Assembly (NCBI GenBank): GCA_049287305.1
Contig: JBAQFO010000013.1
Span: forward strand, 189-64,188
Reading direction: 5' to 3'
Length of the DNA stretch: 64,000 nt
DNA from: Minisyncoccia bacterium
GTDB taxonomy: Bacteria; Patescibacteriota; Minisyncoccia; Phycocordibacterales; UBA9973
Of this stretch, positions 1 to 64,000 are shown piece by piece. Both the position numbers and the translations under genes were made by a program. The notes below the pieces were generated by a model. It was not told where the DNA came from, ran no database searches, and worked only from the letters and a program-made list of their open reading frames with translations. Every line of letters begins with the position of its first letter. The stretch's first letter is position 1.

Positions 1-32
1 TTTCAACCGCTCGTGCCAATGAAGCTGACAGC

Positions 33-503
33 TTGCATTTATATAACGCATTAGAAAACACTACATCTTTGAATGAGATGCTCAACTACCAAGCGCAGGT
101 AACTCTAGTTGAGCAACTTGCCGATAAATCTTTCACCGCTGCCGTGGGAAAAAAAGAGGCGACAGAGAAAGACATAGAACTTACCCTTAAGGAAATTACC
201 GCAAAACAAAACTCGGCTATAGAAAAATCCGAAAATGCCATAAGCACAATAAAAAACACGAGCGGTCTACGCGTGGCGGTTCTAGGAAACAATCTAGGAA
301 CTTTGGAATTCCAACTGGTGCAGATTAAAGGCCTTCAGGCCCTACTTGACTCTTTGATTTCCAAGACGGTGAATGCGCCTCTTAAAATGCAAATGCGGGA
401 ACAAATTGAAACCTTGAAGCAGGAACAAGAAAAAATTGAAGCTCTATTGGCGGAAAAAGAAGGAAAATTCAGTTTCCTTGGATGGCTAGTGGCTACTTTA
501 TAA
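33..503 (+). CDS. hypothetical coiled-coil protein, possibly the C-terminal part of a longer upstream ORF
   Basis: ORF from the six-frame track; heptad-like, Glu/Lys/Leu-rich composition; no recognisable catalytic motif. Confidence 0.4.
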   Translation: MHLYNALENTTSLNEMLNYQAQVTLVEQLADKSFTAAVGKKEATEKDIELTLKEITAKQNSAIEKSENAISTIKNTSGLRVAVLGNNLGTLEFQLVQIKGLQALLDSLISKTVNAPLKMQMREQIETLKQEQEKIEALLAEKEGKFSFLGWLVATL

Positions 504-514
504 TATAAAAGGGG

Positions 515-751
515 TTAAGAAAGCTCTAGGAGTTTGGCAATTTTCGGCTTATCAAAGCCTACGGTTAGTTCGTCCCCGATAATAATAACAGGCACGCCCA
601 TTTGTCCGCTTTTTTCCACCATTTCCTTTCTTTTTTCCATGTCGCTTGCCACGTCGTATTCCGTGTAAGCTACGTTGTTTTCTTTAAAATAATCCTTGGC
701 CATATGGCAGAAGTGGCAGGACGGAGTTGAGTAAATTGTTACGTTTTTCAT
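515..751 (-). CDS. glutaredoxin/NrdH-like thioredoxin-fold redox protein
   Basis: 78 aa; CHFC (CxxC) active-site motif right after the N-terminal beta-strand (YSTPSCHFC) and a conserved GVP...IG pattern typical of small glutaredoxin-like proteins. Confidence 0.75.
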   Translation of the reverse strand: MKNVTIYSTPSCHFCHMAKDYFKENNVAYTEYDVASDMEKRKEMVEKSGQMGVPVIIIGDELTVGFDKPKIAKLLELS

Positions 752-803
752 GATATTTTTCTATTATACTTCTAATACTTTTAATTATAGCATACGTGTC
801 AAG

Positions 804-841
804 CGGCGGCGGAATGCGAGAATCGGCTATTACATAGCGGT
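804..841 (-). repeat. partial direct copy of the tRNA-Gly 3' end (GCGGNATGCGAGAATCG...CATAGCGGT); putative att-site remnant
   Basis: 804-826 gcggcggaatgcgagaatcgg matches the plus-strand sequence of the real tRNA 3' half at 19208-19226 (gcgggatgcgagaatcgaa) in the same orientation; the flanking 9-mer catagcggt (833-841) also matches 19279-19287 next to the tRNA 5' end. Confidence 0.4.
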
Positions 842-1082
842 GCCCCATCCGCGTCTCGGACGAGATGATATCAAGCAGTATAAGCGTTTTCCGAAGAATA
901 TTCAACCAGTTTCCTAACCCCTCCGCATAGGGGGTCATTTTTTGTAAATGAGACAAATGAGACACGAAAAGGGTGTCTTGGGCACTGTCTCATTTACAGA
1001 CTGAATAGACACAATAGACAGTATAAAAAGGGCAGTTTCGGTATCTCTGGACTCCAAAGCCAATCGGCGTCATCCATTAGGA

Positions 1083-1400
1083 ATGGACGATATCGAAGCC
1101 GTCATAGAAGCCAGCAAGCATTTGAGATTCGAAGAAAACGACCCGAAAGGTACGCTCAATCGTATTTCCAGTTTGCCCGAATCCAAAGCTCGGATTAAGC
1201 GGGCAATCAAGGAACGCATTCGGCTACTGACGGCATCGTACATTTCTCTGGCTTCCTTCGTGCCTGACGAGGATGCGGACTATGCCGCCGGGCTTTACGG
1301 CGAGCAAAGTAAAGAGCGGTTGACACGGATTTTCAGGAAAGTGCTCAAAGAAACGAACAGGCTCGAAAAGGAAATGAGGGACTTTGACCCGTTCAATTGA
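1083..1400 (+). CDS. hypothetical protein (island-encoded)
   Basis: ORF only; charged, helical-looking; no motif recognised. Confidence 0.4.
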   Translation: MDDIEAVIEASKHLRFEENDPKGTLNRISSLPESKARIKRAIKERIRLLTASYISLASFVPDEDADYAAGLYGEQSKERLTRIFRKVLKETNRLEKEMRDFDPFN

Positions 1401-1476
1401 AATGCCAACAAATGCCAATAAAATGGGATTTTGAAGAGTAGCTAAAAACGGGCAAAAATGCTAGATTGCATAGATA

Positions 1477-2676
1477 ATGAAAGAGTATTTGCCAGAATGG
1501 AAGATATATTTGTGGAAAAAGCTGTTGCTCGATACTAGTGACTCGGACAGGGTATTTCAGCCCAACGATTTTATCTTCTTCGATACGGAGGACCAACAAC
1601 GCTTGGTATTGCTAAACGCACAAAAAGGCATTAACAGGATAAACTCATATACGATTGAACTCGCCAAAGGAGCAAAAACGGAAATCGGCGGTGCCGATGG
1701 GCCAAGCTCCGACCAGTATTATAAATTCGAGGTACGGAAGATCTTGTTAGCCCTCATTGAACTGGCCATCGAAGACCCTCGTTGTTTAAAGATCACAGAC
1801 ATCGAGCTAGGGAAAAAAGTGTTGCATGACTATCGCCAGAAAATGAAAGCCCGCCTGACGGATAAACAAAGAAGAGAGCTTGCAGTTCTTTCCATAACGG
1901 CTGGGCTTGGCGGACAACTACCTAAAAACGACCCCCTTCTTGTGGACCTTTTTTGCGGTTTACCGGAATACATATATAACAAAGTCGATAAAGGAGAGAA
2001 GCTCACGTTGCCAAATCTTGACATTCTAATTGACCAAACATCCGACGCAACCATCTTCTCTTCGCTTCGCTTCAAGCTCACCATAGACAAGAAAAATTTG
2101 CAGGCACGTCTAAACGCCTACGTCGCTGACTTTATAGCGGGCGAATTGATCCCGCCTCAAGGAGTTAGGCTCTTCATATTTGAGCAGCAGAAAAACAACA
2201 TCCTCGGTGCGATCCAGTCCTTAGCAGCGAGATACGGTAAAAAGAATATTGCGATAACTTTCGAGGAAGTCGCTCGGATTGGCGGTTGGGCGAACAAAGA
2301 TGAGCATCACTACCGATTTTATGAAACGATATTGGCTCTGGAGCAATTGGGAGAAATCGAAATAAAGGACCTACGGAAAGAAGAGGTTATCCTGTCGCTC
2401 GTAGAAAAAACCGTTCCGGAAAAAGAAAAAGTTGCCCCAGTAAAAGAGTTGTCCCCTGCGGATAAAAAGAAACTTTTCATTTTAGAGAAACTCAAAGAAG
2501 ATTGGGACTTGGCTCCCAAAGACGGGAGACAGGTGCAGCTTAAAATTTCTGGCGACCAGGTATATGAATGGATGATGGAACTCGGCATCAATTATTACTC
2601 GCTGGAAAACATCCTGCTTGGTTTCAAGAAAGAAGGCCTAATCATTAAGTACGAGTCGATAAACCCCGCCATGTAA
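1477..2676 (+). CDS. hypothetical protein, 399 aa (island-encoded)
   Basis: long ORF with typical coding composition; no recognisable motif. Confidence 0.5.
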   Translation: MKEYLPEWKIYLWKKLLLDTSDSDRVFQPNDFIFFDTEDQQRLVLLNAQKGINRINSYTIELAKGAKTEIGGADGPSSDQYYKFEVRKILLALIELAIEDPRCLKITDIELGKKVLHDYRQKMKARLTDKQRRELAVLSITAGLGGQLPKNDPLLVDLFCGLPEYIYNKVDKGEKLTLPNLDILIDQTSDATIFSSLRFKLTIDKKNLQARLNAYVADFIAGELIPPQGVRLFIFEQQKNNILGAIQSLAARYGKKNIAITFEEVARIGGWANKDEHHYRFYETILALEQLGEIEIKDLRKEEVILSLVEKTVPEKEKVAPVKELSPADKKKLFILEKLKEDWDLAPKDGRQVQLKISGDQVYEWMMELGINYYSLENILLGFKKEGLIIKYESINPAM

Positions 2677-2680
2677 ATAT

Positions 2681-3163
2681 ATGTCTAACGATTTATACAT
2701 ACAACTTCCAAATGACTTTGAAGAGCAGTACCTGAAATACAAGGCTGCTCTTTTGGGCGAAGAAATTAAGCCCGTGAAAACCGAGATTTTTCAGGAGGCA
2801 GATAAAAAATATTCCGACCTAAAAGAGCCGATAATGATAAAAACTTTGGGAATAGAAATTAGCGACTATTATATATCGAAGGGCAACGAAAAACGCGAAA
2901 TTAACGCTACAGATAAATGGCTCATATATTTCTTGTACTACAAATTTACGAAAAATAAAGACGAGTGTTTTAGACCCGAACGACTCGTGGCAGAAATGGA
3001 GGCGGAACTGGGCAAAAAAACTGAAAAATATATCGAAAATAGAATTGGGGAAATAAACAAACTGGTTAAAGAACTAATAGTAAAAGGCAGGACGAACATT
3101 GGAAAATTTATTAAGCACGAAAAAGGCCGCGGCTATCACTTAAATCCCAAAATTGTGATATAG
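2681..3163 (+). CDS. hypothetical protein, 160 aa (island-encoded)
   Basis: ORF starts 5 nt after the previous stop (operon-like); no motif recognised. Confidence 0.45.
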   Translation: MSNDLYIQLPNDFEEQYLKYKAALLGEEIKPVKTEIFQEADKKYSDLKEPIMIKTLGIEISDYYISKGNEKREINATDKWLIYFLYYKFTKNKDECFRPERLVAEMEAELGKKTEKYIENRIGEINKLVKELIVKGRTNIGKFIKHEKGRGYHLNPKIVI

Positions 3164-3257
3164 GCCACAAAATAATCCCAAGAAAATAAACGCTTGGGAA
3201 AATTCAATATTTTTTTCTCTGAAATACCTTTGTAAAATAAGGGTGTTTTTTAATATA

Positions 3258-3283
3258 TCACAAACAGGTCACAAAATTTGTGA
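3258..3283. promoter_or_regulatory. operator-like palindrome TCACAAA-a-TTTGTGA plus an upstream TCACAAA half-site, in the AT-rich region upstream of the methyltransferase operon
   Basis: perfect 7-bp inverted repeat with 1-nt spacer at 3269-3283; extra direct half-site at 3258-3264; lies in a 200-bp AT-rich intergenic region about 90 bp before the 3370 start. Confidence 0.3.
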
Positions 3284-3369
3284 TTCCTCTAGAAGTTAAA
3301 CTTAAGATAATTCTTTTCGAGAAGAAGATTATAAATTTTATTCACCTTCCTTTTCTCTAATCATACTAT

Positions 3370-4698
3370 ATGTCTAGAAAAAAGGAAAGCAAAAAACATA
3401 TGAGAGAAAATACATTACACGGAGAGAAGCTAACATGGGCGACGACGAGGCGAAAAGTCGTGGACTTGCTACCTAGTGGCTACAATCCACGAAAAATGAG
3501 CGAGAGTGAGCGTCGAGACCTCGAAGATTCCATTAAGGAGTTCGGTACGGTCGTGCCGGTGGTCTTGAATATCGGGACTAGAGATAACGTGCTCATAGGG
3601 GGCCACCAACGCGTCACCATTTATGCTGACCTCGGAATAAAAGAAGTCGATGCCATGGTGCCGAGCCGAGAGCTGAGCGAACAGGAAGAAAAAACGCTCA
3701 ACCTCCGGCTTAATAAAAATTTAGGAAGTTGGAACAATGAGCTCCTCAAGGAAATGGATATGGACTTGCTCCTCCATGTCGGATTTGACGACGAGGAATT
3801 GCAGGATTTGTTTGATGACGTGGACGTAATCGATGACGAGTTCGATGTCGAAAAAGCTATTAAAGAAACGAAGGTAGCGAAAGTGAAGCCGGGAGAAATC
3901 TGGCAGCTCGGCGAGCATCGGCTATTTGTAGGCGACTCGACAGACGCCGAAGGAGTGAAAAAATTAATGAACGGCGATCTGGCTGACGTCATATATTGTG
4001 ATCCGCCTTACAATATCGGCCTCGACTACTCCAAGGGGGTCGGCACCGATGGAAAGTATGAAGGCTCATACACCAGCAAAAAGGATTCCAAGAAAGATTC
4101 TGTCTATGCATCTTTCATTGACGCGAGCATCAAGGTGGCACTGGCAATTTCAAAACCAAATGCCCATATCTTCTACTGGTGCGACGAACGGTACATCTGG
4201 CTAACGCAAACGCTCTACCAGCAAAACAAAATCGACAGCAAGCGGGTGTGTTTGTGGATCAAAAATAATTTTAGCGTGACCCCGCAGGTGGCCTTCAACA
4301 AAGCATACGAGCCGTGCGTGTATGGAGTCATCGGGAAACCGCATCTCAATCGGAACTTCACCAATGCGAACGAACTCTTAAATCAGGAAATCGGGACGGG
4401 CAATCAGGTACACGAAGAAATTCTCGACATGATCAATCTCTGGATTGAAAAGAGGGACGCAGGACAGGACTACGCTCACCCTACGCAGAAGCCGGTGACC
4501 TTAAATGAAAAGCCTTTGAAAAGATGCAGTGCTCCAGGGCATATCGTCTTTTCCGGATTTGCCGGAAGCGGCAGCGACTTGATTGCCTGCGAGCAACTGA
4601 ATCGCAAATGGCGAGGAGTCGAACTCGATCCCATTTTTGCCACCGTCACTATTGACCGATGGGAGGCATTTACCAACCAAAAAGCGAAACTATTATGA
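3370..4698 (+). CDS. ParB-like nuclease (ParB/Srx) domain fused to an N6-adenine/N4-cytosine DNA methyltransferase
   Basis: N-terminal GGHQRV ParB-type motif; C-terminal DPPYNIG (motif IV of amino-MTases) and HPTQKP (AdoMet-binding motif I of the PF01555 family). Confidence 0.8.
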   Translation: MSRKKESKKHMRENTLHGEKLTWATTRRKVVDLLPSGYNPRKMSESERRDLEDSIKEFGTVVPVVLNIGTRDNVLIGGHQRVTIYADLGIKEVDAMVPSRELSEQEEKTLNLRLNKNLGSWNNELLKEMDMDLLLHVGFDDEELQDLFDDVDVIDDEFDVEKAIKETKVAKVKPGEIWQLGEHRLFVGDSTDAEGVKKLMNGDLADVIYCDPPYNIGLDYSKGVGTDGKYEGSYTSKKDSKKDSVYASFIDASIKVALAISKPNAHIFYWCDERYIWLTQTLYQQNKIDSKRVCLWIKNNFSVTPQVAFNKAYEPCVYGVIGKPHLNRNFTNANELLNQEIGTGNQVHEEILDMINLWIEKRDAGQDYAHPTQKPVTLNEKPLKRCSAPGHIVFSGFAGSGSDLIACEQLNRKWRGVELDPIFATVTIDRWEAFTNQKAKLL

Positions 4699-5453
4699 GT
4701 ACGACCATTAAGCAAGGAGACATATACAAGCTCGGAGAGCATATCATTGCCTGCGGCGATGCGTTGGATGCCAACTTTGTGAACAAGGTCATTGGCAACA
4801 GAAAAATCAGGGCGATACTTACAGACCCGCCGTATGGAGTCGACTATGTCCAAGGGAAAAAATATCTCAATCAAAAAATGGGGGTTGAGAGCGATAAGGA
4901 CATTGTCGGCGATCAACTGCAAACGGATGAAGAGTATGCGGAGTTCACTAGAAGCTGGCTCGGACTCGCCATTCCATATCTTGATTCATATAACGCCTGC
5001 TATATCTTCAACAGCGACCTGATGTTTCCCGCGCTCCGGCAAGGCATGAAACAAGCCGGATTCCATTACAGCCAGATGATCATCTGGCTCAAAAACCAAG
5101 TCGTCATGAATCGGAAAGACTATCTCATGATGTTCGAGTTAATCGCTTACGGCTGGTTCGGCAGGCACAAAATGGAGCGCTCGAAAGCAAAGAGCGTGCT
5201 TTTTCACCCGAAACCGAGTAAATCAAAACTGCACCCGACGCAAAAACCAGTGGGACTCTTGAGAAAGCTGATACCGAATTCTACGAAGATAAACGAATAT
5301 GTGTACGACCCGTTTCTTGGAAGCGGGAGTACGACCGTGGCTTGCGAACATCTCGGTCGAAGATGCATCGGCATAGATATTGATCCGGAATATGTGGCGA
5401 TAGCGATTGCCCGTGTGGAAAAGCTGACCGGCAAAAAAGCGGTAAAGGTATGA
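4659..5453 (+). CDS. DNA methyltransferase, N4/N6 (PF01555-like) family
   Basis: DPPYGV catalytic motif and HPTQKPVGLLRKLI AdoMet motif; start overlaps the previous gene by 40 nt (translational coupling). Confidence 0.8.
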   Translation: MGGIYQPKSETIMSTTIKQGDIYKLGEHIIACGDALDANFVNKVIGNRKIRAILTDPPYGVDYVQGKKYLNQKMGVESDKDIVGDQLQTDEEYAEFTRSWLGLAIPYLDSYNACYIFNSDLMFPALRQGMKQAGFHYSQMIIWLKNQVVMNRKDYLMMFELIAYGWFGRHKMERSKAKSVLFHPKPSKSKLHPTQKPVGLLRKLIPNSTKINEYVYDPFLGSGSTTVACEHLGRRCIGIDIDPEYVAIAIARVEKLTGKKAVKV

Positions 5454-5836
5454 GCGATGAATTTCCAAACCCAAAGAAATTCGGAGTGTACAAGACCCAA
5501 GACTTCGAGTCCTACGCTCTGTGGAAGGCGTTGCCCTCGTTCCTCCGGGGCCAGCCACGTCAAGTGCTTGAGAAATTCGGCATTGACGAGGAAATTGCGC
5601 TTGGCTTGCTTGAAATCAAAACGCAGGCCGAGTTCGCGAGGCGATTTAATATCAAGGATCCTGCAACTTTGACGGATTGGAACAAGAAATTGGAGAAGGA
5701 AGAAGTTATACCAAGAATCCACGCATGGGCCCGGAAGCTTACCCCGAACGTCATCTTTGCCCTCTACCGCACCGCGAGCAAACACGGCAAAGCACCCGAG
5801 GTAAAGGCGTGGCTGGAAATAGTGGAAGGCATGTAA
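5450..5836 (+). CDS. hypothetical small protein (phage-like, helix-rich; possibly DNA-binding)
   Basis: ATGA start/stop overlap with the upstream MTase gene; no definitive motif. Confidence 0.45.
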   Translation: MSDEFPNPKKFGVYKTQDFESYALWKALPSFLRGQPRQVLEKFGIDEEIALGLLEIKTQAEFARRFNIKDPATLTDWNKKLEKEEVIPRIHAWARKLTPNVIFALYRTASKHGKAPEVKAWLEIVEGM

Positions 5837-5842
5837 AAATAT

Positions 5843-6067
5843 ATGAAATATCCAAATTTAGAAAAATTAGGAGATAAAAACATGAACGCGGAAGACGTGG
5901 CGTCGATTCTTTCGCAGACTCTGAAGGATGTAGCGGCGAGAAAAATTACGCTCAGGTACGCACTTGTTGTATCCCGTCTCGCCCTCGCTCTGTCTAAAAC
6001 AATTGAAACGGTGGAACTGAAGAAGCGAGTGGAATTTATCGAGCAAGTTCTCAAAAAACGAAAATGA
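5843..6067 (+). CDS. hypothetical small protein
   Basis: 74-aa ORF; sits between coupled genes in the same orientation. Confidence 0.35.
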   Translation: MKYPNLEKLGDKNMNAEDVASILSQTLKDVAARKITLRYALVVSRLALALSKTIETVELKKRVEFIEQVLKKRK

Positions 6068-7575
6068 AAAACCTAGCTACTTTGTTGAAAAAAGGAGACC
6101 TGACTCCTAAGGAACGGATGCTCTTTCTGGTACACGATGCGGTAAGTAAGGACAAAACTGGCAAGGAAATTCTGACAGAAGCGGACAGGCACGCATTGTC
6201 GGAAGGATGGAAACCACTGCATGACCGCGAGGTAGACGAATATAACCGCTACAATAAAGGGTGGCGGACAGAGGGTTCCCTTCGACTGGATGCCCAGACT
6301 ACTTACTTGAACGCTCAAGTTTCCCTGCTGCGGTCGAGCAGGCTTCTCGACTACGCCATGTGGAGCGACTCCCTGCAAAAAGGAAATGGATTTGGGAAAA
6401 TACATCTCTATGTAGACGAAAACGAAGCGCTGGATCTTATCCTAAAAAATACCGGGCTTCGATTCGATCAATTTTTACATAGCTATACGTTTCAAAAAAT
6501 AGACGAGGACTTAAAAAAAGACATTTTAGCTCTCTACGAGGACGCGGGAACCGAAAGTCAGTACCTCGACCAGGAAGAAATTATCGCGGACTTGTTTAAT
6601 GGCACAGAACAGCTGACAGTGGAAGCAAAGGAAAAACTGGCTGACATAATCGCTGACGTGCCTCACAACAGATACGCCGAGCTTTTCAAGGAAAAAGGCA
6701 TGAAGTCTGGAGCATGGTGGTTCTATGGGTATTTCGCCGAACTGCCGACTTTGGAAATAGCGAAAAGGTGGGCAGACGAGAACGAGATCAGCTATGATGC
6801 CAATAGCGAAACCTTGGCGGAGGATTTGTCTCTCAAGATCCAAGATTATGCGGAGAAAAACAAAGTTGAGGTCAGAGAGCTATTAAGAAGAACCATCCGT
6901 AAATGGTTGGACGAGGGCTTGTTCGAAAAGAAGTACGTTCCTTTATGCAATAGTGCTGACAAAACTACGTGCAACGACAGCGACACTAAACTTCCCCACA
7001 TGGAGATTTTAAAAAGGTGGCTCAAAGCCAAGGACGAAGCAGAGGCAGAAATACAAAAACTGATAGATGCTGGGCAGTTGAAAGTTGAAGTCAGGGAAAA
7101 AGAAATTTTTGAATCAAAGGAGAGTATGAAAATAATAACGGGTGAGAGTTTGTATAACCTCCAAGGCGGTTTCGACTTCGCTCAAGATTTCAAAAACCAA
7201 GTTGAAGGCCTGAAGCCGCTCGATTGCCTCATTTTGTTTTTGCGAAACGGCGATTTCTTGAAGGGCTACGCTTCTCTCTTGGCCTTTGCCGATATTTACA
7301 AAAAACTATCGAGGCTTTACGAGATCGATTTGGGCTACAAAATAGACGGATTCATCAATGATTTCAAGAAAAGCATAGAACAGTTGAATGACGAACTGCG
7401 ATACCTTGCCGAAAAGTTGGAAGGAAATATTTACCGGGAAAACAACACCAAATTCCTGGCCGAGGTTTTCATGGACCGTATGCTTATTCGCCTGGAGGAC
7501 ATAGAGCCGGGAACGGACGAAACGGAAATGCACTATGCTCAAGAGTTTGAAAAAATATTTCTGAATTTATTTTAA
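6064..7575 (+). CDS. hypothetical protein, 503 aa
   Basis: ATGA overlap with the upstream ORF; long acidic, helical ORF; no motif recognised. Confidence 0.5.
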   Translation: MKNLATLLKKGDLTPKERMLFLVHDAVSKDKTGKEILTEADRHALSEGWKPLHDREVDEYNRYNKGWRTEGSLRLDAQTTYLNAQVSLLRSSRLLDYAMWSDSLQKGNGFGKIHLYVDENEALDLILKNTGLRFDQFLHSYTFQKIDEDLKKDILALYEDAGTESQYLDQEEIIADLFNGTEQLTVEAKEKLADIIADVPHNRYAELFKEKGMKSGAWWFYGYFAELPTLEIAKRWADENEISYDANSETLAEDLSLKIQDYAEKNKVEVRELLRRTIRKWLDEGLFEKKYVPLCNSADKTTCNDSDTKLPHMEILKRWLKAKDEAEAEIQKLIDAGQLKVEVREKEIFESKESMKIITGESLYNLQGGFDFAQDFKNQVEGLKPLDCLILFLRNGDFLKGYASLLAFADIYKKLSRLYEIDLGYKIDGFINDFKKSIEQLNDELRYLAEKLEGNIYRENNTKFLAEVFMDRMLIRLEDIEPGTDETEMHYAQEFEKIFLNLF

Positions 7576-7619
7576 TCACAAACAGCAAAAGACTGCGTGT
7601 AGCACCGCAGCCCCCGCCG

Positions 7620-8867
7620 GTAACATATTCTTTTAGTGGAGGCCGTCAGTTAGTGAACTTTAATAATGAACTATGCGACTAGAACTTAATGCGATCCGGA
7701 AACATGAGCGTCAACTGGGCCATGATTTCTCCCCAATTAAAGCAGGACTTCTCCCATCTCTCGGAGATGTCGGCTTGAGCGAGCCAGAGCAGTTTGACTA
7801 AAGCGTCATCGTGCGGGAAGACCTGGGTAGTCTTGGTTACTTTCCTAAACTGGCGGTTCAGATTTTCAATCGTGTTCGTGGTATAGATCATTCTCTTGAC
7901 CACTTGAGGATAGCCGAAAAACGGAGAAATATCGCTCCAGCGATTCTCCCAACTTTGCAGGTATGAGATGTACTGTGGCCACTGTTTTTCCATTTCTTTC
8001 AGGGCTTGGAGTCCGGCGTCTTCTGTCGCGGCGGTGTATACCGCTTTTAGATAATCGGCAAATTTCTTCCTGTCTTTGTTGGAGATGAACATCAGAGTGT
8101 GCCGGATTTGATGGACGACGCAGACCTGGACTTCCGTTCTTGGGAAAATGGTCTTAATGGCGTCGGGAAATCCTTTGAGTCCATCGACACAAGCGATAAG
8201 TATATCATCGACGCCCCTATTTTTTAACTCGTTCAGAACATGCATCCAGAATTTTGCGCCTTCTGTTTCACTGATCCAGATACCTAGGATTTCTCTGTGA
8301 CCATAGAGGTTAATGCCGAGAGCGATGTAGGCAACCTTTGAAGAGATTTTCCCGGCTTCACGAACTTTGAAGTGCATCCCATCCAAGTAAAGAATTGGGT
8401 AGCAGGAAGACAGCGGCCTGGCTTGCCACTCTTTCACAAGCGGAAACACTTTGTCGGTAATCGCGGAGATAGCAGGCTGTGATATTTCCATCTTGTTCGC
8501 TCGCTTCAGGAAATTGGAAATATCTCTGGTGGTTAATCCTTTAGCATAGAGGTCTATGATCATCGCCTCGGTTTCGTTGCCCACCAAGTCATACCACGGA
8601 CTGCGACTATTTGCTTCTTCCGGTAGATCAGGTTGGGAATTTGTCGGGATTAGGCTCGTCTGTTTGGGTTCGGATGGGAACGATTCTACCATGATGGTTT
8701 CTTCACTAATTTCAGGTTTTTCCTGCAATGCTGAAAGTTCCTTAGCCATCGCCAGAATTTCCTCAGGACTATTAATTTTCCGTATCTTGGTTTGATACCC
8801 GTACGGCAGGGTACTTATTTTATTTTTCATATGTTTGGTCGACCTGCCACCTAAAGAACGGTGTCAC
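7620..8867 (-). mobile_element. IS256-family insertion sequence (about 1.25 kb) with imperfect terminal inverted repeats
   Basis: left end 7620-7649 GTAACATATTCTTTTAGTGGAGGCCGTCAG; reverse complement of right end 8836-8867 is GTGACACCGTTCTTTAGGTGGCAGGTCGACCA; the two align as imperfect IRs flanking the transposase. Confidence 0.65.
7679..8830 (-). CDS. IS256 family (mutator-type) transposase
   Basis: 383 aa; conserved mutator-transposase pattern (ILYLDGMHFKVRE ... ACVDGLKGFPDAI ... VQVCVVHQIRHTL ... YTTNTIENLNRQFRKVTK). Confidence 0.9.
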   Translation of the reverse strand: MKNKISTLPYGYQTKIRKINSPEEILAMAKELSALQEKPEISEETIMVESFPSEPKQTSLIPTNSQPDLPEEANSRSPWYDLVGNETEAMIIDLYAKGLTTRDISNFLKRANKMEISQPAISAITDKVFPLVKEWQARPLSSCYPILYLDGMHFKVREAGKISSKVAYIALGINLYGHREILGIWISETEGAKFWMHVLNELKNRGVDDILIACVDGLKGFPDAIKTIFPRTEVQVCVVHQIRHTLMFISNKDRKKFADYLKAVYTAATEDAGLQALKEMEKQWPQYISYLQSWENRWSDISPFFGYPQVVKRMIYTTNTIENLNRQFRKVTKTTQVFPHDDALVKLLWLAQADISERWEKSCFNWGEIMAQLTLMFPDRIKF

Positions 8868-9152
8868 CTGCGAGCGGATGCCCGCGAGGACTATTTTACG
8901 AATTTTATTGGTTTTGCATAGATTTGTTTACAAAAAAGTGTTGAATTTATTGATTAAATTCATGACGCAACTATTGACTTTTGTGCGAAATATGATATAT
9001 TATATATGGTACCTGTTCCTTGCTAAGTACATACGTACAAAGTCTGCTCGTGACGAGCCAGAGGAATTATGGTACTAGAAAATTCTTATTGAGAATGTCT
9101 GCGGCATAGTGCCAAAGGCTCAATAAGGAAAACCCAACCTTGAGGGCAGACC

Positions 9153-9722
9153 GTGGCAGAGACTACGGACGCATCCTCAAGTTGCTTCGGTGGCAGACCC
9201 GCGAAGGGACGTCACCAAGGAGGAACGATGAGTAGGAGTCGAGAACCTGATGTATTCCTAAACCACAGTTCCGCAGTACACACCGTGAGATTCAGCGAAA
9301 ACGGACGGCTTGGCGGGCTTGCAATACCCGGCCAGTTCTTCGTGTTTCGCGATCTCGCAGTTCAGTGTGAAGGAGAGCATTCGCCGGAGGTGGCGTGCGG
9401 CAGGTGCCGCGTGACCGGCTCGGTTTCGGCGTTCAAGCTCTTCACGAACATGCTTCTTGCTGCAGGCAAGGTGATTCTGGGAGCCGATGACAATGTGCGG
9501 CTCAATGGAACCACTCGAGAAACGATCCCGATGCATCTCGACAGGCAGACGGACGTAGAACAGATGGCGATCGTCGATGCCCCCTCGGAGAAACGCATGT
9601 GGCTGCTCCTCGAGAGTTGCGTCGCCGAACTTCGTAAGTCGAAAGAGGCAGCAACCTCATGGTCTTATGCCATTCCAAGTTCTCTCACCCAGACCAGGCG
9701 CACGGCATCCGTGTCGCACTAA
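9153..9722 (+). CDS. hypothetical protein in high-GC insert (uncertain gene call)
   Basis: 189-aa ORF in about 60% GC DNA, where long spurious ORFs are common; no motif. Confidence 0.25.
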   Translation: MAETTDASSSCFGGRPAKGRHQGGTMSRSREPDVFLNHSSAVHTVRFSENGRLGGLAIPGQFFVFRDLAVQCEGEHSPEVACGRCRVTGSVSAFKLFTNMLLAAGKVILGADDNVRLNGTTRETIPMHLDRQTDVEQMAIVDAPSEKRMWLLLESCVAELRKSKEAATSWSYAIPSSLTQTRRTASVSH

Positions 9723-9734
9723 AAAGGAACGAAA

Positions 9735-10667
9735 ATGAAAACACTTGTCAGCATCACTCTCTCCATCATCCTGCCTTTCATGGGTCTCACGGCCCAGGCG
9801 GCGGATTCTCCGCAGCCGAAGAGCAAGGCATTCTGCCTCTCCGCCGTCACTAAGGGTCTGGTGACCGCGAACCCGAAGGCGAAGACCTGGTCCACTTCGA
9901 AACCCGAGCAGCAACGCTTCATGTCCACCTATTACGACGGCGCAGTCGCCGATCTGCACAAGGTGGACGATGACAAAGTTCTGCAGGCGATCGCCACAGG
10001 CAGTTCGGCGAAACTCCAGGACTTCTTTGCCAAAGGCGGCTTCGCTAACATGCCGGTCCGAATCCCGGCGGGCGGACACGCGGTCGGAGTGCTGTTCGAT
10101 CTGCTCGTCGACTGGAAAACGGTCGGTGAGCAGAAGGACATCTCCATTCGTCGACCTCAGGGAGGTTACGACGATTACTCCGGCGCTCAGATGCTCGAGT
10201 TCGAGGCCTTCAGTCTCGAGGGTCACAAGTATCCGCTTTTCCGGATCGAGACACGCCAAGGCTGGGACGTCTACCTGGTGGAAGCCGCCGATGGCGAGAA
10301 TCTCCAGGCTTCCGACTTTCCCGCGCGCGCGAAAGCTCTCCTCGGCCTTCCTCGCGAAGAGGCGGACTACGAGAAGCTGAACTTCCCGAGCGTCCTGATG
10401 TCTGCCGATGTGGACATTTCATGGATGGTTGGGATGCGCGTTCCCGGATTCTCGATCGACGAGGCGGTGAAGAAGATCAAGCTTCGTCTCGACGAGAAAG
10501 GTGCACGTGCCCAGTCCGCTGTCGCTTTCACGACTCGTGGCATGGACTCGTCCTACACCATCCAGAGGTCTTTCTACGTGATCTTCACGCGTGAAGGCCT
10601 CAACTTTCCGCCGTTCGTCGCCCTTGCGGCGCCCGATTCCTGGGTGAAGCAGGGCAGCAACGACTAA
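9735..10667 (+). CDS. secreted hypothetical protein (high-GC insert)
   Basis: N-terminal signal peptide MKTLVSITLSIILPFMGLTAQA-AD; plausible SD (aaaaggaacg) upstream; 310 aa; no recognisable domain. Confidence 0.55.
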   Translation: MKTLVSITLSIILPFMGLTAQAADSPQPKSKAFCLSAVTKGLVTANPKAKTWSTSKPEQQRFMSTYYDGAVADLHKVDDDKVLQAIATGSSAKLQDFFAKGGFANMPVRIPAGGHAVGVLFDLLVDWKTVGEQKDISIRRPQGGYDDYSGAQMLEFEAFSLEGHKYPLFRIETRQGWDVYLVEAADGENLQASDFPARAKALLGLPREEADYEKLNFPSVLMSADVDISWMVGMRVPGFSIDEAVKKIKLRLDEKGARAQSAVAFTTRGMDSSYTIQRSFYVIFTREGLNFPPFVALAAPDSWVKQGSND

Positions 10668-10720
10668 CCCTCAACCCGAGGGACGCGCCACAAGCCGCTC
10701 CTCAAAACACCTCTGGAGGT

Positions 10721-11209
10721 ATGACCATGAAGCTTTGGAAAAAGCTCGCAATCGTTCTCGTGTTCATCGCTGCTGCTGTTGAAACCCTCTTCATTGGAGG
10801 TGCCTACGCTGTCGCGGCGAAAGCTCGCTCGGAGGCTGCGGTGGCACAACAGGAAGCAAAGGACATTGAGGTCCGGGCTCGTCGCCGCGTCGAAGCCTGC
10901 GAAGCGGACGCGCGAAAAACAATGGACCGGCTCGCCGCCAAGGACGCGGAGCTCTTCCTCAAAAAGGAGCTCGGCCTCGATGCCGACTATCCCATGAATG
11001 ATCGAGTGAAGGAGGAGACGGAGTTGTACGTATGGTTTCTTGAAGCCGATCTTGAATCGCTCGACAGTTTTATCAAAGGGCGAGAAGATCAGTTCGACTT
11101 CAATCAAACGTACAAACGCCAGCAGAAGATCAATACCTTCTACCTCGAAAAAATCTACGATGCGGCAAGGCGGTGCGGCATTCACATCCGACCGTACCCC
11201 GGTCGCTGA
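10721..11209 (+). CDS. membrane-anchored hypothetical protein (high-GC insert)
   Basis: N-terminal hydrophobic helix KKLAIVLVFIAAAVETLFIGGAYAVAA followed by a charged, helical domain; GGAGG upstream. Confidence 0.5.
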   Translation: MTMKLWKKLAIVLVFIAAAVETLFIGGAYAVAAKARSEAAVAQQEAKDIEVRARRRVEACEADARKTMDRLAAKDAELFLKKELGLDADYPMNDRVKEETELYVWFLEADLESLDSFIKGREDQFDFNQTYKRQQKINTFYLEKIYDAARRCGIHIRPYPGR

Positions 11210-11234
11210 AAGCACTTTAGTTTGTTATCACCCC

Positions 11235-11272
11235 GAGGCCGGCGTTCGAAAGGACGCTGGCCTCATTTTTTT
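11235..11272 (+). terminator. rho-independent terminator closing the high-GC insert
   Basis: GAGGCCGGCG-ttcgaaagga-CGCTGGCCTC stem-loop followed by ATTTTTTT. Confidence 0.6.
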
Positions 11273-11384
11273 AATAAGATTGATAGATTGTTCGGAATCT
11301 CTTATAATATATGGGTCCTCTATAATTTTGAATAGGTACACATTTGCCCTTATTCTCAAAAAGATAGATGGATAAATTAAATTT

Positions 11385-12425
11385 ATGCTTGAATCCCGAA
11401 GAGAATTTTTTAAACATCTAACTTTACCAAAAAACGAAACCCGTTCTATTGGCAACGCGACAGCAGCTAAAAACCCACTTGAAAGAACAGCTTCACGCCG
11501 AGATTTCATTAAAGTTCTAGGCATTGTTGCTACTGCACTTGCAATTCCAGAAGATATTTATGCCAGAAAGAGAGACAAAAGAAACCAAGCGATTGAGAAA
11601 GAGGGTTCATTCATTACCCCCGAACAGCTGCGAAAAATGGTGCTCACAGATAACTCAGAGCGCGTTTTTATCCGTTTTCCGAACTCGCCGCGCCTATACG
11701 AGATAACGGACCGGAGCCAAAACTTGATTGCATTCGCGCGAGGCGCGATGACCCCGGAAACTGAGAAAATGCTAGAGCAGTCAGATGAGTTTACGAAAAT
11801 TCATACGCATCCCTTAGGAATTTACGGCATAGCTGGATATACTCCCGATGAAATTGACGCGGCGCGGGAAGGCCTGATGCCAGTTCCTCTCTCCATGCCG
11901 CCAAGCATCCCGGATCTTCTGAGCGCAAAGATAATTAGCCAAATTGAAGGTATGGGAGAGCCGATCCGAGTGAATCAAGAAATCTATGGCACAGATGGCA
12001 TTTGGCGTTTTAAAGGCGGAGCAGACAGCGTTTTGCTTACGGAAATCGAGCAAGTAAACCAAGAACTTGTAAATATCTTCTCGGATTTCCGAAAAACTCT
12101 TCCTGCCAATCTTCAAGGACCCTACGACAAAATCATCCACCTTGCTGAAAATGAGGGCGATGCCCGCCAAGGATTTGTCTGCCGGAATATAAACGAGCTT
12201 ACGAAAAATCCAACATTTGCTCCTTACCTTCCCCTTTTGGAAGAAAAACTTGCAAAATTATCTTTGGAGTACAAAGAAACTTTCGCTCTTATGGAAGAGA
12301 TGACCGCGCTGAGCATTGCCATGACACACCCGGAACAACGTGATGCGGCACTACAGAGATATTTGGCAATTGTAGAAAAAGAAGGTTTTGAAATTAAATT
12401 TGAGCCATATAAAATCCATGTTTGA
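11385..12425 (+). CDS. hypothetical protein with a Tat-type signal (true start may be internal)
   Basis: SRRDFIKVLGIVATALAIP twin-arginine motif about 35 aa into the ORF; no catalytic motif. Confidence 0.5.
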   Translation: MLESRREFFKHLTLPKNETRSIGNATAAKNPLERTASRRDFIKVLGIVATALAIPEDIYARKRDKRNQAIEKEGSFITPEQLRKMVLTDNSERVFIRFPNSPRLYEITDRSQNLIAFARGAMTPETEKMLEQSDEFTKIHTHPLGIYGIAGYTPDEIDAAREGLMPVPLSMPPSIPDLLSAKIISQIEGMGEPIRVNQEIYGTDGIWRFKGGADSVLLTEIEQVNQELVNIFSDFRKTLPANLQGPYDKIIHLAENEGDARQGFVCRNINELTKNPTFAPYLPLLEEKLAKLSLEYKETFALMEEMTALSIAMTHPEQRDAALQRYLAIVEKEGFEIKFEPYKIHV

Positions 12426-12993
12426 AAGACTTTGGAAAAATAAAGAAGCAAGGGCGGTTGACGAAGCTCTTGTAAAAAAGAAAGTATTCCATGGTAATGT
12501 TGCCGTGCCCTCAATACCTGGTGATTCACTAGAAAATTTTAGTCCGGATTTGGAACGCAGTATAGAGCATAATATTGAAATGTTTTTAGGTCCCTTGGTT
12601 TCAGGAAAAGGAGAAGAAATACCTGTTCTTACCAGAAGAGCCGACGATGGGAAAATTAGTCAAGAAATGGTTGCTCATGCGGAAGTAGATTTTGAAAGCG
12701 GCGAGATTATTAAGTTTACTGGGAAAGGTCTAGATAATCCAAAACGCGAGACAAAAGTAACTTTTTTTCTAGCTCTCGGACCTTATGATACAGCGGAGAT
12801 AGCTTATAGAGAACAGTTCAACAGGAAAGGAAAAGGATATATGAGTTTCTCTATTTCTTCCCTTGAATGGGAGTTCCAGCGTAATTGGCCGCAATTATCT
12901 GAAAAAGCAAAACGGGTACTTGAAGCTTCGGTTCAAAGATATAATTCAAAGAGCGGAGCACAACCGCCTGACCCGAAGTACTTTAAGAATTAA
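12388..12993 (+). CDS. hypothetical protein
   Basis: ORF overlaps the previous gene by 38 nt in another frame. Confidence 0.45.
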   Translation: MKLNLSHIKSMFERLWKNKEARAVDEALVKKKVFHGNVAVPSIPGDSLENFSPDLERSIEHNIEMFLGPLVSGKGEEIPVLTRRADDGKISQEMVAHAEVDFESGEIIKFTGKGLDNPKRETKVTFFLALGPYDTAEIAYREQFNRKGKGYMSFSISSLEWEFQRNWPQLSEKAKRVLEASVQRYNSKSGAQPPDPKYFKN

Positions 12994-13068
12994 TGGCTTA
13001 CTATTGCTTTTTTACTCAACTATGTTATAATATACAAATAAGGATTGCTAAATACATGAATTAAAAAT

Positions 13069-13959
13069 ATGGGAATGGAAGGACCAAACAGAACACAAGC
13101 CACAGAGGCAAAACAGCCGCCTAAGTTTAACCCCGAACCCGGTCGGCTGGATCGAAGGTTTTTAAGACAAGGAGACACCTTTTCTATTAGAGACTCTGCA
13201 GGAAATTTTTATGATTTTGCTCTAGAACCGGAACGCGTTCCTGGTGTTGTGCGGGCTAAATGCGTAAGAACTAACAACAAGCATTTTATGGGAGCGACAG
13301 GCAATCTTGCCGACATGAAAGAGGGGCAGCCATTCCGGATGTTCAGCGAGACTGCCCGCTGGGAAACAAATCCTGTTGATCAAGTGAAAGTTTCTAAGCG
13401 AGAGCTTAACGTGCTTTCCGCTATTCCAGGAAGTTGCGTGACTGTACAGGGCGAGGATGGTCGCTGGTATTCCTTTGAAATTCTTACCCGGGATATCCCC
13501 GGTCAGAAAATTGAATGGAAATGCGTGGCAGCTTCACCCGGAGAAGAGATGTTTGTGGGAACGTATGAAAATATTCCACCTCCAACCATTAAAGCGGGCG
13601 AAGAATTTTCCTTTGGGGGTAATCCGGCAAACAAGATCCGGGTTAAGGATGTAGAGTTTGAACTTAGTGTTCGCCCGGAAAGAGTTTTGGGGCTAAAGTT
13701 TAAAGAATTAATTGAAATGAGCATAGATTCTTCCCAGGATTCGGATCGGTTCGCGGAAGAACTTCGGGCATTACCAGATAAAATAATCGAGAGACTAAAA
13801 ACAATAGTGCAAGGTAAAATCTTGCCATTAAGCAGCGATCCGACAGCTCTGAAAAAAGATACTGCAAAAAGAAATGAATTGAGAATGTATACAGTCAAAG
13901 CATCGGCCATACAAAATGAAAGCGACGAAAGGGCTAAAAGATCCCGCAAGCAATCTTAA
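13069..13959 (+). CDS. hypothetical protein, starts MGMEGP
   Basis: ORF; its 5' end shares a 25-bp identical sequence with the next gene. Confidence 0.5.
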   Translation: MGMEGPNRTQATEAKQPPKFNPEPGRLDRRFLRQGDTFSIRDSAGNFYDFALEPERVPGVVRAKCVRTNNKHFMGATGNLADMKEGQPFRMFSETARWETNPVDQVKVSKRELNVLSAIPGSCVTVQGEDGRWYSFEILTRDIPGQKIEWKCVAASPGEEMFVGTYENIPPPTIKAGEEFSFGGNPANKIRVKDVEFELSVRPERVLGLKFKELIEMSIDSSQDSDRFAEELRALPDKIIERLKTIVQGKILPLSSDPTALKKDTAKRNELRMYTVKASAIQNESDERAKRSRKQS

Positions 13960-14016
13960 ATTCTGTGTTATGATATAAAGGTCGAGATTATTAAACTAAA
14001 AATATGAATTAAAAAT

Positions 14017-14406
14017 ATGGGAATGGAAACACGGAAAACCGAAAAAGAGCAGTGGCAGGAAAAAACCGCTCTAGCTAAAAATTTTCAGCTAACTCCTGAT
14101 ATGAGCGGAGATTTCACGCGACTTCGTTCAACGCTTGGACTACATCACCATTTTACAGGTCCGGCTACTCCCCAACGAATTGAGGAGTTTGTTGTGGGAA
14201 AAATTGAAGAAGAACGCGGTATGCAGCAGAGCCGTGAGGCAAGCCCCGCAGAGACTTCTGGGAAGGGATATGGAGCAGAAGAAGCTCAAAGTAAGGCAGA
14301 ATATTTTACTGAAAGCCTAAGATTGCTGGAAAGATTCCTTGCAAGACACGGCGGAGACAATGCTCGTGCAAGATTAGGCATTGAAAAAGACGAAGCTTTA
14401 GGTTAG
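14017..14406 (+). CDS. hypothetical protein, starts MGMETR
   Basis: ORF; 5' end atgaattaaaaatatgggaatggaa identical to the 5' end of 13069. Confidence 0.45.
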   Translation: MGMETRKTEKEQWQEKTALAKNFQLTPDMSGDFTRLRSTLGLHHHFTGPATPQRIEEFVVGKIEEERGMQQSREASPAETSGKGYGAEEAQSKAEYFTESLRLLERFLARHGGDNARARLGIEKDEALG

Positions 14407-14436
14407 AAAAGTTAACAGAGAGCCGGAAGTTTTCCA

Positions 14437-14468
14437 CAAAACCGCTTAAAGCGGTTTTGTTTTTTATA
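14437..14468 (+). terminator. rho-independent terminator
   Basis: AAAACCGCTT-aa-AGCGGTTTT hairpin followed by a T-run (GTTTTTTAT). Confidence 0.6.
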
Positions 14469-14556
14469 CATCTTAACCGTTTGTTTTCCTTTTTAGATTA
14501 CGCAGGAAAAGTTATCAACTTATGCCTCCTAGACTCCCCGCAGGGGTTCTGTCATC

Positions 14557-14579
14557 AATGTATGTATGGAACATACATT
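14557..14579. promoter_or_regulatory. perfect 9-bp inverted repeat AATGTATGT-atgga-ACATACATT overlapping the recombinase start; candidate recombinase binding/att core or operator
   Basis: read directly from sequence; the annotated ATG (14566) lies in the 5-nt spacer. Confidence 0.35.
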
Positions 14580-15885
14580 AACAAGGCCGATGGGGATGGA
14601 GACCAAAATATCAATCCCCGTAAGCATTAAATATTGCCTATACGCCAGAAAGAGCACCGAGCAAGAGGACAAGCAGGTTCTCTCCATTGACTCCCAGATC
14701 AAGGAAATGGAGAAAATGGCAGTAGCTGAGAATTTGGAGATCGTGGTCAGAAAACAGGAATCTCACTCAGCTAAGGAAGCGGGCCAGCGACCCATCTTCA
14801 ACGAAATCGTCGAAGAATTAAAGGCCGGAAAATACAGTGGCATCTTAACCTGGGCACCGGATCGAATCGCTCGAAATGCGGGCGATCTCGGCAGGATCGT
14901 GGACTTAATGGACCAAAAGAAGCTCATTGAAATCCGCACCTACGGACAGAAATTCATGAACACGCCGAACGACAAGTTCATGTTGATGATTTTGGGTTCA
15001 CAGGCGAAACTGGAGAACGACAACAAGGTTATAAATGTAAAGCGAGGGCTGAGAGCGAGAGTATCGATGGGACTAAGGCCGTCACTTGCTCCGACTGGAT
15101 ACTTAAACAGCAAGAACAAGGATGAGAAGTGCCAGGTATTCGTTGACCCGAAACGTGCCCCGATTATCAAGCAAATGTTTGAGAAAGTAGCCAATGAAAA
15201 TTACTCCGGCAGAAAAATATGCCAGTGGCTTAAGGAAATTAAATTCAAGACGAGGACCAACAAAGAGCTTACGCTAGGCAATGTGTACCGCCTTCTTAGA
15301 ATGACTTTCTATTATGGAGTGTTTGAATATCCTGCCGGTAGTGGAGAATGGTACACCGGCAAGCATACGCCCATAATTACTCAGTCGTTATTTGAAGCGG
15401 TGCAGGAAAAGATAAAAGTAGAAAAGAAAAAGGCCTACGGCCGAGAGTTCGCTTTTACTCGAATGCTCCATTGTGGATACTGCGAGAGCGGCATAACGGC
15501 CGAGGAGAAAATAAAGGAACTGAAAGATGGTGGATCAAACTCGCATATATACTATAGATGCACTAAAATAAAAAATCGCGACTGCCCAAACGAGTCGGTG
15601 AAAGAATCCATTCTCATAGACGAGATGCTGCCTATTATCGATACCATGAGTTTGGACAAGAGCGAGCTGAAGCAAAAGCTTGAAAAGGAAGTAGCTAGAT
15701 ATGCGCTCTTCCAAACCGGTGTGCTTAAGCAAGATTTGCCGCATTCGAAAAAAGACAGAAATATCAGTATTAAAACATTCGCCAAATATATGCTCCAGCA
15801 CGGCACGCTTTTGGAGAAGCGAGAGGTAATGTCGTGCATAAAGAGCAAAATATTTCTGAAAGACAAGAAATTGGCGGTGGAATAA
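14566..15885 (+). CDS. large serine recombinase (resolvase/invertase-type catalytic domain plus recombinase and zinc-ribbon domains)
   Basis: YARKST...S(I)DSQ catalytic serine region at the N-terminus; conserved ...RIARN... resolvase motif; C-terminal CGYC...YYRC zinc ribbon. An alternative start at 14590 (MGMETK) is possible. Confidence 0.85.
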   Translation: MEHTLTRPMGMETKISIPVSIKYCLYARKSTEQEDKQVLSIDSQIKEMEKMAVAENLEIVVRKQESHSAKEAGQRPIFNEIVEELKAGKYSGILTWAPDRIARNAGDLGRIVDLMDQKKLIEIRTYGQKFMNTPNDKFMLMILGSQAKLENDNKVINVKRGLRARVSMGLRPSLAPTGYLNSKNKDEKCQVFVDPKRAPIIKQMFEKVANENYSGRKICQWLKEIKFKTRTNKELTLGNVYRLLRMTFYYGVFEYPAGSGEWYTGKHTPIITQSLFEAVQEKIKVEKKKAYGREFAFTRMLHCGYCESGITAEEKIKELKDGGSNSHIYYRCTKIKNRDCPNESVKESILIDEMLPIIDTMSLDKSELKQKLEKEVARYALFQTGVLKQDLPHSKKDRNISIKTFAKYMLQHGTLLEKREVMSCIKSKIFLKDKKLAVE

Positions 15886-15893
15886 AAACAGAA

Positions 15894-18800
15894 TTATTCT
15901 AATTTCTCTAGAAACAATTTGCCTAACTTGTGTTCACGACTGTCCTCTGGTTGTTGTTCAAGCTCGGTACCATATCCCTTTAATTCCTTAAGGAAGGTGG
16001 TTTTTCTGCTGTATAAGGATTTAATTGCCGCCAAAGTATTCAGCATCGTTTCTTTTTCATCTAAACCAACGCTCCTTGCAGTATCAAAAAGTTTTCTTGG
16101 AAACCCATCCTTACGAGAACTTGGAAAGTCGTTGAGAACATGAGGGTCTTGAATAAAGCCGCATATCTCATTTTTCCTTGCAAGCGGTTCCCCGGTTTTT
16201 TCTAAGATGGTAGACCAAATATCAATGACTTTTTCTTTGTTTTCATTTGTAAGCAATTTGAACGAAGGAACAAGAAAGCGATAGGGTGTATTGTGTCGCG
16301 GATGATCGGCACCCAGCGATTCACCCCATTCAAGTAACTTGGGAGCTATTTCATTCACATCCTTATCTATGAGAGAAGGCCGACTTCCTTCTAATTTAGA
16401 GAGCACATGATTAGTGATCTCAAAATCTTTTGCCTCCAATACTGCATCTTTAAGAGAAGATATGTATAACTGACCCCCCTGAAGCGCCCCAAACATTTTG
16501 AGTATATCGATAATTTGGTCACGCTCTCCGGCATCGATAGTTGCAATTAACCGAGTCACTAAAGGAGTGATTAATTTTTCTCGGATGCTAATCTTCTGTT
16601 CCTCAACGCCCTTAAATAAAGTTGTAAGACGAGGAATATCAAGTCCAATGGCATGAGTTTTAAATATTTCGATAAAGTGTTGCTTCGCTTCTGGAGAATC
16701 CGTAATCAGCTTTTTAATTGCGGGAAGAAAATTGACATAATATGTAGTTGCGATATTTGGACTATTTATATAATCACTATACTGCTTTGCTACTTCAAAA
16801 ATAAGTTTCTCGGGAACCTTATCCTCAAGTACTAACTCATTCACAAATACAGCAAGTTCTTCTGGACCCTGACCCCAACTTTTTTTGTGCAAAACTTCAT
16901 GAATGTAGACAAATAATTTTTGTATCTGTGCTTCTTTAAGAAACGGAAATAGGGATTTTATGACCTCGAGATTTTGCTTTTGATTTTTATTCAGTGCTGT
17001 TGGTTCAATTTGCTGGACAGCATTCAAAAGTAAATCAGTTAAGGTCGTGTTTGCATATACGCCCAGCGCTCCTTCGTATTTACCAATCTCTTGCAAACTA
17101 GCAAGGACGTCTGGTACGTAAGAAACGCCTTGGTCATCAACATATTGGTAAGCTTTTTGTAAAGATTCTGCGACTTTCTTTTGTGCAGCAACAGGAACAA
17201 TTTTGTAGTTTTCTCCGTAGGCTTCGCTGTATTCCATAAACAGCTCATTCTCGGTCTCAAGTGGTTTTACATGTTCGTTAATGATGATGTTCCGGTCAGT
17301 AGGGCCGGATGCGTGAGTAAGAACCGACAACAACCCCTTTGCCGAAAATTCTTTGATATTTGCCAATTGACTTGTATGTGCTAAATGAGATGAAAATACA
17401 TCTGCAATCTTGGTTTTCTTCACCTCAGGGATTTCAGGAAATACTTCTTCAATGACTGACAAAATATTGAATACGATAGCAGCTTTACCTTGGTTTTTCT
17501 TTTCAACAACCTTATCTTCAAGTAGCTTCACTATCGATTTTTTTACTGCATCGTCCGCCCCTTTGAGTAATTCTTTAATGGAGTCAGATTTCCCGGTAAA
17601 GAGTGCAATCGCTAACTCAGAATCTTCACTTTCATAGCCCCCATATCCTTCGCGTTTTAAATTAATAAACTGCTCAGGGTTTCTAGAGGTAAAAGGTCGC
17701 GAAGCTTGAAGGAAATCTCCAAGTTCAGGATTTTGCTTTAATTCTGCTTGTATATTTTGTTCATGCGGCGAATCAAGTTTACGACCTCTAAGGGAACCCT
17801 CGGTCATTGAAAGAACATCAGGGTCCTTCTTTATGATGCCGAAAAACTTTGGCCATTCCTCTTGTAGGATAATTAGCTTAGCCAGAAAGGAGAGGTTGCC
17901 AGTTATAAATCCTTTATCAAGATTTTCCTGTTCCTCTTGTGCCAGTGCTAGTAAATAACTAGCACTTAAGTTGTTGTAGAATTGCTTAATTTTCCTCGGG
18001 GTATGTGAGTAGGCAGTCAATACTAAACTGGCCACATTTTCTTTTTCCGTATCATCTTTATAAGGTATGACCACATTGCTAGCAATCTTATCAATATATT
18101 TTTCTAGATCACCTCTTATAAATGGCGACAACCGAACGGTTGCTTGAAAAAACTTCTTTAAAAACTCACGGCTCTGTTTGTCCTTCTCTGGTATCGTAAG
18201 CTCGTCATTTAAGAGGCCCTCTTTGAGATGATTAATAAGAGCTTCTTCATCAACTGGCACTAAATATACACAACCCTCCACATTCAGGAATGTTTTTATT
18301 GTCCCCAGTAACTCAATTGCTGTTTCATTTGTACAACGATCAAGGTTGTCGATGGTAACTACGATGCGTTTTTTACCAATTTCGGATGCTTTTTTTACAT
18401 ATTGTCTAAAGACATCTTCGAATTGCTCGTTTGAAAATAGAGGCTTATCTTCCTCGTCAAATTTTTTAATTTGGATTAACTTAGTCGCCCTGTGTGCCAA
18501 ACCAAGGATGAGTGCGGGAATCAAGGGAGCCAAAAAAGTAATTAGGGAGCGGGGTGTCCATTGAAATTGGACAGCAAATATATACCATCCGATGTACCAT
18601 GCAATAAGCTCAAAGATGAGATTTTTTATCTCCTCTACATTCCACTCTAAATCTCCAGATTGTCGCGTTCTTTTGATTGTTTTATAGAGTCGAACCGGAA
18701 GCGTATCGTCATTAATTGAAAGGTCTTCTTTCATCTGCTTCAGAAATTGTCTGTAGAAAGCGTCTTTTTGATATTTCCAAGCGTCAAAATATACAAATCC

Positions 18801-19052
18801 TATACCCGGGGTTTCGGCAAGTCGTTTTTTTAAAAATTTGTTTACAAGCGTAGTTTTTCCAACACCCCATTTACCAAGAAGGCCTACAACGAAAGGGGTT
18901 TGGCATTCTCTTACTAAGGCTTCGAGGGTGTTTATGTAGTGGTCAAATCCAAAGTTATCTTCGTCAGATGGTTCATCCACCACAAAAAGGGATTTGTTTT
19001 TAAACAAATTCTTTTCATAAACTTCTTTTTTCTTTTGATCCCACCAAGTCAT
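15894..19052 (-). CDS. KAP-family P-loop NTPase
   Basis: Walker A GLLGKWGVGKTTL; two hydrophobic helices (AWYIGWYIFAVQF...LITFLAPLIPALILGLA) inserted between Walker A and the Walker B-like VVTIDNLDRC, the KAP-family hallmark; 1052 aa. Confidence 0.75.
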   Translation of the reverse strand: MTWWDQKKKEVYEKNLFKNKSLFVVDEPSDEDNFGFDHYINTLEALVRECQTPFVVGLLGKWGVGKTTLVNKFLKKRLAETPGIGFVYFDAWKYQKDAFYRQFLKQMKEDLSINDDTLPVRLYKTIKRTRQSGDLEWNVEEIKNLIFELIAWYIGWYIFAVQFQWTPRSLITFLAPLIPALILGLAHRATKLIQIKKFDEEDKPLFSNEQFEDVFRQYVKKASEIGKKRIVVTIDNLDRCTNETAIELLGTIKTFLNVEGCVYLVPVDEEALINHLKEGLLNDELTIPEKDKQSREFLKKFFQATVRLSPFIRGDLEKYIDKIASNVVIPYKDDTEKENVASLVLTAYSHTPRKIKQFYNNLSASYLLALAQEEQENLDKGFITGNLSFLAKLIILQEEWPKFFGIIKKDPDVLSMTEGSLRGRKLDSPHEQNIQAELKQNPELGDFLQASRPFTSRNPEQFINLKREGYGGYESEDSELAIALFTGKSDSIKELLKGADDAVKKSIVKLLEDKVVEKKNQGKAAIVFNILSVIEEVFPEIPEVKKTKIADVFSSHLAHTSQLANIKEFSAKGLLSVLTHASGPTDRNIIINEHVKPLETENELFMEYSEAYGENYKIVPVAAQKKVAESLQKAYQYVDDQGVSYVPDVLASLQEIGKYEGALGVYANTTLTDLLLNAVQQIEPTALNKNQKQNLEVIKSLFPFLKEAQIQKLFVYIHEVLHKKSWGQGPEELAVFVNELVLEDKVPEKLIFEVAKQYSDYINSPNIATTYYVNFLPAIKKLITDSPEAKQHFIEIFKTHAIGLDIPRLTTLFKGVEEQKISIREKLITPLVTRLIATIDAGERDQIIDILKMFGALQGGQLYISSLKDAVLEAKDFEITNHVLSKLEGSRPSLIDKDVNEIAPKLLEWGESLGADHPRHNTPYRFLVPSFKLLTNENKEKVIDIWSTILEKTGEPLARKNEICGFIQDPHVLNDFPSSRKDGFPRKLFDTARSVGLDEKETMLNTLAAIKSLYSRKTTFLKELKGYGTELEQQPEDSREHKLGKLFLEKLE

Positions 19053-19207
19053 TGGTGAGATTGTTTAAGGTGAAGCGGCATGAAACAATCATACCATTTT
19101 CTTTCTAAAAATCTAACTTAATTTTTGGTTCGATTCCCGCATGGGGTAATCGATTTTGCAACTCAAAAACCATTGAATTTATTAGGCCTCCGCATCGACC
19201 TTGACTG

Positions 19208-19278
19208 TGCGGGATGCGAGAATCGAACTCGCGTCTAATCCTTGGGAAGGACTCATTTTACCACTAAACTAATCCCGC
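19208..19278 (-). tRNA. tRNA-Gly (anticodon CCC)
   Basis: reverse complement GCGGGATTAGTTTAGTGGTAAAATGAGTCCTTCCCAAGGATTAGACGCGAGTTCGATTCTCGCATCCCGCA folds as a cloverleaf: 7-bp acceptor stem, T-arm GCGAG-TTCGATT-CTCGC, anticodon stem AGTCC/GGATT with loop TTCCCAA; no encoded CCA. Confidence 0.8.
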
Positions 19279-19289
19279 ATAGCGGTATA

Positions 19290-21707
19290 TTACTCGCTAT
19301 GTTCTTTTTTGCCAAGGGCCATTATTATTTTAAACACAGTATCCGGATTAAGCGACATGCTCTCTATCCCCTCGTCCACCAGAAATTGCGCGAAGTCCGG
19401 ATAGTCGGACGGCGCCTGCCCGCAAATACCTATATATTTATTTTTAGCGCGACATTTATGAATAATTTCCGCCACCAGTTTTTTTACTGCAGGGTTATTT
19501 TCATTGGCAATATGGGTGACTATTCCCGAGTCGCGATCCAACCCCAGCGTGAGCTGAGTCAGGTCATTGGACCCTATAGACATCCCGTCAAAAATTTCCA
19601 GAAATTCGTCCGCAAGTAAAATATTAGAAGGAATCTCGCACATTACATATACCCTGAGCGTAGAATCTTTGGCGCGGTCGAGTCCGTTAGTCTTCATAAC
19701 TTCTATCACTTGCTTACCCTCTTCCGGAGTCCGGCAAAAAGGAATCATAGGCACGACATTGGTAAATCCCATCTCTTCGCGAACTTTTTTCATCGCCTGG
19801 CATTCAAGCGCGAAAGCATCTTTGAATTTTGGGTCGTAATATCGGGATGCGCCTCTCCAGCCGAGCATAGGATTCTCTTCTTTGGGTTCATAAAGCTCTC
19901 CGCCTAAAAGGGTACGATATTCGTTCGTTTTAAAATCGGAAAAACGAATTATTACATCATGGGGAGCAAAGGTCGCCGCAATTTTAGCAATTCCAAGAGC
20001 CAGTTCATCCACATAAAATTGCGCTTTATTTTTATAAAGAGGAGTTAACCGGTCTATTTCTTTCAAAACCTTGGTTATGTATGGGGTCTTCTTCCCTTTC
20101 TTTAAGTTCTCATATTGTAAAAGTGCATTCGGATGCGCGCGAACAAATGAGGCTATAATAAACTCCAGTCTACCTAAGCCCACTCCATCCGCCGGCAAAT
20201 GATGATTCGCGAACGCATCGTTCGGTGAACCGATATTCACCATTATTTTAACGGGGAGTTTCGGTATTTTATCTAAACGGTGTTCGGTCACCTTAAACGG
20301 CAATATGCCCTCATACACTGAACCCGAAGAAGCATCCACGGTTACTTCCTGACCGTTTTTAAGCGTTTTAGTGGCATTGTTTGAACCCACTATACAAGGA
20401 ATGCCCAATTCCCTGGAAACGATGGCCGCGTGTGAAGTTCGGCCTCCCTTGTCGGTCACGATAGCGCTCGCTATTTTCATTATTGGCTCCCAGTCCGGGT
20501 CAGTAATTTCCGTCACTAGCACTTCACCTTTTTGAAATTGAGAAATATTCTTTGCATTTTTTAATATGCGCACCTTCCCGCTCCCTATCTTGGCGCCGAC
20601 AGAAATCCCGTTTACCAAAATTTTGCTTTTCTTTTCCAGATGATATTCTTTGAGAACATTTTTATCTTCCACGGAACGAACCGTCTCGGGACGCGCCTGC
20701 ACTATAAAAAGCTCCCCCGTTTTCCCGTCTTTAGCCCACTCTATATCCATAGGCTGGTAGTGTCCGTGCTTCTTTGAAAAATATTTTTCTATTTGCAAAC
20801 ACCAACCGGCAAGTTTTTTGACTTCCCCGTCATTCAAAGAATACTGCACTTGGTCTTTTTCTTTGACATTTTCTTTTTTGGTGCCGTTTTTTGCATACAC
20901 CAATTTAATATTTTTCTTCCCTAGATGCTTGCCAATAATCGGGTTTTTAACGCCGCCCTCAAGTGTGGGTTTATAAACTATATATTCGTCCGGAATAACC
21001 ATACCTTGCACAATAAATTCCCCAAGGCCGTATATACCATTTATCACAATAACTTTGTCAAAACCTGTTTCCGTGTCTATAGTAAAAGCCACCCCGGAAG
21101 CGGATAAGTCTGAGCGCACCATGCATTGAACACCCACCGAAAGCGCCGCGTCAAAGTGGGAAAATCCCTTATCCGCCCTGTAAGATATCGCCCTGTCGGT
21201 AAAGAGCGAAGCAATGCATTTTTTAGTAGCCACCAGAATGTTTTCAATGCCATGCACGTTTAAGTAAGTTTCCTGTTGTCCTGCGAAAGAAGCTCCCGGC
21301 AAGTCTTCGGCAGTAGCGGAAGACCTAACTGCTACATCGTTGTTTTTTCCGTATTTTTCTCCGAGTTTAGAATATGCTTGCCTAATGGCCTCGTTTAAAT
21401 CTTCGGGCAAATTTGATTTCAAAATTTCTTCGCGAACTTTCTTGCCTCTAATCTGGAGATTCTTGATGTTGTGAGTATCCAGGTCGGATAAAATTTCTTT
21501 TATCTTCGCATCAAGCCCCGTCTGTTTGAAAAAATGCCGATAAGCGTCGGCAGTGAGAGCAAATCCATCCGGAATACTCACCCCGAGAGGCACAAGATTG
21601 GAGAACATTTCCCCCAGTGCAGCATTCTTGCCTCCCACATACGGAACGTCCGCTATCCCCACCTCGTTATACCACTTGACGAAAACATTGCCTGCTTGAT
21701 CAGCCAT
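19290..21707 (-). CDS. ppsA: phosphoenolpyruvate synthase (pyruvate, water dikinase)
   Basis: 805 aa; N-terminal ATP-grasp region, central phosphohistidine (GGRTSHAAIVSRELGIP) and C-terminal PEP-utilising domain motifs. Confidence 0.9.
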   Translation of the reverse strand: MADQAGNVFVKWYNEVGIADVPYVGGKNAALGEMFSNLVPLGVSIPDGFALTADAYRHFFKQTGLDAKIKEILSDLDTHNIKNLQIRGKKVREEILKSNLPEDLNEAIRQAYSKLGEKYGKNNDVAVRSSATAEDLPGASFAGQQETYLNVHGIENILVATKKCIASLFTDRAISYRADKGFSHFDAALSVGVQCMVRSDLSASGVAFTIDTETGFDKVIVINGIYGLGEFIVQGMVIPDEYIVYKPTLEGGVKNPIIGKHLGKKNIKLVYAKNGTKKENVKEKDQVQYSLNDGEVKKLAGWCLQIEKYFSKKHGHYQPMDIEWAKDGKTGELFIVQARPETVRSVEDKNVLKEYHLEKKSKILVNGISVGAKIGSGKVRILKNAKNISQFQKGEVLVTEITDPDWEPIMKIASAIVTDKGGRTSHAAIVSRELGIPCIVGSNNATKTLKNGQEVTVDASSGSVYEGILPFKVTEHRLDKIPKLPVKIMVNIGSPNDAFANHHLPADGVGLGRLEFIIASFVRAHPNALLQYENLKKGKKTPYITKVLKEIDRLTPLYKNKAQFYVDELALGIAKIAATFAPHDVIIRFSDFKTNEYRTLLGGELYEPKEENPMLGWRGASRYYDPKFKDAFALECQAMKKVREEMGFTNVVPMIPFCRTPEEGKQVIEVMKTNGLDRAKDSTLRVYVMCEIPSNILLADEFLEIFDGMSIGSNDLTQLTLGLDRDSGIVTHIANENNPAVKKLVAEIIHKCRAKNKYIGICGQAPSDYPDFAQFLVDEGIESMSLNPDTVFKIIMALGKKEHSE

Positions 21708-21721
21708 AAATAATTAATTCT

Positions 21722-22972
21722 TTAATCTACTAATAACTTAGTAATTTTTTCCAACCTCTTATATTTTACCACTCTTTCTGGTTTTACGGGAGCGCCACCT
21801 TTGATTCCAAAACAATTAAAAGCAAAAGCCAAGTCGGCAATAAAATCATCATCCGTTTCCCCGCTTCGGTGACTGACAATAAGCTCTATGTCGTTGTCGC
21901 GCGCAAGCTTCATGGTCTCAAGCGTTTCCGAGAGTGTGCCGATTTGATTGGGTTTAATAATCATGGCGTTAATACTTTTTTCTTCTATGGCTTTCGCAAG
22001 CAATACAGCATTGGTAACCGTCAGGTCATCCCCTACCACCAATAGCCCTTCGTTGGAATTCTTAAATTTTCTAAAACCGCTAAAGTCTTCCTCCCATAAG
22101 GGGTCTTCTATGGAAAGTAAATTGAATTCCTTGGCAAGCAATCCAAGCATAGCTGAAAATTCTTCTTTAGAAATATTTTTTCCCGATATTTTATACATTC
22201 CATCTTGGAAAAACGACGAACTCGCCACGTCCATAGCCAGCCGCACTTTCCCCTCCAGGTTATTTTCTTTGATTGCTTGCGCAAGATACAAAAGTGGTTG
22301 TCTGACATCGCTCAACTTTGGAGCAAATCCTCCTTCGTCGCCAAGAATTGTGGACTCTTCCCCAAGCGTATTTTTTATAATTTCACGCAGGGAACTGTGC
22401 ACGCTTATTCCTATTTCTATAGCCTGTCCTATGTCATCGGTTTGGGGAACAATAACATATTCCTGAAACGCTAAATCATTTCGTGCATGCTTGCCTCCAT
22501 TTATCAGATTCATGAACAAATATGGGACTTGCCTGGAAGGCTTTATCTCGGAAAGAGTTTGGAGATATTCAAAAACTTCTTGTTTGGAAATTTTTGCCGC
22601 CACCTTAGCACAGGCTATGCTTACGCCAATCATAGAGTTACCGCCCAGATTGCCTTTGTTCGCGGTTCCATCTAATCGTGTAAGTGTTTTGTCTATGTCT
22701 TTTTGATTGAGCACGTTTTTCCCAGCCAAGGCAAGTGCAATCGCCTTGTTTACTTTTTCGATGGCGTTCTGAACATTCTTCCCGTCCGCGTCTCTAAGTT
22801 CGCGCGCTTCGTGCGCTCCAGTAGACGCACCGGAGGGCACAGAGAAACTTCCGCTTTCGCCTCCTGCCCATACGGTAACTTTAATCGTGGGATTCCCGCG
22901 AGAGTCTCTGGTTTCCTCAGCTAAAATTTTAGAAATACTGCTTTTAGGGTAAGAGTCCATATTATGCTTCAT
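21722..22972 (-). CDS. eno: enolase (phosphopyruvate hydratase)
   Basis: 416 aa; SRGNPTI(K)V N-terminal signature and C-terminal TIM-barrel motifs (SHRSGETDD). Confidence 0.9.
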   Translation of the reverse strand: MKHNMDSYPKSSISKILAEETRDSRGNPTIKVTVWAGGESGSFSVPSGASTGAHEARELRDADGKNVQNAIEKVNKAIALALAGKNVLNQKDIDKTLTRLDGTANKGNLGGNSMIGVSIACAKVAAKISKQEVFEYLQTLSEIKPSRQVPYLFMNLINGGKHARNDLAFQEYVIVPQTDDIGQAIEIGISVHSSLREIIKNTLGEESTILGDEGGFAPKLSDVRQPLLYLAQAIKENNLEGKVRLAMDVASSSFFQDGMYKISGKNISKEEFSAMLGLLAKEFNLLSIEDPLWEEDFSGFRKFKNSNEGLLVVGDDLTVTNAVLLAKAIEEKSINAMIIKPNQIGTLSETLETMKLARDNDIELIVSHRSGETDDDFIADLAFAFNCFGIKGGAPVKPERVVKYKRLEKITKLLVD

Positions 22973-23003
22973 ATTTTACCACATTTTTGCTAACATAAGC
23001 ATT

Positions 23004-24116
23004 ATGGATAAATTGGTTGGACTTCGAAACTACTTAGCGCAAAAAACATATCGCTGGCTCATAAAACCCGTTTTCTTCCTGTTCGCCCCGGAAACAATTC
23101 ATGACATTATGGCTATTTTCCTCCGTTTTTTGGGAAAATCCTCACTCACCCGAGCAATAGCTTATGTCTCCTGGGGTTATTCAAACAAAGCCCTGGCTCA
23201 GGATATTCTCGGAATTCATTTTAAAAACCCGATAGGCCTTTCGGCCGGATTTGATAAAAACGCACAAATGATAAACATCATGCCGTCGCTAGGATTCGGG
23301 TTTACGGAAGTCGGTTCCATTACGGGGATGCCTTGCGCGGGGAACCCCAAGCCTCGCTTGTGGAGATTAAAAAAGTCAAAATCCCTCGCGGTTTATTACG
23401 GCTTGAAAAATGACGGATGCGAAGCTGTGTCAAAAAGATTAAGTGGTAAAAAGTTTCCCCTGCCTGTGGGTATCAGCATAGCGAAAACAAACTCGCCCGA
23501 AACCATAGCGGACGACAAGGCTATTGCCGATTATTTTAACGCCTACATGGCTTTCCAGAACATTGGAAGCTATGTGACAATAAACATAAGTTGTCCGAAC
23601 GCTTTCGGCGGACAGCCTTTTACCGATAGCGCCAAGCTGGATTCCTTGCTCGCAAAAATCATGTCCGTTCCAAAAACAAAACCCATATTCATAAAAATTT
23701 CCCCAGACTTGAATCTAGAAGAAATAGACCGCATTGTTGAGGTGGTTTATAAATACAACATAGACGGATATATATGCTCCAACTTAACAAAGAATCGTGA
23801 TAATATAAAAATTATAGATAAAAATATTCCAGAAAAAGGCGGACTGTCGGGAAAGGTGGTTGAAGGTTTGTCGGATAATTTAATAGCATACATTTATAAA
23901 AAAACAGGCGGCAAATACGTTATCATCGGAGTGGGTGGAGTATTTACCGCCGAAGACGCTTATAAAAAAATAAAATCCGGAGCGTCGCTCATTCAAATGA
24001 TAACCGGAATGATCTTTCAAGGCCCCCAAACGGTCAGCAGTATAAACTTAGGACTGGTAGGATTCCTCAGAAAAGACGGATATAAAAATATTTCCGAAGC
24101 TGTAGGGAAACATTAG
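23004..24116 (+). CDS. pyrD: dihydroorotate dehydrogenase (quinone), class 2
   Basis: N-terminal membrane-association extension; GFDKNAQ and GNPKPRLWRL motifs; NISCPNA. Confidence 0.85.
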   Translation: MDKLVGLRNYLAQKTYRWLIKPVFFLFAPETIHDIMAIFLRFLGKSSLTRAIAYVSWGYSNKALAQDILGIHFKNPIGLSAGFDKNAQMINIMPSLGFGFTEVGSITGMPCAGNPKPRLWRLKKSKSLAVYYGLKNDGCEAVSKRLSGKKFPLPVGISIAKTNSPETIADDKAIADYFNAYMAFQNIGSYVTINISCPNAFGGQPFTDSAKLDSLLAKIMSVPKTKPIFIKISPDLNLEEIDRIVEVVYKYNIDGYICSNLTKNRDNIKIIDKNIPEKGGLSGKVVEGLSDNLIAYIYKKTGGKYVIIGVGGVFTAEDAYKKIKSGASLIQMITGMIFQGPQTVSSINLGLVGFLRKDGYKNISEAVGKH

Positions 24117-24118
24117 TC

Positions 24119-25390
24119 TTATTTTTTCGTTACCAATATCATCAAATCAGATACGTTGGCTCCAGTCGGACCGGTATTGAGCATATCCCCTGTTTTTTGG
24201 AAAAAGTTATACGAATCAAATCTGTCAAGATAGTCTTCGGCATTTAAACCCGCGGACTCGGCTTTTTTATTTGTTTCCTTGTCTGCGATAGCTCCCGCCA
24301 TATCGGTATTATCTCGTCCGTCCGAAGCAAACGAAATGAACACAGAGTCGTTCCCTAATATATTTTTACTCAGCACTCGCAACCCTAGATGCATGTTCCT
24401 CCCGCCCATTCCCCCTGTTTTTCTAATTTCTATTCTGGGTTCACCCGCAGCAAGCACCACAGTATCGTCAGCTTTGGCGCTAAAAATTTTCTTAATCACC
24501 TCTTCTTCCTCATCATATAGCTCTGTGGAAACAATCCTAGTCACAAGACCGAGCTCTCTGCCTTTGGCCTCCATAGCCAAAACTGCTGTTTTGTTTGAAA
24601 CCAAAACAAAATTTCTCACTTTTTCAAAATATTTATCCTCCTTTGGAGTTTCCACCAGGTCAAATTCGCCCAAGTTATTTTCATCTATTATCTTCTCTGC
24701 ATCTTCTATGGTGGTTTCGTCTTTGTAAGTGGGGCCCGATGCTACGTCCAGAAAATTATTCCCTGGCACGTCGGAAAAAATAAGCCCAATGATTGTGGCC
24801 GGATAAGCGATTTTTGCCAACCCTCCCCCCTTCAATAGCGATAAATGTTTTCGGACGGTATTTATTTCGGTTATCGTTTTTCCGGAATTCAGGAACGCGT
24901 CGTAAAGCTTTACTCCCTGCTCGCATTCATTTTTCCCATAACAAAGAAGAGCAGAACCGCCTCCTGACACTAGCGCTATAATCAAATCGTCTGCTTTAGA
25001 ATTCTTTATCAATTCATGTATTTTTTCTCCCGCAGCCACATTCACGGGGCTTGGTCTCGGATGAGTGCCTACAAAAATCTCTATGTTTGAAACTCTGTAG
25101 GAAGAGAGACCAACAACTGCCCCTTCTTTAACCCGAGAACCGAGGATTCCAGAAAGTGCTTTCGCCGCCTCCCCGGAGGCCTTTCCAAAACCGACAACTT
25201 TAATATTTTTAAATTTGGATAAATCATAAACCTCATCCATCACAAATAATGTTTCGCCCTCCAGGCGCACGGATTTCAAAATAGCTTCTTCTGTGTTAAT
25301 GGCCCTTAGCCCCTCTTCCGCTATAGCAAGAGCTAGTTCCCGGCTCTCGGTAACAGCCAATTCGTTAAAATTTTTAATTTGTCTCTGCAT
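24119..25390 (-). CDS. glycerate 2-kinase-like protein (MOFRL/DUF4147 family)
   Basis: 423 aa; Gly-rich LVSGGGSALL and LLKGGG motifs and overall layout as in the GckA/TM1585-type family; call from memory of the family pattern only. Confidence 0.55.
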   Translation of the reverse strand: MQRQIKNFNELAVTESRELALAIAEEGLRAINTEEAILKSVRLEGETLFVMDEVYDLSKFKNIKVVGFGKASGEAAKALSGILGSRVKEGAVVGLSSYRVSNIEIFVGTHPRPSPVNVAAGEKIHELIKNSKADDLIIALVSGGGSALLCYGKNECEQGVKLYDAFLNSGKTITEINTVRKHLSLLKGGGLAKIAYPATIIGLIFSDVPGNNFLDVASGPTYKDETTIEDAEKIIDENNLGEFDLVETPKEDKYFEKVRNFVLVSNKTAVLAMEAKGRELGLVTRIVSTELYDEEEEVIKKIFSAKADDTVVLAAGEPRIEIRKTGGMGGRNMHLGLRVLSKNILGNDSVFISFASDGRDNTDMAGAIADKETNKKAESAGLNAEDYLDRFDSYNFFQKTGDMLNTGPTGANVSDLMILVTKK

Positions 25391-25392
25391 TT

Positions 25393-26346
25393 TTATTTAA
25401 CTAAATTAACCGAGGCACCCGCCATAAAGCCATTGATGTTTTCAATTGTTGTTTGGACAATTCTTTGTTTCGCCTCCGTTGTGTTAAAAGCTGTGTGCGG
25501 GGTCATGATAACATTCGGCATTTCAATCAGAGGAATGCTATCCCCCTTTTTGAAACCTTTTTCTTCTTCCAGAACATCCAAGCCGGCGCCCGCAATAATT
25601 CCTTTTTCCAAAGCAAACGCAAGCGCCCCTGTTTCCAAAAGCTCCCCCCTGGCGGTATTTATCAAATACGCACCTTTTTTAAACAAAGAAATATTGTTTT
25701 TATTTATTAAGTGGTGATTTTCCTTAGTATAAGGAGCGTGAATCGTAACAATGTCCGACTGCGAAAGAACTTCTTCGAAAGTTTTATACAAAATATTGTT
25801 TTTGGCGGCAAACTCCAAATCAGGGAATGAGTCACATGCAACGACATTCATGTTGAACCCACGGGCAATTTGAATTACATTTTTCCCTATTTTCCCCGTA
25901 CCGATAACGCCGAGAGTTTTCCCATCCAAATCAAAACCTTGGGCGCTTTTTGGTATAGAGAAGTCGCCATTTTCTTTCATAGCGCTGGCTGCTTCTCTAA
26001 CTTTTCTAGATAAAGTCAAAATTAGAGCGAAAGCAAATTCGGCTACGGTCCGTGAACCATAAGCCGGCACGCTGGCAACTTGTATCCCCTTTGTTTTGGC
26101 ATATTCGCAATCAATATGGTTAAATCCCGTGGTTCGGGTAGCTATAAGCTTCAAGTTAGGTAAGGCATCTATAACGCTTTGGTTTAACGTGGAGGTCACA
26201 AAAATACAAATGACGTCGGCATCTTTCGCTTTTTCGGTGTTGTTTTCGTCCAACTTTTCACTAAAAAAAGAAACCTGCGCCTCGCCAAAAGAACCGGATA
26301 GGGTTCTTTTATCTTCTTCGGTCACTTCAAAAAATGCAATTTTCAT
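25393..26346 (-). CDS. D-isomer-specific 2-hydroxyacid dehydrogenase (glycerate dehydrogenase/hydroxypyruvate reductase-like)
   Basis: Rossmann GVIGTGKIGKNV NAD-binding motif; catalytic-loop pattern (RGELLETGAL, MTPHTAF) of the D-2-hydroxyacid DH family. Confidence 0.85.
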   Translation of the reverse strand: MKIAFFEVTEEDKRTLSGSFGEAQVSFFSEKLDENNTEKAKDADVICIFVTSTLNQSVIDALPNLKLIATRTTGFNHIDCEYAKTKGIQVASVPAYGSRTVAEFAFALILTLSRKVREAASAMKENGDFSIPKSAQGFDLDGKTLGVIGTGKIGKNVIQIARGFNMNVVACDSFPDLEFAAKNNILYKTFEEVLSQSDIVTIHAPYTKENHHLINKNNISLFKKGAYLINTARGELLETGALAFALEKGIIAGAGLDVLEEEKGFKKGDSIPLIEMPNVIMTPHTAFNTTEAKQRIVQTTIENINGFMAGASVNLVK

Positions 26347-26367
26347 ATTTCCAGTATATCACACCAT

Positions 26368-26754
26368 TTATTTAAACAAATTCCGAAAAAACGACAGGAA
26401 TCCTGAAGATTGTTTATCCTCACCTTCTTTCTCTATATCTCTTGCTTCTACGACAATTATCATTTGTTCACCTTCTTGAGCTAGTCCGTAATTTTCCCGA
26501 AAAAATTTCTCCTTTCCTTCATCGGTGCTCAAACTATCAATATCCCGGGTAAGGTTTTCTTTTTTCTCCCGAAGCGCGATTACTTTTTCTTCCACGGTCT
26601 CCCTGTTTCTGCCTGTTTCTGCCATTTTCCCCAAAAAACGAAATACACTCCAGGCAAATACAAGAATCAAAAGCCCAAAAAATATTAAGGCGGGCTTAGA
26701 TTCCATTATTCTTCTCCATGTGGCTTTTCTTTCAAAATTTCTCATAAAATCCAA
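26368..26754 (-). CDS. septum formation initiator-like (FtsB/DivIC-type) small membrane coiled-coil protein
   Basis: single N-terminal TM helix followed by a coiled coil; 128 aa. Confidence 0.4.
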   Translation of the reverse strand: MDFMRNFERKATWRRIMESKPALIFFGLLILVFAWSVFRFLGKMAETGRNRETVEEKVIALREKKENLTRDIDSLSTDEGKEKFFRENYGLAQEGEQMIIVVEARDIEKEGEDKQSSGFLSFFRNLFK

Positions 26755-26903
26755 AATATGCTATATTCTTTAGTATATGCTTTTCAATAAAAAACACCAA
26801 AAGAAAATTCAGGTAGGTTGGGCAATCGTGAGCATCCTTATAATCATCAGCATGGTTCTGCTCTACTCGCCAATATTCAGAATTTAGTAAAGCTACATAG
26901 TTG

Positions 26904-28706
26904 CTATTTTTCACTCGTGCGCATCATCTTCAGGAATACGTCTTGGGGTATGTTTACTTTGCCTCTTTCTTTCATTTTCTTCTTTCCTTTTTTCTGCTTT
27001 TCGCGAAGTTTCATCTTTCGGGTAATGTCACCTCCATACATATGCTGAGTCACATCTTTCTTCATTCCGGACAGAGAGCGGGAAGAAATAATTCGCCCCA
27101 AAGCCTTTCCTTGTATTTTTAGGGTAAACATTTGCCTAGGAAGAAGTTCTGCTAGCTTTACAACCGCCTGTTCGGCCTCTTCCTCAGCTCGTTTCTTTGA
27201 AACCACCCTTGAAAACGCGGGCACAACTTCATCAGCCACCAGCAAATCCAGTCGGGTAACGTTCGCTTCGCGCAAATCGCCTATTTCATAAGAAATGGAA
27301 CCGTAGCCGGAAGAAGCGCTTTTCAGTTCGTCAAAGAAATTACGCATCAGTTCCCTAAGCGGCATCATTACGGAAATAGACGAACGGTTATCTCCAAAGT
27401 TGTCGGTCTCTCCTATCTCACCTTCATGGTCAAACAATAGTTGCATTATACTTCCCACATATTGTATAGGCGTGATTATTTTCAACTTAACCCATGGTTC
27501 AAATACTTTTTCTATGTTTCCATCGTCGGGGAAAAAGTAGGGAGAATAAATTTTTTCCCGCTTGCCGTTTTTCATCAACACCTCATAAGTTATGGAAGGT
27601 GTAGTGATAACAAGTTCCAGATTAAATTCCCGTTTAAGACGCTCAGTGATTATTTCCAAGTGGAGCATTCCGAGAAATCCGCAGCGAAATCCCTTCCCAA
27701 GAGACCCCGAAGCTTCCTCTTCGTAAGAAAAAGCGGAATCTGAAAGTTTTAATTTGCCGAGGGAAAGTTTTAATTCCGCGAAATCATCCGCGTCTTCGGG
27801 AAACACGGAGGCCCATACCACAGGAAGTGGCTGCATGTATCCAGGGAAAGCCGGCAACGGATTTTTGAACATGGTAATTGTGTCTCCGACAGACGCTATG
27901 CCGGGCTTTTTTATGCCAGTGACAATATATCCTGTTTCTCCCCGCTCTAAGGAGTCTTTTGGAGTTTCTTCCGGGGAAAACGTTCCGACTTCAAGCGCCG
28001 AAAACTTTTCTCCCGAAACCGCAAAAAGTAAAGTGTCGCCTTTCGCAACCTTGCCGTCAAGAACTCGCACAAAAACTATCACCCCGCGATGATTGGAATA
28101 TTTGAAATCAAACACCAAGGCTCGTAAAAGATTATCCCCCGGATAAGTCTCCTTGGGTTCCGGGACGCGTCTTATGACCTCCCGCAAGAGACTTTCCACT
28201 CCTTCTCCCGTCCGTCCCGATACGAGTAAAATGTCTTCCGGGAGACAATCCAACAGCTCCACCACCTCTTCTTTTACCTCATCCACCCTGGAAAGCGGAG
28301 AATCAATCTTGGAGAGCACGGGAATGATTTTAAGGCCTCCCTCGCGCGCCAGGGCCAGCGTGGTAAGGGTTTGAGCCTGAACACCCTGTGTAGAGTCAAT
28401 AAGCAAAATGGAGCCTTCTACGGCCTTTAGGGCGCGAGAAACTTCGTAGGAGAAGTCTATGTGCCCCGGAGTATCTATTAGGTTTAGAATAAACGGCTGA
28501 CCCTCAAAATTGTATTCCATGCGGACTGGTTGCATTTTGATTGTAATCCCTCTTTCCCTCTCCAAGTCCATAGAGTCTAGAACCTGATCCCGCATTTTTC
28601 GAGTTTCAATAGTGTGCGTAATTTCAAGCATCCTGTCTGCCAAGGTGCTTTTGCCATGGTCAATGTGCGCGATGATAGAAAAATTCCTGATATGTTTTAA
28701 ATCCAT
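26904..28706 (-). CDS. lepA: elongation factor 4 (translation factor LepA)
   Basis: MDLKHIRNFSIIAHIDHGKSTLADR G-domain start; 600 aa; conserved LepA C-terminal domain. Confidence 0.95.
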   Translation of the reverse strand: MDLKHIRNFSIIAHIDHGKSTLADRMLEITHTIETRKMRDQVLDSMDLERERGITIKMQPVRMEYNFEGQPFILNLIDTPGHIDFSYEVSRALKAVEGSILLIDSTQGVQAQTLTTLALAREGGLKIIPVLSKIDSPLSRVDEVKEEVVELLDCLPEDILLVSGRTGEGVESLLREVIRRVPEPKETYPGDNLLRALVFDFKYSNHRGVIVFVRVLDGKVAKGDTLLFAVSGEKFSALEVGTFSPEETPKDSLERGETGYIVTGIKKPGIASVGDTITMFKNPLPAFPGYMQPLPVVWASVFPEDADDFAELKLSLGKLKLSDSAFSYEEEASGSLGKGFRCGFLGMLHLEIITERLKREFNLELVITTPSITYEVLMKNGKREKIYSPYFFPDDGNIEKVFEPWVKLKIITPIQYVGSIMQLLFDHEGEIGETDNFGDNRSSISVMMPLRELMRNFFDELKSASSGYGSISYEIGDLREANVTRLDLLVADEVVPAFSRVVSKKRAEEEAEQAVVKLAELLPRQMFTLKIQGKALGRIISSRSLSGMKKDVTQHMYGGDITRKMKLREKQKKGKKKMKERGKVNIPQDVFLKMMRTSEK

Positions 28707-28715
28707 AAATAAAAA

Positions 28716-30476
28716 TTACTCCCAAAATCCCCCTGTTTGGTGATTCCAAAGTTCGGCGTAAAAACCATTTTTTTCTAAAAGTTCTTTGTGTGTTCCCTCT
28801 TCAACAATCGCCCCCTTATCAAGCACGATAATTCTGTCCATTTTTTGAATGGTGGAAAGTCTATGCGCGATGACAATCGTAGTTTTGCCTTTCATTAATT
28901 CATTGAAGGCATCCTGAATGTAATGTTCGCTAATGCTGTCCAAAGAGCTCGTGGCTTCATCAAGCATTAATATCGGAGAGTCCTTAAGCATAGCCCGCGC
29001 TATAGCCACTCTTTGTCTTTCTCCGCCGGAGAGCTTCACTCCCCGTTCACCCACCAACGTATCGTATCCATGGGGCAGTTTTTTAATAAATTCGTCCGCA
29101 TGTGCTTTTTTCGCTACTTCTATAATTTCTTCCATGGTGGCAAGAGGCTTGCCGTAAGAAATATTTTCCTTAATGGGGCGATGAAAAAGTATCGGCTCTT
29201 GCGGAACATAGGATACCACGCTCCGCAAATCGTCTTGGGTAATGTTTCTTATATCCTGGCCATCAATTGTAATTACTCCGCCGGTAATGTCGTTAAATCT
29301 CAAAAGAAGTTTTGTAAGCGTGGATTTTCCGGCCCCCGAGTGTCCGACTATGCCTACGCGCTCGCCTGGCTTGATATCAAGGTTAAAGTTATTCATCACC
29401 TCTTCCCCTAGATTGTATTTAAAAAATACATCTTTAAATACTATGCTTCCTTCTTTCACCTTTAAAGGCTCGGGGTTTTTTGGGTCTAATATATCGGGAA
29501 TGATGTCAAATATATCCACCATCTCTTTCATGTCGGCCGCTGATTTCATAAATCTTGTCAGAGAGTTGCTAAATTCCCACAACCTTTCAAATACGATTGC
29601 CATATATGTTTGAATCAGCACCACGGTTCCTGTTGAAATTTGCTCTTTTAGCCAAAAATTAATCATCATATACAATATGATGCTCTGAATGATGAAAAAG
29701 AACGTGCCTTGAATAATTTCAATTTTCGCGCCGAAAAATGCCGCCTTTCTGCCTCTGGCAACTCCTTCATCCGTGTATTTACTGAAGGAAAGAATCTCCT
29801 TATCCCTTGACGAAAAGAATTTTACAGCAGAAATATTACTGAAAACATCAGCAAGGCGTCCGCTTATCCTGGAATCCTGTTCGGCTTCAAGCATGTCGTA
29901 TTTTGTTTTTTTCTTTACAAAAAAAGTTACAACCACGATATTGAGTATAATGGCAGCCATAAAAATTAAACTTATCGTATTTGATTCTTTAAAAAGAACC
30001 AAAAATACACCGACCAAAATGACGAAGAAGGATAAGAAATTATATATAAATATATCAAACATTATGTCGAAGGAATACACAAATCTCCGAGCTTTGGTGA
30101 CCAAACTCCCCGCAAAAGTATTACTAAAAAAAGTGTAGGAATTCCGCTCAATTCTTTGAAACGCAAAATTACGAAGTTCCCGAATCATATTAATCGTAAA
30201 AGTAATATATAAAAATTTAACTCCTCGCGCCAAAAGTATGGCAATAAGATTCAATCCAATAATAATAAATACGAGTTTGAAAATGCCGGATGCGACAAGC
30301 GCGCGCTCGGTACCGGTAAACGAAAGAGTATCTATAATCTTTTTAAAGTAAAAAGGAACCAGAATAGCGCCGAAGGCTACCCGCATGGCATAAAACACCA
30401 AGATGCCATAAAAGGCTCCCTTGTATTTGCGGATTTGAGGCCATATATATCTAAAAAGTTTAGTAACCGAAAACAT
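28716..30476 (-). CDS. ABC transporter, fused permease/ATP-binding exporter (MsbA-like type I)
   Basis: six N-terminal TM helices; Walker A GHSGAGKST, signature LSGGERQR, Walker B ILMLDEATS. Confidence 0.9.
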   Translation of the reverse strand: MFSVTKLFRYIWPQIRKYKGAFYGILVFYAMRVAFGAILVPFYFKKIIDTLSFTGTERALVASGIFKLVFIIIGLNLIAILLARGVKFLYITFTINMIRELRNFAFQRIERNSYTFFSNTFAGSLVTKARRFVYSFDIMFDIFIYNFLSFFVILVGVFLVLFKESNTISLIFMAAIILNIVVVTFFVKKKTKYDMLEAEQDSRISGRLADVFSNISAVKFFSSRDKEILSFSKYTDEGVARGRKAAFFGAKIEIIQGTFFFIIQSIILYMMINFWLKEQISTGTVVLIQTYMAIVFERLWEFSNSLTRFMKSAADMKEMVDIFDIIPDILDPKNPEPLKVKEGSIVFKDVFFKYNLGEEVMNNFNLDIKPGERVGIVGHSGAGKSTLTKLLLRFNDITGGVITIDGQDIRNITQDDLRSVVSYVPQEPILFHRPIKENISYGKPLATMEEIIEVAKKAHADEFIKKLPHGYDTLVGERGVKLSGGERQRVAIARAMLKDSPILMLDEATSSLDSISEHYIQDAFNELMKGKTTIVIAHRLSTIQKMDRIIVLDKGAIVEEGTHKELLEKNGFYAELWNHQTGGFWE

Positions 30477-30525
30477 TATGCCATTCTAGCAGAAAAGACC
30501 CATATTCCAAAGCCCAAAAGATCTT

Positions 30526-32205
30526 TTAGAGCTCTTCCTGAGAAGGAGCGATGACCTTCGCTCGCCAGAATTTGGTATGCAGGGTCTTGAAAAGTTCATT
30601 TAATTCCTTACTCTTCAACAAATAAAGCACAACCGCGGCTGCCATTATCCCGAGAATTCCCGAAATAAATCCCTGAAGAAAAACTCCCCAAAATGTGGTG
30701 GTCCCAAAAACAGGAGAAAGCGCGTTAAGAGACAGGTAACTCACCAATCCCAAGAAAAAGGCTCCTCCCAAGCTCTGGAAAAGCGTCTCGGTGATGAAAG
30801 ATTCTTTTGGCATAAAATCTCTCTTTACAAAAATCCAATGCAAAACAAAATTAAAAATAGTTCCCGTGGAATAAGCCAGCGGAAGCATTAATACTTCCGT
30901 GCCCGGAATATCGCTTACCTTTAACATTGATTCTATGAAATATCTAAAGAAGGTGCTAGCTTGGAAAAGATGAATAAAGACGTAGGCGAGAATGATTATT
31001 AAAACCGAAGATATTAAATTAACTACCAGCGGACGCTTTGTGTTTCCCGCAGCATAATATGCGCGAGAAAGAAGCGTGGTCATCCCCTGCGCAACTATGG
31101 AAATCGAAAAAATAGCCAGGCAGGCTGCCACCAGTCGGGTGTTCTCCCAAGAAAAAGAACCGGAACCCAATATTACACGGACGATTTGGGCTCGCAACAC
31201 GACAAAAAGAACTATAACCGGCAGAGACCAAAAAACAATCGCTCTTGCGGTTTCTTTTAAATATTTAATAAATTCATCTTTCTTCCCCGCCCCGAAAGAT
31301 TTGGACAAAGTAGGGAAAGCCGCCACCGCAAAAGAAACTCCGATAATATTAAGAGGAACAGACTGAAGGTTGAAGGAGAAATTAAAAACCGAAATGGAAC
31401 CACTTTGCAAGAAAGAGGCAAAAGCAATTATACAAATAAGAGCAATGTTGTTGAAAGCTAGCCCAAGGGTTCTCGGAAGCGAAGCCAAGGCCGTATTCTT
31501 TATGTCTTTGAAATTAATTGAAAAAGAAATCCGAGGAGTAAAACCGGAACTGCCGGCGGCCAAAACCTGCACGCAAAAATGCAAAAAAGCTCCCAGTGCT
31601 ACCCCCAGAGCCATTCCATAAATGCCGAATACCGGATAAAAAAATACCACCCCGACTATAATTCCGATGTTATACAATATCGGACTGAGAGAATAAATAA
31701 AGAACTTTCGAAAAAGCTGAGTCACGGTTCCAAAAAGATTGGAAAGACCCATCAATATCGGAGATAGCAACATTATCCGGGACAGAAGAATTACTTTCTC
31801 CTGAAACAAAGGCGTAAACCCGGGGGCGATAAAAAATACCAGATGTGGCATCAAGAAAAAAGCGAACAAAGACACCAGAATCATCAAGGAGAAGAATACG
31901 GTAAAAATATCGTTGAGAAACTTGCGGGCTTCTTCGGTTACCACGTCCCCGCTCATCTTTGAAACCAGAAAAGGAATAATAACCGTTATGGAAGCCAAAG
32001 ACGCCACGCAAATAAATATGAGGTCCGGCACCCGAAAAGCCGCATAGTATGCGTCCAAAGAAGACGAAGGACCTACAAAGTGGGCAATAGAACGGTCGCG
32101 GAAAAGCGCCAGAATTTGCGACAGAAAAGTTAGGCTTCCCAAGAGAAGAGCTGCTTGATTTATGCTCCCGGATTCTTTAGTAAAAATTCTTAAAATCTTC
32201 TCCAT
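30526..32205 (-). CDS. murJ: lipid II flippase MurJ (MviN family)
   Basis: 559-aa polytopic membrane protein; N-terminal LLGSLTFLSQILALFRDRSIAHFVG...LDAYYAAFRVPDL pattern typical of MurJ. Confidence 0.8.
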   Translation of the reverse strand: MEKILRIFTKESGSINQAALLLGSLTFLSQILALFRDRSIAHFVGPSSSLDAYYAAFRVPDLIFICVASLASITVIIPFLVSKMSGDVVTEEARKFLNDIFTVFFSLMILVSLFAFFLMPHLVFFIAPGFTPLFQEKVILLSRIMLLSPILMGLSNLFGTVTQLFRKFFIYSLSPILYNIGIIVGVVFFYPVFGIYGMALGVALGAFLHFCVQVLAAGSSGFTPRISFSINFKDIKNTALASLPRTLGLAFNNIALICIIAFASFLQSGSISVFNFSFNLQSVPLNIIGVSFAVAAFPTLSKSFGAGKKDEFIKYLKETARAIVFWSLPVIVLFVVLRAQIVRVILGSGSFSWENTRLVAACLAIFSISIVAQGMTTLLSRAYYAAGNTKRPLVVNLISSVLIIILAYVFIHLFQASTFFRYFIESMLKVSDIPGTEVLMLPLAYSTGTIFNFVLHWIFVKRDFMPKESFITETLFQSLGGAFFLGLVSYLSLNALSPVFGTTTFWGVFLQGFISGILGIMAAAVVLYLLKSKELNELFKTLHTKFWRAKVIAPSQEEL

Positions 32206-32215
32206 CCTTTATGCC

Positions 32216-34288
32216 TTAGTCGTTAGATTCACTGTTTGAAGCTGGAGGAGTGGACGAGTTCGTATTTTTTAAAGAATTTACGTATTGGATCAATTCTTGA
32301 TTGGATGGAGCTAGAGACAATGCTTGCTCTGCATAAGAGATAGCCTCTTTGTTATTCCCCTCTCTTCTAGATATTTGAGAAAGAAGAATCAAGGCATCAA
32401 TATAATTCGGCTTTAACTCAAGAGCAGAATTTGCATAACTTTTTGCTTCGGTTAATTTACCATCCGAAAGCGAAGCGTCCGCCATGGCAAGCTTCAACCC
32501 GGGATTAAGAGGATTCAGCTTTGCAGCTCCCTGGTAAGCTTCTACCGCTTTAACGTAGGCATCTTTTACTCCCAGCACCCCGACGGTGTGATATACCGAA
32601 CCAAGCAATTGATAGTTTAAATAACTGGAAGGATTATAATTTACCGCCAACTGGGCGCTGCTTATAGCCTGGTCGAAGCTTGTTTGCAAGTCTGCTTTTT
32701 CTTCTTCAGTTATGGCAGAGCCTTTGCCGGCCAAAGATTTTAAATTAATAAGATATATTTGTGAATAGGTTCGCAGATATAAATCATTGGTGTAGAGGGA
32801 TAAGGCTTTGCTTATTGAGCTTTGAGCCAAAGGAACAGTTGTAGATGAAAGCGCTTTACCAAAATACGAAACCGAAGAAAAACGTTCTACGAATTTGAAA
32901 GTAGTAGCAACTGAAAAAATCATCATCAGGATAAGGGCTAAAATGGAGAAGAAGCTCCTGCGGTGGTCATTTAAGAATGGAATAGATAATTCTTTCTTGC
33001 GGCTGGAAGCAGAGAGTCCAATAAACACTCCGGTAAAGGCTAGGGCAAGCAAAAATATCACCGAACCGGCGGCGTATAAGAACATAGAGATGAAAAGGTA
33101 AAGGGAGAGCACAAAAAAAGCCATTACCTCCCACCCCACTCCCTCCTTTACACCTGAAAATGCGGATTTAACCCCGGTGGATATAAACAAAATCAGAAAT
33201 ATAATCCACGCAAGGATACCAAAACCCCCCGACGTGGCAGTAAGAGTGGGAATCAATCCGGAACCCGAATCAAAAGCAATATCCCAAAATTGAGTGTTGT
33301 TTATAGAAACCGGCTTATACATTGACCAAGCCTCTCCGAACCTGTTAGGACCTAAGCCAAAAATGGGGTCTTGAACCAATACATTTTTAGTAGTAGCCAT
33401 TGTCGCCGTAAAAGAAGGCCTGATTTCCGCATTTATGATCTGAAAATAATTGGGAATAATGTTCCCTATAAACTGCCCAGAAATAAAGAAAAGAAGAGAC
33501 ACCATTACTACAATAAAAGAAGTTGCCGGGAATTCTTTTTTCTCGTCACTTTCTCCCCTATTGAGGAAAGAAGTGGAGGCTTTGTAAACAAAAATAATTA
33601 AAGCCGAAACTCCGACAAGAATCCATACGAGAGGAAAGTTTACCGTAGCGGCTACTAAAACAGCGAGCAATAGGAATACTTGCAATAAAATTTTTCCAAT
33701 TTTACTCACTGGAAAAAACTCAACCTGCAAAAGAAACAACAAGATTGCGAATCCGGCAAAAAGACCGAGCGCGTTCCAGGAACCCAGGATATTCCCGGTT
33801 TTATCCGACAATATCCCGAGAGACAAAGCTTCAGGGAAAAATAAGTGAACGCTTTGGAAAACCAAGACCGCAACCGAAGAAAGTATTATCCCCAAGAGAA
33901 CTATTTTGGCTTGTCGGGGAGTTCTGAAAATCATGGCAGACATAAGCATTAGAATAAATCCTCCGAAGACGAACCAGAAGCTACCTATGTCAAACATGGT
34001 TCCGAAAAGAGATATTTGGGAATTTTGCGACAAAAGCGCAGAAAGCAGAAATGCCAAAGAAATTCCAAACCCGGAAACCAAAAGCCATGATTTGGGTAAG
34101 ATTATCTTTCCGTCAAAAAATCTGGCTATCGCCCAGAAAACTATTGTTAACGCAAGACCTAAAACCAAAAGTAGCCCTTTGGAAGTCTCCACGGGTATTT
34201 TTGTAAAAGGTAAACAAAACAAAGGAAGCAACACTAGCACTAGAAATAATGATAAAAAAGAAAGCCTATCAAAAATATTTGAACTCAT
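32216..34288 (-). CDS. O-antigen ligase-like (Wzy_C-type) polytopic membrane protein with C-terminal TPR repeats
   Basis: many TM helices; C-terminal TPR-like repeats (AYQGAAKLNP..., ALELKPNYIDALILLSQI..., AEQALSLAPSN). Confidence 0.5.
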   Translation of the reverse strand: MSSNIFDRLSFLSLFLVLVLLPLFCLPFTKIPVETSKGLLLVLGLALTIVFWAIARFFDGKIILPKSWLLVSGFGISLAFLLSALLSQNSQISLFGTMFDIGSFWFVFGGFILMLMSAMIFRTPRQAKIVLLGIILSSVAVLVFQSVHLFFPEALSLGILSDKTGNILGSWNALGLFAGFAILLFLLQVEFFPVSKIGKILLQVFLLLAVLVAATVNFPLVWILVGVSALIIFVYKASTSFLNRGESDEKKEFPATSFIVVMVSLLFFISGQFIGNIIPNYFQIINAEIRPSFTATMATTKNVLVQDPIFGLGPNRFGEAWSMYKPVSINNTQFWDIAFDSGSGLIPTLTATSGGFGILAWIIFLILFISTGVKSAFSGVKEGVGWEVMAFFVLSLYLFISMFLYAAGSVIFLLALAFTGVFIGLSASSRKKELSIPFLNDHRRSFFSILALILMMIFSVATTFKFVERFSSVSYFGKALSSTTVPLAQSSISKALSLYTNDLYLRTYSQIYLINLKSLAGKGSAITEEEKADLQTSFDQAISSAQLAVNYNPSSYLNYQLLGSVYHTVGVLGVKDAYVKAVEAYQGAAKLNPLNPGLKLAMADASLSDGKLTEAKSYANSALELKPNYIDALILLSQISRREGNNKEAISYAEQALSLAPSNQELIQYVNSLKNTNSSTPPASNSESND

Positions 34289-34334
34289 GGTTAATATTAT
34301 ACTCTATATTAACAAACAAACGCAATAAATAGCC

Positions 34335-37307
34335 TTATAGAACTATGTTGATAAGTCTGTTTTTCACGTAAATCACCTTTTTGACGGCAGAATTTTTTAC
34401 AAAGCGAATGATGGCCTCATCGCTCAAGGCTTGTTTCTTCACATTTTCTTCGGAATCATTTGCGTCTATTGTAATTTCCGCTCTCAATTTTCCATTTACT
34501 TGAATAACTACTTTAACTTGCTCATCTTGAATATAGGCTTTGTCCCACTTGGGCCAGCTGGAAGAATTTATGGACTTTTTCTCTCCCAACACGCTCCACA
34601 ACTCTTCGGCTATGTGGGGAGCAAACGGAGAAAGGATTTGCAGAAATTTTTTAAAGTCATCTTTGGTAATTTCATTTTTTTCCATTTCGTTGACCAACAC
34701 CATCATAGATGAAATTGCAGTATTAAAACGCATTTCTTCTATGTCTTCAGAAACTTTTTTGATGGTTTTATGAAGAAGCTTCTCGAGCGTAGTGGAAAAC
34801 AATTTCTCCGTCGCGTAAGTCCCACCCGGTATTCCGGGAAGGGTCAAGCGCGGAGAAATTATTTTTCGCGTAGCTGATATTTTTACGCCAATCTTCCAAA
34901 CTCTTTCCAGAAATCTTCGGGGTCCCACCATACTGTCGGTATTCCAAGAAACCGACTGGTCAAAAGGACCCATGAACATTTCATACATTCTGAGCGTATC
35001 TGCGCCAAAAGTTTTTATTAAATCATCGGGATTCACCGTATTGCCTTTGGATTTGGACATTTTTTCTCCGGCCTCGGCTAGTATCATTCCGTGGGAAGTT
35101 CGTTTCATGTACGGCTCGCTGGTAGGAACCAATTTCAAATCATATAAAAATTTATGCCAAAAACGCGAATACAACAAGTGAAGAGTCGTATGTTCCATTC
35201 CCCCGTTATACCAATCCACGCCGTTTTTCATGAAATATCCTAAATTTTTCTTAGAAGCAAATTCTTTGTTATTTTTCGGGTCGGTGTAGCGCAAGAAATA
35301 CCAAGAACTCCCCGCCCAGTTGGGCATTGTGTCAGTTTCTCTTTTGGCCGGACCTTTGCATTTTGGACATCGAACATTTACCCAGGATTTAATATCCGCT
35401 AGTGGGCTCTCTCCATTGTCGGTCGGTTTATATTTTGCGACCTTCGGCAAAATCACAGGCAAATCTTTGTCCGGCACGGGCACAAATCCGCACCCGCCTC
35501 GCGTCGACGAACCTCCGCGAGTCGAGGCGGGTTTATCGCAGAAAATGAGCGGTATAGGCTCGCCCCAATATCTTTGACGAGAGAAGACCCAATCACGCAG
35601 CTTGAAGGTTGTTTTTTCTTTTCCTCCAACAAACTTTATTATTTCTTTTTTTGATTCTTCTGAATCTAACCCATTAAATTTTCCAGAGTTTATTAAAATA
35701 CCGCCCGCCCCATAAGCAAATCCTGTGGCTTGATAATATTCCCAAGCCATTTTATCATCAGGGATGGTCAAAGTATCTAAAACCTTGCTCTGTGCAATCC
35801 ATTTCATTTCATGAGAACTTTTAGAAAAAAACTCGTCTTCTGTTATATCCACTTTTTCTTCCCCCATCAAGTCAAAAACTAAAGTTTGCACATTAACAAC
35901 TCTATTTACATTCTTATGGGCCGCAAAAAACCGAGCTTGAATTTTAAAAGGAATTTGTTCAACAAACTTAATATTTATATATCCCGTCTCCTCCTTTACT
36001 TCACGAATCGCGGCATCTATTTCTCTTTCCCCTTCTTCTATTCCACCGATTATAAAATTTACAGGTTTAGCTCCCTTCCATTCTTCACCTTTTAGAAACA
36101 TCAAAAGCACTGTCTCATTTTTTGGGTTTCGTAATATGACATGCACAACATTTCTTTTAGTATTTTCTTTGCCTTCCTGAGGAGGATTTTTACCATCAAG
36201 ATTATTTGGCATAACAACCTGCCTAATTGGCAAATTATATTTTTTGGCAAATTCAAAATCCCGCTCATCGTGTGCAGGCACAGCCATAATCGCTCCAGTT
36301 CCGTAATGGGGCAATACGTAATCGGCAATCCATACCGAAATTTCCTCTTTGTTGCCTGGATTTATGGCTTTTATTCCTTTGAGTTCTACCCCTGTTTTTA
36401 TTTTATCTTCTGAAGTTCTTTCAATTTCAGTGGTTTTCTTAACCTTGGTTAAATAGTTTTTGACCTCCTCCCAATTTTTTATTTGAGATTGCAATTTCTG
36501 CACCAACCCATGTTCCGGCGCAAGTACCAAGTATGTTGCCCCGAAAATCGTGTCAGGACGAGTAGTGAAAACCTTAACCTCTTCGGAAGCCACAGAAGAA
36601 ACAATTTTAAAATCTATTTCTGCCCCTTCCGACTTCCCTATCCAGTTCCTCTGTTGAATTTTAATTTTAGGAAGATAGTCAACGGTGTCCAAATCTTTGT
36701 CCAGACGTTCAGCATATTTGGTAATGGCAAGCATCCATTGTTCTTTTTCGCGCTTTTCCGTGACTCCTCCACAGCGTTCACACATACCTCCCACCACTTC
36801 CTCGTTGGCTAGTCCAATTTTACATGAAGGACACCAGTTTATTTCTGTCTTCGTCTTGTAAGCCAAATCTTTTTTAAAAAATTGCAAAAATATCCACTGC
36901 GTCCATTTGTAATATTTCGGGTCGGTGGTATTCACTTCTCGGGACCAATCAAAAGAAAAACCGAGCGATTTAAGTTGTCGCCTGAAAGTATTGGTATTGT
37001 CTTTGGTAACTTTTATGGGATGTATACCTGACTTAATTGCATAGTTCTCCGTGGGCAGGCCGAAGGCATCCCAGCCGATGGGGTAAAGCACATTAAACCC
37101 TTCCATGCGACGCTTCCTGGATATAATATCCATAGCGGTATTGGAACGAATATGCCCCACATGAAGTCCCGCCCCCGAAGGATACGGAAATTCAATCAGA
37201 CTGTAATATTTAGGTTTTTTAGATTTACTCGGAGCATTGAACGTCCCTTTTTTCTGCCAAAAAGTTTGCCATTTCTTTTCAATTTTCTTATGGTCGTATT
37301 CCTTCAT
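34335..37307 (-). CDS. leuS: leucine--tRNA ligase (LeuRS), with an apparent Nudix-fold insertion in the CP1 region
   Basis: FPYPSGAGLHVGH (HIGH), KMSKSKGN, editing-domain signatures TTRPDTIFGATYLVLAPEH and VPAHDERDFEFAKKY; 990 aa. Confidence 0.9.
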   Translation of the reverse strand: MKEYDHKKIEKKWQTFWQKKGTFNAPSKSKKPKYYSLIEFPYPSGAGLHVGHIRSNTAMDIISRKRRMEGFNVLYPIGWDAFGLPTENYAIKSGIHPIKVTKDNTNTFRRQLKSLGFSFDWSREVNTTDPKYYKWTQWIFLQFFKKDLAYKTKTEINWCPSCKIGLANEEVVGGMCERCGGVTEKREKEQWMLAITKYAERLDKDLDTVDYLPKIKIQQRNWIGKSEGAEIDFKIVSSVASEEVKVFTTRPDTIFGATYLVLAPEHGLVQKLQSQIKNWEEVKNYLTKVKKTTEIERTSEDKIKTGVELKGIKAINPGNKEEISVWIADYVLPHYGTGAIMAVPAHDERDFEFAKKYNLPIRQVVMPNNLDGKNPPQEGKENTKRNVVHVILRNPKNETVLLMFLKGEEWKGAKPVNFIIGGIEEGEREIDAAIREVKEETGYINIKFVEQIPFKIQARFFAAHKNVNRVVNVQTLVFDLMGEEKVDITEDEFFSKSSHEMKWIAQSKVLDTLTIPDDKMAWEYYQATGFAYGAGGILINSGKFNGLDSEESKKEIIKFVGGKEKTTFKLRDWVFSRQRYWGEPIPLIFCDKPASTRGGSSTRGGCGFVPVPDKDLPVILPKVAKYKPTDNGESPLADIKSWVNVRCPKCKGPAKRETDTMPNWAGSSWYFLRYTDPKNNKEFASKKNLGYFMKNGVDWYNGGMEHTTLHLLYSRFWHKFLYDLKLVPTSEPYMKRTSHGMILAEAGEKMSKSKGNTVNPDDLIKTFGADTLRMYEMFMGPFDQSVSWNTDSMVGPRRFLERVWKIGVKISATRKIISPRLTLPGIPGGTYATEKLFSTTLEKLLHKTIKKVSEDIEEMRFNTAISSMMVLVNEMEKNEITKDDFKKFLQILSPFAPHIAEELWSVLGEKKSINSSSWPKWDKAYIQDEQVKVVIQVNGKLRAEITIDANDSEENVKKQALSDEAIIRFVKNSAVKKVIYVKNRLINIVL

Positions 37308-37324
37308 ATCACTACATAATAAAC

Positions 37325-37362
37325 AAAAAACCGCCTTAAAGCAAAGCGGATTTTTGTTTATG
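37325..37362 (-). terminator. putative rho-independent terminator after the 37382-38434 gene
   Basis: AAAAACCGCC...GGCGGATTTTT-type imperfect hairpin with flanking A/T runs; could act in both directions. Confidence 0.35.
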
Positions 37363-37381
37363 TGCGAGTCGTCTAGGATGT

Positions 37382-38434
37382 TTATCTTGTTGGATTCGGA
37401 TACGGAGGATACATTTCGGGGTCTATTGTTCTAAGGAAACATGTCCGTCCCGCTTCGTGGCTCCAAGATTCGTTTATCCCACCGCCGGGGTAAGGATACG
37501 AAACTGATTCAGCCTTGTCATACATGGGGGTAGGCCATCCTCCTCCATAGCTATTTTCCCTCCATCCTTTCGGAATAGGTTGAGAGAAAGTAGCGCAAAG
37601 TTCAAATTTAAGAGGCGCCTTTATGGCATATTCGTATTGTTTCCCTTTTTCAAATTCCGGCTCTACCGGCACAGAAAATCCGGACATAGGGTCTGTGAGT
37701 TCTGCTAAAGTAGCCGGAAGTTTTTCTTTTTGCTGCCAAAAACTAATTATTTGATATTGGATGTTTTGCAAGTCTTGCACCCTCCTGTCATCTAGACGCA
37801 GCTGCCTTTGTTCCATCGGACTTCCTAAAATAGAAAAACTGCAAATTATTGCTCCCACCACCATAACTATTCCTACCCCTCCCAACACTAGTCCCATTTT
37901 TTTGGAATTAGAAGCCGATGGTTCTTTGAGAGTGTATCCGTAACGAAAGCCCACTAAAAGGGCTACTGCCAACACCACAAGCACTTTATATATAAACCTG
38001 GATGTTACTTCTCCAGATATAAAATATCTGACCAAGGTAACCAAGTCTCCTATCACCACAACGGCTGATAAAAATAAAATTATATATATTACCCATTTTT
38101 TAAACATTTCATCCAATTGCCCAAGTTCCTTCTGAGAAAGTTTATTCCAAAAATATGATACAGCTAGGAAAACCGGGAAAACAATTATGAGCGTAGCAAG
38201 AGCTGTGCGGATAGCATCGTATTGATATGTAGAATATCCGTATTCATAGCTAGCATTCAAGACATCGGGAAAACGCTTGTTCAATGTTTCAAAAACAAGA
38301 TTAAGAAAAGATACAACGGAAGTTATTAATGTTGCTAATAAGCCCAAGCATAGGAAAAAATATCCTATATTAAGCCTCGGTTTTGTAATATTTGCTTGTG
38401 TTTCCATGGGATGTATTATATCATAAGCAAACAA
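37382..38434 (-). CDS. hypothetical polytopic membrane protein with a Pro/Tyr/Gly-rich C-terminal tail
   Basis: several hydrophobic helices; no motif recognised. Confidence 0.45.
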   Translation of the reverse strand: MFAYDIIHPMETQANITKPRLNIGYFFLCLGLLATLITSVVSFLNLVFETLNKRFPDVLNASYEYGYSTYQYDAIRTALATLIIVFPVFLAVSYFWNKLSQKELGQLDEMFKKWVIYIILFLSAVVVIGDLVTLVRYFISGEVTSRFIYKVLVVLAVALLVGFRYGYTLKEPSASNSKKMGLVLGGVGIVMVVGAIICSFSILGSPMEQRQLRLDDRRVQDLQNIQYQIISFWQQKEKLPATLAELTDPMSGFSVPVEPEFEKGKQYEYAIKAPLKFELCATFSQPIPKGWRENSYGGGWPTPMYDKAESVSYPYPGGGINESWSHEAGRTCFLRTIDPEMYPPYPNPTR

Positions 38435-38788
38435 GGCAACAAGTCTAAAAATATGAGAAAAAAATTCGAGAATTTTTCAAAAAAATTGACTCGCTGGATT
38501 GGCTCACCCCAATCCATTATTGTGCATACTGTTTTTTTTATTGGAATGTTCAGCCTTCGTTTGTTCGGCACATCCTCTTCGGATGTGCTTTTAATTTTAA
38601 CCACCGTGGTGTCTCTGGAAGCTATATACTTATCCATATTTATACAAATGACCGTAAATCAGCATGCCGAGGAGCTCGAAGAGGTTTCGGAAGACATAGA
38701 AGAAATTCAAAAAGACGTTGACGAGATTCAGGAAGACGTGGAGGATATTCAGGAAGGAATCCAGGAGGACGAAGACCCTATTGAGTAA
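38396..38788 (+). CDS. hypothetical membrane protein with an acidic repeat tail
   Basis: TM segment then EDIEEIQKDVDEIQEDVEDIQEGIQEDE repeats. Confidence 0.35.
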   Translation: MCFHGMYYIISKQGNKSKNMRKKFENFSKKLTRWIGSPQSIIVHTVFFIGMFSLRLFGTSSSDVLLILTTVVSLEAIYLSIFIQMTVNQHAEELEEVSEDIEEIQKDVDEIQEDVEDIQEGIQEDEDPIE

Positions 38789-38795
38789 AGAAAAG

Positions 38796-39686
38796 TTATA
38801 TTTTTTTCCAAACAGCGGTATTGGCCAGCGGGATAATTCGCCCTTGTGATTTTTCTGCCACACAAAGCTCGCCTTGTTCTACTTTGCCCCTGAAGTCTTT
38901 CATTGCGTCAGATAGAGCATACCCCAACGATAGCGGAGAGGTGTCTATCGCGTAAGAAGTTAAAATTATAAAAATGGGTTTGTCGCTTAAAACTTTTTTT
39001 ACCTGCGACAGAAGTCTGGGAAGCATCTCCTCTATTTTCCACACTTCCCCCTTGGGGCCACGGCCAAACTTGGGCGGGTCCATTATCACCGCGTCGTATT
39101 TGTTTCCCCTCTTTTCCTCTCTCTCCAAGAATTTAACAACATCATCCTCTATTATCCGCATAGACAGGTTCCCCATGCCCGAAACCTGCTGGTTTTCTTT
39201 CGCCCAATTTAAGCTCTGTTTTGAGGCATCCACATGGGTCACTTCCGCACCAGTCCGCAGAGCAAAAAGACTTGCAACCCCCGTATATCCGAACAGATTT
39301 AAAAATTTAATGGGGCGCTTCATGTTTTTCTCGTGTTCCCGGAGCTCGCTCTCTATAAAATCCCAGTGAGCAGCCTGCTCCGGGAAAAATCCTAAGTGGC
39401 GAAATGGAGTGGGTGATGCCAAAAACTTTACCCCGTTATAAGACATCTCCCACTTTTCCTCAATTTTACTTTCCATTTTCCACCCTTTCTTTGCGCCCGT
39501 CTTGGAACTCCAGAATTTTCCATCGGCTTTTCCCCATTCGGTTTCCGGCAATGTTTTGGGCCACACCGCATCCTCAAAAGGCCGAACAAAAGTGTATTGC
39601 CCGAATCGCTCCAGCTTCTCGCCAACTCCCGTATCCAGAAGCTCGTAAGCATGCCAATCTTTGGAATAAAAAAGTTTAAGTTCCAT
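38796..39686 (-). CDS. class I SAM-dependent RNA methyltransferase (RlmI/YccW-like 23S rRNA m5C methyltransferase family)
   Basis: LNLFGYTGVASLFA (AdoMet motif I), DASKQSL, IMDPPKF (motif IV) and a conserved Cys (ELCVAEKSQ). Confidence 0.6.
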   Translation of the reverse strand: MELKLFYSKDWHAYELLDTGVGEKLERFGQYTFVRPFEDAVWPKTLPETEWGKADGKFWSSKTGAKKGWKMESKIEEKWEMSYNGVKFLASPTPFRHLGFFPEQAAHWDFIESELREHEKNMKRPIKFLNLFGYTGVASLFALRTGAEVTHVDASKQSLNWAKENQQVSGMGNLSMRIIEDDVVKFLEREEKRGNKYDAVIMDPPKFGRGPKGEVWKIEEMLPRLLSQVKKVLSDKPIFIILTSYAIDTSPLSLGYALSDAMKDFRGKVEQGELCVAEKSQGRIIPLANTAVWKKI

Positions 39687-39689
39687 AAG

Positions 39690-40679
39690 TTATACTAAAA
39701 ATTCTATTACATCCCCGTCTTTTACTATATATTCTTTTCCTTCGGTGCGGACAAGACCCTTGGAACGGGCTCCTCCATAAGAGCCGGATTCCAGCAAACC
39801 CTGCCAGTTGATGACCTCGGCCCGGATAAATTTATCCTTGAAGTCTGTATGTATAGCCGCCCCAGCGATAGGCGCTGTAGATCCTATCTTTATGGTCCAC
39901 GCCCGAGATTCATCCTCGCCTGTGGTAAAAAATGTTTCTAAGCCCAGCAGTTTGTAGCTTGCTTGAATCAAATCGTCAAAACCTTTTTCAAAAATAGTAT
40001 CAACTTTTACCGTAGCCCCCACAATATCAATCTCCATATTTTCATTGGCTTCAGAAGTATTTAGCACGAACAGCATGGGTTTTAAGGTAAGAAGATTCAA
40101 AGACTTTATTCTGAATTTTTCATCTTCATTCAAATTTGCCTCCGTGGCCATCTTGCCTTCTTCTAAAACTTTTTCAACCCTTTTTAGGATGCCGTCCTCA
40201 ATTTGCGCCTCTTTGTCGGCCTTTTTCAGGTCTCGCACCAACCCCGCCAATCTTTTAGAAACCACCTCCATGTCCGACAAAACAAGTTCTAAATTTATTA
40301 CTCCTATATCCGACATGGGGTCAATTTTATTTGCTACGTGGATAACAGAAGGGTCTTGAAAGACCCGCACCACGTGGGCAATAGCATCAACTTCGCGTAT
40401 GTTAGAAAGAAATTTATTGCCCAAACCTTCACCCTTTGAAGCTCCAGCCACCAGACCGGCAATATCCACAAATTCTATGACAGCCGGAATAGTCTTCTTG
40501 GATTTTGAAAACTCCGAAAGTTTCCAAAGCCTGTCGTCAGGCACGGGAACAATCCCCACCGACGGGTCAATGGTGCAGAATGGGTAGTTTTCCGCCGGAA
40601 CACTTTTTTTAGTAAGCGCATTAAAAAGCGTGGACTTCCCCACGTTCGGCAGACCAACAATTCCTATGCTTAAAGACAT
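39690..40679 (-). CDS. ychF: ribosome-binding ATPase YchF (Obg-like GTPase family)
   Basis: GIVGLPNVGKSTLFNALT G1 motif, AENYPFCTIDP, C-terminal TGS-like domain (YIVKDGDVIEF). Confidence 0.85.
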   Translation of the reverse strand: MSLSIGIVGLPNVGKSTLFNALTKKSVPAENYPFCTIDPSVGIVPVPDDRLWKLSEFSKSKKTIPAVIEFVDIAGLVAGASKGEGLGNKFLSNIREVDAIAHVVRVFQDPSVIHVANKIDPMSDIGVINLELVLSDMEVVSKRLAGLVRDLKKADKEAQIEDGILKRVEKVLEEGKMATEANLNEDEKFRIKSLNLLTLKPMLFVLNTSEANENMEIDIVGATVKVDTIFEKGFDDLIQASYKLLGLETFFTTGEDESRAWTIKIGSTAPIAGAAIHTDFKDKFIRAEVINWQGLLESGSYGGARSKGLVRTEGKEYIVKDGDVIEFLV

Positions 40680-40742
40680 GTTAGATCACTATACAATAAA
40701 AATAAAAGAAAAGTAAGTTTCTGAAAAATCGTGCTGGAACGC

Positions 40743-41882
40743 CTATTTTTCAATTTCTTTTATTTCTTTGTCTATGACTTTTTCAGTGGAGTCAATATCT
40801 TTTTTAAGTTCTTCTATGTTCGCCCTTTCCACGGAATTTATTATTCCTTTCGCCCTGTCATCCACATCATCCCGCAAAGCTTTGAAAGATTTACGAACTG
40901 TGTCTTCCGCTTGGCGCAATTCTTCTCTGGTTGGATTTACCTTTCTCGATTCTCCGTCTTTCTTTAGGTGGAAATAAATCCGCAACAATAAATACAAAAT
41001 GGCAAGAATAAGCAGAATAATCAGCCCCCAAACTTCAGGACCAATATCGGAGAAGATACCGCCAATTTTTACGCTAATTTCGTTGGACTCGTCGCTGTTT
41101 GTCTTGTCCTCCTTAACCATCACCGCTGTTACCGTATAAACGTTTCTCTTGAGAGAGCTAGGAATTATTATATTAAAGCTGCCTTCTGTGTCGGAAATTC
41201 CGGTAATAAATATCTTGGCTCCATCTCGGGCAACAAAGGTGACAAGCGTCTGCGTCTTTCCGTAATCTGATGTCCCGATGATTGCCGGCGCGCCATATTT
41301 AGTGCCAAGCATAATTTCAGGAGCTTTAAGAGAAGGCTCCGGCTGCACAACCTCAGGCACAATTTCTTCTTCGGGTTCCGGGACAACAGGAACACCTGGT
41401 TTAACTGACGCTTGCTTGATTGAATATGTGGCTCCGTTTAGATTCCCTGTTATATCCGTGCCCTGACCGTCGTTCGCAAGGATTTGCCCTGACTGAAATG
41501 AAAGTTTCGCGGAACCTGCTTTGATTGCCCGCAAGTTAACAGTAACTACTGTTCCCACGGAACCATGAAATCCGTTCATCGCCACCCCCTCAAACTTTAC
41601 CGTTCCCGCAGTTTTGGAAGCAGTGGGCGGAGTCACCCAAAAATCCAAAATGGAGTTAGTCTTAGAAACAGACTCTACGGCAAAAAGCGAAGACGGAAAC
41701 GACAAAAGCCCAGACACCGCGTTAAATGGAGTGTTGGAAGCGGCAAGAATTTTTACTACTACTTTATTGCCTACCTCGTAGTTGCCGGTAGCAGGGCTAA
41801 CAGAAAGAGTCGCCGCATAAGATGATAATGGCGAAAAAACCAAGAAGGAAAAGAGAATTATTTTTGAAAAAATTTTAGCCAT
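40743..41882 (-). CDS. cohesin-like domain surface protein with C-terminal TM anchor and cytoplasmic coiled-coil tail
   Basis: signal peptide; cohesin-like beta-sandwich pattern (ATLSVSPATGNYEVGNKVVVKI...VTVNLRAIKAGSAKLSF); Pro/Glu linker; TM WGLIILLILAILYLLL near the C-terminus. Confidence 0.5.
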   Translation of the reverse strand: MAKIFSKIILFSFLVFSPLSSYAATLSVSPATGNYEVGNKVVVKILAASNTPFNAVSGLLSFPSSLFAVESVSKTNSILDFWVTPPTASKTAGTVKFEGVAMNGFHGSVGTVVTVNLRAIKAGSAKLSFQSGQILANDGQGTDITGNLNGATYSIKQASVKPGVPVVPEPEEEIVPEVVQPEPSLKAPEIMLGTKYGAPAIIGTSDYGKTQTLVTFVARDGAKIFITGISDTEGSFNIIIPSSLKRNVYTVTAVMVKEDKTNSDESNEISVKIGGIFSDIGPEVWGLIILLILAILYLLLRIYFHLKKDGESRKVNPTREELRQAEDTVRKSFKALRDDVDDRAKGIINSVERANIEELKKDIDSTEKVIDKEIKEIEK

Positions 41883-42724
41883 TTTTTTTGCAGTAAAAAT
41901 CCGAACACAACAAGAAGTATAACAATAATTACCCAGCTATCCAACCCAAACTTCCAATTTTGCGCCTTTATTTTTACTATCGTTTCGTTACCAACTTTAT
42001 CTAATGCTTTTATGTATACATTTTTGCCAAGCGATTGGTCTTTCAATAAATACGGACTCTCAGCGACAATGTAACTGCCGAATAACCCTTCTCGCACCTC
42101 ATAATGGTCCATACCAGCGCCCTTGTCTACCGTACTGAAAACCACAAAATACTTGCCCTCAAACAAAGAGGGGTCGCTCGCAACAAACGGTGTGAAGCTC
42201 TCAGGCGGATTGGTATCTAAAAGCGCTAAGTCTGCCGCCGGCTCGGCCGAAGGAGAAACTGTAAAATCAAAACTTATCTCATCTACATCCGTTTTTGTCC
42301 CCAGACCGTCGTTCCGCAGGGCCTGCGTGCCGCTAAACCCGAGGCTGCCTGCACCCAATCCCCTTGTTTCAAAAACTATTCCCAATAAAAACCGATCGGT
42401 TCCGGAAAATCCTCCGGGAGTCATGCCCGAAAAAGATATCTGCCCCGCTTCCGTGCTCTCTGGTTTGTCCAGCCAGAAATTGAGCGTCGAGTTGCCCTCT
42501 CTTAACTCTTTTAGTTCCAAAAGTTCTTCCGGAAAAATTATTGTGCCCTCCACAACATTTATCTGGGAGCCTTGCGTGTCCATGAATACTTCCACTAAAA
42601 AACTCTCGCGTTCCGGAAAAATACTCTTATCTGAATTAAAAAATATTTCCGCCGCTAAAGAAACGGAGGGCAGGAGCCAAAGAACGAATAGAGTTATTAA
42701 AATTTTTCTGATATTTATTTTCAT
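41858..42724 (-). CDS. cohesin-like domain surface protein with C-terminal TM anchor
   Basis: signal peptide; ...FLVEVFMDTQGSQINVVEGTIIFP...LGIVFETRGLGAGSLGFSG cohesin-like pattern; C-terminal TM WVIIVILLVVFGFLL. Confidence 0.45.
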   Translation of the reverse strand: MKINIRKILITLFVLWLLPSVSLAAEIFFNSDKSIFPERESFLVEVFMDTQGSQINVVEGTIIFPEELLELKELREGNSTLNFWLDKPESTEAGQISFSGMTPGGFSGTDRFLLGIVFETRGLGAGSLGFSGTQALRNDGLGTKTDVDEISFDFTVSPSAEPAADLALLDTNPPESFTPFVASDPSLFEGKYFVVFSTVDKGAGMDHYEVREGLFGSYIVAESPYLLKDQSLGKNVYIKALDKVGNETIVKIKAQNWKFGLDSWVIIVILLVVFGFLLQKKWLKFFQK

Positions 42725-42725
42725 A

Positions 42726-44030
42726 TTATCCTGTCCAATAAAAGGCCATAATGCTAAAGTCCACCAAATTTATCGTGCCGTTTCCGTTTAGGTATTTGAC
42801 CTCCTTCCATATTATATCTCCTGAAAGCGGACGTTTATACCAATAAGCAGCAATAGAAAAATCTACCAAGTTGCAGCGGCCGTCTTCATTGAGGTCACAT
42901 TTGGCAAGTAGAATTGGGGTTTCGGCGGGAATCGTTTTGGTGCCGACCGCGAAAAGCGCAGGGTCTCCGAAATTACTAATCTCACCACCCTTTAAGGCTT
43001 TGGATTTAACGGAGTGCCCCCCTTGTTCCAGCACCGAAGTGTCGAAATTCAGAAGATATGCACCGGACGCATCGCTTTTGGTGTTCTTGAATATCTCCTG
43101 CTCGGAATTGACGCTGATGACGATGTCGGAAACCGAGGAGCTTTGCCCGAAGATGACTATGTTCTCGCCTTTTTTTACTTCTTTTTTATCAACCGCGATA
43201 GTCGGAGATATAAATATACCTCCTACGTTTGTAGCCACACCCTTAGTTATATAAATTTGGAAGGTAAAGGGACTGGAAAGCTTCCCATTCTTGTCTTCAC
43301 CGTAAACGGAAAAATTATAATTGCCGGTGGAAAGACTGCCCAAAGCCACGGTAAAGTTGCTGTCCGGTCCGGCAATGGTCGTAATTGCGAGCTGGCCGTC
43401 CTTAAGTACGCTGACTTTACTCAAAGGATATGCCCGACCAGAGAGAATGATCTCGGCGGGAAAACTACCGCTGCTTCCTCCGCCACCGCCACCTCCGCCA
43501 CCTCCGGGAGGAGGTGCGACAGGAGTTGCACTCACTTCCGCCGATTCGCTTAAGAGCAGGCCACCGGCATAAGAACGGACTTTAAAAAAATAAGTGATGC
43601 CATTAGTAAGGCCGGTTCTAGTTTCAGTAAGCACATTGCCGACAGATGTGTATGTATAAACCCCGCCGGAAGAAGCGCTGATACCTACTTCATAGTCCGT
43701 TATGTTTGCGAGAGTACCCACCGCCGCGGTCCAGTTGAGTGCTACTTGCGAATTACCTGCTGTGGCGGAAAGAACCGGCGATGTCGCTGTCGGAAAATAT
43801 AAAAAGCCGATATTTTTTAGGAAACTTGTGCTGGTGCTTTGTCCGCTTGTGAGCTGACCCGTGCTTGAGAGATACTGAAAACTAGTTGAGGACGACTGCC
43901 CACCCTCAATTATATTAATAGGATTTTCAAGTGTAAAATTAGTACTGCTGAAATCAGCAAACGCATAAGAAAAAACTCCGATACCGAGAATTAAAATGAA
44001 AAAAAATTTACTGGTCAGATTGTGAGACAT
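42726..44030 (-). CDS. secreted FN3/Ig-like domain protein with poly-Gly linker and C-terminal dockerin-like repeats
   Basis: signal peptide; fibronectin-III-like segment; GGGGGGGGGGSSG linker; two Ca-binding dockerin-type repeats (DLNEDGRCNLVDFSI, YLNGNGTINLVDFSI). Confidence 0.55.
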   Translation of the reverse strand: MSHNLTSKFFFILILGIGVFSYAFADFSSTNFTLENPINIIEGGQSSSTSFQYLSSTGQLTSGQSTSTSFLKNIGFLYFPTATSPVLSATAGNSQVALNWTAAVGTLANITDYEVGISASSGGVYTYTSVGNVLTETRTGLTNGITYFFKVRSYAGGLLLSESAEVSATPVAPPPGGGGGGGGGGSSGSFPAEIILSGRAYPLSKVSVLKDGQLAITTIAGPDSNFTVALGSLSTGNYNFSVYGEDKNGKLSSPFTFQIYITKGVATNVGGIFISPTIAVDKKEVKKGENIVIFGQSSSVSDIVISVNSEQEIFKNTKSDASGAYLLNFDTSVLEQGGHSVKSKALKGGEISNFGDPALFAVGTKTIPAETPILLAKCDLNEDGRCNLVDFSIAAYWYKRPLSGDIIWKEVKYLNGNGTINLVDFSIMAFYWTG

Positions 44031-44039
44031 GGTCAGATA

Positions 44040-47000
44040 TTAAGGTGCTGGCTCTGGAGCGGGTTCAGGTGTAGGTTCTGGAGCCGGTGCAGGCGCGGTT
44101 TCGGGAGTAGGTGTAGGAGCGGGTTCTGGTATGGGTTCGGGAACTGGTGCAGGGTCGGGAGTAGGTTCAGGTATGGGCTCCGGTGTAGGTTCTGGAGCCG
44201 GTGCAGGCGCGGGTTCGGGAGTGGGTGTAGGAGCGGGTTCTGGGGTTGGAGCTGGAGAACTGCCGCCGGAAGAAGAACCGGTAAGGATGAGCAGGGCGCG
44301 AATATCTTCCTTAGTCAGGCACTCCCCGTCCACGCATATCTTTTCTTTGGCTTCAAAGACGTTCGCGAAAACGGAGCCTATGCCGTTCGTTGCATCCGCG
44401 AGCCACGCGCCGACTTTACTGAAAAGCTTGGAGAGGATAGATCCTTCGCCTCTATTGACAAGTTCTCCATCCTGCGTCTCGTGCACATAATCTAGTTCCA
44501 AACTGTCATTTAAATCTTTCATTATTAATTCCATGTCTATAACCAGAGTCTTGCCTGTTTCCGAATTTGCAGAATCAAATACCCAGTAGTTGTTTACATT
44601 TTCGTGTGGTGAAAGTAGAGTAGCGTTCCCTGCCGCGTCCATTACCCGCAATTCTCCTGCCGTGCTGTAAAGAGAAATTCCGTTTGCCAGAGTTCCTACC
44701 GGAGCTGTGCCATTGAAGATGTCCAGATGGTTCGTGCCTTCAGTTGTTGCCCGGGCCACAGTTCCGGCAATTTTTATATTGCCAGCATTTGTTATTCTCA
44801 TATACTCTGTTAGTGTGCTAGACCCAGCACCAGCACCACCACCAGTACCTTTAAGCGAAAATGTAATAAAAGGTTCAACGCTATCTGTGGTGCCAGAATA
44901 AGCTCCAGAGAAAAGAACCTTGCCCTGGATAGCTGTGCTACCAACGCTCGTGTTCCATCCGTAACCGTCAAAAATAAGAGAGCCAGGCAAACTTTGGGAG
45001 TTTCCCGGTGCCGCTGTTTTATTGGTAATACCTAGAGAACCCGCATTGCTTACATCTAACAAATACCCCGGCACCGTCGTCCCGATGCCAACATTGCCCC
45101 CCGTTTGCACGACCAATCCTGCCGTCGCATTTGTAGCGCCTACATTTATGTTGAGATAGTCGGTTGCGGCATCGTTCATATAAAGGTTGCTGTATACACT
45201 ACTACCTGTATTAGAATCTCTTATTATAAAGCCGTATTCATTATCTTCCCCGTCCACCTCAATATACGCAGTCGCTGCTCCAGTATTTGCTGTGCTTAAT
45301 GTTAGTCCTCCCCCGGCTGCCATGTAAATATCTCCTATCTCTGTTGTTTCCGCTACGCCGCGCAGACGTAGACCAAGAGTGTTGGAGCCGGTATCTATGT
45401 CTAGTTGTGTGGCCGGAGTGGTGGTGCCTATGCCGACCTCGCCACTTCCTGTAACAACCATTTTTACTGAAGGGGTTGCTCCAGTGGCAAAAACAATATC
45501 AGTATCTGCTGCCCTACCCTGAAGAACAAGATTGCCTGCTCCCAAAAATGGATACGCTCCGCCGGTACTAGCTGATGCGTAAATCGAAGGAGTCGTTAAT
45601 GCTCCGAAGCTAGTTACATCGTTAGAAAATTTAAGAGTGCCAAAAGTAGTTGAGATGGTAGAATTTGCAGTTATTGCAGAATTCCAAGTACCTACCTGAA
45701 CAGTACCCGTAGAAGTTAATGAGGATGCGACTATAGTAGAACCTAAAGTCGTTCCGCTCAATACAGTTGTATCATTTAAAACAAAAGATGTAACAGCATT
45801 AACGCTCCCGTTTACATCAAGAGCATAGTCTGGAGTCGTATCACCGATGCCGACATTACCCCCTTTCAGTGTCAGAATCTCCGTAGAAGCTCCCGCTACA
45901 ATATTAGTAAAGTGCCAGCTGGCGTCCTCCGTTCCATTTGAAGCATCGTCCACTACCGCATAAATAAGCCCGCCGGTTGTTTCCACGGGAGTCACAGCGG
46001 TGTCATCCCAAAATTTAGCTCCGAATGTTCCGATCGAATCGCCGTCTAAGGCGGTCTTAGTAGCCCCTCTGGTTTTCCTGAATATCATTGCGGGGTTTGT
46101 GGTGTTGTCAGCAGTTTGCTCTAGGAGAAGCTGAACGGAATCTGCGTTCGCAACATGCAGAGAGACTTCAGGGGTAGCGGTGCCTATTCCAATTCTATTA
46201 CTAGCACCATCCACACTGAACGTAGTTCCGTCAATACTCATTCCATTTATCCCGCCGGAGGTAACAAAGTTAGTATCCTGGTCGAGTGTTACAGTAGCAC
46301 TGTTTATAGTCAAAGAAGTCAGGGTGCCCAGAGTAGTCAAAGAAGAAGTTACTATGCTGGAACCTAAGGTTGTTCCACTGAGAACAGTTGTGTCATTTAA
46401 AAGGAAAGAAGTGACGGCATTTATACTGCCGTTTACATCTAACTCATAGTCAGGTGTGGTGTCGCCTATGCCGACCTTGCCTGCATTCACTGAAGATAAA
46501 ATAACATTTCCATTTGTTTGTCCGACACCTCCGTCAATATATACATTTCCTCCTTGGTGAAATTGTACCTGGGCATCAGCCGCGGCACCACCTAAAATAT
46601 TTAAAGCATAACCGTCGTTGTCAATTCCAGAACGTTGAGAAACAGAAATTGTTCTAGCTGCTCCTTGGGTAAGTGTTATGTTTCCGGTTACTTCTAATGC
46701 TGAGGATGGTGTAGCCGTCCCGATACCGACGTTCCCCTCAAAATAAGCAGAGTTTGCTCTGGTAATCGTGGTGTTTGTGCCAGCTATTGGTTTCGGCACA
46801 TACAAAGAAAAAGCGTCTGTAACAGTGATAGCGTTTGTGGAAGCAAAAGTCGGAGCTCCGAAACTATTTGCAGTTCTTGTCGCTACTGTTCCTGCCGCCG
46901 CAGTGCTTGTGTCTGTATAAGTAGCGGCATTTACATCAAACGCAATACCGTCTGTAGTCCACGCTGCGGCTGAAATATTTCCGTCTATTTGGAGATGTGC

Positions 47001-49625
47001 AGTTGGTACAGTTGCCCCAATGCCGACAAAGCCCGTACTCGTATCTACATACAAATCATCAGTATTGACAGCAAAATCTCCAGTCGTTGCAAGCGAGACA
47101 TTCAAGTTTGAGCCGGAAGCGGGAGTGATGGTAAGCGCGCTGGTTGAAATGAGAGAAGGAGTGGAAACTGAAGTGGAAGATAAAAGTTTGGTAGCGGAAA
47201 GTGTATCTGTGGCAAATGTGAGATCTGCATCGTCTGAAAGAAGTCCGACTGCTCCTGCGAATGTTACTCTGCCCGCAGTGAGCGCGGAATTAGTTATGCT
47301 GCCTCCGGAGAGGGTCGTGTACGTTGCGGTGCCCAAGGCAGGGGTCACGAGGGTCGGGCTCGTATTCATTACAAAAGTGCTACCCATTCCCGTCTGGCTT
47401 GCGACCGCTGTCGCATTGCCGACAGAAGTAATCGGCCCAGTGAGGTTTGCATTTGTGGTAACTGTGGAGGCGTTGCCGGTCAAAGCCCCGACAAAAGAGG
47501 TGGAAGTAATTGAAGTGGCTCCGGCGATTACACCCGCGTCCAAAGTTATTGTTCCATCAAATGTAATGGCTTGTCCGGCAGTCGGAATGATAGCTAGTGT
47601 AGAAGCTCCTGCGGACGAAATAGTGTTTCCATTAATAGTGATGTCGTCCACGGTCAGAGTCGTCAGAGTTCCCAGGGAGGTAATAGCCGTCTGTGCCGCT
47701 CCGGTTACTGTCGCTGCTGTTCCTGAAACATTTCCCGTAACATTGCCGGTGAGCGGCCCCGCGAATCCTGTAGCAGTTAAAATATCTGTAGTTGCGTTGT
47801 AGGTGAGGCCCGCGTCTGTGGCTGGAGCAAGGGAGCCGGTGGCTGCGGTTCCCAAGGCGACAAATGTAGTGGTGTCGCCTGCCGCGTCGGCAAAAGTGAC
47901 CGTGCCCGCATTACCGGAAACAGTTGTCTGGTCCCCGGTGTTAGTGCCGGAAGAAGTGCCCGAGAAATTGGAGGCAGCTAAAGTGCCATCCACCTGCAAA
48001 TTTCCTCCAGATGAAAGATTAAGAACTTCAGTAACATTATTTAATACTGAAAGAGAATTGTCGGAAGCCAGAGATTTAATAAACCAAGTGTCGGTTAAAT
48101 CATCGCCGTCGTCAGCATCAAGCGCGATTACCGCGTCTGTTGCCTCCGCGCCCTGAATTTCGAGAAGGGCTTCCGCGCTGGTGCTGCCTATGGCAAGATT
48201 GCCGTTTGCATCCAAACGCATGCGCTCAGTGTCGTTGGTGCCGAATATTATAGGTATTGTATTGGTTGTCCTTATTAATGCCGTGGTGTTACCCTGGAAA
48301 GTAAGTTGCCCTAAATTCACCAGGCTGAAACCCATAGTCGTACCTACAGCATTCACGCCGTTATATTGGAGACGCGCGCTTTTGAATTGTGTTGAATAGT
48401 CAGAGCCTTCAAGCTCGATTACTGCTTGGTCACCACCTACGATGGATCCGTCGCCCATTACATCGACATTAGCTCCGTTAGTGCCCCCGTAAACGAAAAG
48501 CCGGCTGGCATTGCCGGCACCGCCGGCATTATCCGCGGAACCTATTCGCACCTCGCCGCCATTAGAGCCGGGCACAATCGCAAGCATAGAACGGCTATTG
48601 GTCGAATCATAAATGTCAAAGGTGCCGTTCGTCGCCGTGCCATTTCTAAGCTTCCATGTTGTACTCGAGGCTGTGGTATCAGTAAATGTCATTACCGGGT
48701 CCGCGCCGTTAAGTGCAAGCGAAGTATTTACGGTCGGGGTTGTGATGGAAGGGCTTGTGGCAAAGACCGATACTCCAGTTCCTGTTTCGTCAGTTAAAGC
48801 AGTTAGTAAATTTGCAGAAGAGAAAGACCCCAACAGAGTAGCATTTCCGGTGGAAGTAATCGCACCGGTCAGATTCGCATTTGTCGTAACTGTGGCGGCA
48901 TTGCCGGTTATAGAACCCACAATCGGATTGGTAACTTCTAAATCTGTAAACCAGCCTTTTAAAATTCTCGCAAGGGTCGTGCCGAGGGAACCGGTAGTGT
49001 TTACATTATTCGTACCTAGGTTCAAGTTGCCGGAAGACAATACCGGTATTTGGTCGCCGGTCGGGGTTTGTGAAGGTGTGAATCCTCCTACAGTTTTTGA
49101 ATTGATAGCATAACCCGAAGAAACAACGCGCTGACGAGGTGAAAGCGTTTCAAACGTAGTCACGCTCGCGCATGAACCCCCTGAGGAATTAGCAACTTCA
49201 ATATTGAGATAAATCTCATCCGTAGTTTGAAAATTAAAGTCCAGCGCGTCCCCGCCGGCAGACGTGTCCCCGATGTCGGCATTGAGAACACCGTTCTTGA
49301 CGTTGACCGTCATTTTCGACGGCGTGCCGGTGGGCCAGAGTTTGGAACCACTACCGACAGTAGTATTGTCATAAAAAGAAAAACGGAAACAGTAGTTGGT
49401 GCCAGAAGCCCCACCCAAAAGGTTGCCAGAAGAATCCAGGAGTCGGCCCTGATGATGGAGCATAAGCGGAGTACCAGACGCTGCAAAAACCGTATTAGAA
49501 ATTAAAATAGAAACAGAAAAAAGCATCATCAACACAAAAGTGATACTTTTTTTAGAGGAAAATAGTTGTAGTATTTTTTTTATCGAAAAGTCCATTTTCC
49601 GGCGAGTAGGTATACTACCCACCAC
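44040..49625 (-). CDS. giant (1861 aa) Thr/Gly/Ser/Asn-rich repetitive surface protein with a C-terminal Pro/Thr/Glu/Ala (PEPTPEPAP) repeat tail
   Basis: N-terminal signal/anchor helix; internal near-identical repeats (NVGIGDTTPDY(E/A)LDVNGS(I/V)NAVTSF(L/V)LNDTTVLSGTTLGS); C-terminal PEPTPEPAP repeats. Confidence 0.7.
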   Translation of the reverse strand: MVGSIPTRRKMDFSIKKILQLFSSKKSITFVLMMLFSVSILISNTVFAASGTPLMLHHQGRLLDSSGNLLGGASGTNYCFRFSFYDNTTVGSGSKLWPTGTPSKMTVNVKNGVLNADIGDTSAGGDALDFNFQTTDEIYLNIEVANSSGGSCASVTTFETLSPRQRVVSSGYAINSKTVGGFTPSQTPTGDQIPVLSSGNLNLGTNNVNTTGSLGTTLARILKGWFTDLEVTNPIVGSITGNAATVTTNANLTGAITSTGNATLLGSFSSANLLTALTDETGTGVSVFATSPSITTPTVNTSLALNGADPVMTFTDTTASSTTWKLRNGTATNGTFDIYDSTNSRSMLAIVPGSNGGEVRIGSADNAGGAGNASRLFVYGGTNGANVDVMGDGSIVGGDQAVIELEGSDYSTQFKSARLQYNGVNAVGTTMGFSLVNLGQLTFQGNTTALIRTTNTIPIIFGTNDTERMRLDANGNLAIGSTSAEALLEIQGAEATDAVIALDADDGDDLTDTWFIKSLASDNSLSVLNNVTEVLNLSSGGNLQVDGTLAASNFSGTSSGTNTGDQTTVSGNAGTVTFADAAGDTTTFVALGTAATGSLAPATDAGLTYNATTDILTATGFAGPLTGNVTGNVSGTAATVTGAAQTAITSLGTLTTLTVDDITINGNTISSAGASTLAIIPTAGQAITFDGTITLDAGVIAGATSITSTSFVGALTGNASTVTTNANLTGPITSVGNATAVASQTGMGSTFVMNTSPTLVTPALGTATYTTLSGGSITNSALTAGRVTFAGAVGLLSDDADLTFATDTLSATKLLSSTSVSTPSLISTSALTITPASGSNLNVSLATTGDFAVNTDDLYVDTSTGFVGIGATVPTAHLQIDGNISAAAWTTDGIAFDVNAATYTDTSTAAAGTVATRTANSFGAPTFASTNAITVTDAFSLYVPKPIAGTNTTITRANSAYFEGNVGIGTATPSSALEVTGNITLTQGAARTISVSQRSGIDNDGYALNILGGAAADAQVQFHQGGNVYIDGGVGQTNGNVILSSVNAGKVGIGDTTPDYELDVNGSINAVTSFLLNDTTVLSGTTLGSSIVTSSLTTLGTLTSLTINSATVTLDQDTNFVTSGGINGMSIDGTTFSVDGASNRIGIGTATPEVSLHVANADSVQLLLEQTADNTTNPAMIFRKTRGATKTALDGDSIGTFGAKFWDDTAVTPVETTGGLIYAVVDDASNGTEDASWHFTNIVAGASTEILTLKGGNVGIGDTTPDYALDVNGSVNAVTSFVLNDTTVLSGTTLGSTIVASSLTSTGTVQVGTWNSAITANSTISTTFGTLKFSNDVTSFGALTTPSIYASASTGGAYPFLGAGNLVLQGRAADTDIVFATGATPSVKMVVTGSGEVGIGTTTPATQLDIDTGSNTLGLRLRGVAETTEIGDIYMAAGGGLTLSTANTGAATAYIEVDGEDNEYGFIIRDSNTGSSVYSNLYMNDAATDYLNINVGATNATAGLVVQTGGNVGIGTTVPGYLLDVSNAGSLGITNKTAAPGNSQSLPGSLIFDGYGWNTSVGSTAIQGKVLFSGAYSGTTDSVEPFITFSLKGTGGGAGAGSSTLTEYMRITNAGNIKIAGTVARATTEGTNHLDIFNGTAPVGTLANGISLYSTAGELRVMDAAGNATLLSPHENVNNYWVFDSANSETGKTLVIDMELIMKDLNDSLELDYVHETQDGELVNRGEGSILSKLFSKVGAWLADATNGIGSVFANVFEAKEKICVDGECLTKEDIRALLILTGSSSGGSSPAPTPEPAPTPTPEPAPAPAPEPTPEPIPEPTPDPAPVPEPIPEPAPTPTPETAPAPAPEPTPEPAPEPAP

Positions 49626-49763
49626 CTATACATTATATGAGAAAAACGTAACACCCGCAACGAAAAAAGCTATATTTGTGGGGATAATTACCCAATATAA
49701 TAAAGGGTTAAAAGCAAAAAAAAATTTACAGCCATTCCCCCCACTTATAATCCCTAATTCTGA

Positions 49764-50438
49764 CTAATTTTGGGTAGTGGAAATGATTTTCCCATCATCA
49801 AGGTGGATTATGCGTTCCGCAAACTTACTGTATTCAACTTCATGTGTAACCATAATGATAGTTTGCCCACCTTTGTGTAATTCTTTGAATATATCCATTA
49901 CGATACGAGAAGATTCGTTATCTAAATTTGCCGTCGGCTCGTCTGCAAAAAGAATTTTTGGTTCGTGAGCAATAGCTCGAGCGATACTGACTCTCTGTTG
50001 CTCTCCTCCGGAGAGTTTGCTTGGCAAGTTGTGCAATCTTTTCTCAAGACCGACCCGGACCAAAGCCATCTCTGCTTTTTCATACGCTTTTTTTTCCGAA
50101 ATCCCCTGCATCAAAAGTGGCAGTGCAACATTTTCAAGCGCGTTCATTTCAGGCAGAAGCGCATAATCTTGAAAAACATATCCAAGCTCGGAAAGACGAA
50201 ATGAGGTTTTGTCTCCCACTGACATTAAGTGGGTATCTTTGTTGTTTATTAAAATCTCTCCGCTAGTCGGCTCATCCAAAAGGCTCATCTGATAAAGGAG
50301 AGTGCTTTTCCCCGCGCCCGAACGACCCATGATAGCCACGAACTCTCCGCTTTCGGCAAGGAAATCTATTCCTTTCAGAACTTCTGTCGTGCTCTCTCCG
50401 TCTTTGAATGATTTTTTTAAATTTTTTACTTCAATCAT
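49764..50438 (-). CDS. ABC transporter ATP-binding protein (MacB/LolD/DevA-type)
   Basis: Walker A GRSGAGKST, signature LSGGEQQR, Walker B ILFADEPT. Confidence 0.9.
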   Translation of the reverse strand: MIEVKNLKKSFKDGESTTEVLKGIDFLAESGEFVAIMGRSGAGKSTLLYQMSLLDEPTSGEILINNKDTHLMSVGDKTSFRLSELGYVFQDYALLPEMNALENVALPLLMQGISEKKAYEKAEMALVRVGLEKRLHNLPSKLSGGEQQRVSIARAIAHEPKILFADEPTANLDNESSRIVMDIFKELHKGGQTIIMVTHEVEYSKFAERIIHLDDGKIISTTQN

Positions 50439-50451
50439 AAATTAATTAAAA

Positions 50452-51708
50452 TTAGTTTCTGCCTAAAATAGAATCCAGGGTATTCTTTCGGACAACAAGT
50501 CGAGCGGGAATAAAACCGGCAATTATGGTAGTGACCATCAAAAGTCCGATACGCAACATGGTGCCTCCGATTGGAGCCACCAATATTCCATCACTAAAAG
50601 GAAAGTCTATCGGATGAGCGGCAATTGCCGGCTGAAGAAACGCATACAGCGCGACAATTCCTATCACCGAACCGCAAAACGCATAAAAGAACGACTGCAA
50701 AATATAAGATATCTCAATGGCTCTTTCATTAATACCGATACCTTTCAAAATTCCGATAAATTTCCTGCGAGTAATGGCATTAATGAATATAACAATAAAA
50801 ATGGTTATAGAAGCAACTACCAACCCGATAGAAGAAAGCATGTTGCCAAGAAGAGCGAAAGTGTCTATCATGTCTTTGATAAATTTTGGCTGAGCGTCTT
50901 CGTATGTCTGAACCTTGGCAACCTTATCTATTCCGTTTTGTTTCAAGATATCACGCACAACCACCGGGTCGGCTCCGGGTTTTAACTTGATGGAAATTTC
51001 ATCCACATTGTAATCATTCCTTCCGATCATACTCCTAAGTTGGGAGTCCACCATAAACACCCTCATACTGACTTCGTCTACTTTCGCTTTGATAATCCCC
51101 TTGACCGTAACCTCTCTTTCCACTCCGTGCACTTTTATGCGAATCTTTACTCCGGGCTTTATCTTATCCAAGGTAGAGAACCCAGGAGAATCTATCGGAA
51201 GATATTTTTTTGTAAGATAAGCTCCCAGTAAAACTTGGTCATAGTCTAAAGGAGAAAGATATTCTCCTTCCACTATAAACCTGGAAAGGTCTGTCACCGC
51301 ATCTTCCGCCATGGGGTCAATCCCGGTCACCGAGGCTGCTGCCGTGTTGGGTTTTTCTTTTTCATTGGTTCTGGTTTTATAATTTGCTTCCAGCGTTCCT
51401 CCTTCCAAATACCTGGCAGACATCGCCTCTATCTGAGGCAACGACCGGACTACACTCAGAACCTCCGGACTATTCTCAATGTAAGATTTATCATTTAAGG
51501 TTGAAATTATGACATCGCTCGTATAGTGAGTGCGTACGGCATCTATGGCCCCCTGAATAAGTCCCACTAAAATACCGCTAACCACTACCAGGTTAAGAAA
51601 AGTAAAAAACATCACAAATATTATGAGGACCGTGGTCCAGGGATTAGATCTCCTAATCTGACGCTTGGCCAGGAAAAATCCGATGCGTATATTTAATGAG
51701 GAAAACAT
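50452..51708 (-). CDS. ABC transporter permease (FtsX/MacB/DevC-type, 4 TM with a large periplasmic domain)
   Basis: N-terminal TM, large extracytoplasmic domain, C-terminal 3-TM FtsX-like region. Confidence 0.8.
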   Translation of the reverse strand: MFSSLNIRIGFFLAKRQIRRSNPWTTVLIIFVMFFTFLNLVVVSGILVGLIQGAIDAVRTHYTSDVIISTLNDKSYIENSPEVLSVVRSLPQIEAMSARYLEGGTLEANYKTRTNEKEKPNTAAASVTGIDPMAEDAVTDLSRFIVEGEYLSPLDYDQVLLGAYLTKKYLPIDSPGFSTLDKIKPGVKIRIKVHGVEREVTVKGIIKAKVDEVSMRVFMVDSQLRSMIGRNDYNVDEISIKLKPGADPVVVRDILKQNGIDKVAKVQTYEDAQPKFIKDMIDTFALLGNMLSSIGLVVASITIFIVIFINAITRRKFIGILKGIGINERAIEISYILQSFFYAFCGSVIGIVALYAFLQPAIAAHPIDFPFSDGILVAPIGGTMLRIGLLMVTTIIAGFIPARLVVRKNTLDSILGRN

Positions 51709-51714
51709 TTTAAA

Positions 51715-53217
51715 TTATTCTACGTTAGGATTAAGGACCACCATTTCGCCATCAGTAAGACCAGACACCACTTCTACTTGTCCCAAAGAAGAAACTTCTC
51801 CCAGAACAACCTCACGATCTACGATTATTTTTTCTTCTATAATCTGGATAAATTTCTTGCCATCCTTGTTAAACACAACCCCACCCGGAACCACAATGAC
51901 GTTGGGTTTGTTGAAAATTATTATAGAAACATTCGCTGTCATTCCAGATTTTATCCTTTCATCTTCGTTATCAAACTGCAATTTAATTCTGTAAGTAGAG
52001 ATACCGTCACGGACAGTTTCAGCAGAATCTATGGAGACAACCTTAGCGCCAAAAAAAACATTTTCTCCGTAAGCATCCAAGGTCACATTTGCAATATCTC
52101 CCACTTTTATAAGAGCAATATTTACCTCGGGAACATAACTTTCTATTTGGAAAGTGTCTTGGCTCATTATCGTGACAAGCGGAGTGTTCGGGTCCGTTAT
52201 CTCCCCAACCTTGGCGTCTATTTTGGTTATTACTCCATCAAATGGTGCTCGGATATAATAATCGGATAATTTTTTTCTGGCATCCAATAAGGTGTTTTCT
52301 TTTTGCTTCACAGTTAATTCCAGGTCTTTGATGTCCAGACCCGCACTCGGGAATGCTTCTTTGAGATCGCTAATATCTTTCTTGATTGACAATAGTGAAT
52401 CCAAATGCCCGCTTGCCGTATCGGCATAATCCGAAAGAGAATTCTTGGATTCCGTAAAGCTGGACGAGTCAGTTGAGTCGTCTGCCATATAATCTACGTA
52501 ATTTTTTATCGTCTTAATTTCGTCCGCGAAAAGCTTAGTAGTGTCATAAGTGGTATCAATTATTTTTTCTATTTCCGATCGCGGAGAATTGCGACCAAGA
52601 AGTCGAAAATAACTTCTGTTTTCTTTGAAAGCGTTTAGGGCTTCATAATAGGCTTTTTCGGATGCCTCCAAATAAGACTTCGCAGTTAAACCGCTTGCGC
52701 GGGCAGACCTATCCGAAAGATTGTCCTCATTTAGCACGTCTTCAAGTTCGGTTATCACCACAGAGAGATCAACGAATGCATCCGAAACAGCGGTAAGTCC
52801 TTCGTCGTATGCTTTTGCCAAATCCGCATTCAAATTATCTTCCGAACTTTCAAGTTTTAGTTTCGCCAAAGAAAGTTTTGCGCTCTCAAGGCTAATTTCC
52901 GCATCATGAACTTCTTTCTCGGCTTCTTTTGCGTCTATTTTCGCAATAAAAGAACCCGCTTTGATTTCCTGACCTTCTTCAAAATATACGCGTTCTATCT
53001 TTCCTCTTTCTTCAAAGGCCATATCCACTTCTTCGGAAGCGACGACTTTCCCGGAAACATATACTTGGTTAATGAAATCGGAATGGCTGATCGTTAGTGT
53101 TTCGCCGGTTGTTGTTTTATTGTTGAAAAATAAAAATCCTCCCACCACCACAATAATCGCACCCAGCCCATAATAAAGATACTTCTTTTGTTTTAACAAA
53201 TTTAATATTTTTCCCAT
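51715..53217 (-). CDS. HlyD-family periplasmic adaptor (membrane fusion protein, DevB/MacA-like)
   Basis: N-terminal TM anchor, long coiled-coil hairpin, C-terminal beta-barrel/lipoyl-like motifs. Confidence 0.75.
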   Translation of the reverse strand: MGKILNLLKQKKYLYYGLGAIIVVVGGFLFFNNKTTTGETLTISHSDFINQVYVSGKVVASEEVDMAFEERGKIERVYFEEGQEIKAGSFIAKIDAKEAEKEVHDAEISLESAKLSLAKLKLESSEDNLNADLAKAYDEGLTAVSDAFVDLSVVITELEDVLNEDNLSDRSARASGLTAKSYLEASEKAYYEALNAFKENRSYFRLLGRNSPRSEIEKIIDTTYDTTKLFADEIKTIKNYVDYMADDSTDSSSFTESKNSLSDYADTASGHLDSLLSIKKDISDLKEAFPSAGLDIKDLELTVKQKENTLLDARKKLSDYYIRAPFDGVITKIDAKVGEITDPNTPLVTIMSQDTFQIESYVPEVNIALIKVGDIANVTLDAYGENVFFGAKVVSIDSAETVRDGISTYRIKLQFDNEDERIKSGMTANVSIIIFNKPNVIVVPGGVVFNKDGKKFIQIIEEKIIVDREVVLGEVSSLGQVEVVSGLTDGEMVVLNPNVE

Positions 53218-53260
53218 GTAGTCCTATTGTACCAGAAAATCCTTATTTATCAATAGATTA

Positions 53261-53644
53261 TTATTCGAAATTAACTTTAAAATTATACATTCCCATTCCA
53301 CACACACCCTCTATCGGAGTTCCCGCTTCAGGAACTCCGATATCTATTTCCGTCTCTCCTGTTTGAGGTAAAATTTTCTGAAAATCCACTGATCGGATAA
53401 CAAGTGAGGACGAACAATCAAAGGTGCCTGTTGTTTTAATGATTAGCTTGGTTGGAATACCTGCCTTTGCCGTAGACAGCGCCGGAAAATAACCGCCCCT
53501 CGCCGTTATTTTCACATATTGAACTCCGTCAACAATTTCAACGTTTTGCACAGATGCAGTTTGTGCGCCAGGTTCTCCGAGAAAAATAAATCCGAAGATG
53601 AATACAAGCGTGAGACTAAGAATGATTAAGACTGGTTTATTCAT
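53261..53644 (-). CDS. small secreted protein, possibly cupredoxin-like metal-binding
   Basis: signal peptide; Cys/Met motif DCSSS...VCGMGMY; sits in the copper cluster; fold assignment is a guess. Confidence 0.35.
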   Translation of the reverse strand: MNKPVLIILSLTLVFIFGFIFLGEPGAQTASVQNVEIVDGVQYVKITARGGYFPALSTAKAGIPTKLIIKTTGTFDCSSSLVIRSVDFQKILPQTGETEIDIGVPEAGTPIEGVCGMGMYNFKVNFE

Positions 53645-53666
53645 GTTTTTATTGTAGCAAATTAAA

Positions 53667-54677
53667 TTATATATTAAATAGCGGTGAAATTAGCCCCAAC
53701 CCTGCCAATCCGGCTAAAAGCGAAAAAATTCCAAGCCCCACCACCACGACTCCGGCGGATTTGAAAAAAAGCGGAGCATAGCGGGAATGCGCAAAGGACG
53801 CCGCTCCGAAAGAAAGCAGAAGGAGAACGGGAAGAGTACCGAGAGCGAAAAGGAACATGATTAAAAGTCCGGACATAAATGAACCGCTGGAAAGCGCTAC
53901 AAATTGCATTGATTGGGTAAACCCGCAAGGCAAGAAAAAAGTTCCAAATCCGACAATCAAAGGCGTGAAAGTTTTATGTTCTATCTTCCTGAAAAAATTA
54001 AAAATTCCCGACGGAAGGGTAATTTTATTTTTTGCCAAAACTCCCATTAAGTTTAGTCCGAGAGCAAGCATGATGAGAGCCGCTATAATTCCCAGAATGG
54101 CGGTAAAGGTTAAATTAATTCCGATAGCATTCCCTACCGATCCTAATATTCCCCCCAAAACAGCAAAACTTACCAACCTTCCCGCGTGGAAAAGAATAAA
54201 AGTTTTTGTATCGCTTTCGTTGTCTTCGGAAATTTTGGCAGACAGAGATAACACTAGCCCTCCAACAACAGCCAAACAACTGGAAACAGAGGCGATGAGC
54301 CCGACAATAAAGCTGGTGATAGGAGTAATTTCCCCACCCAAGCCCAGGTTTAAAATTCCTGACTTCTGTAAAAGAAAAAACAAGGCCAGGAAGAATAACC
54401 CAACTGGGATTGCTGTCCAGAGAACATCGTTCCCCTTTTTCACATCTCTAGCTTTTTCTACCGAAAGCGTGTAGCCATTTGCTTTTATTTTTTCCGACAA
54501 GATATGAGCAATCTCTTCAATATTTTTTTCACTTTCGGTTTCTATGTCAACCGTCTCTTTCTTTAAGTCCACCCTGACACTGCTAACAAACTCCTCGTCT
54601 TTTAGAATATCTTCAATCAATATTTTGCACGATGCGCAGTGAGTGCCAGACACGTGAAATGTGTATTTTTGTAGCAT
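53667..54677 (-). CDS. heavy-metal-associated (HMA, CxxC) domain fused to a CcdA/DsbD-like polytopic membrane domain
   Basis: N-terminal FHVSGTHCASCKILIED HMA motif; membrane part with FLPCGF conserved Cys in a TM helix. Confidence 0.6.
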   Translation of the reverse strand: MLQKYTFHVSGTHCASCKILIEDILKDEEFVSSVRVDLKKETVDIETESEKNIEEIAHILSEKIKANGYTLSVEKARDVKKGNDVLWTAIPVGLFFLALFFLLQKSGILNLGLGGEITPITSFIVGLIASVSSCLAVVGGLVLSLSAKISEDNESDTKTFILFHAGRLVSFAVLGGILGSVGNAIGINLTFTAILGIIAALIMLALGLNLMGVLAKNKITLPSGIFNFFRKIEHKTFTPLIVGFGTFFLPCGFTQSMQFVALSSGSFMSGLLIMFLFALGTLPVLLLLSFGAASFAHSRYAPLFFKSAGVVVVGLGIFSLLAGLAGLGLISPLFNI

Positions 54678-54731
54678 TGAACATATAATTTATCACAAAA
54701 ACACGGACTTCGCAAATTAGATCCTTATTAT

Positions 54732-55895
54732 TTATTTTGAATTATTTCTTCGTATCATTAGTGTCGCGATGAGCGTTGTTAAGGGCACAGCCAGCAATAA
54801 CCCTGAGGAAGACACGAGAGTCCGCAATATCTCTTCGGCAACTACCTCCGTACTGGCAAAATAACTGGGTGACATTCTCTGAAGCGACAATAGAAGCAAA
54901 AGTGGCAAAGAAGCTCCAGTGTAAGCGAGCACTAAAGTGTTGACTACGGCGGAAATATGGTCTTTGCCCACGCGCATGGCTTCACGAAAAAGTTTAACGC
55001 CGCGAAACTCGGGATTTGCCTCCGCCAAACTCCAGACTACAGAAGCCTGGATAACCGCCACGTCATCCAGCACGCCAACGGCGGCAATAATAATACCCGC
55101 CACCATGAGGCCTAGAAGGTTGATGGGTCCCAAGCTTTCCATATCCAGATACACGGACGTCTCGGACAATCCGGTGAAATGGAGAATGTCCACCAAATAA
55201 TTAGCAGCCACACCAACAACCAGTAAGGAAAAAATTATGCCTAAAAAAGCGGCGATAGACTTTTTATTCACTCCATAAGACAGATACAGGGTAGGGATCA
55301 GTATGACCGCGGCGCTAATAATGCCTATGCTTACCGGTGAAGCACCAGTGAGTATCTGGGGAACCAAAAACACAAAAATAACGGCAAAGGTAAACAGGAG
55401 CCCGATAAGCGCATAGATTCCCTTCCGTCCACCTATGGCCAACACCAAGAGAACGAAGAGGATCAGAAGCCATATCAACCCCTTGGTCCGCGAAATATCC
55501 GCAATGGTTAATTCATTTTCTCCGAACAGCGCTCCCCGTAAAAATATTTCGTCGCCGATTTTGACGGGATTGTAGTCGTTTAAAATGGTTACGTCTCTTT
55601 TTTCACCATTGGTAATTATTTCCACCCGAAGCGTCTGTTCTTTTATGGTCTTGCTTTTTTCCCCGAGTTCCAGGGCGATATCTTGCTCCGACTCCACCTC
55701 GATCACTACCCCTTTTATTATGTCATCACTTACGGGCCCCTTAAATGCAAAGAACATGCCCGCCAAAGACAAGAATAAAATAAGCAGAACAATATATTTG
55801 TTCGGTTTGTCTTCTTTGCGTATGTGATTGTTGTGATTAATTGTTTCCATTAGAGCCCTCGGCTGTATCCCAAGATAATCGCCTCTCCACATCAC
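54732..55895 (-). CDS. YibE/F-like membrane protein
   Basis: N-terminal TM, extracytoplasmic domain, then about 7 Gly/Ala-rich TM helices resembling the YibE/F family; recalled family pattern only. Confidence 0.4.
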   Translation of the reverse strand: MMWRGDYLGIQPRALMETINHNNHIRKEDKPNKYIVLLILFLSLAGMFFAFKGPVSDDIIKGVVIEVESEQDIALELGEKSKTIKEQTLRVEIITNGEKRDVTILNDYNPVKIGDEIFLRGALFGENELTIADISRTKGLIWLLILFVLLVLAIGGRKGIYALIGLLFTFAVIFVFLVPQILTGASPVSIGIISAAVILIPTLYLSYGVNKKSIAAFLGIIFSLLVVGVAANYLVDILHFTGLSETSVYLDMESLGPINLLGLMVAGIIIAAVGVLDDVAVIQASVVWSLAEANPEFRGVKLFREAMRVGKDHISAVVNTLVLAYTGASLPLLLLLSLQRMSPSYFASTEVVAEEILRTLVSSSGLLLAVPLTTLIATLMIRRNNSK

Positions 55896-56325
55896 CTATA
55901 TTTTCCATAACTAACGTTAAACTTTGGGGATAGGGCGTTATCGGCTTAAAAATAAGCGCGCCCTCCCGGTGATGCCCGCCGGCTGGAGCGCCTTCCCATC
56001 TTAGCGCTTTATTTTTTTTGCCTAAAGCATCTGTCAGGGTTGCGACCTCTAGCATTTCTTGGTCCAATTCAACCGAATGGGTGCTCATTATAACATTAAA
56101 TTTCCATTCTTTCGATCGCGGTGAAATATCCTTCGGGGTGACAGTAACTGAAACTAAGTCTTGATCGTCGGTTTTTGTTTCCCACTGGCTCTCAACACTG
56201 TTGCGCTCGGAGAACAAGGTCTCATTCTCCGTAGTGAGAGTTTTATTTGGCTCCCTGCTTCCCGTAAATATCGCAAGGCCTACGATAACCACGGCTGCCG
56301 GAACAATTAATAATTTTTTATCCAT
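55837..56325 (-). CDS. hypothetical secreted/anchored protein
   Basis: N-terminal hydrophobic helix; no motif. Confidence 0.4.
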   Translation of the reverse strand: MDKKLLIVPAAVVIVGLAIFTGSREPNKTLTTENETLFSERNSVESQWETKTDDQDLVSVTVTPKDISPRSKEWKFNVIMSTHSVELDQEMLEVATLTDALGKKNKALRWEGAPAGGHHREGALIFKPITPYPQSLTLVMENIGDVERRLSWDTAEGSNGNN

Positions 56326-56779
56326 AATTTCTTTTTAATTTAATAATTCTGCTTGCCATATAACCGATACCAAATGCATTGAAGGCAAGCCCCGCCCAAA
56401 ACAATTCCGTCTGATACTGCGCCACAAATGTGGCCAGTCCGGTTACTCCCAGCACAGGCACCAAGTTCACCAGGTAGTGCGTGCAGCAGGAGATCATCGC
56501 CGCGGTGGAAGTGGTGCCGGACATTCCCACGACTTTGCCCATGCCTCGCCCGCTGTGCACCAAGTTTTTTATATACTGGTAAAGGATAACCTGAATACCG
56601 AAGCCCATTGCCAAGCTGACCACGAAAAACCAGAAATCGTAAAACTGCTCCCAGGCATAATTCCATCCGGAAATTAGAGACAGCACCGTGAAATACGCCC
56701 AAAGCAGTGCCACGCTGGCAAGCACTCCGGATATTATCGGTTTTACGATATTGTTAGCCATAATTTTTAATGGCAGCAT
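56318..56779 (-). CDS. hypothetical membrane protein (4 TM, CC pair)
   Basis: hydrophobic profile only. Confidence 0.4.
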   Translation of the reverse strand: MLPLKIMANNIVKPIISGVLASVALLWAYFTVLSLISGWNYAWEQFYDFWFFVVSLAMGFGIQVILYQYIKNLVHSGRGMGKVVGMSGTTSTAAMISCCTHYLVNLVPVLGVTGLATFVAQYQTELFWAGLAFNAFGIGYMASRIIKLKRNYG

Positions 56780-56981
56780 CCGCCGTGCTTATCCTTTTTT
56801 TCTTCTTTGTTTCCATCCTCCACGTCGCTGCCATGACTTCCGAAATGTCCGCCTTTGCGCATCATTAAAAGATGCATCAATAGACATCCACCAAGTAAAA
56901 CAACTGCAAGTATAATATTACTCATGATTTTATTGCTAGAATCCTTAAGCCTTGCTTAAAGAATTTATAATGTGAACTCTG

Positions 56982-57512
56982 CTATATAGGCGCCTTCTCT
57001 GGCGCTCTATCGTTATTCGTTTCTATGAAAGCTATAATTTTAGCCTCATCAACCGTTTCCAGCTTGAGCAAGTAGCCCCATGATGTCAGTGCCACCGGCA
57101 CATCCAACCCCTTGCGAGCAAGCATTATTTTTTTTCCGGAAGATTTGCTGAATGCCTCTTTTATTTTTTCTATATCGCCTGGGTCCAGTCCCTCCCGATA
57201 CCAAACCACTGCAGCACCATGTTCCATGCTGTGAAGTACGAGCTCGTCAGGCACTGGTTCGGTTTTAATTCCCGGCCCCGCCACTCCGGCCCAGTGCGGG
57301 CCGGAGGTGGGAGGATTGGAGTTGTAGGCTTTGTGTGGGGCATCTTTTGCAACATGTTGCCTGCCCAAATCCGGCATCTTTTCGCCCAGTAATGACTTAC
57401 TAAGCTTTTCGGTAGTTTCCAATTCTTCCTTACTAGACCACCACGAGCCTCCGACTACAATAATTAGCGTTAGCAATATAATTCCGCCTATAACTTTATG
57501 CTCTGTTTTCAT
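56982..57512 (-). CDS. DUF3105-family exported protein
   Basis: N-terminal TM; PPTSGPHW and HSMEHGAVV motifs as remembered for DUF3105. Confidence 0.5.
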   Translation of the reverse strand: MKTEHKVIGGIILLTLIIVVGGSWWSSKEELETTEKLSKSLLGEKMPDLGRQHVAKDAPHKAYNSNPPTSGPHWAGVAGPGIKTEPVPDELVLHSMEHGAAVVWYREGLDPGDIEKIKEAFSKSSGKKIMLARKGLDVPVALTSWGYLLKLETVDEAKIIAFIETNNDRAPEKAPI

Positions 57513-57530
57513 AATATTATAATTAATCTT

Positions 57531-58337
57531 TTAAGCTCCACAGCTTCCTCCGCCCTTCTGCTCCTGCGGCTGCATCTGCAACATCATTTTTTGATATCCG
57601 GACGAGCTGGAATATTCCGCTCCGAGCGCGACCTTGGGATCTACGCTCCCCCATGCCATATTTTTGGAAGCAAAGTATGCCTCCATGTTTTGGTATTGTT
57701 CCGGGAACCACAGGCTGTTTACTTCCAGGGCTTTTTTATATATCTCTCCTTCCGTGACGCCTTGCGAAGCCATGAGCTCGAGAAGTCCGAGCATGGCCAT
57801 GCCGTGATTGCAGTCGGGGAAATGCGTCGAATTTCCGCAGCAAGGCCGGAATATATTTAGAGAGGTTCTCTCCACGAGCTCCTGCTGTTCCGGTGAAAGC
57901 GTCAGGAATTGGTGCATACTGTAATGGTCCATGGCGTCGCCCTTGGCGAGCGTCCAGCCGCCGGTCGAAGCGAAGTTGCCCGCTCCGCCATATCTCGAAT
58001 CCATCATTTGACCTTTTTCCAACACAGGATTTTTATTAGCTAACCCAAAAGCCCAAAGCATGTTAAGCGTCATCCCGGAATTTTCCGCACTTATCACCAG
58101 ACTTTCGTTATTGCTTTCGGTAAGTAATTTCCTGTCGGCCTCGCGGAGTCCCCCTCTTTGGGCATACAATTCCTCGAATTTTTCCATATCGATTACCCCC
58201 GCCTCCGCCATTTTTACTCCCATGTCTCCCCAGCGAAGAGCTAGAAGTGTTTTTTCGCCGGCAGGAGCAAGCCCCAGCACCAGAACGACGGCGGCGACAA
58301 GAACAGAATATGTTATCTCTTTGATTTTATTTTTCAT
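57531..58337 (-). CDS. hypothetical secreted Cys/His-rich (possibly metal-binding) protein
   Basis: signal peptide; CCGNSTHFPDCNHG motif. Confidence 0.4.
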   Translation of the reverse strand: MKNKIKEITYSVLVAAVVLVLGLAPAGEKTLLALRWGDMGVKMAEAGVIDMEKFEELYAQRGGLREADRKLLTESNNESLVISAENSGMTLNMLWAFGLANKNPVLEKGQMMDSRYGGAGNFASTGGWTLAKGDAMDHYSMHQFLTLSPEQQELVERTSLNIFRPCCGNSTHFPDCNHGMAMLGLLELMASQGVTEGEIYKKALEVNSLWFPEQYQNMEAYFASKNMAWGSVDPKVALGAEYSSSSGYQKMMLQMQPQEQKGGGSCGA

Positions 58338-58361
58338 TGTGGTTTTTTAACCTAGTAATTT

Positions 58362-58712
58362 CTAACAACAGTTGTCGAGTTGTTTTTTTATTGTTCCGAC
58401 TTTTATGTTTCCTGTTATCTTTTTACGCTTCAGGAATAATTTCTTTAGTTCGGTTACTATGCCGCCTATCGAAGCGCCCATAAGTATCGCGATAATGAAT
58501 TCGTAACGAGAAGCAGACAAAAATCCGAACCACACACCAGAGAGCATCCAGACCCAAGTAAGCGTTACCCCGGCGCAAATGGAACACACCCTCACTGGCA
58601 ATATTTTGTTTGAGAGCCAAACTAGGAGAGTCAGTATTAGAATTGATATTATAGCTATTGTCATATGAAGAAGATTAGAATTCCGATAATGATCATGCCG
58701 ATGCCGGTCCAA
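58362..58712 (-). CDS. hypothetical small membrane protein
   Basis: three hydrophobic helices. Confidence 0.35.
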   Translation of the reverse strand: MDRHRHDHYRNSNLLHMTIAIISILILTLLVWLSNKILPVRVCSICAGVTLTWVWMLSGVWFGFLSASRYEFIIAILMGASIGGIVTELKKLFLKRKKITGNIKVGTIKKQLDNCC

Positions 58713-59440
58713 AGCTTAACGCTACCGATATTATCCCGTTTCCATAACTGCACTTTGTCGACCAATAACTTGTCCGCTGATACGAATAGCACCGCAGCCA
58801 GAGGCACAACAAGAATAAGGTTATAGAGCAAGAGGTAACCAAATCCACTCATGTAAGTAACCTGGTCACGCAATAGGCCTATGACCATAAGGTATGGACC
58901 GCCCATGCATGGAAACTGGCAGATGCCGACAAGCAAACCAAGACCAAATACTGCCGGAAAGGATGCCGTGTCCATTAATTTGCTCATGGCGCCATGGGCT
59001 ACACTGGGAATCTTAAGCTTTAATGGAAACTGCGGAAAGAAACGATTGATCAGATTAACCACTCCGAAGGTAATCAGGAGAGTCGCTCCCAATTTGCCCA
59101 TAAAATGCGGAGTATTGAACAGGTGCAAAACTTTGAGTATCCCCAGTCCAATCAGGAAGTAGGCCGTGAATATTCCGGCTATATATGTCCCCCCTAGCTG
59201 CAGTATTTTTTTTCTGCTTAGCTGTATGCCGAACAGAAATGCAATTGTTATGAGTAGAATAGAGAAGGAACAAGGGTGCACGCTGTCTAAAAGCGCAGAT
59301 ACAAGGAGAAGCGGCAAAAGCCAGGTGCCTTCACGGCTCAAACTCCATATTATTGACGCAGTTGCCGGACTGTTTTTAAGAATGACAATACTGACAAAAA
59401 CCACCAGCACTACACTGACAATAATTATTATTTTTTTCAT
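58661..59440 (-). CDS. ccdA: cytochrome c-type biogenesis/thiol-disulfide transporter CcdA (DsbD transmembrane family)
   Basis: conserved Cys in TM1 (SVHPCSF) and TM4 (GICQFPCMGGP) with the CcdA 6-TM layout. Confidence 0.7.
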   Translation of the reverse strand: MKKIIIIVSVVLVVFVSIVILKNSPATASIIWSLSREGTWLLPLLLVSALLDSVHPCSFSILLITIAFLFGIQLSRKKILQLGGTYIAGIFTAYFLIGLGILKVLHLFNTPHFMGKLGATLLITFGVVNLINRFFPQFPLKLKIPSVAHGAMSKLMDTASFPAVFGLGLLVGICQFPCMGGPYLMVIGLLRDQVTYMSGFGYLLLYNLILVVPLAAVLFVSADKLLVDKVQLWKRDNIGSVKLWTGIGMIIIGILIFFI

Positions 59441-59441
59441 A

Positions 59442-59984
59442 TTACGGCGTCACGTTCACCTTAAACTTAAACTCGACCACATTTCTGTTCTCGTCCTCCA
59501 AAAACACAGCGCGCTCAATGAGCCCAACTCCTGCCGGACCATGCGCATTAGGGTCGTAAACAACTTCAATGTCCCTCGAATCACTAACAGAAATTATTTC
59601 TCCAGCTTTACTGTCACCATGTCCTGGCATATCGGTCGTGCCACCATGTCCTGGCATACCAAAGGGCCCTAACTTGCTTCCATCGAGCGTGATGAGATAA
59701 GCGGCAGTACACATGCAAGAGGTGCTAATTTTGGTCAGATTTACATCTTCAGTTCCGGAGTTTGTTATTTTGAATATTTTGCTTACTTTGCCGTTTTTCA
59801 TAGATATTGTTCCAAAATCATAAAATGTTTCGGAAGCAACAAGTCCACCATTTGTCCTTGCGGGGTGAGATTTAGACGTTTCGTTTGCGCTTAACTCTTC
59901 TGTTTCTACAGATTTACTCCACCACACTAAGCCAGTAATACCGATAAGAATTATAATCAGAGAAATAATTGTTTTTTTGTCCAT
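59442..59984 (-). CDS. DUF1573-family secreted protein
   Basis: signal anchor; beta-rich domain with SCMCT motif typical of DUF1573. Confidence 0.45.
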   Translation of the reverse strand: MDKKTIISLIIILIGITGLVWWSKSVETEELSANETSKSHPARTNGGLVASETFYDFGTISMKNGKVSKIFKITNSGTEDVNLTKISTSCMCTAAYLITLDGSKLGPFGMPGHGGTTDMPGHGDSKAGEIISVSDSRDIEVVYDPNAHGPAGVGLIERAVFLEDENRNVVEFKFKVNVTP

Positions 59985-60067
59985 AGATTAATTAGTTAGC
60001 TAGAATAGTAAAAAATCCCCTTAGGGAATCTTGTAGGCATAACTAAAAAATTTTACGACAAAATAGT

Positions 60068-60484
60068 TTAGCTGTGCCTTGTGTATGAGAAAGAGGGGCT
60101 ATTTTCAAAAAGCGACAACCATTTGATTATCTTGTAGGTGCTTGAATATGATTTTTTATTGTATAAAAAGTGCCTCCATTTATTAAAGTGCTTATTCTGA
60201 TTTAAAAAGTCCTGTTGGTTTATAAAGTATAAAATTCCAAGTATAAGAAGCGAGAAAATAAATATGGAGGAAACTACCACATTTGAGAATTGCTCCCAAT
60301 TAGCGATATGGTCTAAGGTATTTTCACATACGGAAGACCCGTTTTCCGCATAAGGACAATCCACCATCGGCGCTTCAGAAGCATGATTCACATGTCCAAA
60401 CTGGAGCAACCCGAATACGCCTATGCTTATAAAAGCAAATAAAACTAAGGCGCCGATGAATAAATTGTTTTTTCTAAAACTCAT
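60068..60484 (-). CDS. hypothetical membrane protein
   Basis: two TM helices; Cys/His-rich loop. Confidence 0.35.
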   Translation of the reverse strand: MSFRKNNLFIGALVLFAFISIGVFGLLQFGHVNHASEAPMVDCPYAENGSSVCENTLDHIANWEQFSNVVVSSIFIFSLLILGILYFINQQDFLNQNKHFNKWRHFLYNKKSYSSTYKIIKWLSLFENSPSFSYTRHS

Positions 60485-60530
60485 GTTATTTATATTCTAT
60501 TCCAGAATACCACAAAAAGCCAGCCTCAAA

Positions 60531-60734
60531 TTATTGGTTTTTATTATCAATACCGAATGCGTTATGCAACCAGCACCAGCCCCAGAAGCTTTCCGCCAAC
60601 GAAATCCAACCTACAATTGCAATCAAGGTATTTCCCCAGTTAGCGTCAAAGTGAGGAGCCAGTGGCCCAAGCCACCAGAAAGCCAAAGCGAATCGAAATA
60701 TCCTGTCCAGTTTCCCTAAATTTTGATGCGTCAT
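60531..60734 (-). CDS. DUF2892 (YgaP-like) small membrane protein
   Basis: 67 aa, two hydrophobic helices, conserved R/G pattern and a Cys (GWCWL). Confidence 0.4.
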   Translation of the reverse strand: MTHQNLGKLDRIFRFALAFWWLGPLAPHFDANWGNTLIAIVGWISLAESFWGWCWLHNAFGIDNKNQ

Positions 60735-60926
60735 ATAATTTTATTAATTCATGATTCCAACCTTATTTGTTAATTTGTTTAAATAACCAAATTCCAAGTA
60801 AAACTAGGTCTACCAATACCACAAATCCCAAAACGACACCCCATCCTCCCCCCATCATTCCACTGTATCCATAATATCCCATTATAAATTTTTTATTTAA
60901 TTAACTTTAATAATTTTCGACCTTAG

Positions 60927-61310
60927 CTATTTTGCGTTATTAATAATCCTCTGAATAATTTGGTCAACTTCTTTTGGTTTCTCGCCCAGATCTGCCTCCG
61001 GGAAAAATTTAGGCAGAATGATTGGGCGCATGCCGGAAATAAAAGTTTGCCCGTCTTTGGTATAAACATTTATTTTACAAGGAAGACAAAGTCCGATTTT
61101 AATATCAATGTTTAAAAACTCACTGGCAAATTTGGCGCTGCAAAATTCAATAATTTTGAACGGCTCTCTGTCAAATCCTTTTTCCCCCAAGGCCTCTTGC
61201 ACATTGTGGACGTATAAAACTCTCATGCCAGCCTTAGCAACTTCCTCCTGCACGCTTTCAACCGCATTATTAAAAGTTTTTATTGTAGTTGTGGTATAGT
61301 CAAATTCCAT
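60927..61310 (-). CDS. DUF302-domain protein
   Basis: 127 aa; position next to copA and overall pattern as often seen for DUF302. Confidence 0.5.
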   Translation of the reverse strand: MEFDYTTTTIKTFNNAVESVQEEVAKAGMRVLYVHNVQEALGEKGFDREPFKIIEFCSAKFASEFLNIDIKIGLCLPCKINVYTKDGQTFISGMRPIILPKFFPEADLGEKPKEVDQIIQRIINNAK

Positions 61311-61319
61311 ATTCTTATT

Positions 61320-63647
61320 TTATAATTTCTTACTTTTAATCCTAAGTGAATTCCCGACCACCGAGACCGAAGACATGGCCATAGCGAATCCGGCGAATAC
61401 CGGCGACAATAACCAACCGAATATTGGATAAAAAATTCCGGCGGCCAAAGGAATGCCCACGATGTTATACACAAATGCCCAGAAAAGATTCTGCTTGATG
61501 CCGCGCATAGTAATTTTTGACAGCTTAATGGCTTTCACAAGTTTTGAAATGTCCCCATGAAGAAGCGTAATCCCAGCGCTTTCTATGGCCACATCCGTGC
61601 CTGTCGCCATAGCGATACCGACATCCGCCTGCGCTAAGGCTGGGGCATCATTTACGCCATCTCCGGCCATAGCCACGACCATGCCTTTATTCTGAAGTTC
61701 TTTAATTTTATTTATTTTATCCTCAGGTAATGCTTCTGCAACTACTTCATCAATACCGACAAGTTTAGCTATATAATTGGCAGTGTTCTTGTTGTCGCCC
61801 GTGAGCATCACAACTTTTATGCCAAGTTTATGCAAATTTTTAACCGCAAGAATCGCTTCTTCTTTTATAGCGTCAGCTACCATGACCACGGCTAAAAGTT
61901 TTTCCTTTGTAGCAAGGATTATCGGGGTTTTCCCTTCCAATGTTTCCTGTTCTATTTTACTTTTATCGAAATTTAAATTCAGGTCTTCTGTTAGCTTAGT
62001 ATTTCCGGCAAAATATTCCTTTCCGCCGACAGTGCCTTTAAGACCTTTGCCTTTTATAATTTCAAAATTATCAGCACTATTTATGCTAATATTTTTTTTC
62101 TTGGCATAGTCTAACATAGCGTGAGCTATAGGATGCTCGGATTTATTTTCCAAAGCAGCAAGAATAGAGATAAGTTCTTCGTCCGTATTGTCTGAAAAAT
62201 TATTTATTGAAACAAGCTCCGGTTTTCCAAAAGTAAGCGTGCCTGTCTTATCCACTACCACCGCCCGCACTTTATGAAGTTTTTCCAAGCTTTCGGCATC
62301 CTTGATAAGTATTCCTTCTTTGGCGCCTTTCCCTACTCCTACAATTATCGCCGTCGGTGTAGCCAGTCCGAGCGCGCACGGGCACGCGATCACAAGTATT
62401 CCCACGAATGAAACTAAACCAAAAGAAAGTGCCTGCGAAAATCCCATATACTGCGTGCCAATAGCCAGCCACAATATTAAAGTCAAAGCTGCTATTACCA
62501 AAACTACAGGAACAAATATTGCTGAAATTTTGTCTGCCAGTGCCTGTATGGGAGCCTTAGACCCTTGCGCTTCTTCCACCATTTTTATTATGTTGGCAAG
62601 CAGAGTTTCCGAGCCAACTTTTGTCGCCTTAAATGAAAAAGAGCCCGTAGTATTGATAGTTCCGGAAACTACGTTGTCACCTTCTTTCTTTTTTACGGGC
62701 ATCGGCTCACCGGTTACCATTGATTCATCCACATACGAAGAGCCGGAAACGATAACACCATCCACGGGAATTTTTCCTGCAGGCTTTACCACGATAATAT
62801 CTCCGTGGATCACTTGCTCTATCGGTATTTCAGTTTCTTTGCCATCACGAATTACCAAGGCGGTTTTTGCCTGCAGGTTTAAAAGCTTTTCTATGGCGTC
62901 GCCGGTTTTGATCTTCGACCGCGTTTCCAGATATTTTCCAAGCGCGATAAAAGCTATGACGATAATAGTAACGTCATAATACGTAGCGCTGACATCTATG
63001 AAAGGCTTAAGGGCATCTTCAAATGCGGTAACAGCAAAGCTGTATAAAAATGCGACTGATGTTCCTATGCCTATGAGCGTATCCATGTTTGCTTTTCCAT
63101 ATCGCAGAAATCGGTAAAAACCGAGCAGATACGGCTTGCCCACGACAAAAAGAATGTATGTCGCAAGTATAGGCATCAGATGATGAAAAAATTCTTCCCA
63201 CGTATATGGCATTTCAGGAACCACATTATATTTTGCTAAAATCTCCCAGCTCATTACAAAAGCGCTCACAATCGCAAGCGGTATCGCGGAAATCACTTTA
63301 TTGCGCATGTCTTTCAGTTCGGCGAGCTTTTCTTTTTTAGACTGATTAAGCCCCAAATGCGCCGCATGCTCATCCTCGCTCATCCCCATCTCTTTGGCGG
63401 TCACTCCTCCGGAATGCATGCTGTGGTCTTCATTGTTAACTATTAGAGAGTAGCCCAGTGGCTCCAGTTTTTTATTAAAATCCTCGGGAGTTGTCTTGTT
63501 TTCATCAAAAGAAATTTTTGCCTTCTCTGTACCGCTGTTCACTGAAATTTCTTCAACCCCATCAATCTTTTTTACCGTTCTCTCTATGATGCTGGAGCAT
63601 GAGGCGCAGTGCATTCCTTTTACTTTGTATGTTTTAGGAGTGTTCAT
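61320..63647 (-). CDS. copA: copper-translocating P1B-type ATPase
   Basis: N-terminal HMA GMHCASC; TM CPC motif ([11 protein letters not shown]); DKTGTLT phosphorylation site; [10 protein letters not shown] hinge. Confidence 0.95.
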
Positions 63648-63648
63648 T

Positions 63649-63924
63649 TTATTTCCTTTTTAATTTATAAACTTTTAATATTTCTTCAGTCGCTTTGTCC
63701 GTTTCTCCTTTTTTTATCTGATTCACTACGCAATGTCCCAAATGGCCTTCCATTAGCATGTCCTCTACGTTTGACAGGCCCTGCTTTATAGCCGAAGTTT
63801 GAGTAATCACGTCAATACAATAAATATCTTTTTCGATCATATTCTGAAGCCCCCGCATCTGTCCTTCAAGGATCTTGAGCCTGCGTATTAATTTTTGTTT
63901 TTTGGTATGCATGCTAAACATCAT
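63649..63924 (-). CDS. csoR: CsoR/RcnR-family metal-sensing transcriptional repressor
   Basis: 91 aa; [17 protein letters not shown]...YCIDVITQ...HLGHC pattern with the Cys-His-Cys Cu(I) ligand positions. Confidence 0.8.
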
Positions 63925-64000
63925 ATACCCCCCTGGGGGTATATGTCAAGAAAGTTTTCCACAGTTAAATTATACGAGTTTTTTTAGGTCTGATTCGTAT

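Follow-up and report, generated by a model that had tools for sequence, protein, structure and literature searches.

A KAP-family NTPase with a predicted membrane anchor and a HEAT-like solenoid as a candidate defence protein on a tRNA-integrated island of a Minisyncoccia bacterium

Introduction

What is the role of a KAP-family NTPase with a very long C-terminal extension that is encoded beside the recombinase of an integrative island in a Minisyncoccia bacterium? A part in biological conflict was proposed for KAP NTPases two decades ago, and exclusion of phage T7 is due to PifA of the F plasmid, the founding KAP protein of bacteria. Antiphage action of single KAP fusion proteins was shown only in 2026, in experiments in which a KAP NTPase with an uncharacterised C-terminal region acted as an antiphage protein, with Walker B required as well as the C-terminal region, and in which fusions from unrelated bacteria were active in Enterococcus faecalis (PMC13552941).

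Here, we analysed such a gene within a stretch of 64,000 nucleotides (GCA_049287305.1, JBAQFO010000013.1:189-64188), in the following simply called the window. A preliminary description had read the gene as island cargo with a possible abortive-infection or exclusion function.

Results

A complete KAP NTPase gene with an internal hairpin

The features of the locus are collected in Table 1. The open reading frame starts with ATG and contains no internal stops. Its product is identical to a protein named 'P-loop NTPase fold protein [Minisyncoccia bacterium]' at NCBI, and this identical protein is found on two contigs only. The NTPase domain is preceded by only 35 residues and covers positions 1-290 of the 293 in the Pfam model KAP_NTPase with 139.7 bits (cut-off 20; E=1.5e-40), which places the protein in this family by the curated Pfam threshold.

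Table 1. Coordinates of the features in the window, counted from its first nucleotide
Feature	Position	Strand	Basis or remark
Complete gene, 1052-aa KAP-family NTPase with C-terminal solenoid	15894..19052	-	ORF list and translation; stop codon 15894-15896
KAP P-loop NTPase domain, residues 36-366	17955..18947	-	Pfam PF07693
Walker A GKWGVGKT, residues 60-67	18852..18875	-	Read from sequence
Hydrophobic helical hairpin, about residues 139-192, predicted membrane anchor	18477..18638	-	Inserted between Walker A and Walker B
Walker B IVVTIDNLDR, residues 230-239	18336..18365	-	Asn where a second acidic residue is usual
Helical arm, residues 367-466	17655..17954	-	AlphaFold secondary structure
HEAT/ARM-like alpha-solenoid, residues 476-1052 (577 aa, ~35 helices), putative sensor	15897..17627	-	AlphaFold, Foldseek, profile
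Large serine recombinase, 439 aa	14566..15885	+	Pfam Resolvase, Recombinase, Zn_ribbon_recom
Integrative island, 18.4 kb, with the KAP gene as tRNA-proximal cargo	826..19208		Direct repeats as bounds
Left direct repeat copy GCGGAATGCGAGAATCG, 1 mismatch, attL core	809..825	+	Repeat search
Right direct repeat copy GCGGGATGCGAGAATCG, 17 nt, tRNA 3' end, attR core	19209..19225	+	Repeat search
Presumed promoter region, KAP start codon to tRNA 3' end, 154 nt	19053..19206	-	Inferred
tRNA-Gly(CCC), 3' end towards the island, integration target	19207..19278	-	ARAGORN; Rfam tRNA, 68.5 bits

Walker A, hairpin and Walker B follow each other in this order, in agreement with the preliminary description of a KAP NTPase with a transmembrane insert. 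The motifs correspond to those of KAP proteins (Walker A GxxxxGK[ST], Walker B hhhhD[DE]xDR), except for the Asn in place of the second acidic residue. This exception is typical of the solenoid-KAP family described below: of 45 members, 41 have the form hhhhDN[LIV]DR and the other 4 DDLDR or DELDR, and the Walker A pattern G.WG.GK[ST] is present in 43. Because most members carry Asn at this position, fast NTP hydrolysis is not assured. Invariant across the 45 aligned members (alignment numbering +1) are W62, G63, G65, K66, D235, D238, R239, K300, F302, P352 and R353.

In a hydrophobicity scan, the helices of the hairpin span residues ~139-162 and 167-192 (138-161 and 166-191 in the numbering of the AlphaFold model). 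The Kyte-Doolittle 19-mer peak of the window protein is 1.91, and its first hydrophobic helix is weakly hydrophobic, below the threshold of 1.6. One or two hydrophobic segments are found at the same site in all 45 members, and the order Walker A, hydrophobic segment, Walker B is kept. Transmembrane helices inserted inside the NTPase domain are reportedly a KAP trait, which the window protein appears to share, its membrane insertion being a prediction.

All PADLOC matches lie on the N-terminal NTPase stretch (PDC-S20 5e-24, PifA 2e-17, QatA 2e-15), and no PADLOC model matched the protein over its full length. In the case of PDC-S20, the best model (PDLC04959) aligned residues 26-365 with model positions 13-324 of 464, thus with the NTPase portion of a far shorter protein. 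A search with the family profile found no solved KAP NTPase among the PDB sequences.

The C-terminal region is a predicted HEAT/ARM-like solenoid

The extension had been described as helical, about 750 residues long and devoid of any recognisable domain. Helical it is; the part beyond the Pfam domain comprises, however, some 686 residues. Past residue 366, searches of Pfam, PADLOC, PHROGs and NCBIfam gave zero matches. Structure prediction, which had been suggested for this region, divides it into the arm and the solenoid of Table 1, joined by a disordered linker at ~467-475, the only stretch with a pLDDT <50 (model residues 467-475). The AlphaFold model is confident (pLDDT 86-91), and the C-terminal part modelled alone reached a pLDDT of 91.3 and a pTM of 0.77. 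Within the arm, P401 and F447 are nearly invariant, and tblastn alignments with KAP genes whose C-termini are of another type frequently reach to about residues 410-460.

The Foldseek comparison of the solenoid with the PDB was headed by SF3B1, PP2A-A, CAND1, CAP-G and importins, with probability 1.0 and E-values of ~1e-6 to 1e-4 at TM-scores of only ~0.3. Likewise, the family profile retrieved HEAT/ARM proteins and designed repeats from the PDB sequences at 1e-8 to 1e-3. Fold comparison and profile search together point to HEAT/ARM-type repeats forming an alpha-solenoid that is a family of its own, and the former statement that there is no recognisable domain has to be given up. RdrA of RADAR (8hrb_A, Foldseek rank 19) was discarded as a relative, its TM-scores of 0.22-0.26 being too weak and unlocalised.

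Across the family alignment, no residue within the solenoid is invariant, and the pI of 5.65 is mildly acidic. A protein-binding scaffold therefore fits, and an enzyme or a polycationic nucleic-acid binder is disfavoured.

The gene is cargo of an island integrated at a tRNA gene

The expected tRNA attachment site is supported, as copies of the 17-nt tRNA 3' end bound the island on both sides, with 0.02 matches expected by chance in the window. A core glutaredoxin gene (515-751, minus strand) lies just outside the left repeat. A second assembly with an identical glutaredoxin also has the left end of the island, and there the flank on this side is made up of core genes (Grx, HSP20, PrsW, aminoacyl-tRNA synthetase, TsaD). 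The locus thus combines the marks of a tRNA-integrated serine-recombinase island, namely repeats of the tRNA 3' end, a terminal recombinase and core genes outside. A search of JGI metagenomes for the empty attB gave 0 matches to the Grx...tRNA pattern. Besides the KAP gene, the island contains a ParB_N-MTase fusion, a second MTase, an IS256-family transposase, ORFs without assignment and the serine recombinase. The latter matches the integrases of PHROG 95 (5e-60); its nearest NCBIfam model is CcrB (1.5e-32, below the cut-off of that model).

As had been noted from the sequence, recombinase and KAP gene adjoin each other and are convergent, with stop codons 8 bp apart, so that they are not co-transcribed. 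Since a sigma-70 scan of the 154 nt between the KAP gene and the tRNA 3' end called no site, the promoter is only presumed to lie there. An Rfam search of this leader found no regulatory RNA. The GC content of the KAP gene is 38-40%, that of the core flank 42-43%.

A rare and patchy family under purifying selection

Out of 1.84 billion representatives of clusters formed at 50% identity, the solenoid profile retrieved 289. In the full-length matches inspected, i.e. the listed positions and six sequences that were read, the solenoid occupies residues ~450-1070 of proteins of 1040-1130 aa and always stands behind a KAP domain. The hosts include CPR bacteria, Atribacteria, Omnitrophota, Gammaproteobacteria and haloarchaea, plasmids included, in a patchy spread that crosses the border between Bacteria and Archaea. 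A tblastn search of 50,697 genomes of cultured phages found no relative of the KAP protein and no match to two large island ORFs, and IMG/VR held only 9 weak KAP relatives.

Selection could be read from the two closest relatives of the window gene (loci L004 and L005), the only informative pair. Here, dN/dS was 0.033 for the whole gene and 0.02-0.04 for the solenoid, with purifying selection in all domains. Comparisons of the window gene with its relatives were unusable because dS was saturated. Solenoid and hairpin diverge about twice as much as the NTPase core, and the gene-wide dN/dS bears no sign of the diversifying selection that is often seen in sensors.

Strong purifying selection would also suit a role outside conflict, as a membrane scaffold or signalling NTPase like the eukaryotic Kidins220/ARMS, which in a CPR episymbiont might serve the envelope or host attachment. 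HEAT solenoids are generic scaffolds, some loci have nothing but housekeeping neighbours (ThiG, PHO4, TBP/TFIIB, RNR), and a signal peptide at the N-terminus, together with an extracellular extension, is present in one relative, P0085. Against such a role stand the lower GC of the island, the rarity and sporadic occurrence of the family, the identical protein on just two contigs and neighbours enriched in restriction-modification and defence genes. Altogether, we regard it as quite improbable.

Gene neighbourhoods

The preliminary reading would have been refuted had the homologues proved to be core genes of conserved housekeeping loci. This is not the case: with their patchy spread, they stand in variable neighbourhoods, frequently beside restriction-modification (R-M), DISARM-like or SIR2 genes or on plasmids. 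Examples are SIR2, DUF87 and BsoBI R-M (L001), DrmE_C with a helicase (L014), an Eco57I/MmeI methylase with SNF2 helicase and ThiF-JAB (L015), a type IIG enzyme directly upstream together with RhuM (L017), type I R-M (L103, L108) and type IIG enzymes (L113, L116). Cas1 was also among the neighbours. In the metagenome set, the commonest neighbour families were all R-M, methylase or helicase families. As evidence for defence, such neighbourhoods amount to guilt by association.

A conserved partner gene was searched for and rejected. No Pfam family occurred in more than 3 of 148 neighbours, nor in more than 3 of 66 neighbours, and the HTH_11 regulator upstream of the L004 and L005 KAP genes is missing from the window. 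These two relatives lie on a serine-recombinase element different from that of the window and with an unrelated recombinase, in one case at tRNA-Glu. As a rule for the family, adjacency to a tRNA or integrase had to be dropped: a tRNA is close to the KAP gene only at L004 and L026 besides the window, and the position of terminal cargo gene next to an integrase, whose constancy had been put up for checking, is restricted to the window, L004 and L005.

These data bear on whether the KAP protein serves the mobile element rather than the host, as an exclusion or addiction function that keeps competing elements from entering or establishing themselves or that stabilises the island, with phage defence as a side effect at most. 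Its place beside the recombinase within an att-bounded island would agree with this, as would the closest relatives being serine-recombinase cargo too and the occurrence of relatives on plasmids. Most members, however, are found in chromosomal R-M or defence islands without recombinase or plasmid context, and a toxin-antitoxin-like partner is absent; we consider a service to the element unlikely.

A system of several genes, in which the KAP protein acts together with the recombinase or the upstream secreted island proteins as QatA does in QatABCD, appears still far less probable. The 8-bp gap is suggestive, serine recombinases are reported as markers of defence loci (PMC13552941), and on the IMG/VR contig L092 a serine recombinase lies directly upstream of a KAP gene, accompanied by a ParB-methylase. 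On the other hand, convergence excludes co-transcription, the island proteins of the window have no homologue adjoining any family member, and the recombinase and HTH_11 genes of L004 and L005 have no homologue in the window. Moreover, the Qat partners QueC and TatD are absent from the commonest neighbour families.

Comparison with known systems

Compared by described layout, the window protein resembles the antiphage KAP proteins of PMC13552941 in being a single polypeptide with an internal transmembrane helix in the KAP domain, a long tail without Pfam match and a linked serine recombinase. It has the architecture of this class, in which a large C-terminal region devoid of known domains follows the KAP domain. 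Differences lie in the details: EF_KAP has one N-terminal and one internal transmembrane helix and a tail of 322 aa, whereas the window protein has the internal hairpin and a 686-aa tail with the HEAT solenoid, and the recombinase is large (439 aa, with Zn ribbon) rather than small. EF_KAP, the sole KAP fusion assayed for abortive infection, protected equally at low and high MOI and is therefore not abortive (PMC13552941). Abortive infection in particular, as had been considered for this gene, finds no support.

A similar layout is known from Tmn, a self-contained decameric NTPase of the YobI family with two transmembrane helices inside the P-loop domain and a variable C-terminal ARM/HEAT solenoid as putative sensor of the phage trigger. 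Tmn senses RIIB and works through trigger-stimulated turnover of ATP and export of Mg2+ (PMC13001434). The window protein has the same predicted order of Walker A, two transmembrane helices, Walker B and C-terminal ARM/HEAT-type alpha-solenoid, a resemblance of architecture only. Like the family studied here, Tmn measures ~1000-1300 aa, is found on chromosomes and plasmids and lacks a conserved operon (PMC13001434). Membership in Tmn or YobI was rejected: YobI-ATPase (PF20693) gave no match at E<=1 and no PADLOC Tmn model matched at E<=10, in searches whose HMMER filters may hide very weak matches. P0038, a distant member, was the sole one to touch YobI-ATPase, below threshold.

With PifA, the window protein has in common the KAP domain (61 bits, residues 29-366), carriage on a mobile element and a predicted place at the membrane. 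PifA was not accepted as a full-length relative; the match covers positions 14-317 of the 720-position model and stops there, so that the C-terminal halves of both proteins are unrelated. Membrane depolarisation and nucleotide leakage are cited as the effects of PifA, which is said to have no transmembrane helices (PMC13001434).

With QatA, the similarity is local, around Walker B. An assignment to QatA was dismissed, as the NCBIfam score of 72.5 bits is far below the equivalog cut-off of 600, the window has no qatB, qatC or qatD neighbours, and the island has no QueC or TatD gene. QatA forms heptamers or octamers, binds DNA, is dispensable for part of the Qat defence and may be regulatory (PMC13279940). 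This last property would speak for the window protein being only a sensor or adaptor, with the hairpin as mere anchor, no effector of its own and an output via an unlinked host factor. An enzymatic effector domain is missing from the protein, residues outside the NTPase are not conserved, and the Asn in Walker B points to slow switching. Conversely, no partner gene is linked, KAP fusions of unrelated bacteria worked in E. faecalis (PMC13552941), and a family scattered patchily over Bacteria and Archaea is unlikely to depend on one particular partner in the host. We judge a pure sensor about as unlikely as a service to the mobile element.

Finally, the logic of sensor plus switch recalls Avs/STAND proteins, which PMC13001434 describes as large single proteins, often in defence islands, with a repeat-type C-terminal sensor and a P-loop switch. 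In contrast to Avs, the window protein has no N-terminal effector domain, and typical Avs proteins lack a membrane hairpin like the one predicted here. Membership was rejected, as NB-ARC, NACHT and nSTAND models reached E-values of 0.016 or worse (NB-ARC 0.016, below threshold).

Discussion

Taken as a whole, the data describe one polypeptide of three parts, a self-contained KAP NTPase with a predicted membrane anchor, carried as cargo by the island. Defence against phages or other invading DNA is its likeliest role, to which we give a chance slightly better than even. Most likely, the window protein belongs, as a member not yet characterised, to a kind of single-protein virus sensor that is known already, and is not a new system.

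In a defence role, the HEAT-like solenoid (577 aa) would offer a surface that binds a protein derived from the invader. Upon recognition, the KAP NTPase would act as a nucleotide-dependent switch that oligomerises or changes state, a step we infer from its conserved motifs, which are intact, and by comparison with other KAP/YobI proteins. The hairpin in the NTPase domain, the only candidate effector, would tether the assembly to the membrane. If PifA and Tmn are taken as a guide, clustered hairpins might then disturb the membrane or ion homeostasis, possibly along with NTP consumption, so that replication stops.

A more far-reaching reading is possible, and we hold it as a tentative and rather doubtful one. 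The solenoid-KAP family could be the KAP-clade counterpart of Tmn, a membrane-embedded oligomeric immune machine made from one gene, in which the solenoid binds a viral protein and the assembled hairpins inside the domains form an ion conduit that is driven or gated by the unusual Asn-type Walker B. It would be exchanged among CPR bacteria, other bacteria and haloarchaea. If so, the family would be among the few immune sensors common to ultra-small episymbionts and archaea, and two NTPase families would have arrived at the design of a P-loop with internal transmembrane hairpin plus solenoid.

The practical value of these results is modest: they provide a candidate that catalogues of defence systems and structural work could take up, rather than a new principle. 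Nevertheless, a structurally predictable subfamily of about 290 sequence clusters with a HEAT-like solenoid is added to the KAP proteins of Bacteria and Archaea. The mirroring of the Tmn layout in a different NTPase family offers a comparison by which a common membrane or ion mechanism of an internal transmembrane hairpin plus solenoid may be sought, and a member is present in a CPR bacterium, a group with a poorly known antiviral repertoire.

The KAP NTPase domain and its putative membrane hairpin

The preliminary description named a KAP-family NTPase ORF with Walker A and B motifs, a two-helix insert and adjacent recombinase and tRNA genes, and every one of these elements is present. The gene belongs, by lineage, to a CPR/Patescibacteria bacterium, and the only name that the identical protein carries at NCBI is 'P-loop NTPase fold protein [Minisyncoccia bacterium]'. 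The Pfam match to KAP_NTPase covers residues 36-366 (E=1.5e-40). Walker A (GKWGVGKT) occupies residues 60-67 and Walker B (IVVTIDNLDR) residues 230-239, a spacing of about 170 residues, and between them a hydrophobicity scan and the AlphaFold secondary structure place two long hydrophobic helices (~139-162 and ~167-192), the hairpin. HMM, motifs and TM insert all assign the protein to the KAP family.

Walker A, hydrophobic insert and Walker B are kept in all 45 aligned family members (alignment A1). A second acidic Walker B residue is usual in KAP and other P-loop NTPases. In 41 of the 45 members Asn replaces it (DN[LIV]DR), which may point to slow hydrolysis, as in a switch rather than a motor. 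The other four, whose C-terminal regions are longer or divergent, carry DDLDR or DELDR.

A HEAT-like solenoid in the C-terminal tail

Beyond residue 366 no HMM library searched gave a match, and the tail had previously been described as having no recognisable domain. This view had to be given up, as structure prediction and Foldseek show a HEAT-like solenoid. The AlphaFold2 model of the whole protein, built from 45 homologues, was confident, with a mean pLDDT of 86.4 and a pTM of 0.50, the latter in line with flexibly linked domains. It splits the tail into a helical arm, a short disordered linker and the solenoid. Modelled by itself, the solenoid reached a pLDDT of 91.3 and a pTM of 0.77, with about 35 helices. 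Foldseek against the PDB returned HEAT-type solenoids only (SF3B1, the PP2A A subunit, CAND1, CAP-G, RRP12 and importins), at E-values of ~1e-6 to 1e-5 but TM scores of ~0.3. Additionally, a search of PDB sequences with the family profile gave matches to HEAT/ARM proteins and to designed helical repeats. No residue of the solenoid is invariant across the family alignment, and its pI of 5.65 (median of the family 5.74) is mildly acidic, a combination that we read as a predicted binding scaffold rather than an enzyme.

Selection was estimated from loci L004 and L005, the pair of close homologues whose dS is not saturated. Over the whole gene their dN/dS was 0.033, and within the solenoid 0.02-0.04; such low values across the domains argue that every domain is functionally constrained. 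Between the window and L005, the hairpin and first solenoid half are 69-70% identical and the NTPase core 88-91%, so that at the protein level the former diverge about twice as fast. Neither the L004/L005 dN/dS nor the window to L005 comparison gave evidence of positive selection.

Distribution of the solenoid family

A solenoid-only profile of 14 sequences, run against 1.84 billion cluster representatives, found 289 proteins at E<=1e-3, of which 199 remain at E<=1e-10 and 102 at E<=1e-30. Wherever a full-length match was inspected, the solenoid lies at about residues 450-1070 of proteins of 1040-1130 aa. This constant placement behind the KAP NTPase argues for a family-specific module, seen only fused C-terminal to that domain. 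Six matches were read over their whole length: five are shorter and resemble gene fragments or truncated calls, and the sixth, P0085 (1466 aa), is full length with an additional N-terminal extension of 430 aa. This extension opens with a predicted signal peptide and continues with a Ser/Thr/Glu-rich segment and one more TM helix ahead of the KAP domain; the variant would possess an extracellular part.

The solenoid HMM confirmed members in Minisyncoccia and relatives (identities of 60-78%, and one of 42% on a 1.2-Mb contig), in one Thermodesulfobacteriota and one gammaproteobacterial MAG, in Atribacteria, Omnitrophota and Solirubrobacterales, and in several haloarchaea, plasmid pHfr4 included; three other haloarchaeal plasmids carry probable members (tblastn only). 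The best GTDB matches include no close relative (>40% identity). This rare and patchy distribution across Bacteria and Archaea indicates horizontal transfer.

An integrative island at tRNA-Gly

Large-serine-recombinase elements such as SCCmec are known for direct repeats by which the target gene regains its 3' end. In the window, a 17-nt repeat at the tRNA-Gly 3' end has a left copy (chance expectation in the window 0.02 matches) whose mismatch, as read from the sequence, still leaves the acceptor stem able to form a G·U pair. The left copy is flanked by a glutaredoxin gene, which in a second assembly is followed by the core genes HSP20, PrsW, aminoacyl-tRNA synthetase and TsaD; on the other side, beyond the tRNA, PEP synthase and enolase are recognised from their translations. 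From the repeats and the genes outside them, the segment in between is therefore an integrative island. Besides the recombinase and the KAP gene, it holds a ParB_N-N6_N4 methylase fusion and a second methylase, together with an IS256/Mutator-family transposase and several unknown ORFs. The GC content of the KAP gene is 38-40%, against 42-43% in the flanking core. CcrB is the nearest NCBIfam model to the recombinase, under its cut-off. No phage structural genes were found among the island proteins, the KAP protein and two large island ORFs gave no matches to phage genomes, and an empty attB site was sought and not found.

Coordinates of the features described (window unless a locus is named)
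Feature	Position	Strand	Remarks
Glutaredoxin gene	515-751	-	left of 809
Left repeat copy, 17 nt	809-825		one mismatch vs 19209-19225
Integrative island	826-19208		18.4 kb; 17-nt direct repeats and flanking genes
Methylase fusion and second methylase	3370-5453	+
IS256/Mutator-family transposase	7679-8830	-	Pfam E=6e-84; adjoins GC-rich patch
GC-rich patch	9000-11200
33-nt direct repeat	13048-13080 and 13996-14028		94% identical
Large serine recombinase	14566..15885		convergent with KAP gene; Resolvase, Recombinase, Zn_ribbon_recom (Pfam)
MGME in recombinase ORF	14590-14603		ATGGGGATGGAG
KAP NTPase gene	15894..19052	-	1052 codons, ATG start, no internal stops (ORF list, translation)
Walker B of KAP gene	18336-18365	-	hhhhDN[LIV]DR (alignment A1)
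tRNA-like fragment	19129-19148	+	TTCGATTCCCGCATGGGGTA
tRNA-Gly(CCC)	19207..19278	-	3' end 154 nt from KAP start codon
Right repeat, tRNA 3' end, 17 nt	19209-19225		GCGGGATGCGAGAATCG
Helical arm	KAP residues 367-466		AlphaFold2 model
Short disordered linker	between arm and solenoid		AlphaFold2 model
All-alpha solenoid	KAP residues ~476 to C-terminal end		AlphaFold2 model
Recombinase, L005	2-1702	-	intact, 567 aa
Recombinase, L004	6217-7925	-	two ORFs, of 219 aa (99% identical to L005) and 360 aa (91%)
tRNA-Glu(CTC), L004	6183-6257		abuts recombinase end
Deaminase gene, L004	13124-14045	+
Deaminase gene, L010	2844-4340	+
ThiF-JAB fusion, L015	16329-18707	+	793 aa
Recombinase, KAP gene, ParB-methylase homologue, L092	7719-9356, 9968-13867, 18425-19627

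Several further features of the island were observed. The methylase fusion overlaps the second N6_N4 methylase, and the island ORFs that were searched yielded no restriction endonuclease. Within the last 80 nt of the island, about 65 nt from tRNA-Gly and inverted relative to it, a fragment resembles a tRNA T-loop and 3' acceptor end. Apart from one change, its first 14 nt are those of the tRNA-Gly T-arm (0.14 matches expected by chance), and ARAGORN and Rfam make no tRNA call there; it may have been left by an earlier integration or belong to the recombinase site. The GC-rich patch comprises 2 kb at 55-59% against a genome GC of 42% and holds ORFs of 310 aa (hydrophobic, signal-peptide-like N-terminus) and 162 aa (hydrophobic N-terminal segment), both with no significant family match; it is either high-GC donor cargo or an assembly chimera. 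The 33-nt repeat spans the starts of two consecutive unknown genes whose proteins begin MGME, and the same motif stands at residues 9-12 of the recombinase ORF. This sharing suggests a common translation-start cassette, and the true recombinase start is perhaps later than that of the ORF. The same three items (large serine recombinase, KAP gene and ParB-methylase homologue, the latter at 28-33% identity) are combined on the IMG/VR contig L092, where the recombinase lies immediately upstream of a 1299-aa KAP gene with a different C-terminus.

Neighbourhoods of the family loci

The 16 distinct loci of the genome set gave 148 neighbour ORFs and the 13 loci of the metagenome set gave 66; in neither set was a Pfam family common to more than three neighbours, which argues for a self-contained KAP protein with no conserved partner. 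A large share of the neighbours are defence genes, among them SIR2, a DUF87 helicase, BsoBI R-M and GIY-YIG (L001), DrmE_C and a helicase (L014), a type IIG enzyme ending at the KAP gene start with RhuM after the KAP gene (L017), type I R-M (L103, L108), type IIG (L113, L116), an N6_N4 methylase (L115), Cas1 and others. The eleven commonest families in the metagenome set are all R-M, methylase or helicase. At some family loci all neighbours are housekeeping genes. At L015 (Atribacteria), an Eco57I/MmeI-type methylase and a SNF2 helicase lie upstream of the KAP gene and a ThiF (E1-like)-Prok-JAB fusion about 6 kb downstream; this is a dense defence island, possibly with ubiquitin-like (Bil/CBASS-type) components.

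A constant position of the gene next to integrases was not supported: recombinase adjacency was seen only in the window, L004 and L005, and the combination with a tRNA is not general. In L026, 342 nt separate the KAP gene from an upstream tRNA-Lys. L004 and L005, the closest relatives, have in common a 567-aa serine recombinase and, upstream of the KAP gene, an HTH_11 gene, with no homologue of either in the window. The L004 recombinase is split, probably by a frameshift, which may have immobilised that island. Given such different recombinases and contexts, the KAP gene behaves as a cargo module moving among unrelated integrative elements and defence islands. Two family members have a gene for a dCMP/MafB19-type deaminase nearby; that of L004 begins 10 nt past the KAP stop codon and DUF5680 is next. 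Such a gene could give some lineages a linked function that modifies or depletes nucleotides.

Comparison with known systems and a possible mechanism

Tmn, of the YobI family, combines two TM helices inside the P-loop domain with a C-terminal ARM/HEAT solenoid; its decamer senses T2 RIIB, raises ATP turnover and exports Mg2+, leading to plasmolysis (PMC13001434). The layout of the KAP protein is alike, and no YobI-ATPase or Tmn model matches it by sequence. QatA was rejected (72.5 bits against a cut-off of 600, Qat partners absent), as were full-length PifA (only model positions 14-317 of 720 matched) and Avs/STAND (no effector domain, STAND models sub-threshold). PDC-S20, the best PADLOC model, covers the NTPase only and represents a much shorter protein.

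Among KAP proteins, QatA forms 7-8-mers and binds DNA (PMC13279940), and PifA causes membrane depolarisation and nucleotide leakage, as cited in PMC13001434. KAP NTPases with an uncharacterised C-terminal region, EF_KAP among them, protect against phage and need both Walker B and that region (PMC13552941). Our protein has no other domain or partner, and we infer that the hairpin is its only possible effector. The solenoid would bind a protein of the invader, the NTPase would then switch or oligomerise, and clustered hairpins would upset the homeostasis of membrane or ions, perhaps while NTP is consumed. This specific membrane-effector step we consider rather doubtful, and a conflict role as such (defence or exclusion) more probable than not.

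Altogether, the interpretation first proposed is supported in part, with a putative role in defence or exclusion as the best reading. The proposed abortive infection was not supported; the protection by EF_KAP, tested elsewhere, is not abortive (PMC13552941). The KAP protein represents an uncharacterised subfamily of an already known KAP kind, and its interest is moderate, lying in the CPR host, the spread across domains, a Tmn-like design found here in a KAP-clade protein, and a Walker B of the Asn type.

What the first reader, a model, noticed from the sequence alone, without database searches (positions are those of the whole stretch)
35808..36155. Canonical Nudix box embedded inside leucyl-tRNA synthetase
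Within LeuRS, a roughly 130-aa insertion (about residues 366-500) contains GGIEEGEREIDAAIREVKEETGY. It lies between the conserved editing-domain motifs VPAHDERDFEFAKKY and ...ILINSGKFNGL. This matches the Nudix signature GX5EX7REUXEEXGU at every position, preceded by a plausible Nudix beta-strand region (VVHVILRNPKNETVLLMF). An aminoacyl-tRNA synthetase carrying an intact Nudix hydrolase box inside its CP1/editing region is, to my knowledge, unusual. It could hydrolyse aminoacyl-adenylate or mis-activated products, or dinucleoside polyphosphates such as Ap4A, which synthetases generate.
Basis: partly seen in the sequence, partly recalled or inferred. Interest (0 to 1): 0.6.

Follow-up and report, generated by a model that had tools for sequence, protein, structure and literature searches.

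The report
Swappable Nudix hydrolase domain inside LeuRS
A complete leucyl-tRNA synthetase from a tiny-genome (Patescibacteria) bacterium carries a whole, apparently active Nudix nucleotide-hydrolase domain nested in its proofreading domain; this turns out to be common but undescribed, and the domain varies like an exchangeable cassette between close relatives.

Summary
The 990-aa LeuRS (34335-37307, minus strand) has intact HIGH, KMSKS and editing motifs. A ~160-aa insert (aa 367-530) replaces a 12-aa CP1 surface loop. The insert is a bona fide Nudix domain: canonical box, Pfam above threshold, AF2 pLDDT 94, and Foldseek hits to small Nudix enzymes. The nearest solved relatives are Ap4A hydrolases, NTP pyrophosphatases and a decapping Nudix; no named subfamily is reached.

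It is not a rarity. At least 170 GTDB species loci and 159 clusters at 50% identity carry it, in Patescibacteria, gut Bacilli and Clostridia. Of the 120 closest LeuRS relatives, 73 have it and 47 do not, at a syntenic locus.

Inserts average 38% identity against 74% for the LeuRS body. Mosaic boundaries are sharp and there are at least 17 insert types, which looks like an exchangeable cassette. Relatives also carry Ham1, HAD, alpha/beta-hydrolase or endonuclease inserts.

Best reading: an accessory house-cleaning nucleoside-polyphosphate hydrolase, not needed for aminoacylation or editing. Coupling to LeuRS-made Ap4A or adenylate is not excluded. I found no literature describing it. Substrate and mechanism remain inferred.

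The parts
34335..37307 (-). leuS: complete bacterial-type leucyl-tRNA synthetase, 990 aa (NCBI MFZ2150162.1, 'class I tRNA ligase family protein [Minisyncoccia bacterium]')
   Evidence: ORF. Pfam tRNA-synt_1, tRNA-synt_1_2 and Anticodon_1. T. thermophilus LeuRS at E 2.5e-207 over the whole length. Exact database match.
37152..37163 (-). HIGH signature (HVGH, aa 49-52)
   Evidence: conserved in Nudix-bearing relatives
36186..36650 (-). CP1 editing domain, part before the insert (aa 220-374)
   Evidence: Pfam PF13603, profile positions 1-148 of 185
36549..36566 (-). Thr-rich editing motif TTRPDT (aa 248-253)
   Evidence: TTRxDT is kept in all full-length Nudix-bearing LeuRS examined
36237..36281 (-). 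editing motif VPAHDERDFEFAKKY (aa 343-357), containing the universally conserved editing Asp
35718..36209 (-). Inserted Nudix domain with its linkers (aa 367-530); replaces T. thermophilus loop 364-375
   Evidence: Alignment gap against 1h3n. AF2 on the insert alone: pLDDT 93.9, pTM 0.88. Foldseek matches Nudix structures.
35781..36158 (-). Pfam NUDIX envelope (aa 384-509)
   Evidence: PF00293, 41.3 bits, E 2e-10
35979..36047 (-). Canonical Nudix box GX5EX7REUXEEXGU (aa 421-443)
   Evidence: Unique regex match, 0 of 300 shuffles. G422, E439 and E440 are invariant across 56 diverse homologues.
35901..35918 (-). Family-specific conserved motif HKNVNR (K465, N468, R469). Together with R385, E492 and W503 these are probably substrate or phosphate-binding residues.
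   Evidence: Invariant or nearly invariant columns in A3/A4 and in the 73-sequence alignment. The functional role is inferred.
35628..35717 (-). CP1 editing domain, part after the insert (aa 531-560, includes ILINSGKFNGL)
   Evidence: the two-domain AF2 model has pLDDT 93.1 and pTM 0.88
35049..35063 (-). KMSKS signature (aa 749-753)

Best explanation
The gene is the organism's ordinary housekeeping leuS. A variable surface loop of its CP1 editing domain carries a complete Nudix-fold pyrophosphohydrolase domain that is probably catalytically active. This is a nested insertion: Nudix inside CP1 inside the Rossmann fold.

Shown: the insertion point, the Nudix fold, the intact catalytic box, the intact synthetic and editing motifs of LeuRS, the wide but patchy distribution, and cassette-like variation of the insert.

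Inferred: the domain works as an accessory house-cleaning enzyme. With Mg2+ it hydrolyses a nucleoside polyphosphate. The most likely substrate is a small tri- or tetraphosphate compound, such as a dinucleoside polyphosphate (Ap4A type) or a non-canonical (d)NTP. LeuRS carries on leucylation and editing unchanged. LeuRS acts mainly as a permissive, constitutively expressed carrier. The domain can be lost, swapped or duplicated without harm to the synthetase.
For: 1. It is a real Nudix domain.
- Pfam match and the box.
- AF2 pLDDT 93.9.
- Foldseek top hits are small monomeric Nudix enzymes: 2azw, the Ap4A hydrolases CT771, NUDT2 and Aquifex (TM up to 0.68/0.81), NudI and NudB.
- A profile of 56 inserts matches lupin Ap4A hydrolase best (2.6e-9), then the decapping Nudix AvrM14 (its activity is stated in bioRxiv 10.1101/2023.11.14.566975).

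2. The domain is under catalytic constraint.
- G422, E439, E440 and N468 are invariant. R385, E436, K465, R469, E492 and W503 are at least 90% conserved across inserts that share only about 37% identity.
- 61 of 73 close relatives keep the full box.

3. LeuRS is intact.
- HIGH, KMSKS, TTRxDT and AHDxRD are kept in every full-length Nudix-bearing LeuRS examined.

4. The domain is accessory.
- With the insert deleted from the query, 47 of the 120 closest LeuRS lack it.
- The trait needs at least 26 changes on an NJ tree.
- A Nudix-less relative with about 80% body identity (P0237) sits in the same gene order as the window: YchF, methyltransferase, DUF948, DUF5671, leuS, TPR, MurJ, ABC, LepA. There is no separate Nudix gene beside it.

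5. It behaves as a cassette.
- Insert identity averages 38% against 74% for the body, with r = 0.16.
- There are at least 17 insert types, and body identity is 0.754 within a type against 0.742 between types.
- Window versus P0216: flanks are 90-100% identical and the insert 16-30%, with sharp boundaries. P0217, at the same body identity, has a 65% identical insert.

6. The house-cleaning theme recurs.
- Related LeuRS carry Ham1/ITPase, HAD_2 and Ser_hydrolase domains and extra Nudix copies at other sites.
- The stand-alone CP1-Nudix paralogue lies next to a Ham1 gene in L040 and next to another Nudix gene in L041.
Against: - No substrate was tested. No NCBIfam equivalog threshold is reached; the best is RppH at 33 bits against a cutoff of 118.
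- The same insertion site is kept across phyla. AF2 predicts rigid packing of the Nudix domain on CP1: pTM 0.88 with high-pLDDT linkers. A stand-alone protein keeps CP1 and Nudix together after the synthetase body is gone. All three could indicate functional cooperation with CP1 rather than hitch-hiking.
- 12 of 73 relatives have degenerate boxes yet keep the domain, which hints at a non-catalytic role in at least some.
- The NJ tree and identity statistics are rough. The 120 relatives span a narrow range of body identity, which by itself lowers the correlation.
Confidence: 0.55

Rival explanations
1. Functionally coupled hydrolase. The Nudix domain clears by-products of LeuRS's own chemistry. 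These would be Ap4A or Ap3A formed when ATP attacks enzyme-bound Leu-AMP, or mis-activated aminoacyl-adenylates. That would add a third hydrolytic activity to the enzyme.
For: - The nearest solved relatives by sequence and fold include asymmetric Ap4A hydrolases.
- Conserved basic residues (R385, K465, R469) suit a polyphosphate chain (inference).
- The insertion site is fixed across phyla, and the predicted packing on CP1 is rigid.
- CP1 and Nudix stay together in the stand-alone proteins.
Against: - 39% of the closest LeuRS do without the domain at the same locus.
- Inserts are swapped among near-identical LeuRS bodies.
- Unrelated hydrolases (Ham1, HAD, alpha/beta) occupy other LeuRS sites.
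- From general knowledge, LeuRS is a poor Ap4A producer, and aa-AMP is not a pyrophosphate substrate.
- The editing site is intact, so no replacement proofreading is needed.
Confidence: 0.2
2. Mainly non-catalytic module. The Nudix fold serves as a nucleotide sensor or an extra tRNA- or partner-binding surface on CP1 that modulates LeuRS. It may compensate for the missing leucine-specific domain.
For: - 12 of 73 close relatives keep the domain with GX5E changed to Q and the box Arg lost.
- Tandem copies in some LeuRS include degenerate boxes.
- The predicted CP1-Nudix unit is rigid.
- The window LeuRS lacks the Leu-specific domain.
Against: - The window's box and those of 61 of 73 relatives are fully canonical, and the metal-binding Glu residues are invariant across distant inserts.
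- Many equally close LeuRS lack the domain.
- The degenerate forms may simply be decaying copies.
Confidence: 0.1
3. Conflict-related or RNA-end function. One version: the variable cassette protects LeuRS or the cell against nucleotide-mimic toxins, such as adenylate analogues or chain-terminator nucleotides. Another version: it acts like RppH or a decapping enzyme on the 5' end of LeuRS-bound tRNA. Variation would then be driven by an arms race.
For: - Allele-like cassette polymorphism with sharp mosaic boundaries in an essential gene.
- Weak match to the PADLOC candidate family PDC-S07 (E 1.8e-5).
- The best weak family matches are RppH and YtkD, and AvrM14 aligns over the whole domain.
- CP1 sits at the tRNA acceptor end (established LeuRS structures).
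Against: - The pVip neighbour of the stand-alone paralogue belongs to a recombinase-bearing element inserted next to it. It is absent in L040 and L041.
- Putative substrate-binding residues are conserved across all insert types, so specificity does not appear to diversify.
- The PADLOC match is weak.
Confidence: 0.1
4. Assembly or annotation artefact: a chimeric contig, or a pseudogene with an unrelated Nudix gene read through in frame.
For: The window comes from a metagenome-assembled genome.
Against: - The same architecture appears on hundreds of independent contigs and in several phyla.
- The reading frame is open throughout and the flanking motifs are conserved.
- The AF2 two-domain model is confident.
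Confidence: 0.01

Closest known systems
Bacterial LeuRS with CP1 editing domain (T. thermophilus 1H3N/2BYT, E. coli 4AQ7/4ARC)
   Same: Collinear over the whole length (E 2.5e-207). HIGH, KMSKS, the Thr-rich motif and the AHDxRD editing Asp, and the anticodon-binding and C-terminal domains are all present.
   Different: The 12-residue loop (Tt 364-375) is replaced by a 164-aa Nudix domain. The leucine-specific domain (Tt about 582-636) is absent. There is an extra Gly/Ser/Arg-rich loop at aa 592-608.
Asymmetric Ap4A hydrolases of the Nudix family (lupin 1F3Y, Aquifex 3I7U, Chlamydia CT771 4MPO, human NUDT2 4IJX)
   Same: These are the best sequence-profile and among the best fold matches. They share the small single-domain Nudix architecture and the full catalytic box. 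There is a conserved aromatic residue about 17 residues after the box (F460; I recall a Tyr at this position as an Ap(n)A-hydrolase marker, not checked here).
   Different: Identity is only 16-22%. The lupin alignment covers only the N-terminal half. The family has its own HK-x-x-NR and W motifs. NTP pyrophosphatases (NudI, NudB) and MutT-like proteins score almost as well. Activity is untested.
RppH/NudH and YtkD RNA pyrophosphohydrolases; AvrM14 mRNA-decapping Nudix effector
   Same: RppH and YtkD give the top, though weak, NCBIfam matches. AvrM14 aligns over the whole domain, including the K..R and W positions.
   Different: Scores are far below the equivalog cutoffs (33 bits against 118). 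There is no evidence of RNA binding.
Stand-alone CP1+Nudix proteins of about 284 aa (Lachnospirales and other Clostridia; e.g. P0026, annotated only as 'NUDIX domain-containing protein')
   Same: The same Nudix family sits at exactly the same CP1 site, at 33-34% identity over 100% of the insert with its flanks.
   Different: There is no synthetase body. The Thr-rich motif and the editing His/Asp are degenerate (PAHIQEHF). They lie next to Ham1 or another Nudix gene. They are uncharacterised.
Known bifunctional Nudix fusions and aaRS accessory domains (from general knowledge: e.g. NadM-Nudix, mycobacterial MutT1; eukaryotic aaRS appended domains)
   Same: A Nudix or accessory module is joined to a housekeeping enzyme in one polypeptide.
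   Different: Those are terminal fusions. Here the domain is nested inside an already inserted domain of a bacterial aaRS, and it varies like a cassette. A 2026 survey reported the LeuRS editing domain as insert-only, with zero host events (PMC13114784). This architecture is a counter-example.

Membership tests
Nudix hydrolase superfamily (PF00293) | Nudix box GX5EX7REUXEEXGU | tested here: met
   GGIEEGEREIDAAIREVKEETGY matches every position. It is unique in the window and absent from 300 shuffles.
Nudix hydrolase superfamily (PF00293) | Profile match above Pfam's gathering score | tested here: met
   41.3 bits against 21.1, E 2e-10, aa 384-509
Nudix hydrolase superfamily (PF00293) | alpha/beta/alpha Nudix fold | tested here: met
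   AF2 pLDDT 93.9, pTM 0.88. 526 PDB Nudix chains at E <= 0.001, with top probabilities of 1.00.
Nudix hydrolase superfamily (PF00293) | Divalent-cation-dependent hydrolysis of a nucleoside diphosphate linked to X | not testable with these tools
   Needs an enzyme assay. The conserved metal-binding Glu residues are only indirect support.
Bacterial-type leucyl-tRNA synthetase (class Ia) | HIGH and KMSKS signatures in a Rossmann-fold catalytic core | tested here: met
   HVGH aa 49-52 and KMSKS aa 749-753; Pfam PF00133 and PF09334
Bacterial-type leucyl-tRNA synthetase (class Ia) | CP1 editing domain with the Thr-rich motif and the conserved Asp | tested here: met
   PF13603 at 218 bits; TTRPDT aa 248-253 and AHDERD aa 345-350
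Bacterial-type leucyl-tRNA synthetase (class Ia) | Full-length collinearity with characterised LeuRS, including the anticodon-binding and C-terminal domains | tested here: met
   1h3n at E 2.5e-207, aligned to residue 875 of 878
Bacterial-type leucyl-tRNA synthetase (class Ia) | Leucylation of tRNA(Leu) and editing activity | not testable with these tools
   Needs an assay. The locus is syntenic with an orthologous Nudix-less leuS.
Asymmetric Ap4A hydrolase / RppH (NudH) subfamily | Score above the curated equivalog cutoff | tested here: not met
   Best is NF001936 (RppH) at 33.2 bits against a cutoff of 118; YtkD scores 25 against 154.
Asymmetric Ap4A hydrolase / RppH (NudH) subfamily | Closest solved relatives are members of the subfamily | tested here: inconclusive
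   Lupin Ap4A hydrolase is the best profile hit, and the Ap4A hydrolases CT771, NUDT2 and Aquifex rank 2-4 by fold. NudI, NudB, MutT1 and ADPRase score nearly the same.
Asymmetric Ap4A hydrolase / RppH (NudH) subfamily | Hydrolysis of Ap4A to ATP + AMP, or removal of 5' pyrophosphate from RNA | not testable with these tools
   Enzyme assay required.
MutT 8-oxo-dGTPase | Score above the curated equivalog cutoff | tested here: not met
   NF008044 at 20.7 bits against 148; TIGR00586 at 17.8 against 97.9

The most novel reading that the evidence does not exclude
The Nudix insert is not a passive passenger. It is an exchangeable, allele-like cassette whose activity is aimed at LeuRS's own ligands. 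Candidate targets are LeuRS-bound tRNA(Leu) ends (removal of a cap or pyrophosphate), LeuRS-made dinucleoside polyphosphates, and adenylate-mimic toxins that target LeuRS. That would give an aminoacyl-tRNA synthetase a third, swappable hydrolytic function. The CP1+Nudix unit would then also work on its own, as the stand-alone Clostridia proteins suggest.
Probability: 0.15. Interest if true: 0.85.

Novelty: new variant of a known kind. Interest (0 to 1): 0.6.

Why it matters
Bacterial aminoacyl-tRNA synthetases are usually seen as architecturally conservative. Acquisition of new domains is regarded mainly as a eukaryotic theme.

Here an essential synthetase of reduced-genome bacteria repeatedly hosts intact small-molecule hydrolases. 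Nudix is by far the most common. Ham1/ITPase, HAD and alpha/beta-hydrolase domains also occur. The domains sit in defined surface slots and are gained, lost and swapped between near-identical genes.

This offers three things:
- a directly testable candidate link between translation and nucleotide-pool or alarmone (Ap4A) hygiene in organisms that cannot make nucleotides de novo;
- a natural map of insertion-tolerant sites in LeuRS that could be useful for engineering;
- a counter-example to the published view that the LeuRS editing domain is only ever an insert and never a host.

It also explains why NCBI's pipeline names these proteins only 'class I tRNA ligase family protein'.

Tried and rejected
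- Literature. Six full-text searches found no description of a Nudix domain in LeuRS (one search served only to look up AvrM14). Terms used were LeuRS or leucyl-tRNA synthetase + Nudix, Nudix + aaRS + editing domain + insertion, Nudix + CPR + tRNA synthetase, and Patescibacteria + aaRS + domain insertion.
- Subfamily assignment. NCBIfam reached no equivalog cutoff. A single-sequence PDB search gave only weak hits.
- Structure prediction. It was redone with database proteins only.
- Defence-system idea. The stand-alone paralogue's neighbour in L081-L083 is a pVip viperin. That gene lies on an inserted serine-recombinase element and is absent in L040 and L041, where the neighbours are Ham1 and another Nudix. 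I rejected the association as not conserved.
- Trans-complementation. I looked for a separate Nudix gene beside leuS in Nudix-less relatives and found none within +/-8 kb.
- One Biopython NJ run timed out and was redone with a numpy distance matrix.
- Rfam on the window found only one tRNA and nothing relevant.
Full report
**1. The observation**

The minus-strand ORF 34335..37307 encodes a 990-aa protein. Pfam finds the class I synthetase core, the LeuRS editing domain PF13603 in two stretches, the anticodon-binding domain and, at aa 384-509, PF00293 NUDIX. The NUDIX match scores 41.3 bits against a gathering score of 21.1 (E 2e-10).

GGIEEGEREIDAAIREVKEETGY is aa 421-443 (window 35979-36047). 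It fits GX5EX7REUXEEXGU at every position. It is the only such match in the six-frame translation of the window, and none occurred in 300 triplet shuffles.

Against T. thermophilus LeuRS (1h3n, E 2.5e-207) the protein aligns 1-366 to 1-363 and 531-746 to 376-581. Roughly 164 residues (aa 367-530, window 35718-36209) therefore replace the 12-residue loop Tt 364-375. That loop lies between the AHDxRD editing motif and the G-I-x-x-N-S-G strand. The extent it gave (about 366-500) is too short.

**2. What the insert is**

A structure prediction of the insert alone, with 56 homologues, gives pLDDT 93.9 and pTM 0.88 with a Nudix-type strand/helix order.

Foldseek against the PDB returns 526 Nudix chains at E <= 0.001. 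The top hits are:
- an E. faecalis MutT/Nudix protein (2azw);
- the Ap4A hydrolases CT771, human NUDT2 and Aquifex aq_158 (TM up to 0.68/0.81, rmsd 2.7-2.9);
- NudI, NudB and others, with nearly equal scores.

A profile of the inserts matches lupin Ap4A hydrolase best (2.6e-9). Next comes AvrM14 (about 1e-8), which aligns over the whole domain. AvrM14 is described as an mRNA-decapping Nudix effector (bioRxiv 10.1101/2023.11.14.566975).

No NCBIfam equivalog cutoff is approached. RppH scores 33 against 118, YtkD 25 against 154 and MutT 21 against 148. The domain is therefore a distinct Nudix family. Its nearest relatives are small enzymes that act on tri- or tetraphosphate or 5'-5'-bridged nucleotides.

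Across inserts sharing only about 37% identity, these residues are conserved (LeuRS numbering):
- invariant: G422, E439, E440 and N468;
- at least 90% conserved: R385, E436, K465, R469, E492 and W503.

This is the pattern expected of an active enzyme with a common substrate class. The extra conserved basic residues suit a polyphosphate, which is inference.

**3. The host enzyme**

HVGH (aa 49-52), KMSKS (749-753), the Thr-rich TTRPDT (248-253) and AHDERD (345-350) are all present. The same four motifs are retained in every full-length Nudix-bearing LeuRS recovered from species-representative genomes. The Nudix domain is thus added to an apparently complete aminoacylation and editing machine. 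It does not replace any part of it.

A 346-aa model of CP1 plus Nudix has pLDDT 93.1 and pTM 0.88, with high confidence in both linkers. This suggests a defined packing rather than a floppy tether.

**4. Distribution**

The exact protein is NCBI MFZ2150162.1, 'class I tRNA ligase family protein [Minisyncoccia bacterium]'.

About 70 of the best 80 are full-length LeuRS of 900-1200 aa with the Nudix box about 75 residues after AHDxRD. Source bins are labelled Saccharibacteria, Paceibacterota, Magasanikbacteria, 'uncultured Bacilli' from guts, Clostridia and a few Woesearchaeota.
- An exhaustive profile search of 1.84 billion cluster representatives gave 159 clusters at E <= 1e-30, mostly LeuRS.
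- The insertion is not universal. With the insert deleted from the query, 73 of the 120 closest LeuRS carry it and 47 do not. Of the 73, 61 have a canonical box. The other 12 have GX5E changed to Q and the box Arg replaced.
- On an NJ tree of the LeuRS bodies the trait needs at least 26 changes. Shuffled labels need a mean of 37.5 and a minimum of 31.
- A Nudix-less relative with about 80% body identity (P0237) lies in the same gene order as the window: YchF, methyltransferase, DUF948, DUF5671, leuS, TPR protein, MurJ, ABC transporter, LepA. No separate Nudix gene is nearby. This is therefore presence/absence variation in one orthologous gene.

**5. Cassette behaviour**

Among the 73, LeuRS bodies average 74% identity and the inserts 38%. 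The two identity matrices correlate weakly (r = 0.16).

The inserts fall into at least 17 types at under about 45% identity. Body identity within a type is 0.754, essentially the same as between types (0.742).

Pairwise profiles are mosaic. Window versus P0216 (82% body identity) is 90-100% identical up to '...KKYNLPI' and again from 'GGIL.NS.KFNGLDSE'. In between it is 16-30% identical, apart from the Nudix box. P0217, at the same body identity, has a 65% identical insert. Uniformly relaxed constraint cannot produce this. Exchange of old, diverged cassettes through the conserved flanks can, and so can repeated capture at one site.

Nudix copies at a second LeuRS site, before the Thr-rich motif, and short apparently free-standing Nudix proteins are interleaved with the CP1-site inserts by identity. 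Some of those short proteins may be gene-call fragments.

Two caveats apply. The trees are NJ on p-distances. The sampled bodies also span a narrow identity range.

**6. Other inserts**

Related LeuRS carry a range of inserts:
- two or three Nudix domains (P0065, P0066, P0082);
- a Ser_hydrolase alpha/beta domain, at three different sites;
- HAD_2 (P0190);
- Ham1/ITPase (P0113);
- a DUF559/MTES_1575 endonuclease-like domain (P0218, P0241).

Insertion hot spots map to about aa 208, 236-243, 367-530, 541, 606, 648-652 and 817-836 of the window protein. At the Nudix slot itself other relatives have a short ordinary loop (P0218), unrelated 30-60-aa loops, an unidentified 147-aa segment (P0301), or a larger deletion that also removes the following CP1 strand (P0237 group).

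Nudix, Ham1 and HAD are the classic 'house-cleaning' hydrolase families. That description rests on general knowledge.

**7. Stand-alone relatives**

A family of about 284-aa proteins, abundant in gut Lachnospirales and other Clostridia, consists of a CP1 domain with the Nudix at the same site. In these proteins the Thr-rich motif and the editing His/Asp are degenerate (PAHIQEHF).

In L081-L083 the gene follows an element that begins with a large serine recombinase and carries a pVip viperin homologue (PADLOC E 7e-38). In L040 the upstream neighbour is instead a Ham1 gene, and in L041 the downstream neighbour is another Nudix gene. The viperin link therefore reflects an adjacent insertion rather than a conserved association. 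The house-cleaning neighbourhood recurs.

**8. Interpretation**

The best-supported reading (about 0.55) is an accessory, catalytically competent Nudix pyrophosphohydrolase carried in a permissive loop of CP1. It would hydrolyse a nucleoside polyphosphate, either Ap(n)A-type or a non-canonical NTP, independently of leucylation and editing.

Three findings support it: the fixed site, the rigid packing, and the persistence of the CP1+Nudix unit on its own. The dispensability and swapping of the domain weaken it, and for adenylates so does Nudix chemistry.

A non-catalytic role (about 0.1) is suggested by the degenerate-box subset. A conflict-related or RNA-end role (about 0.1) is suggested by the allele-like polymorphism and by the weak RppH, AvrM14 and PDC-S07 similarities.

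An artefact is excluded by hundreds of independent contigs.

**9. Novelty**

Both parts belong to well-known families, and database entries with this architecture have existed since the 2016 groundwater MAGs (e.g. P0250, Nomurabacteria). No paper in the searchable library describes it.

A 2026 survey of domain insertions lists the LeuRS editing domain as insert-only, with zero host events (PMC13114784). This architecture contradicts that.

I class it as a new variant of a known kind. It is of moderate to high interest because it is widespread, undescribed, biochemically testable, and shows unusual cassette dynamics in an essential gene.

Noticed in passing
L081-L084 5001-5855; L040 3740-4639; L041 3764-4696 (proteins P0014, P0026 etc.): Free-standing proteins of about 284 aa made of a LeuRS CP1 domain with the Nudix at the same site. 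The editing motifs are degenerate (PAHIQEHF, Thr-rich motif lost). They are very common in gut Clostridia (P0026 is listed in 666 index blocks). I know of no natural autonomous CP1 paralogue described before. Neighbours are a Ham1 gene (L040) or another Nudix gene (L041).
   Followed up: partly
L081 1-4979 (also L082, L083): An element starting with a large serine recombinase lies immediately upstream of the stand-alone CP1-Nudix gene. It carries a pVip viperin homologue (PADLOC E 7e-38), an HTH_1 gene and several unknown genes. In L084 a shorter recombinase element sits in the same place, with Zip transporter fragments on both sides. This looks like an integration hot spot.
   Followed up: partly
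Proteins P0113, P0190, P0104, P0210, P0301, P0074, P0218, P0241, P0259, P0065, P0066, P0082 (LeuRS relatives): LeuRS of these lineages host other inserted domains: Ham1/ITPase, HAD_2, Ser_hydrolase (alpha/beta) at three sites, a DUF559/MTES_1575 endonuclease-like domain, and two or three Nudix copies, some with degenerate boxes. Hot spots correspond to about aa 208, 236-243, 541, 606, 648-652 and 817-836 of the window protein.
   Followed up: partly
window 35484-35534 (aa 592-608), the junction at aa 746-749, and about aa 811-840 (about 34788-34877): The window LeuRS lacks the leucine-specific domain of T. thermophilus and E. coli LeuRS. It has an extra Gly/Ser/Arg-rich loop, KPASTRGGSSTRGGCGF. 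A stretch in the anticodon-binding region is hypervariable (6-20% identity between relatives that are otherwise about 80% identical).
   Followed up: no
Proteins P0237, P0227, P0229, P0231, P0258, P0264 (763-793 aa; locus L085 8001-10331): The shortest Nudix-less close relatives have AHD changed to ADD (PADDxRD). They also lack the CP1 strand GILINSGKFNGL and the following helix. Their editing domain is therefore truncated and possibly impaired.
   Followed up: no
L037, L048, L049, L055, L057, L059, L060, L063, L067, L075, L078 (gut 'Bacilli' / 'Muribaculaceae'-labelled bins): A subgroup of Nudix-bearing LeuRS has variant signature motifs: HAGH(P/V)E in place of HVGH, and KMGKR(Y/F) in place of KMSKS. 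Its Nudix box starts GTIK/GSIK. It may be a divergent LeuRS lineage or a paralogue.
   Followed up: no
L014, L020, L036, L042: Bins labelled Woesearchaeota or 'archaeon' carry a bacterial-type LeuRS with the Nudix insert. This is either inter-domain transfer between co-occurring reduced-genome lineages or mis-binning.
   Followed up: no
window 34335-37307 (annotation): NCBI's pipeline names this and many Nudix-bearing orthologues only 'class I tRNA ligase family protein', whereas Nudix-less relatives are named 'leucine--tRNA ligase'. Presumably the insert spoils the equivalog match.
   Followed up: no
window 19208-19278 (-) and 44040-49625 (-): The only Rfam hit in the window is one tRNA. There is also a very long ORF of 1861 aa. 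Neither was examined.
   Followed up: no
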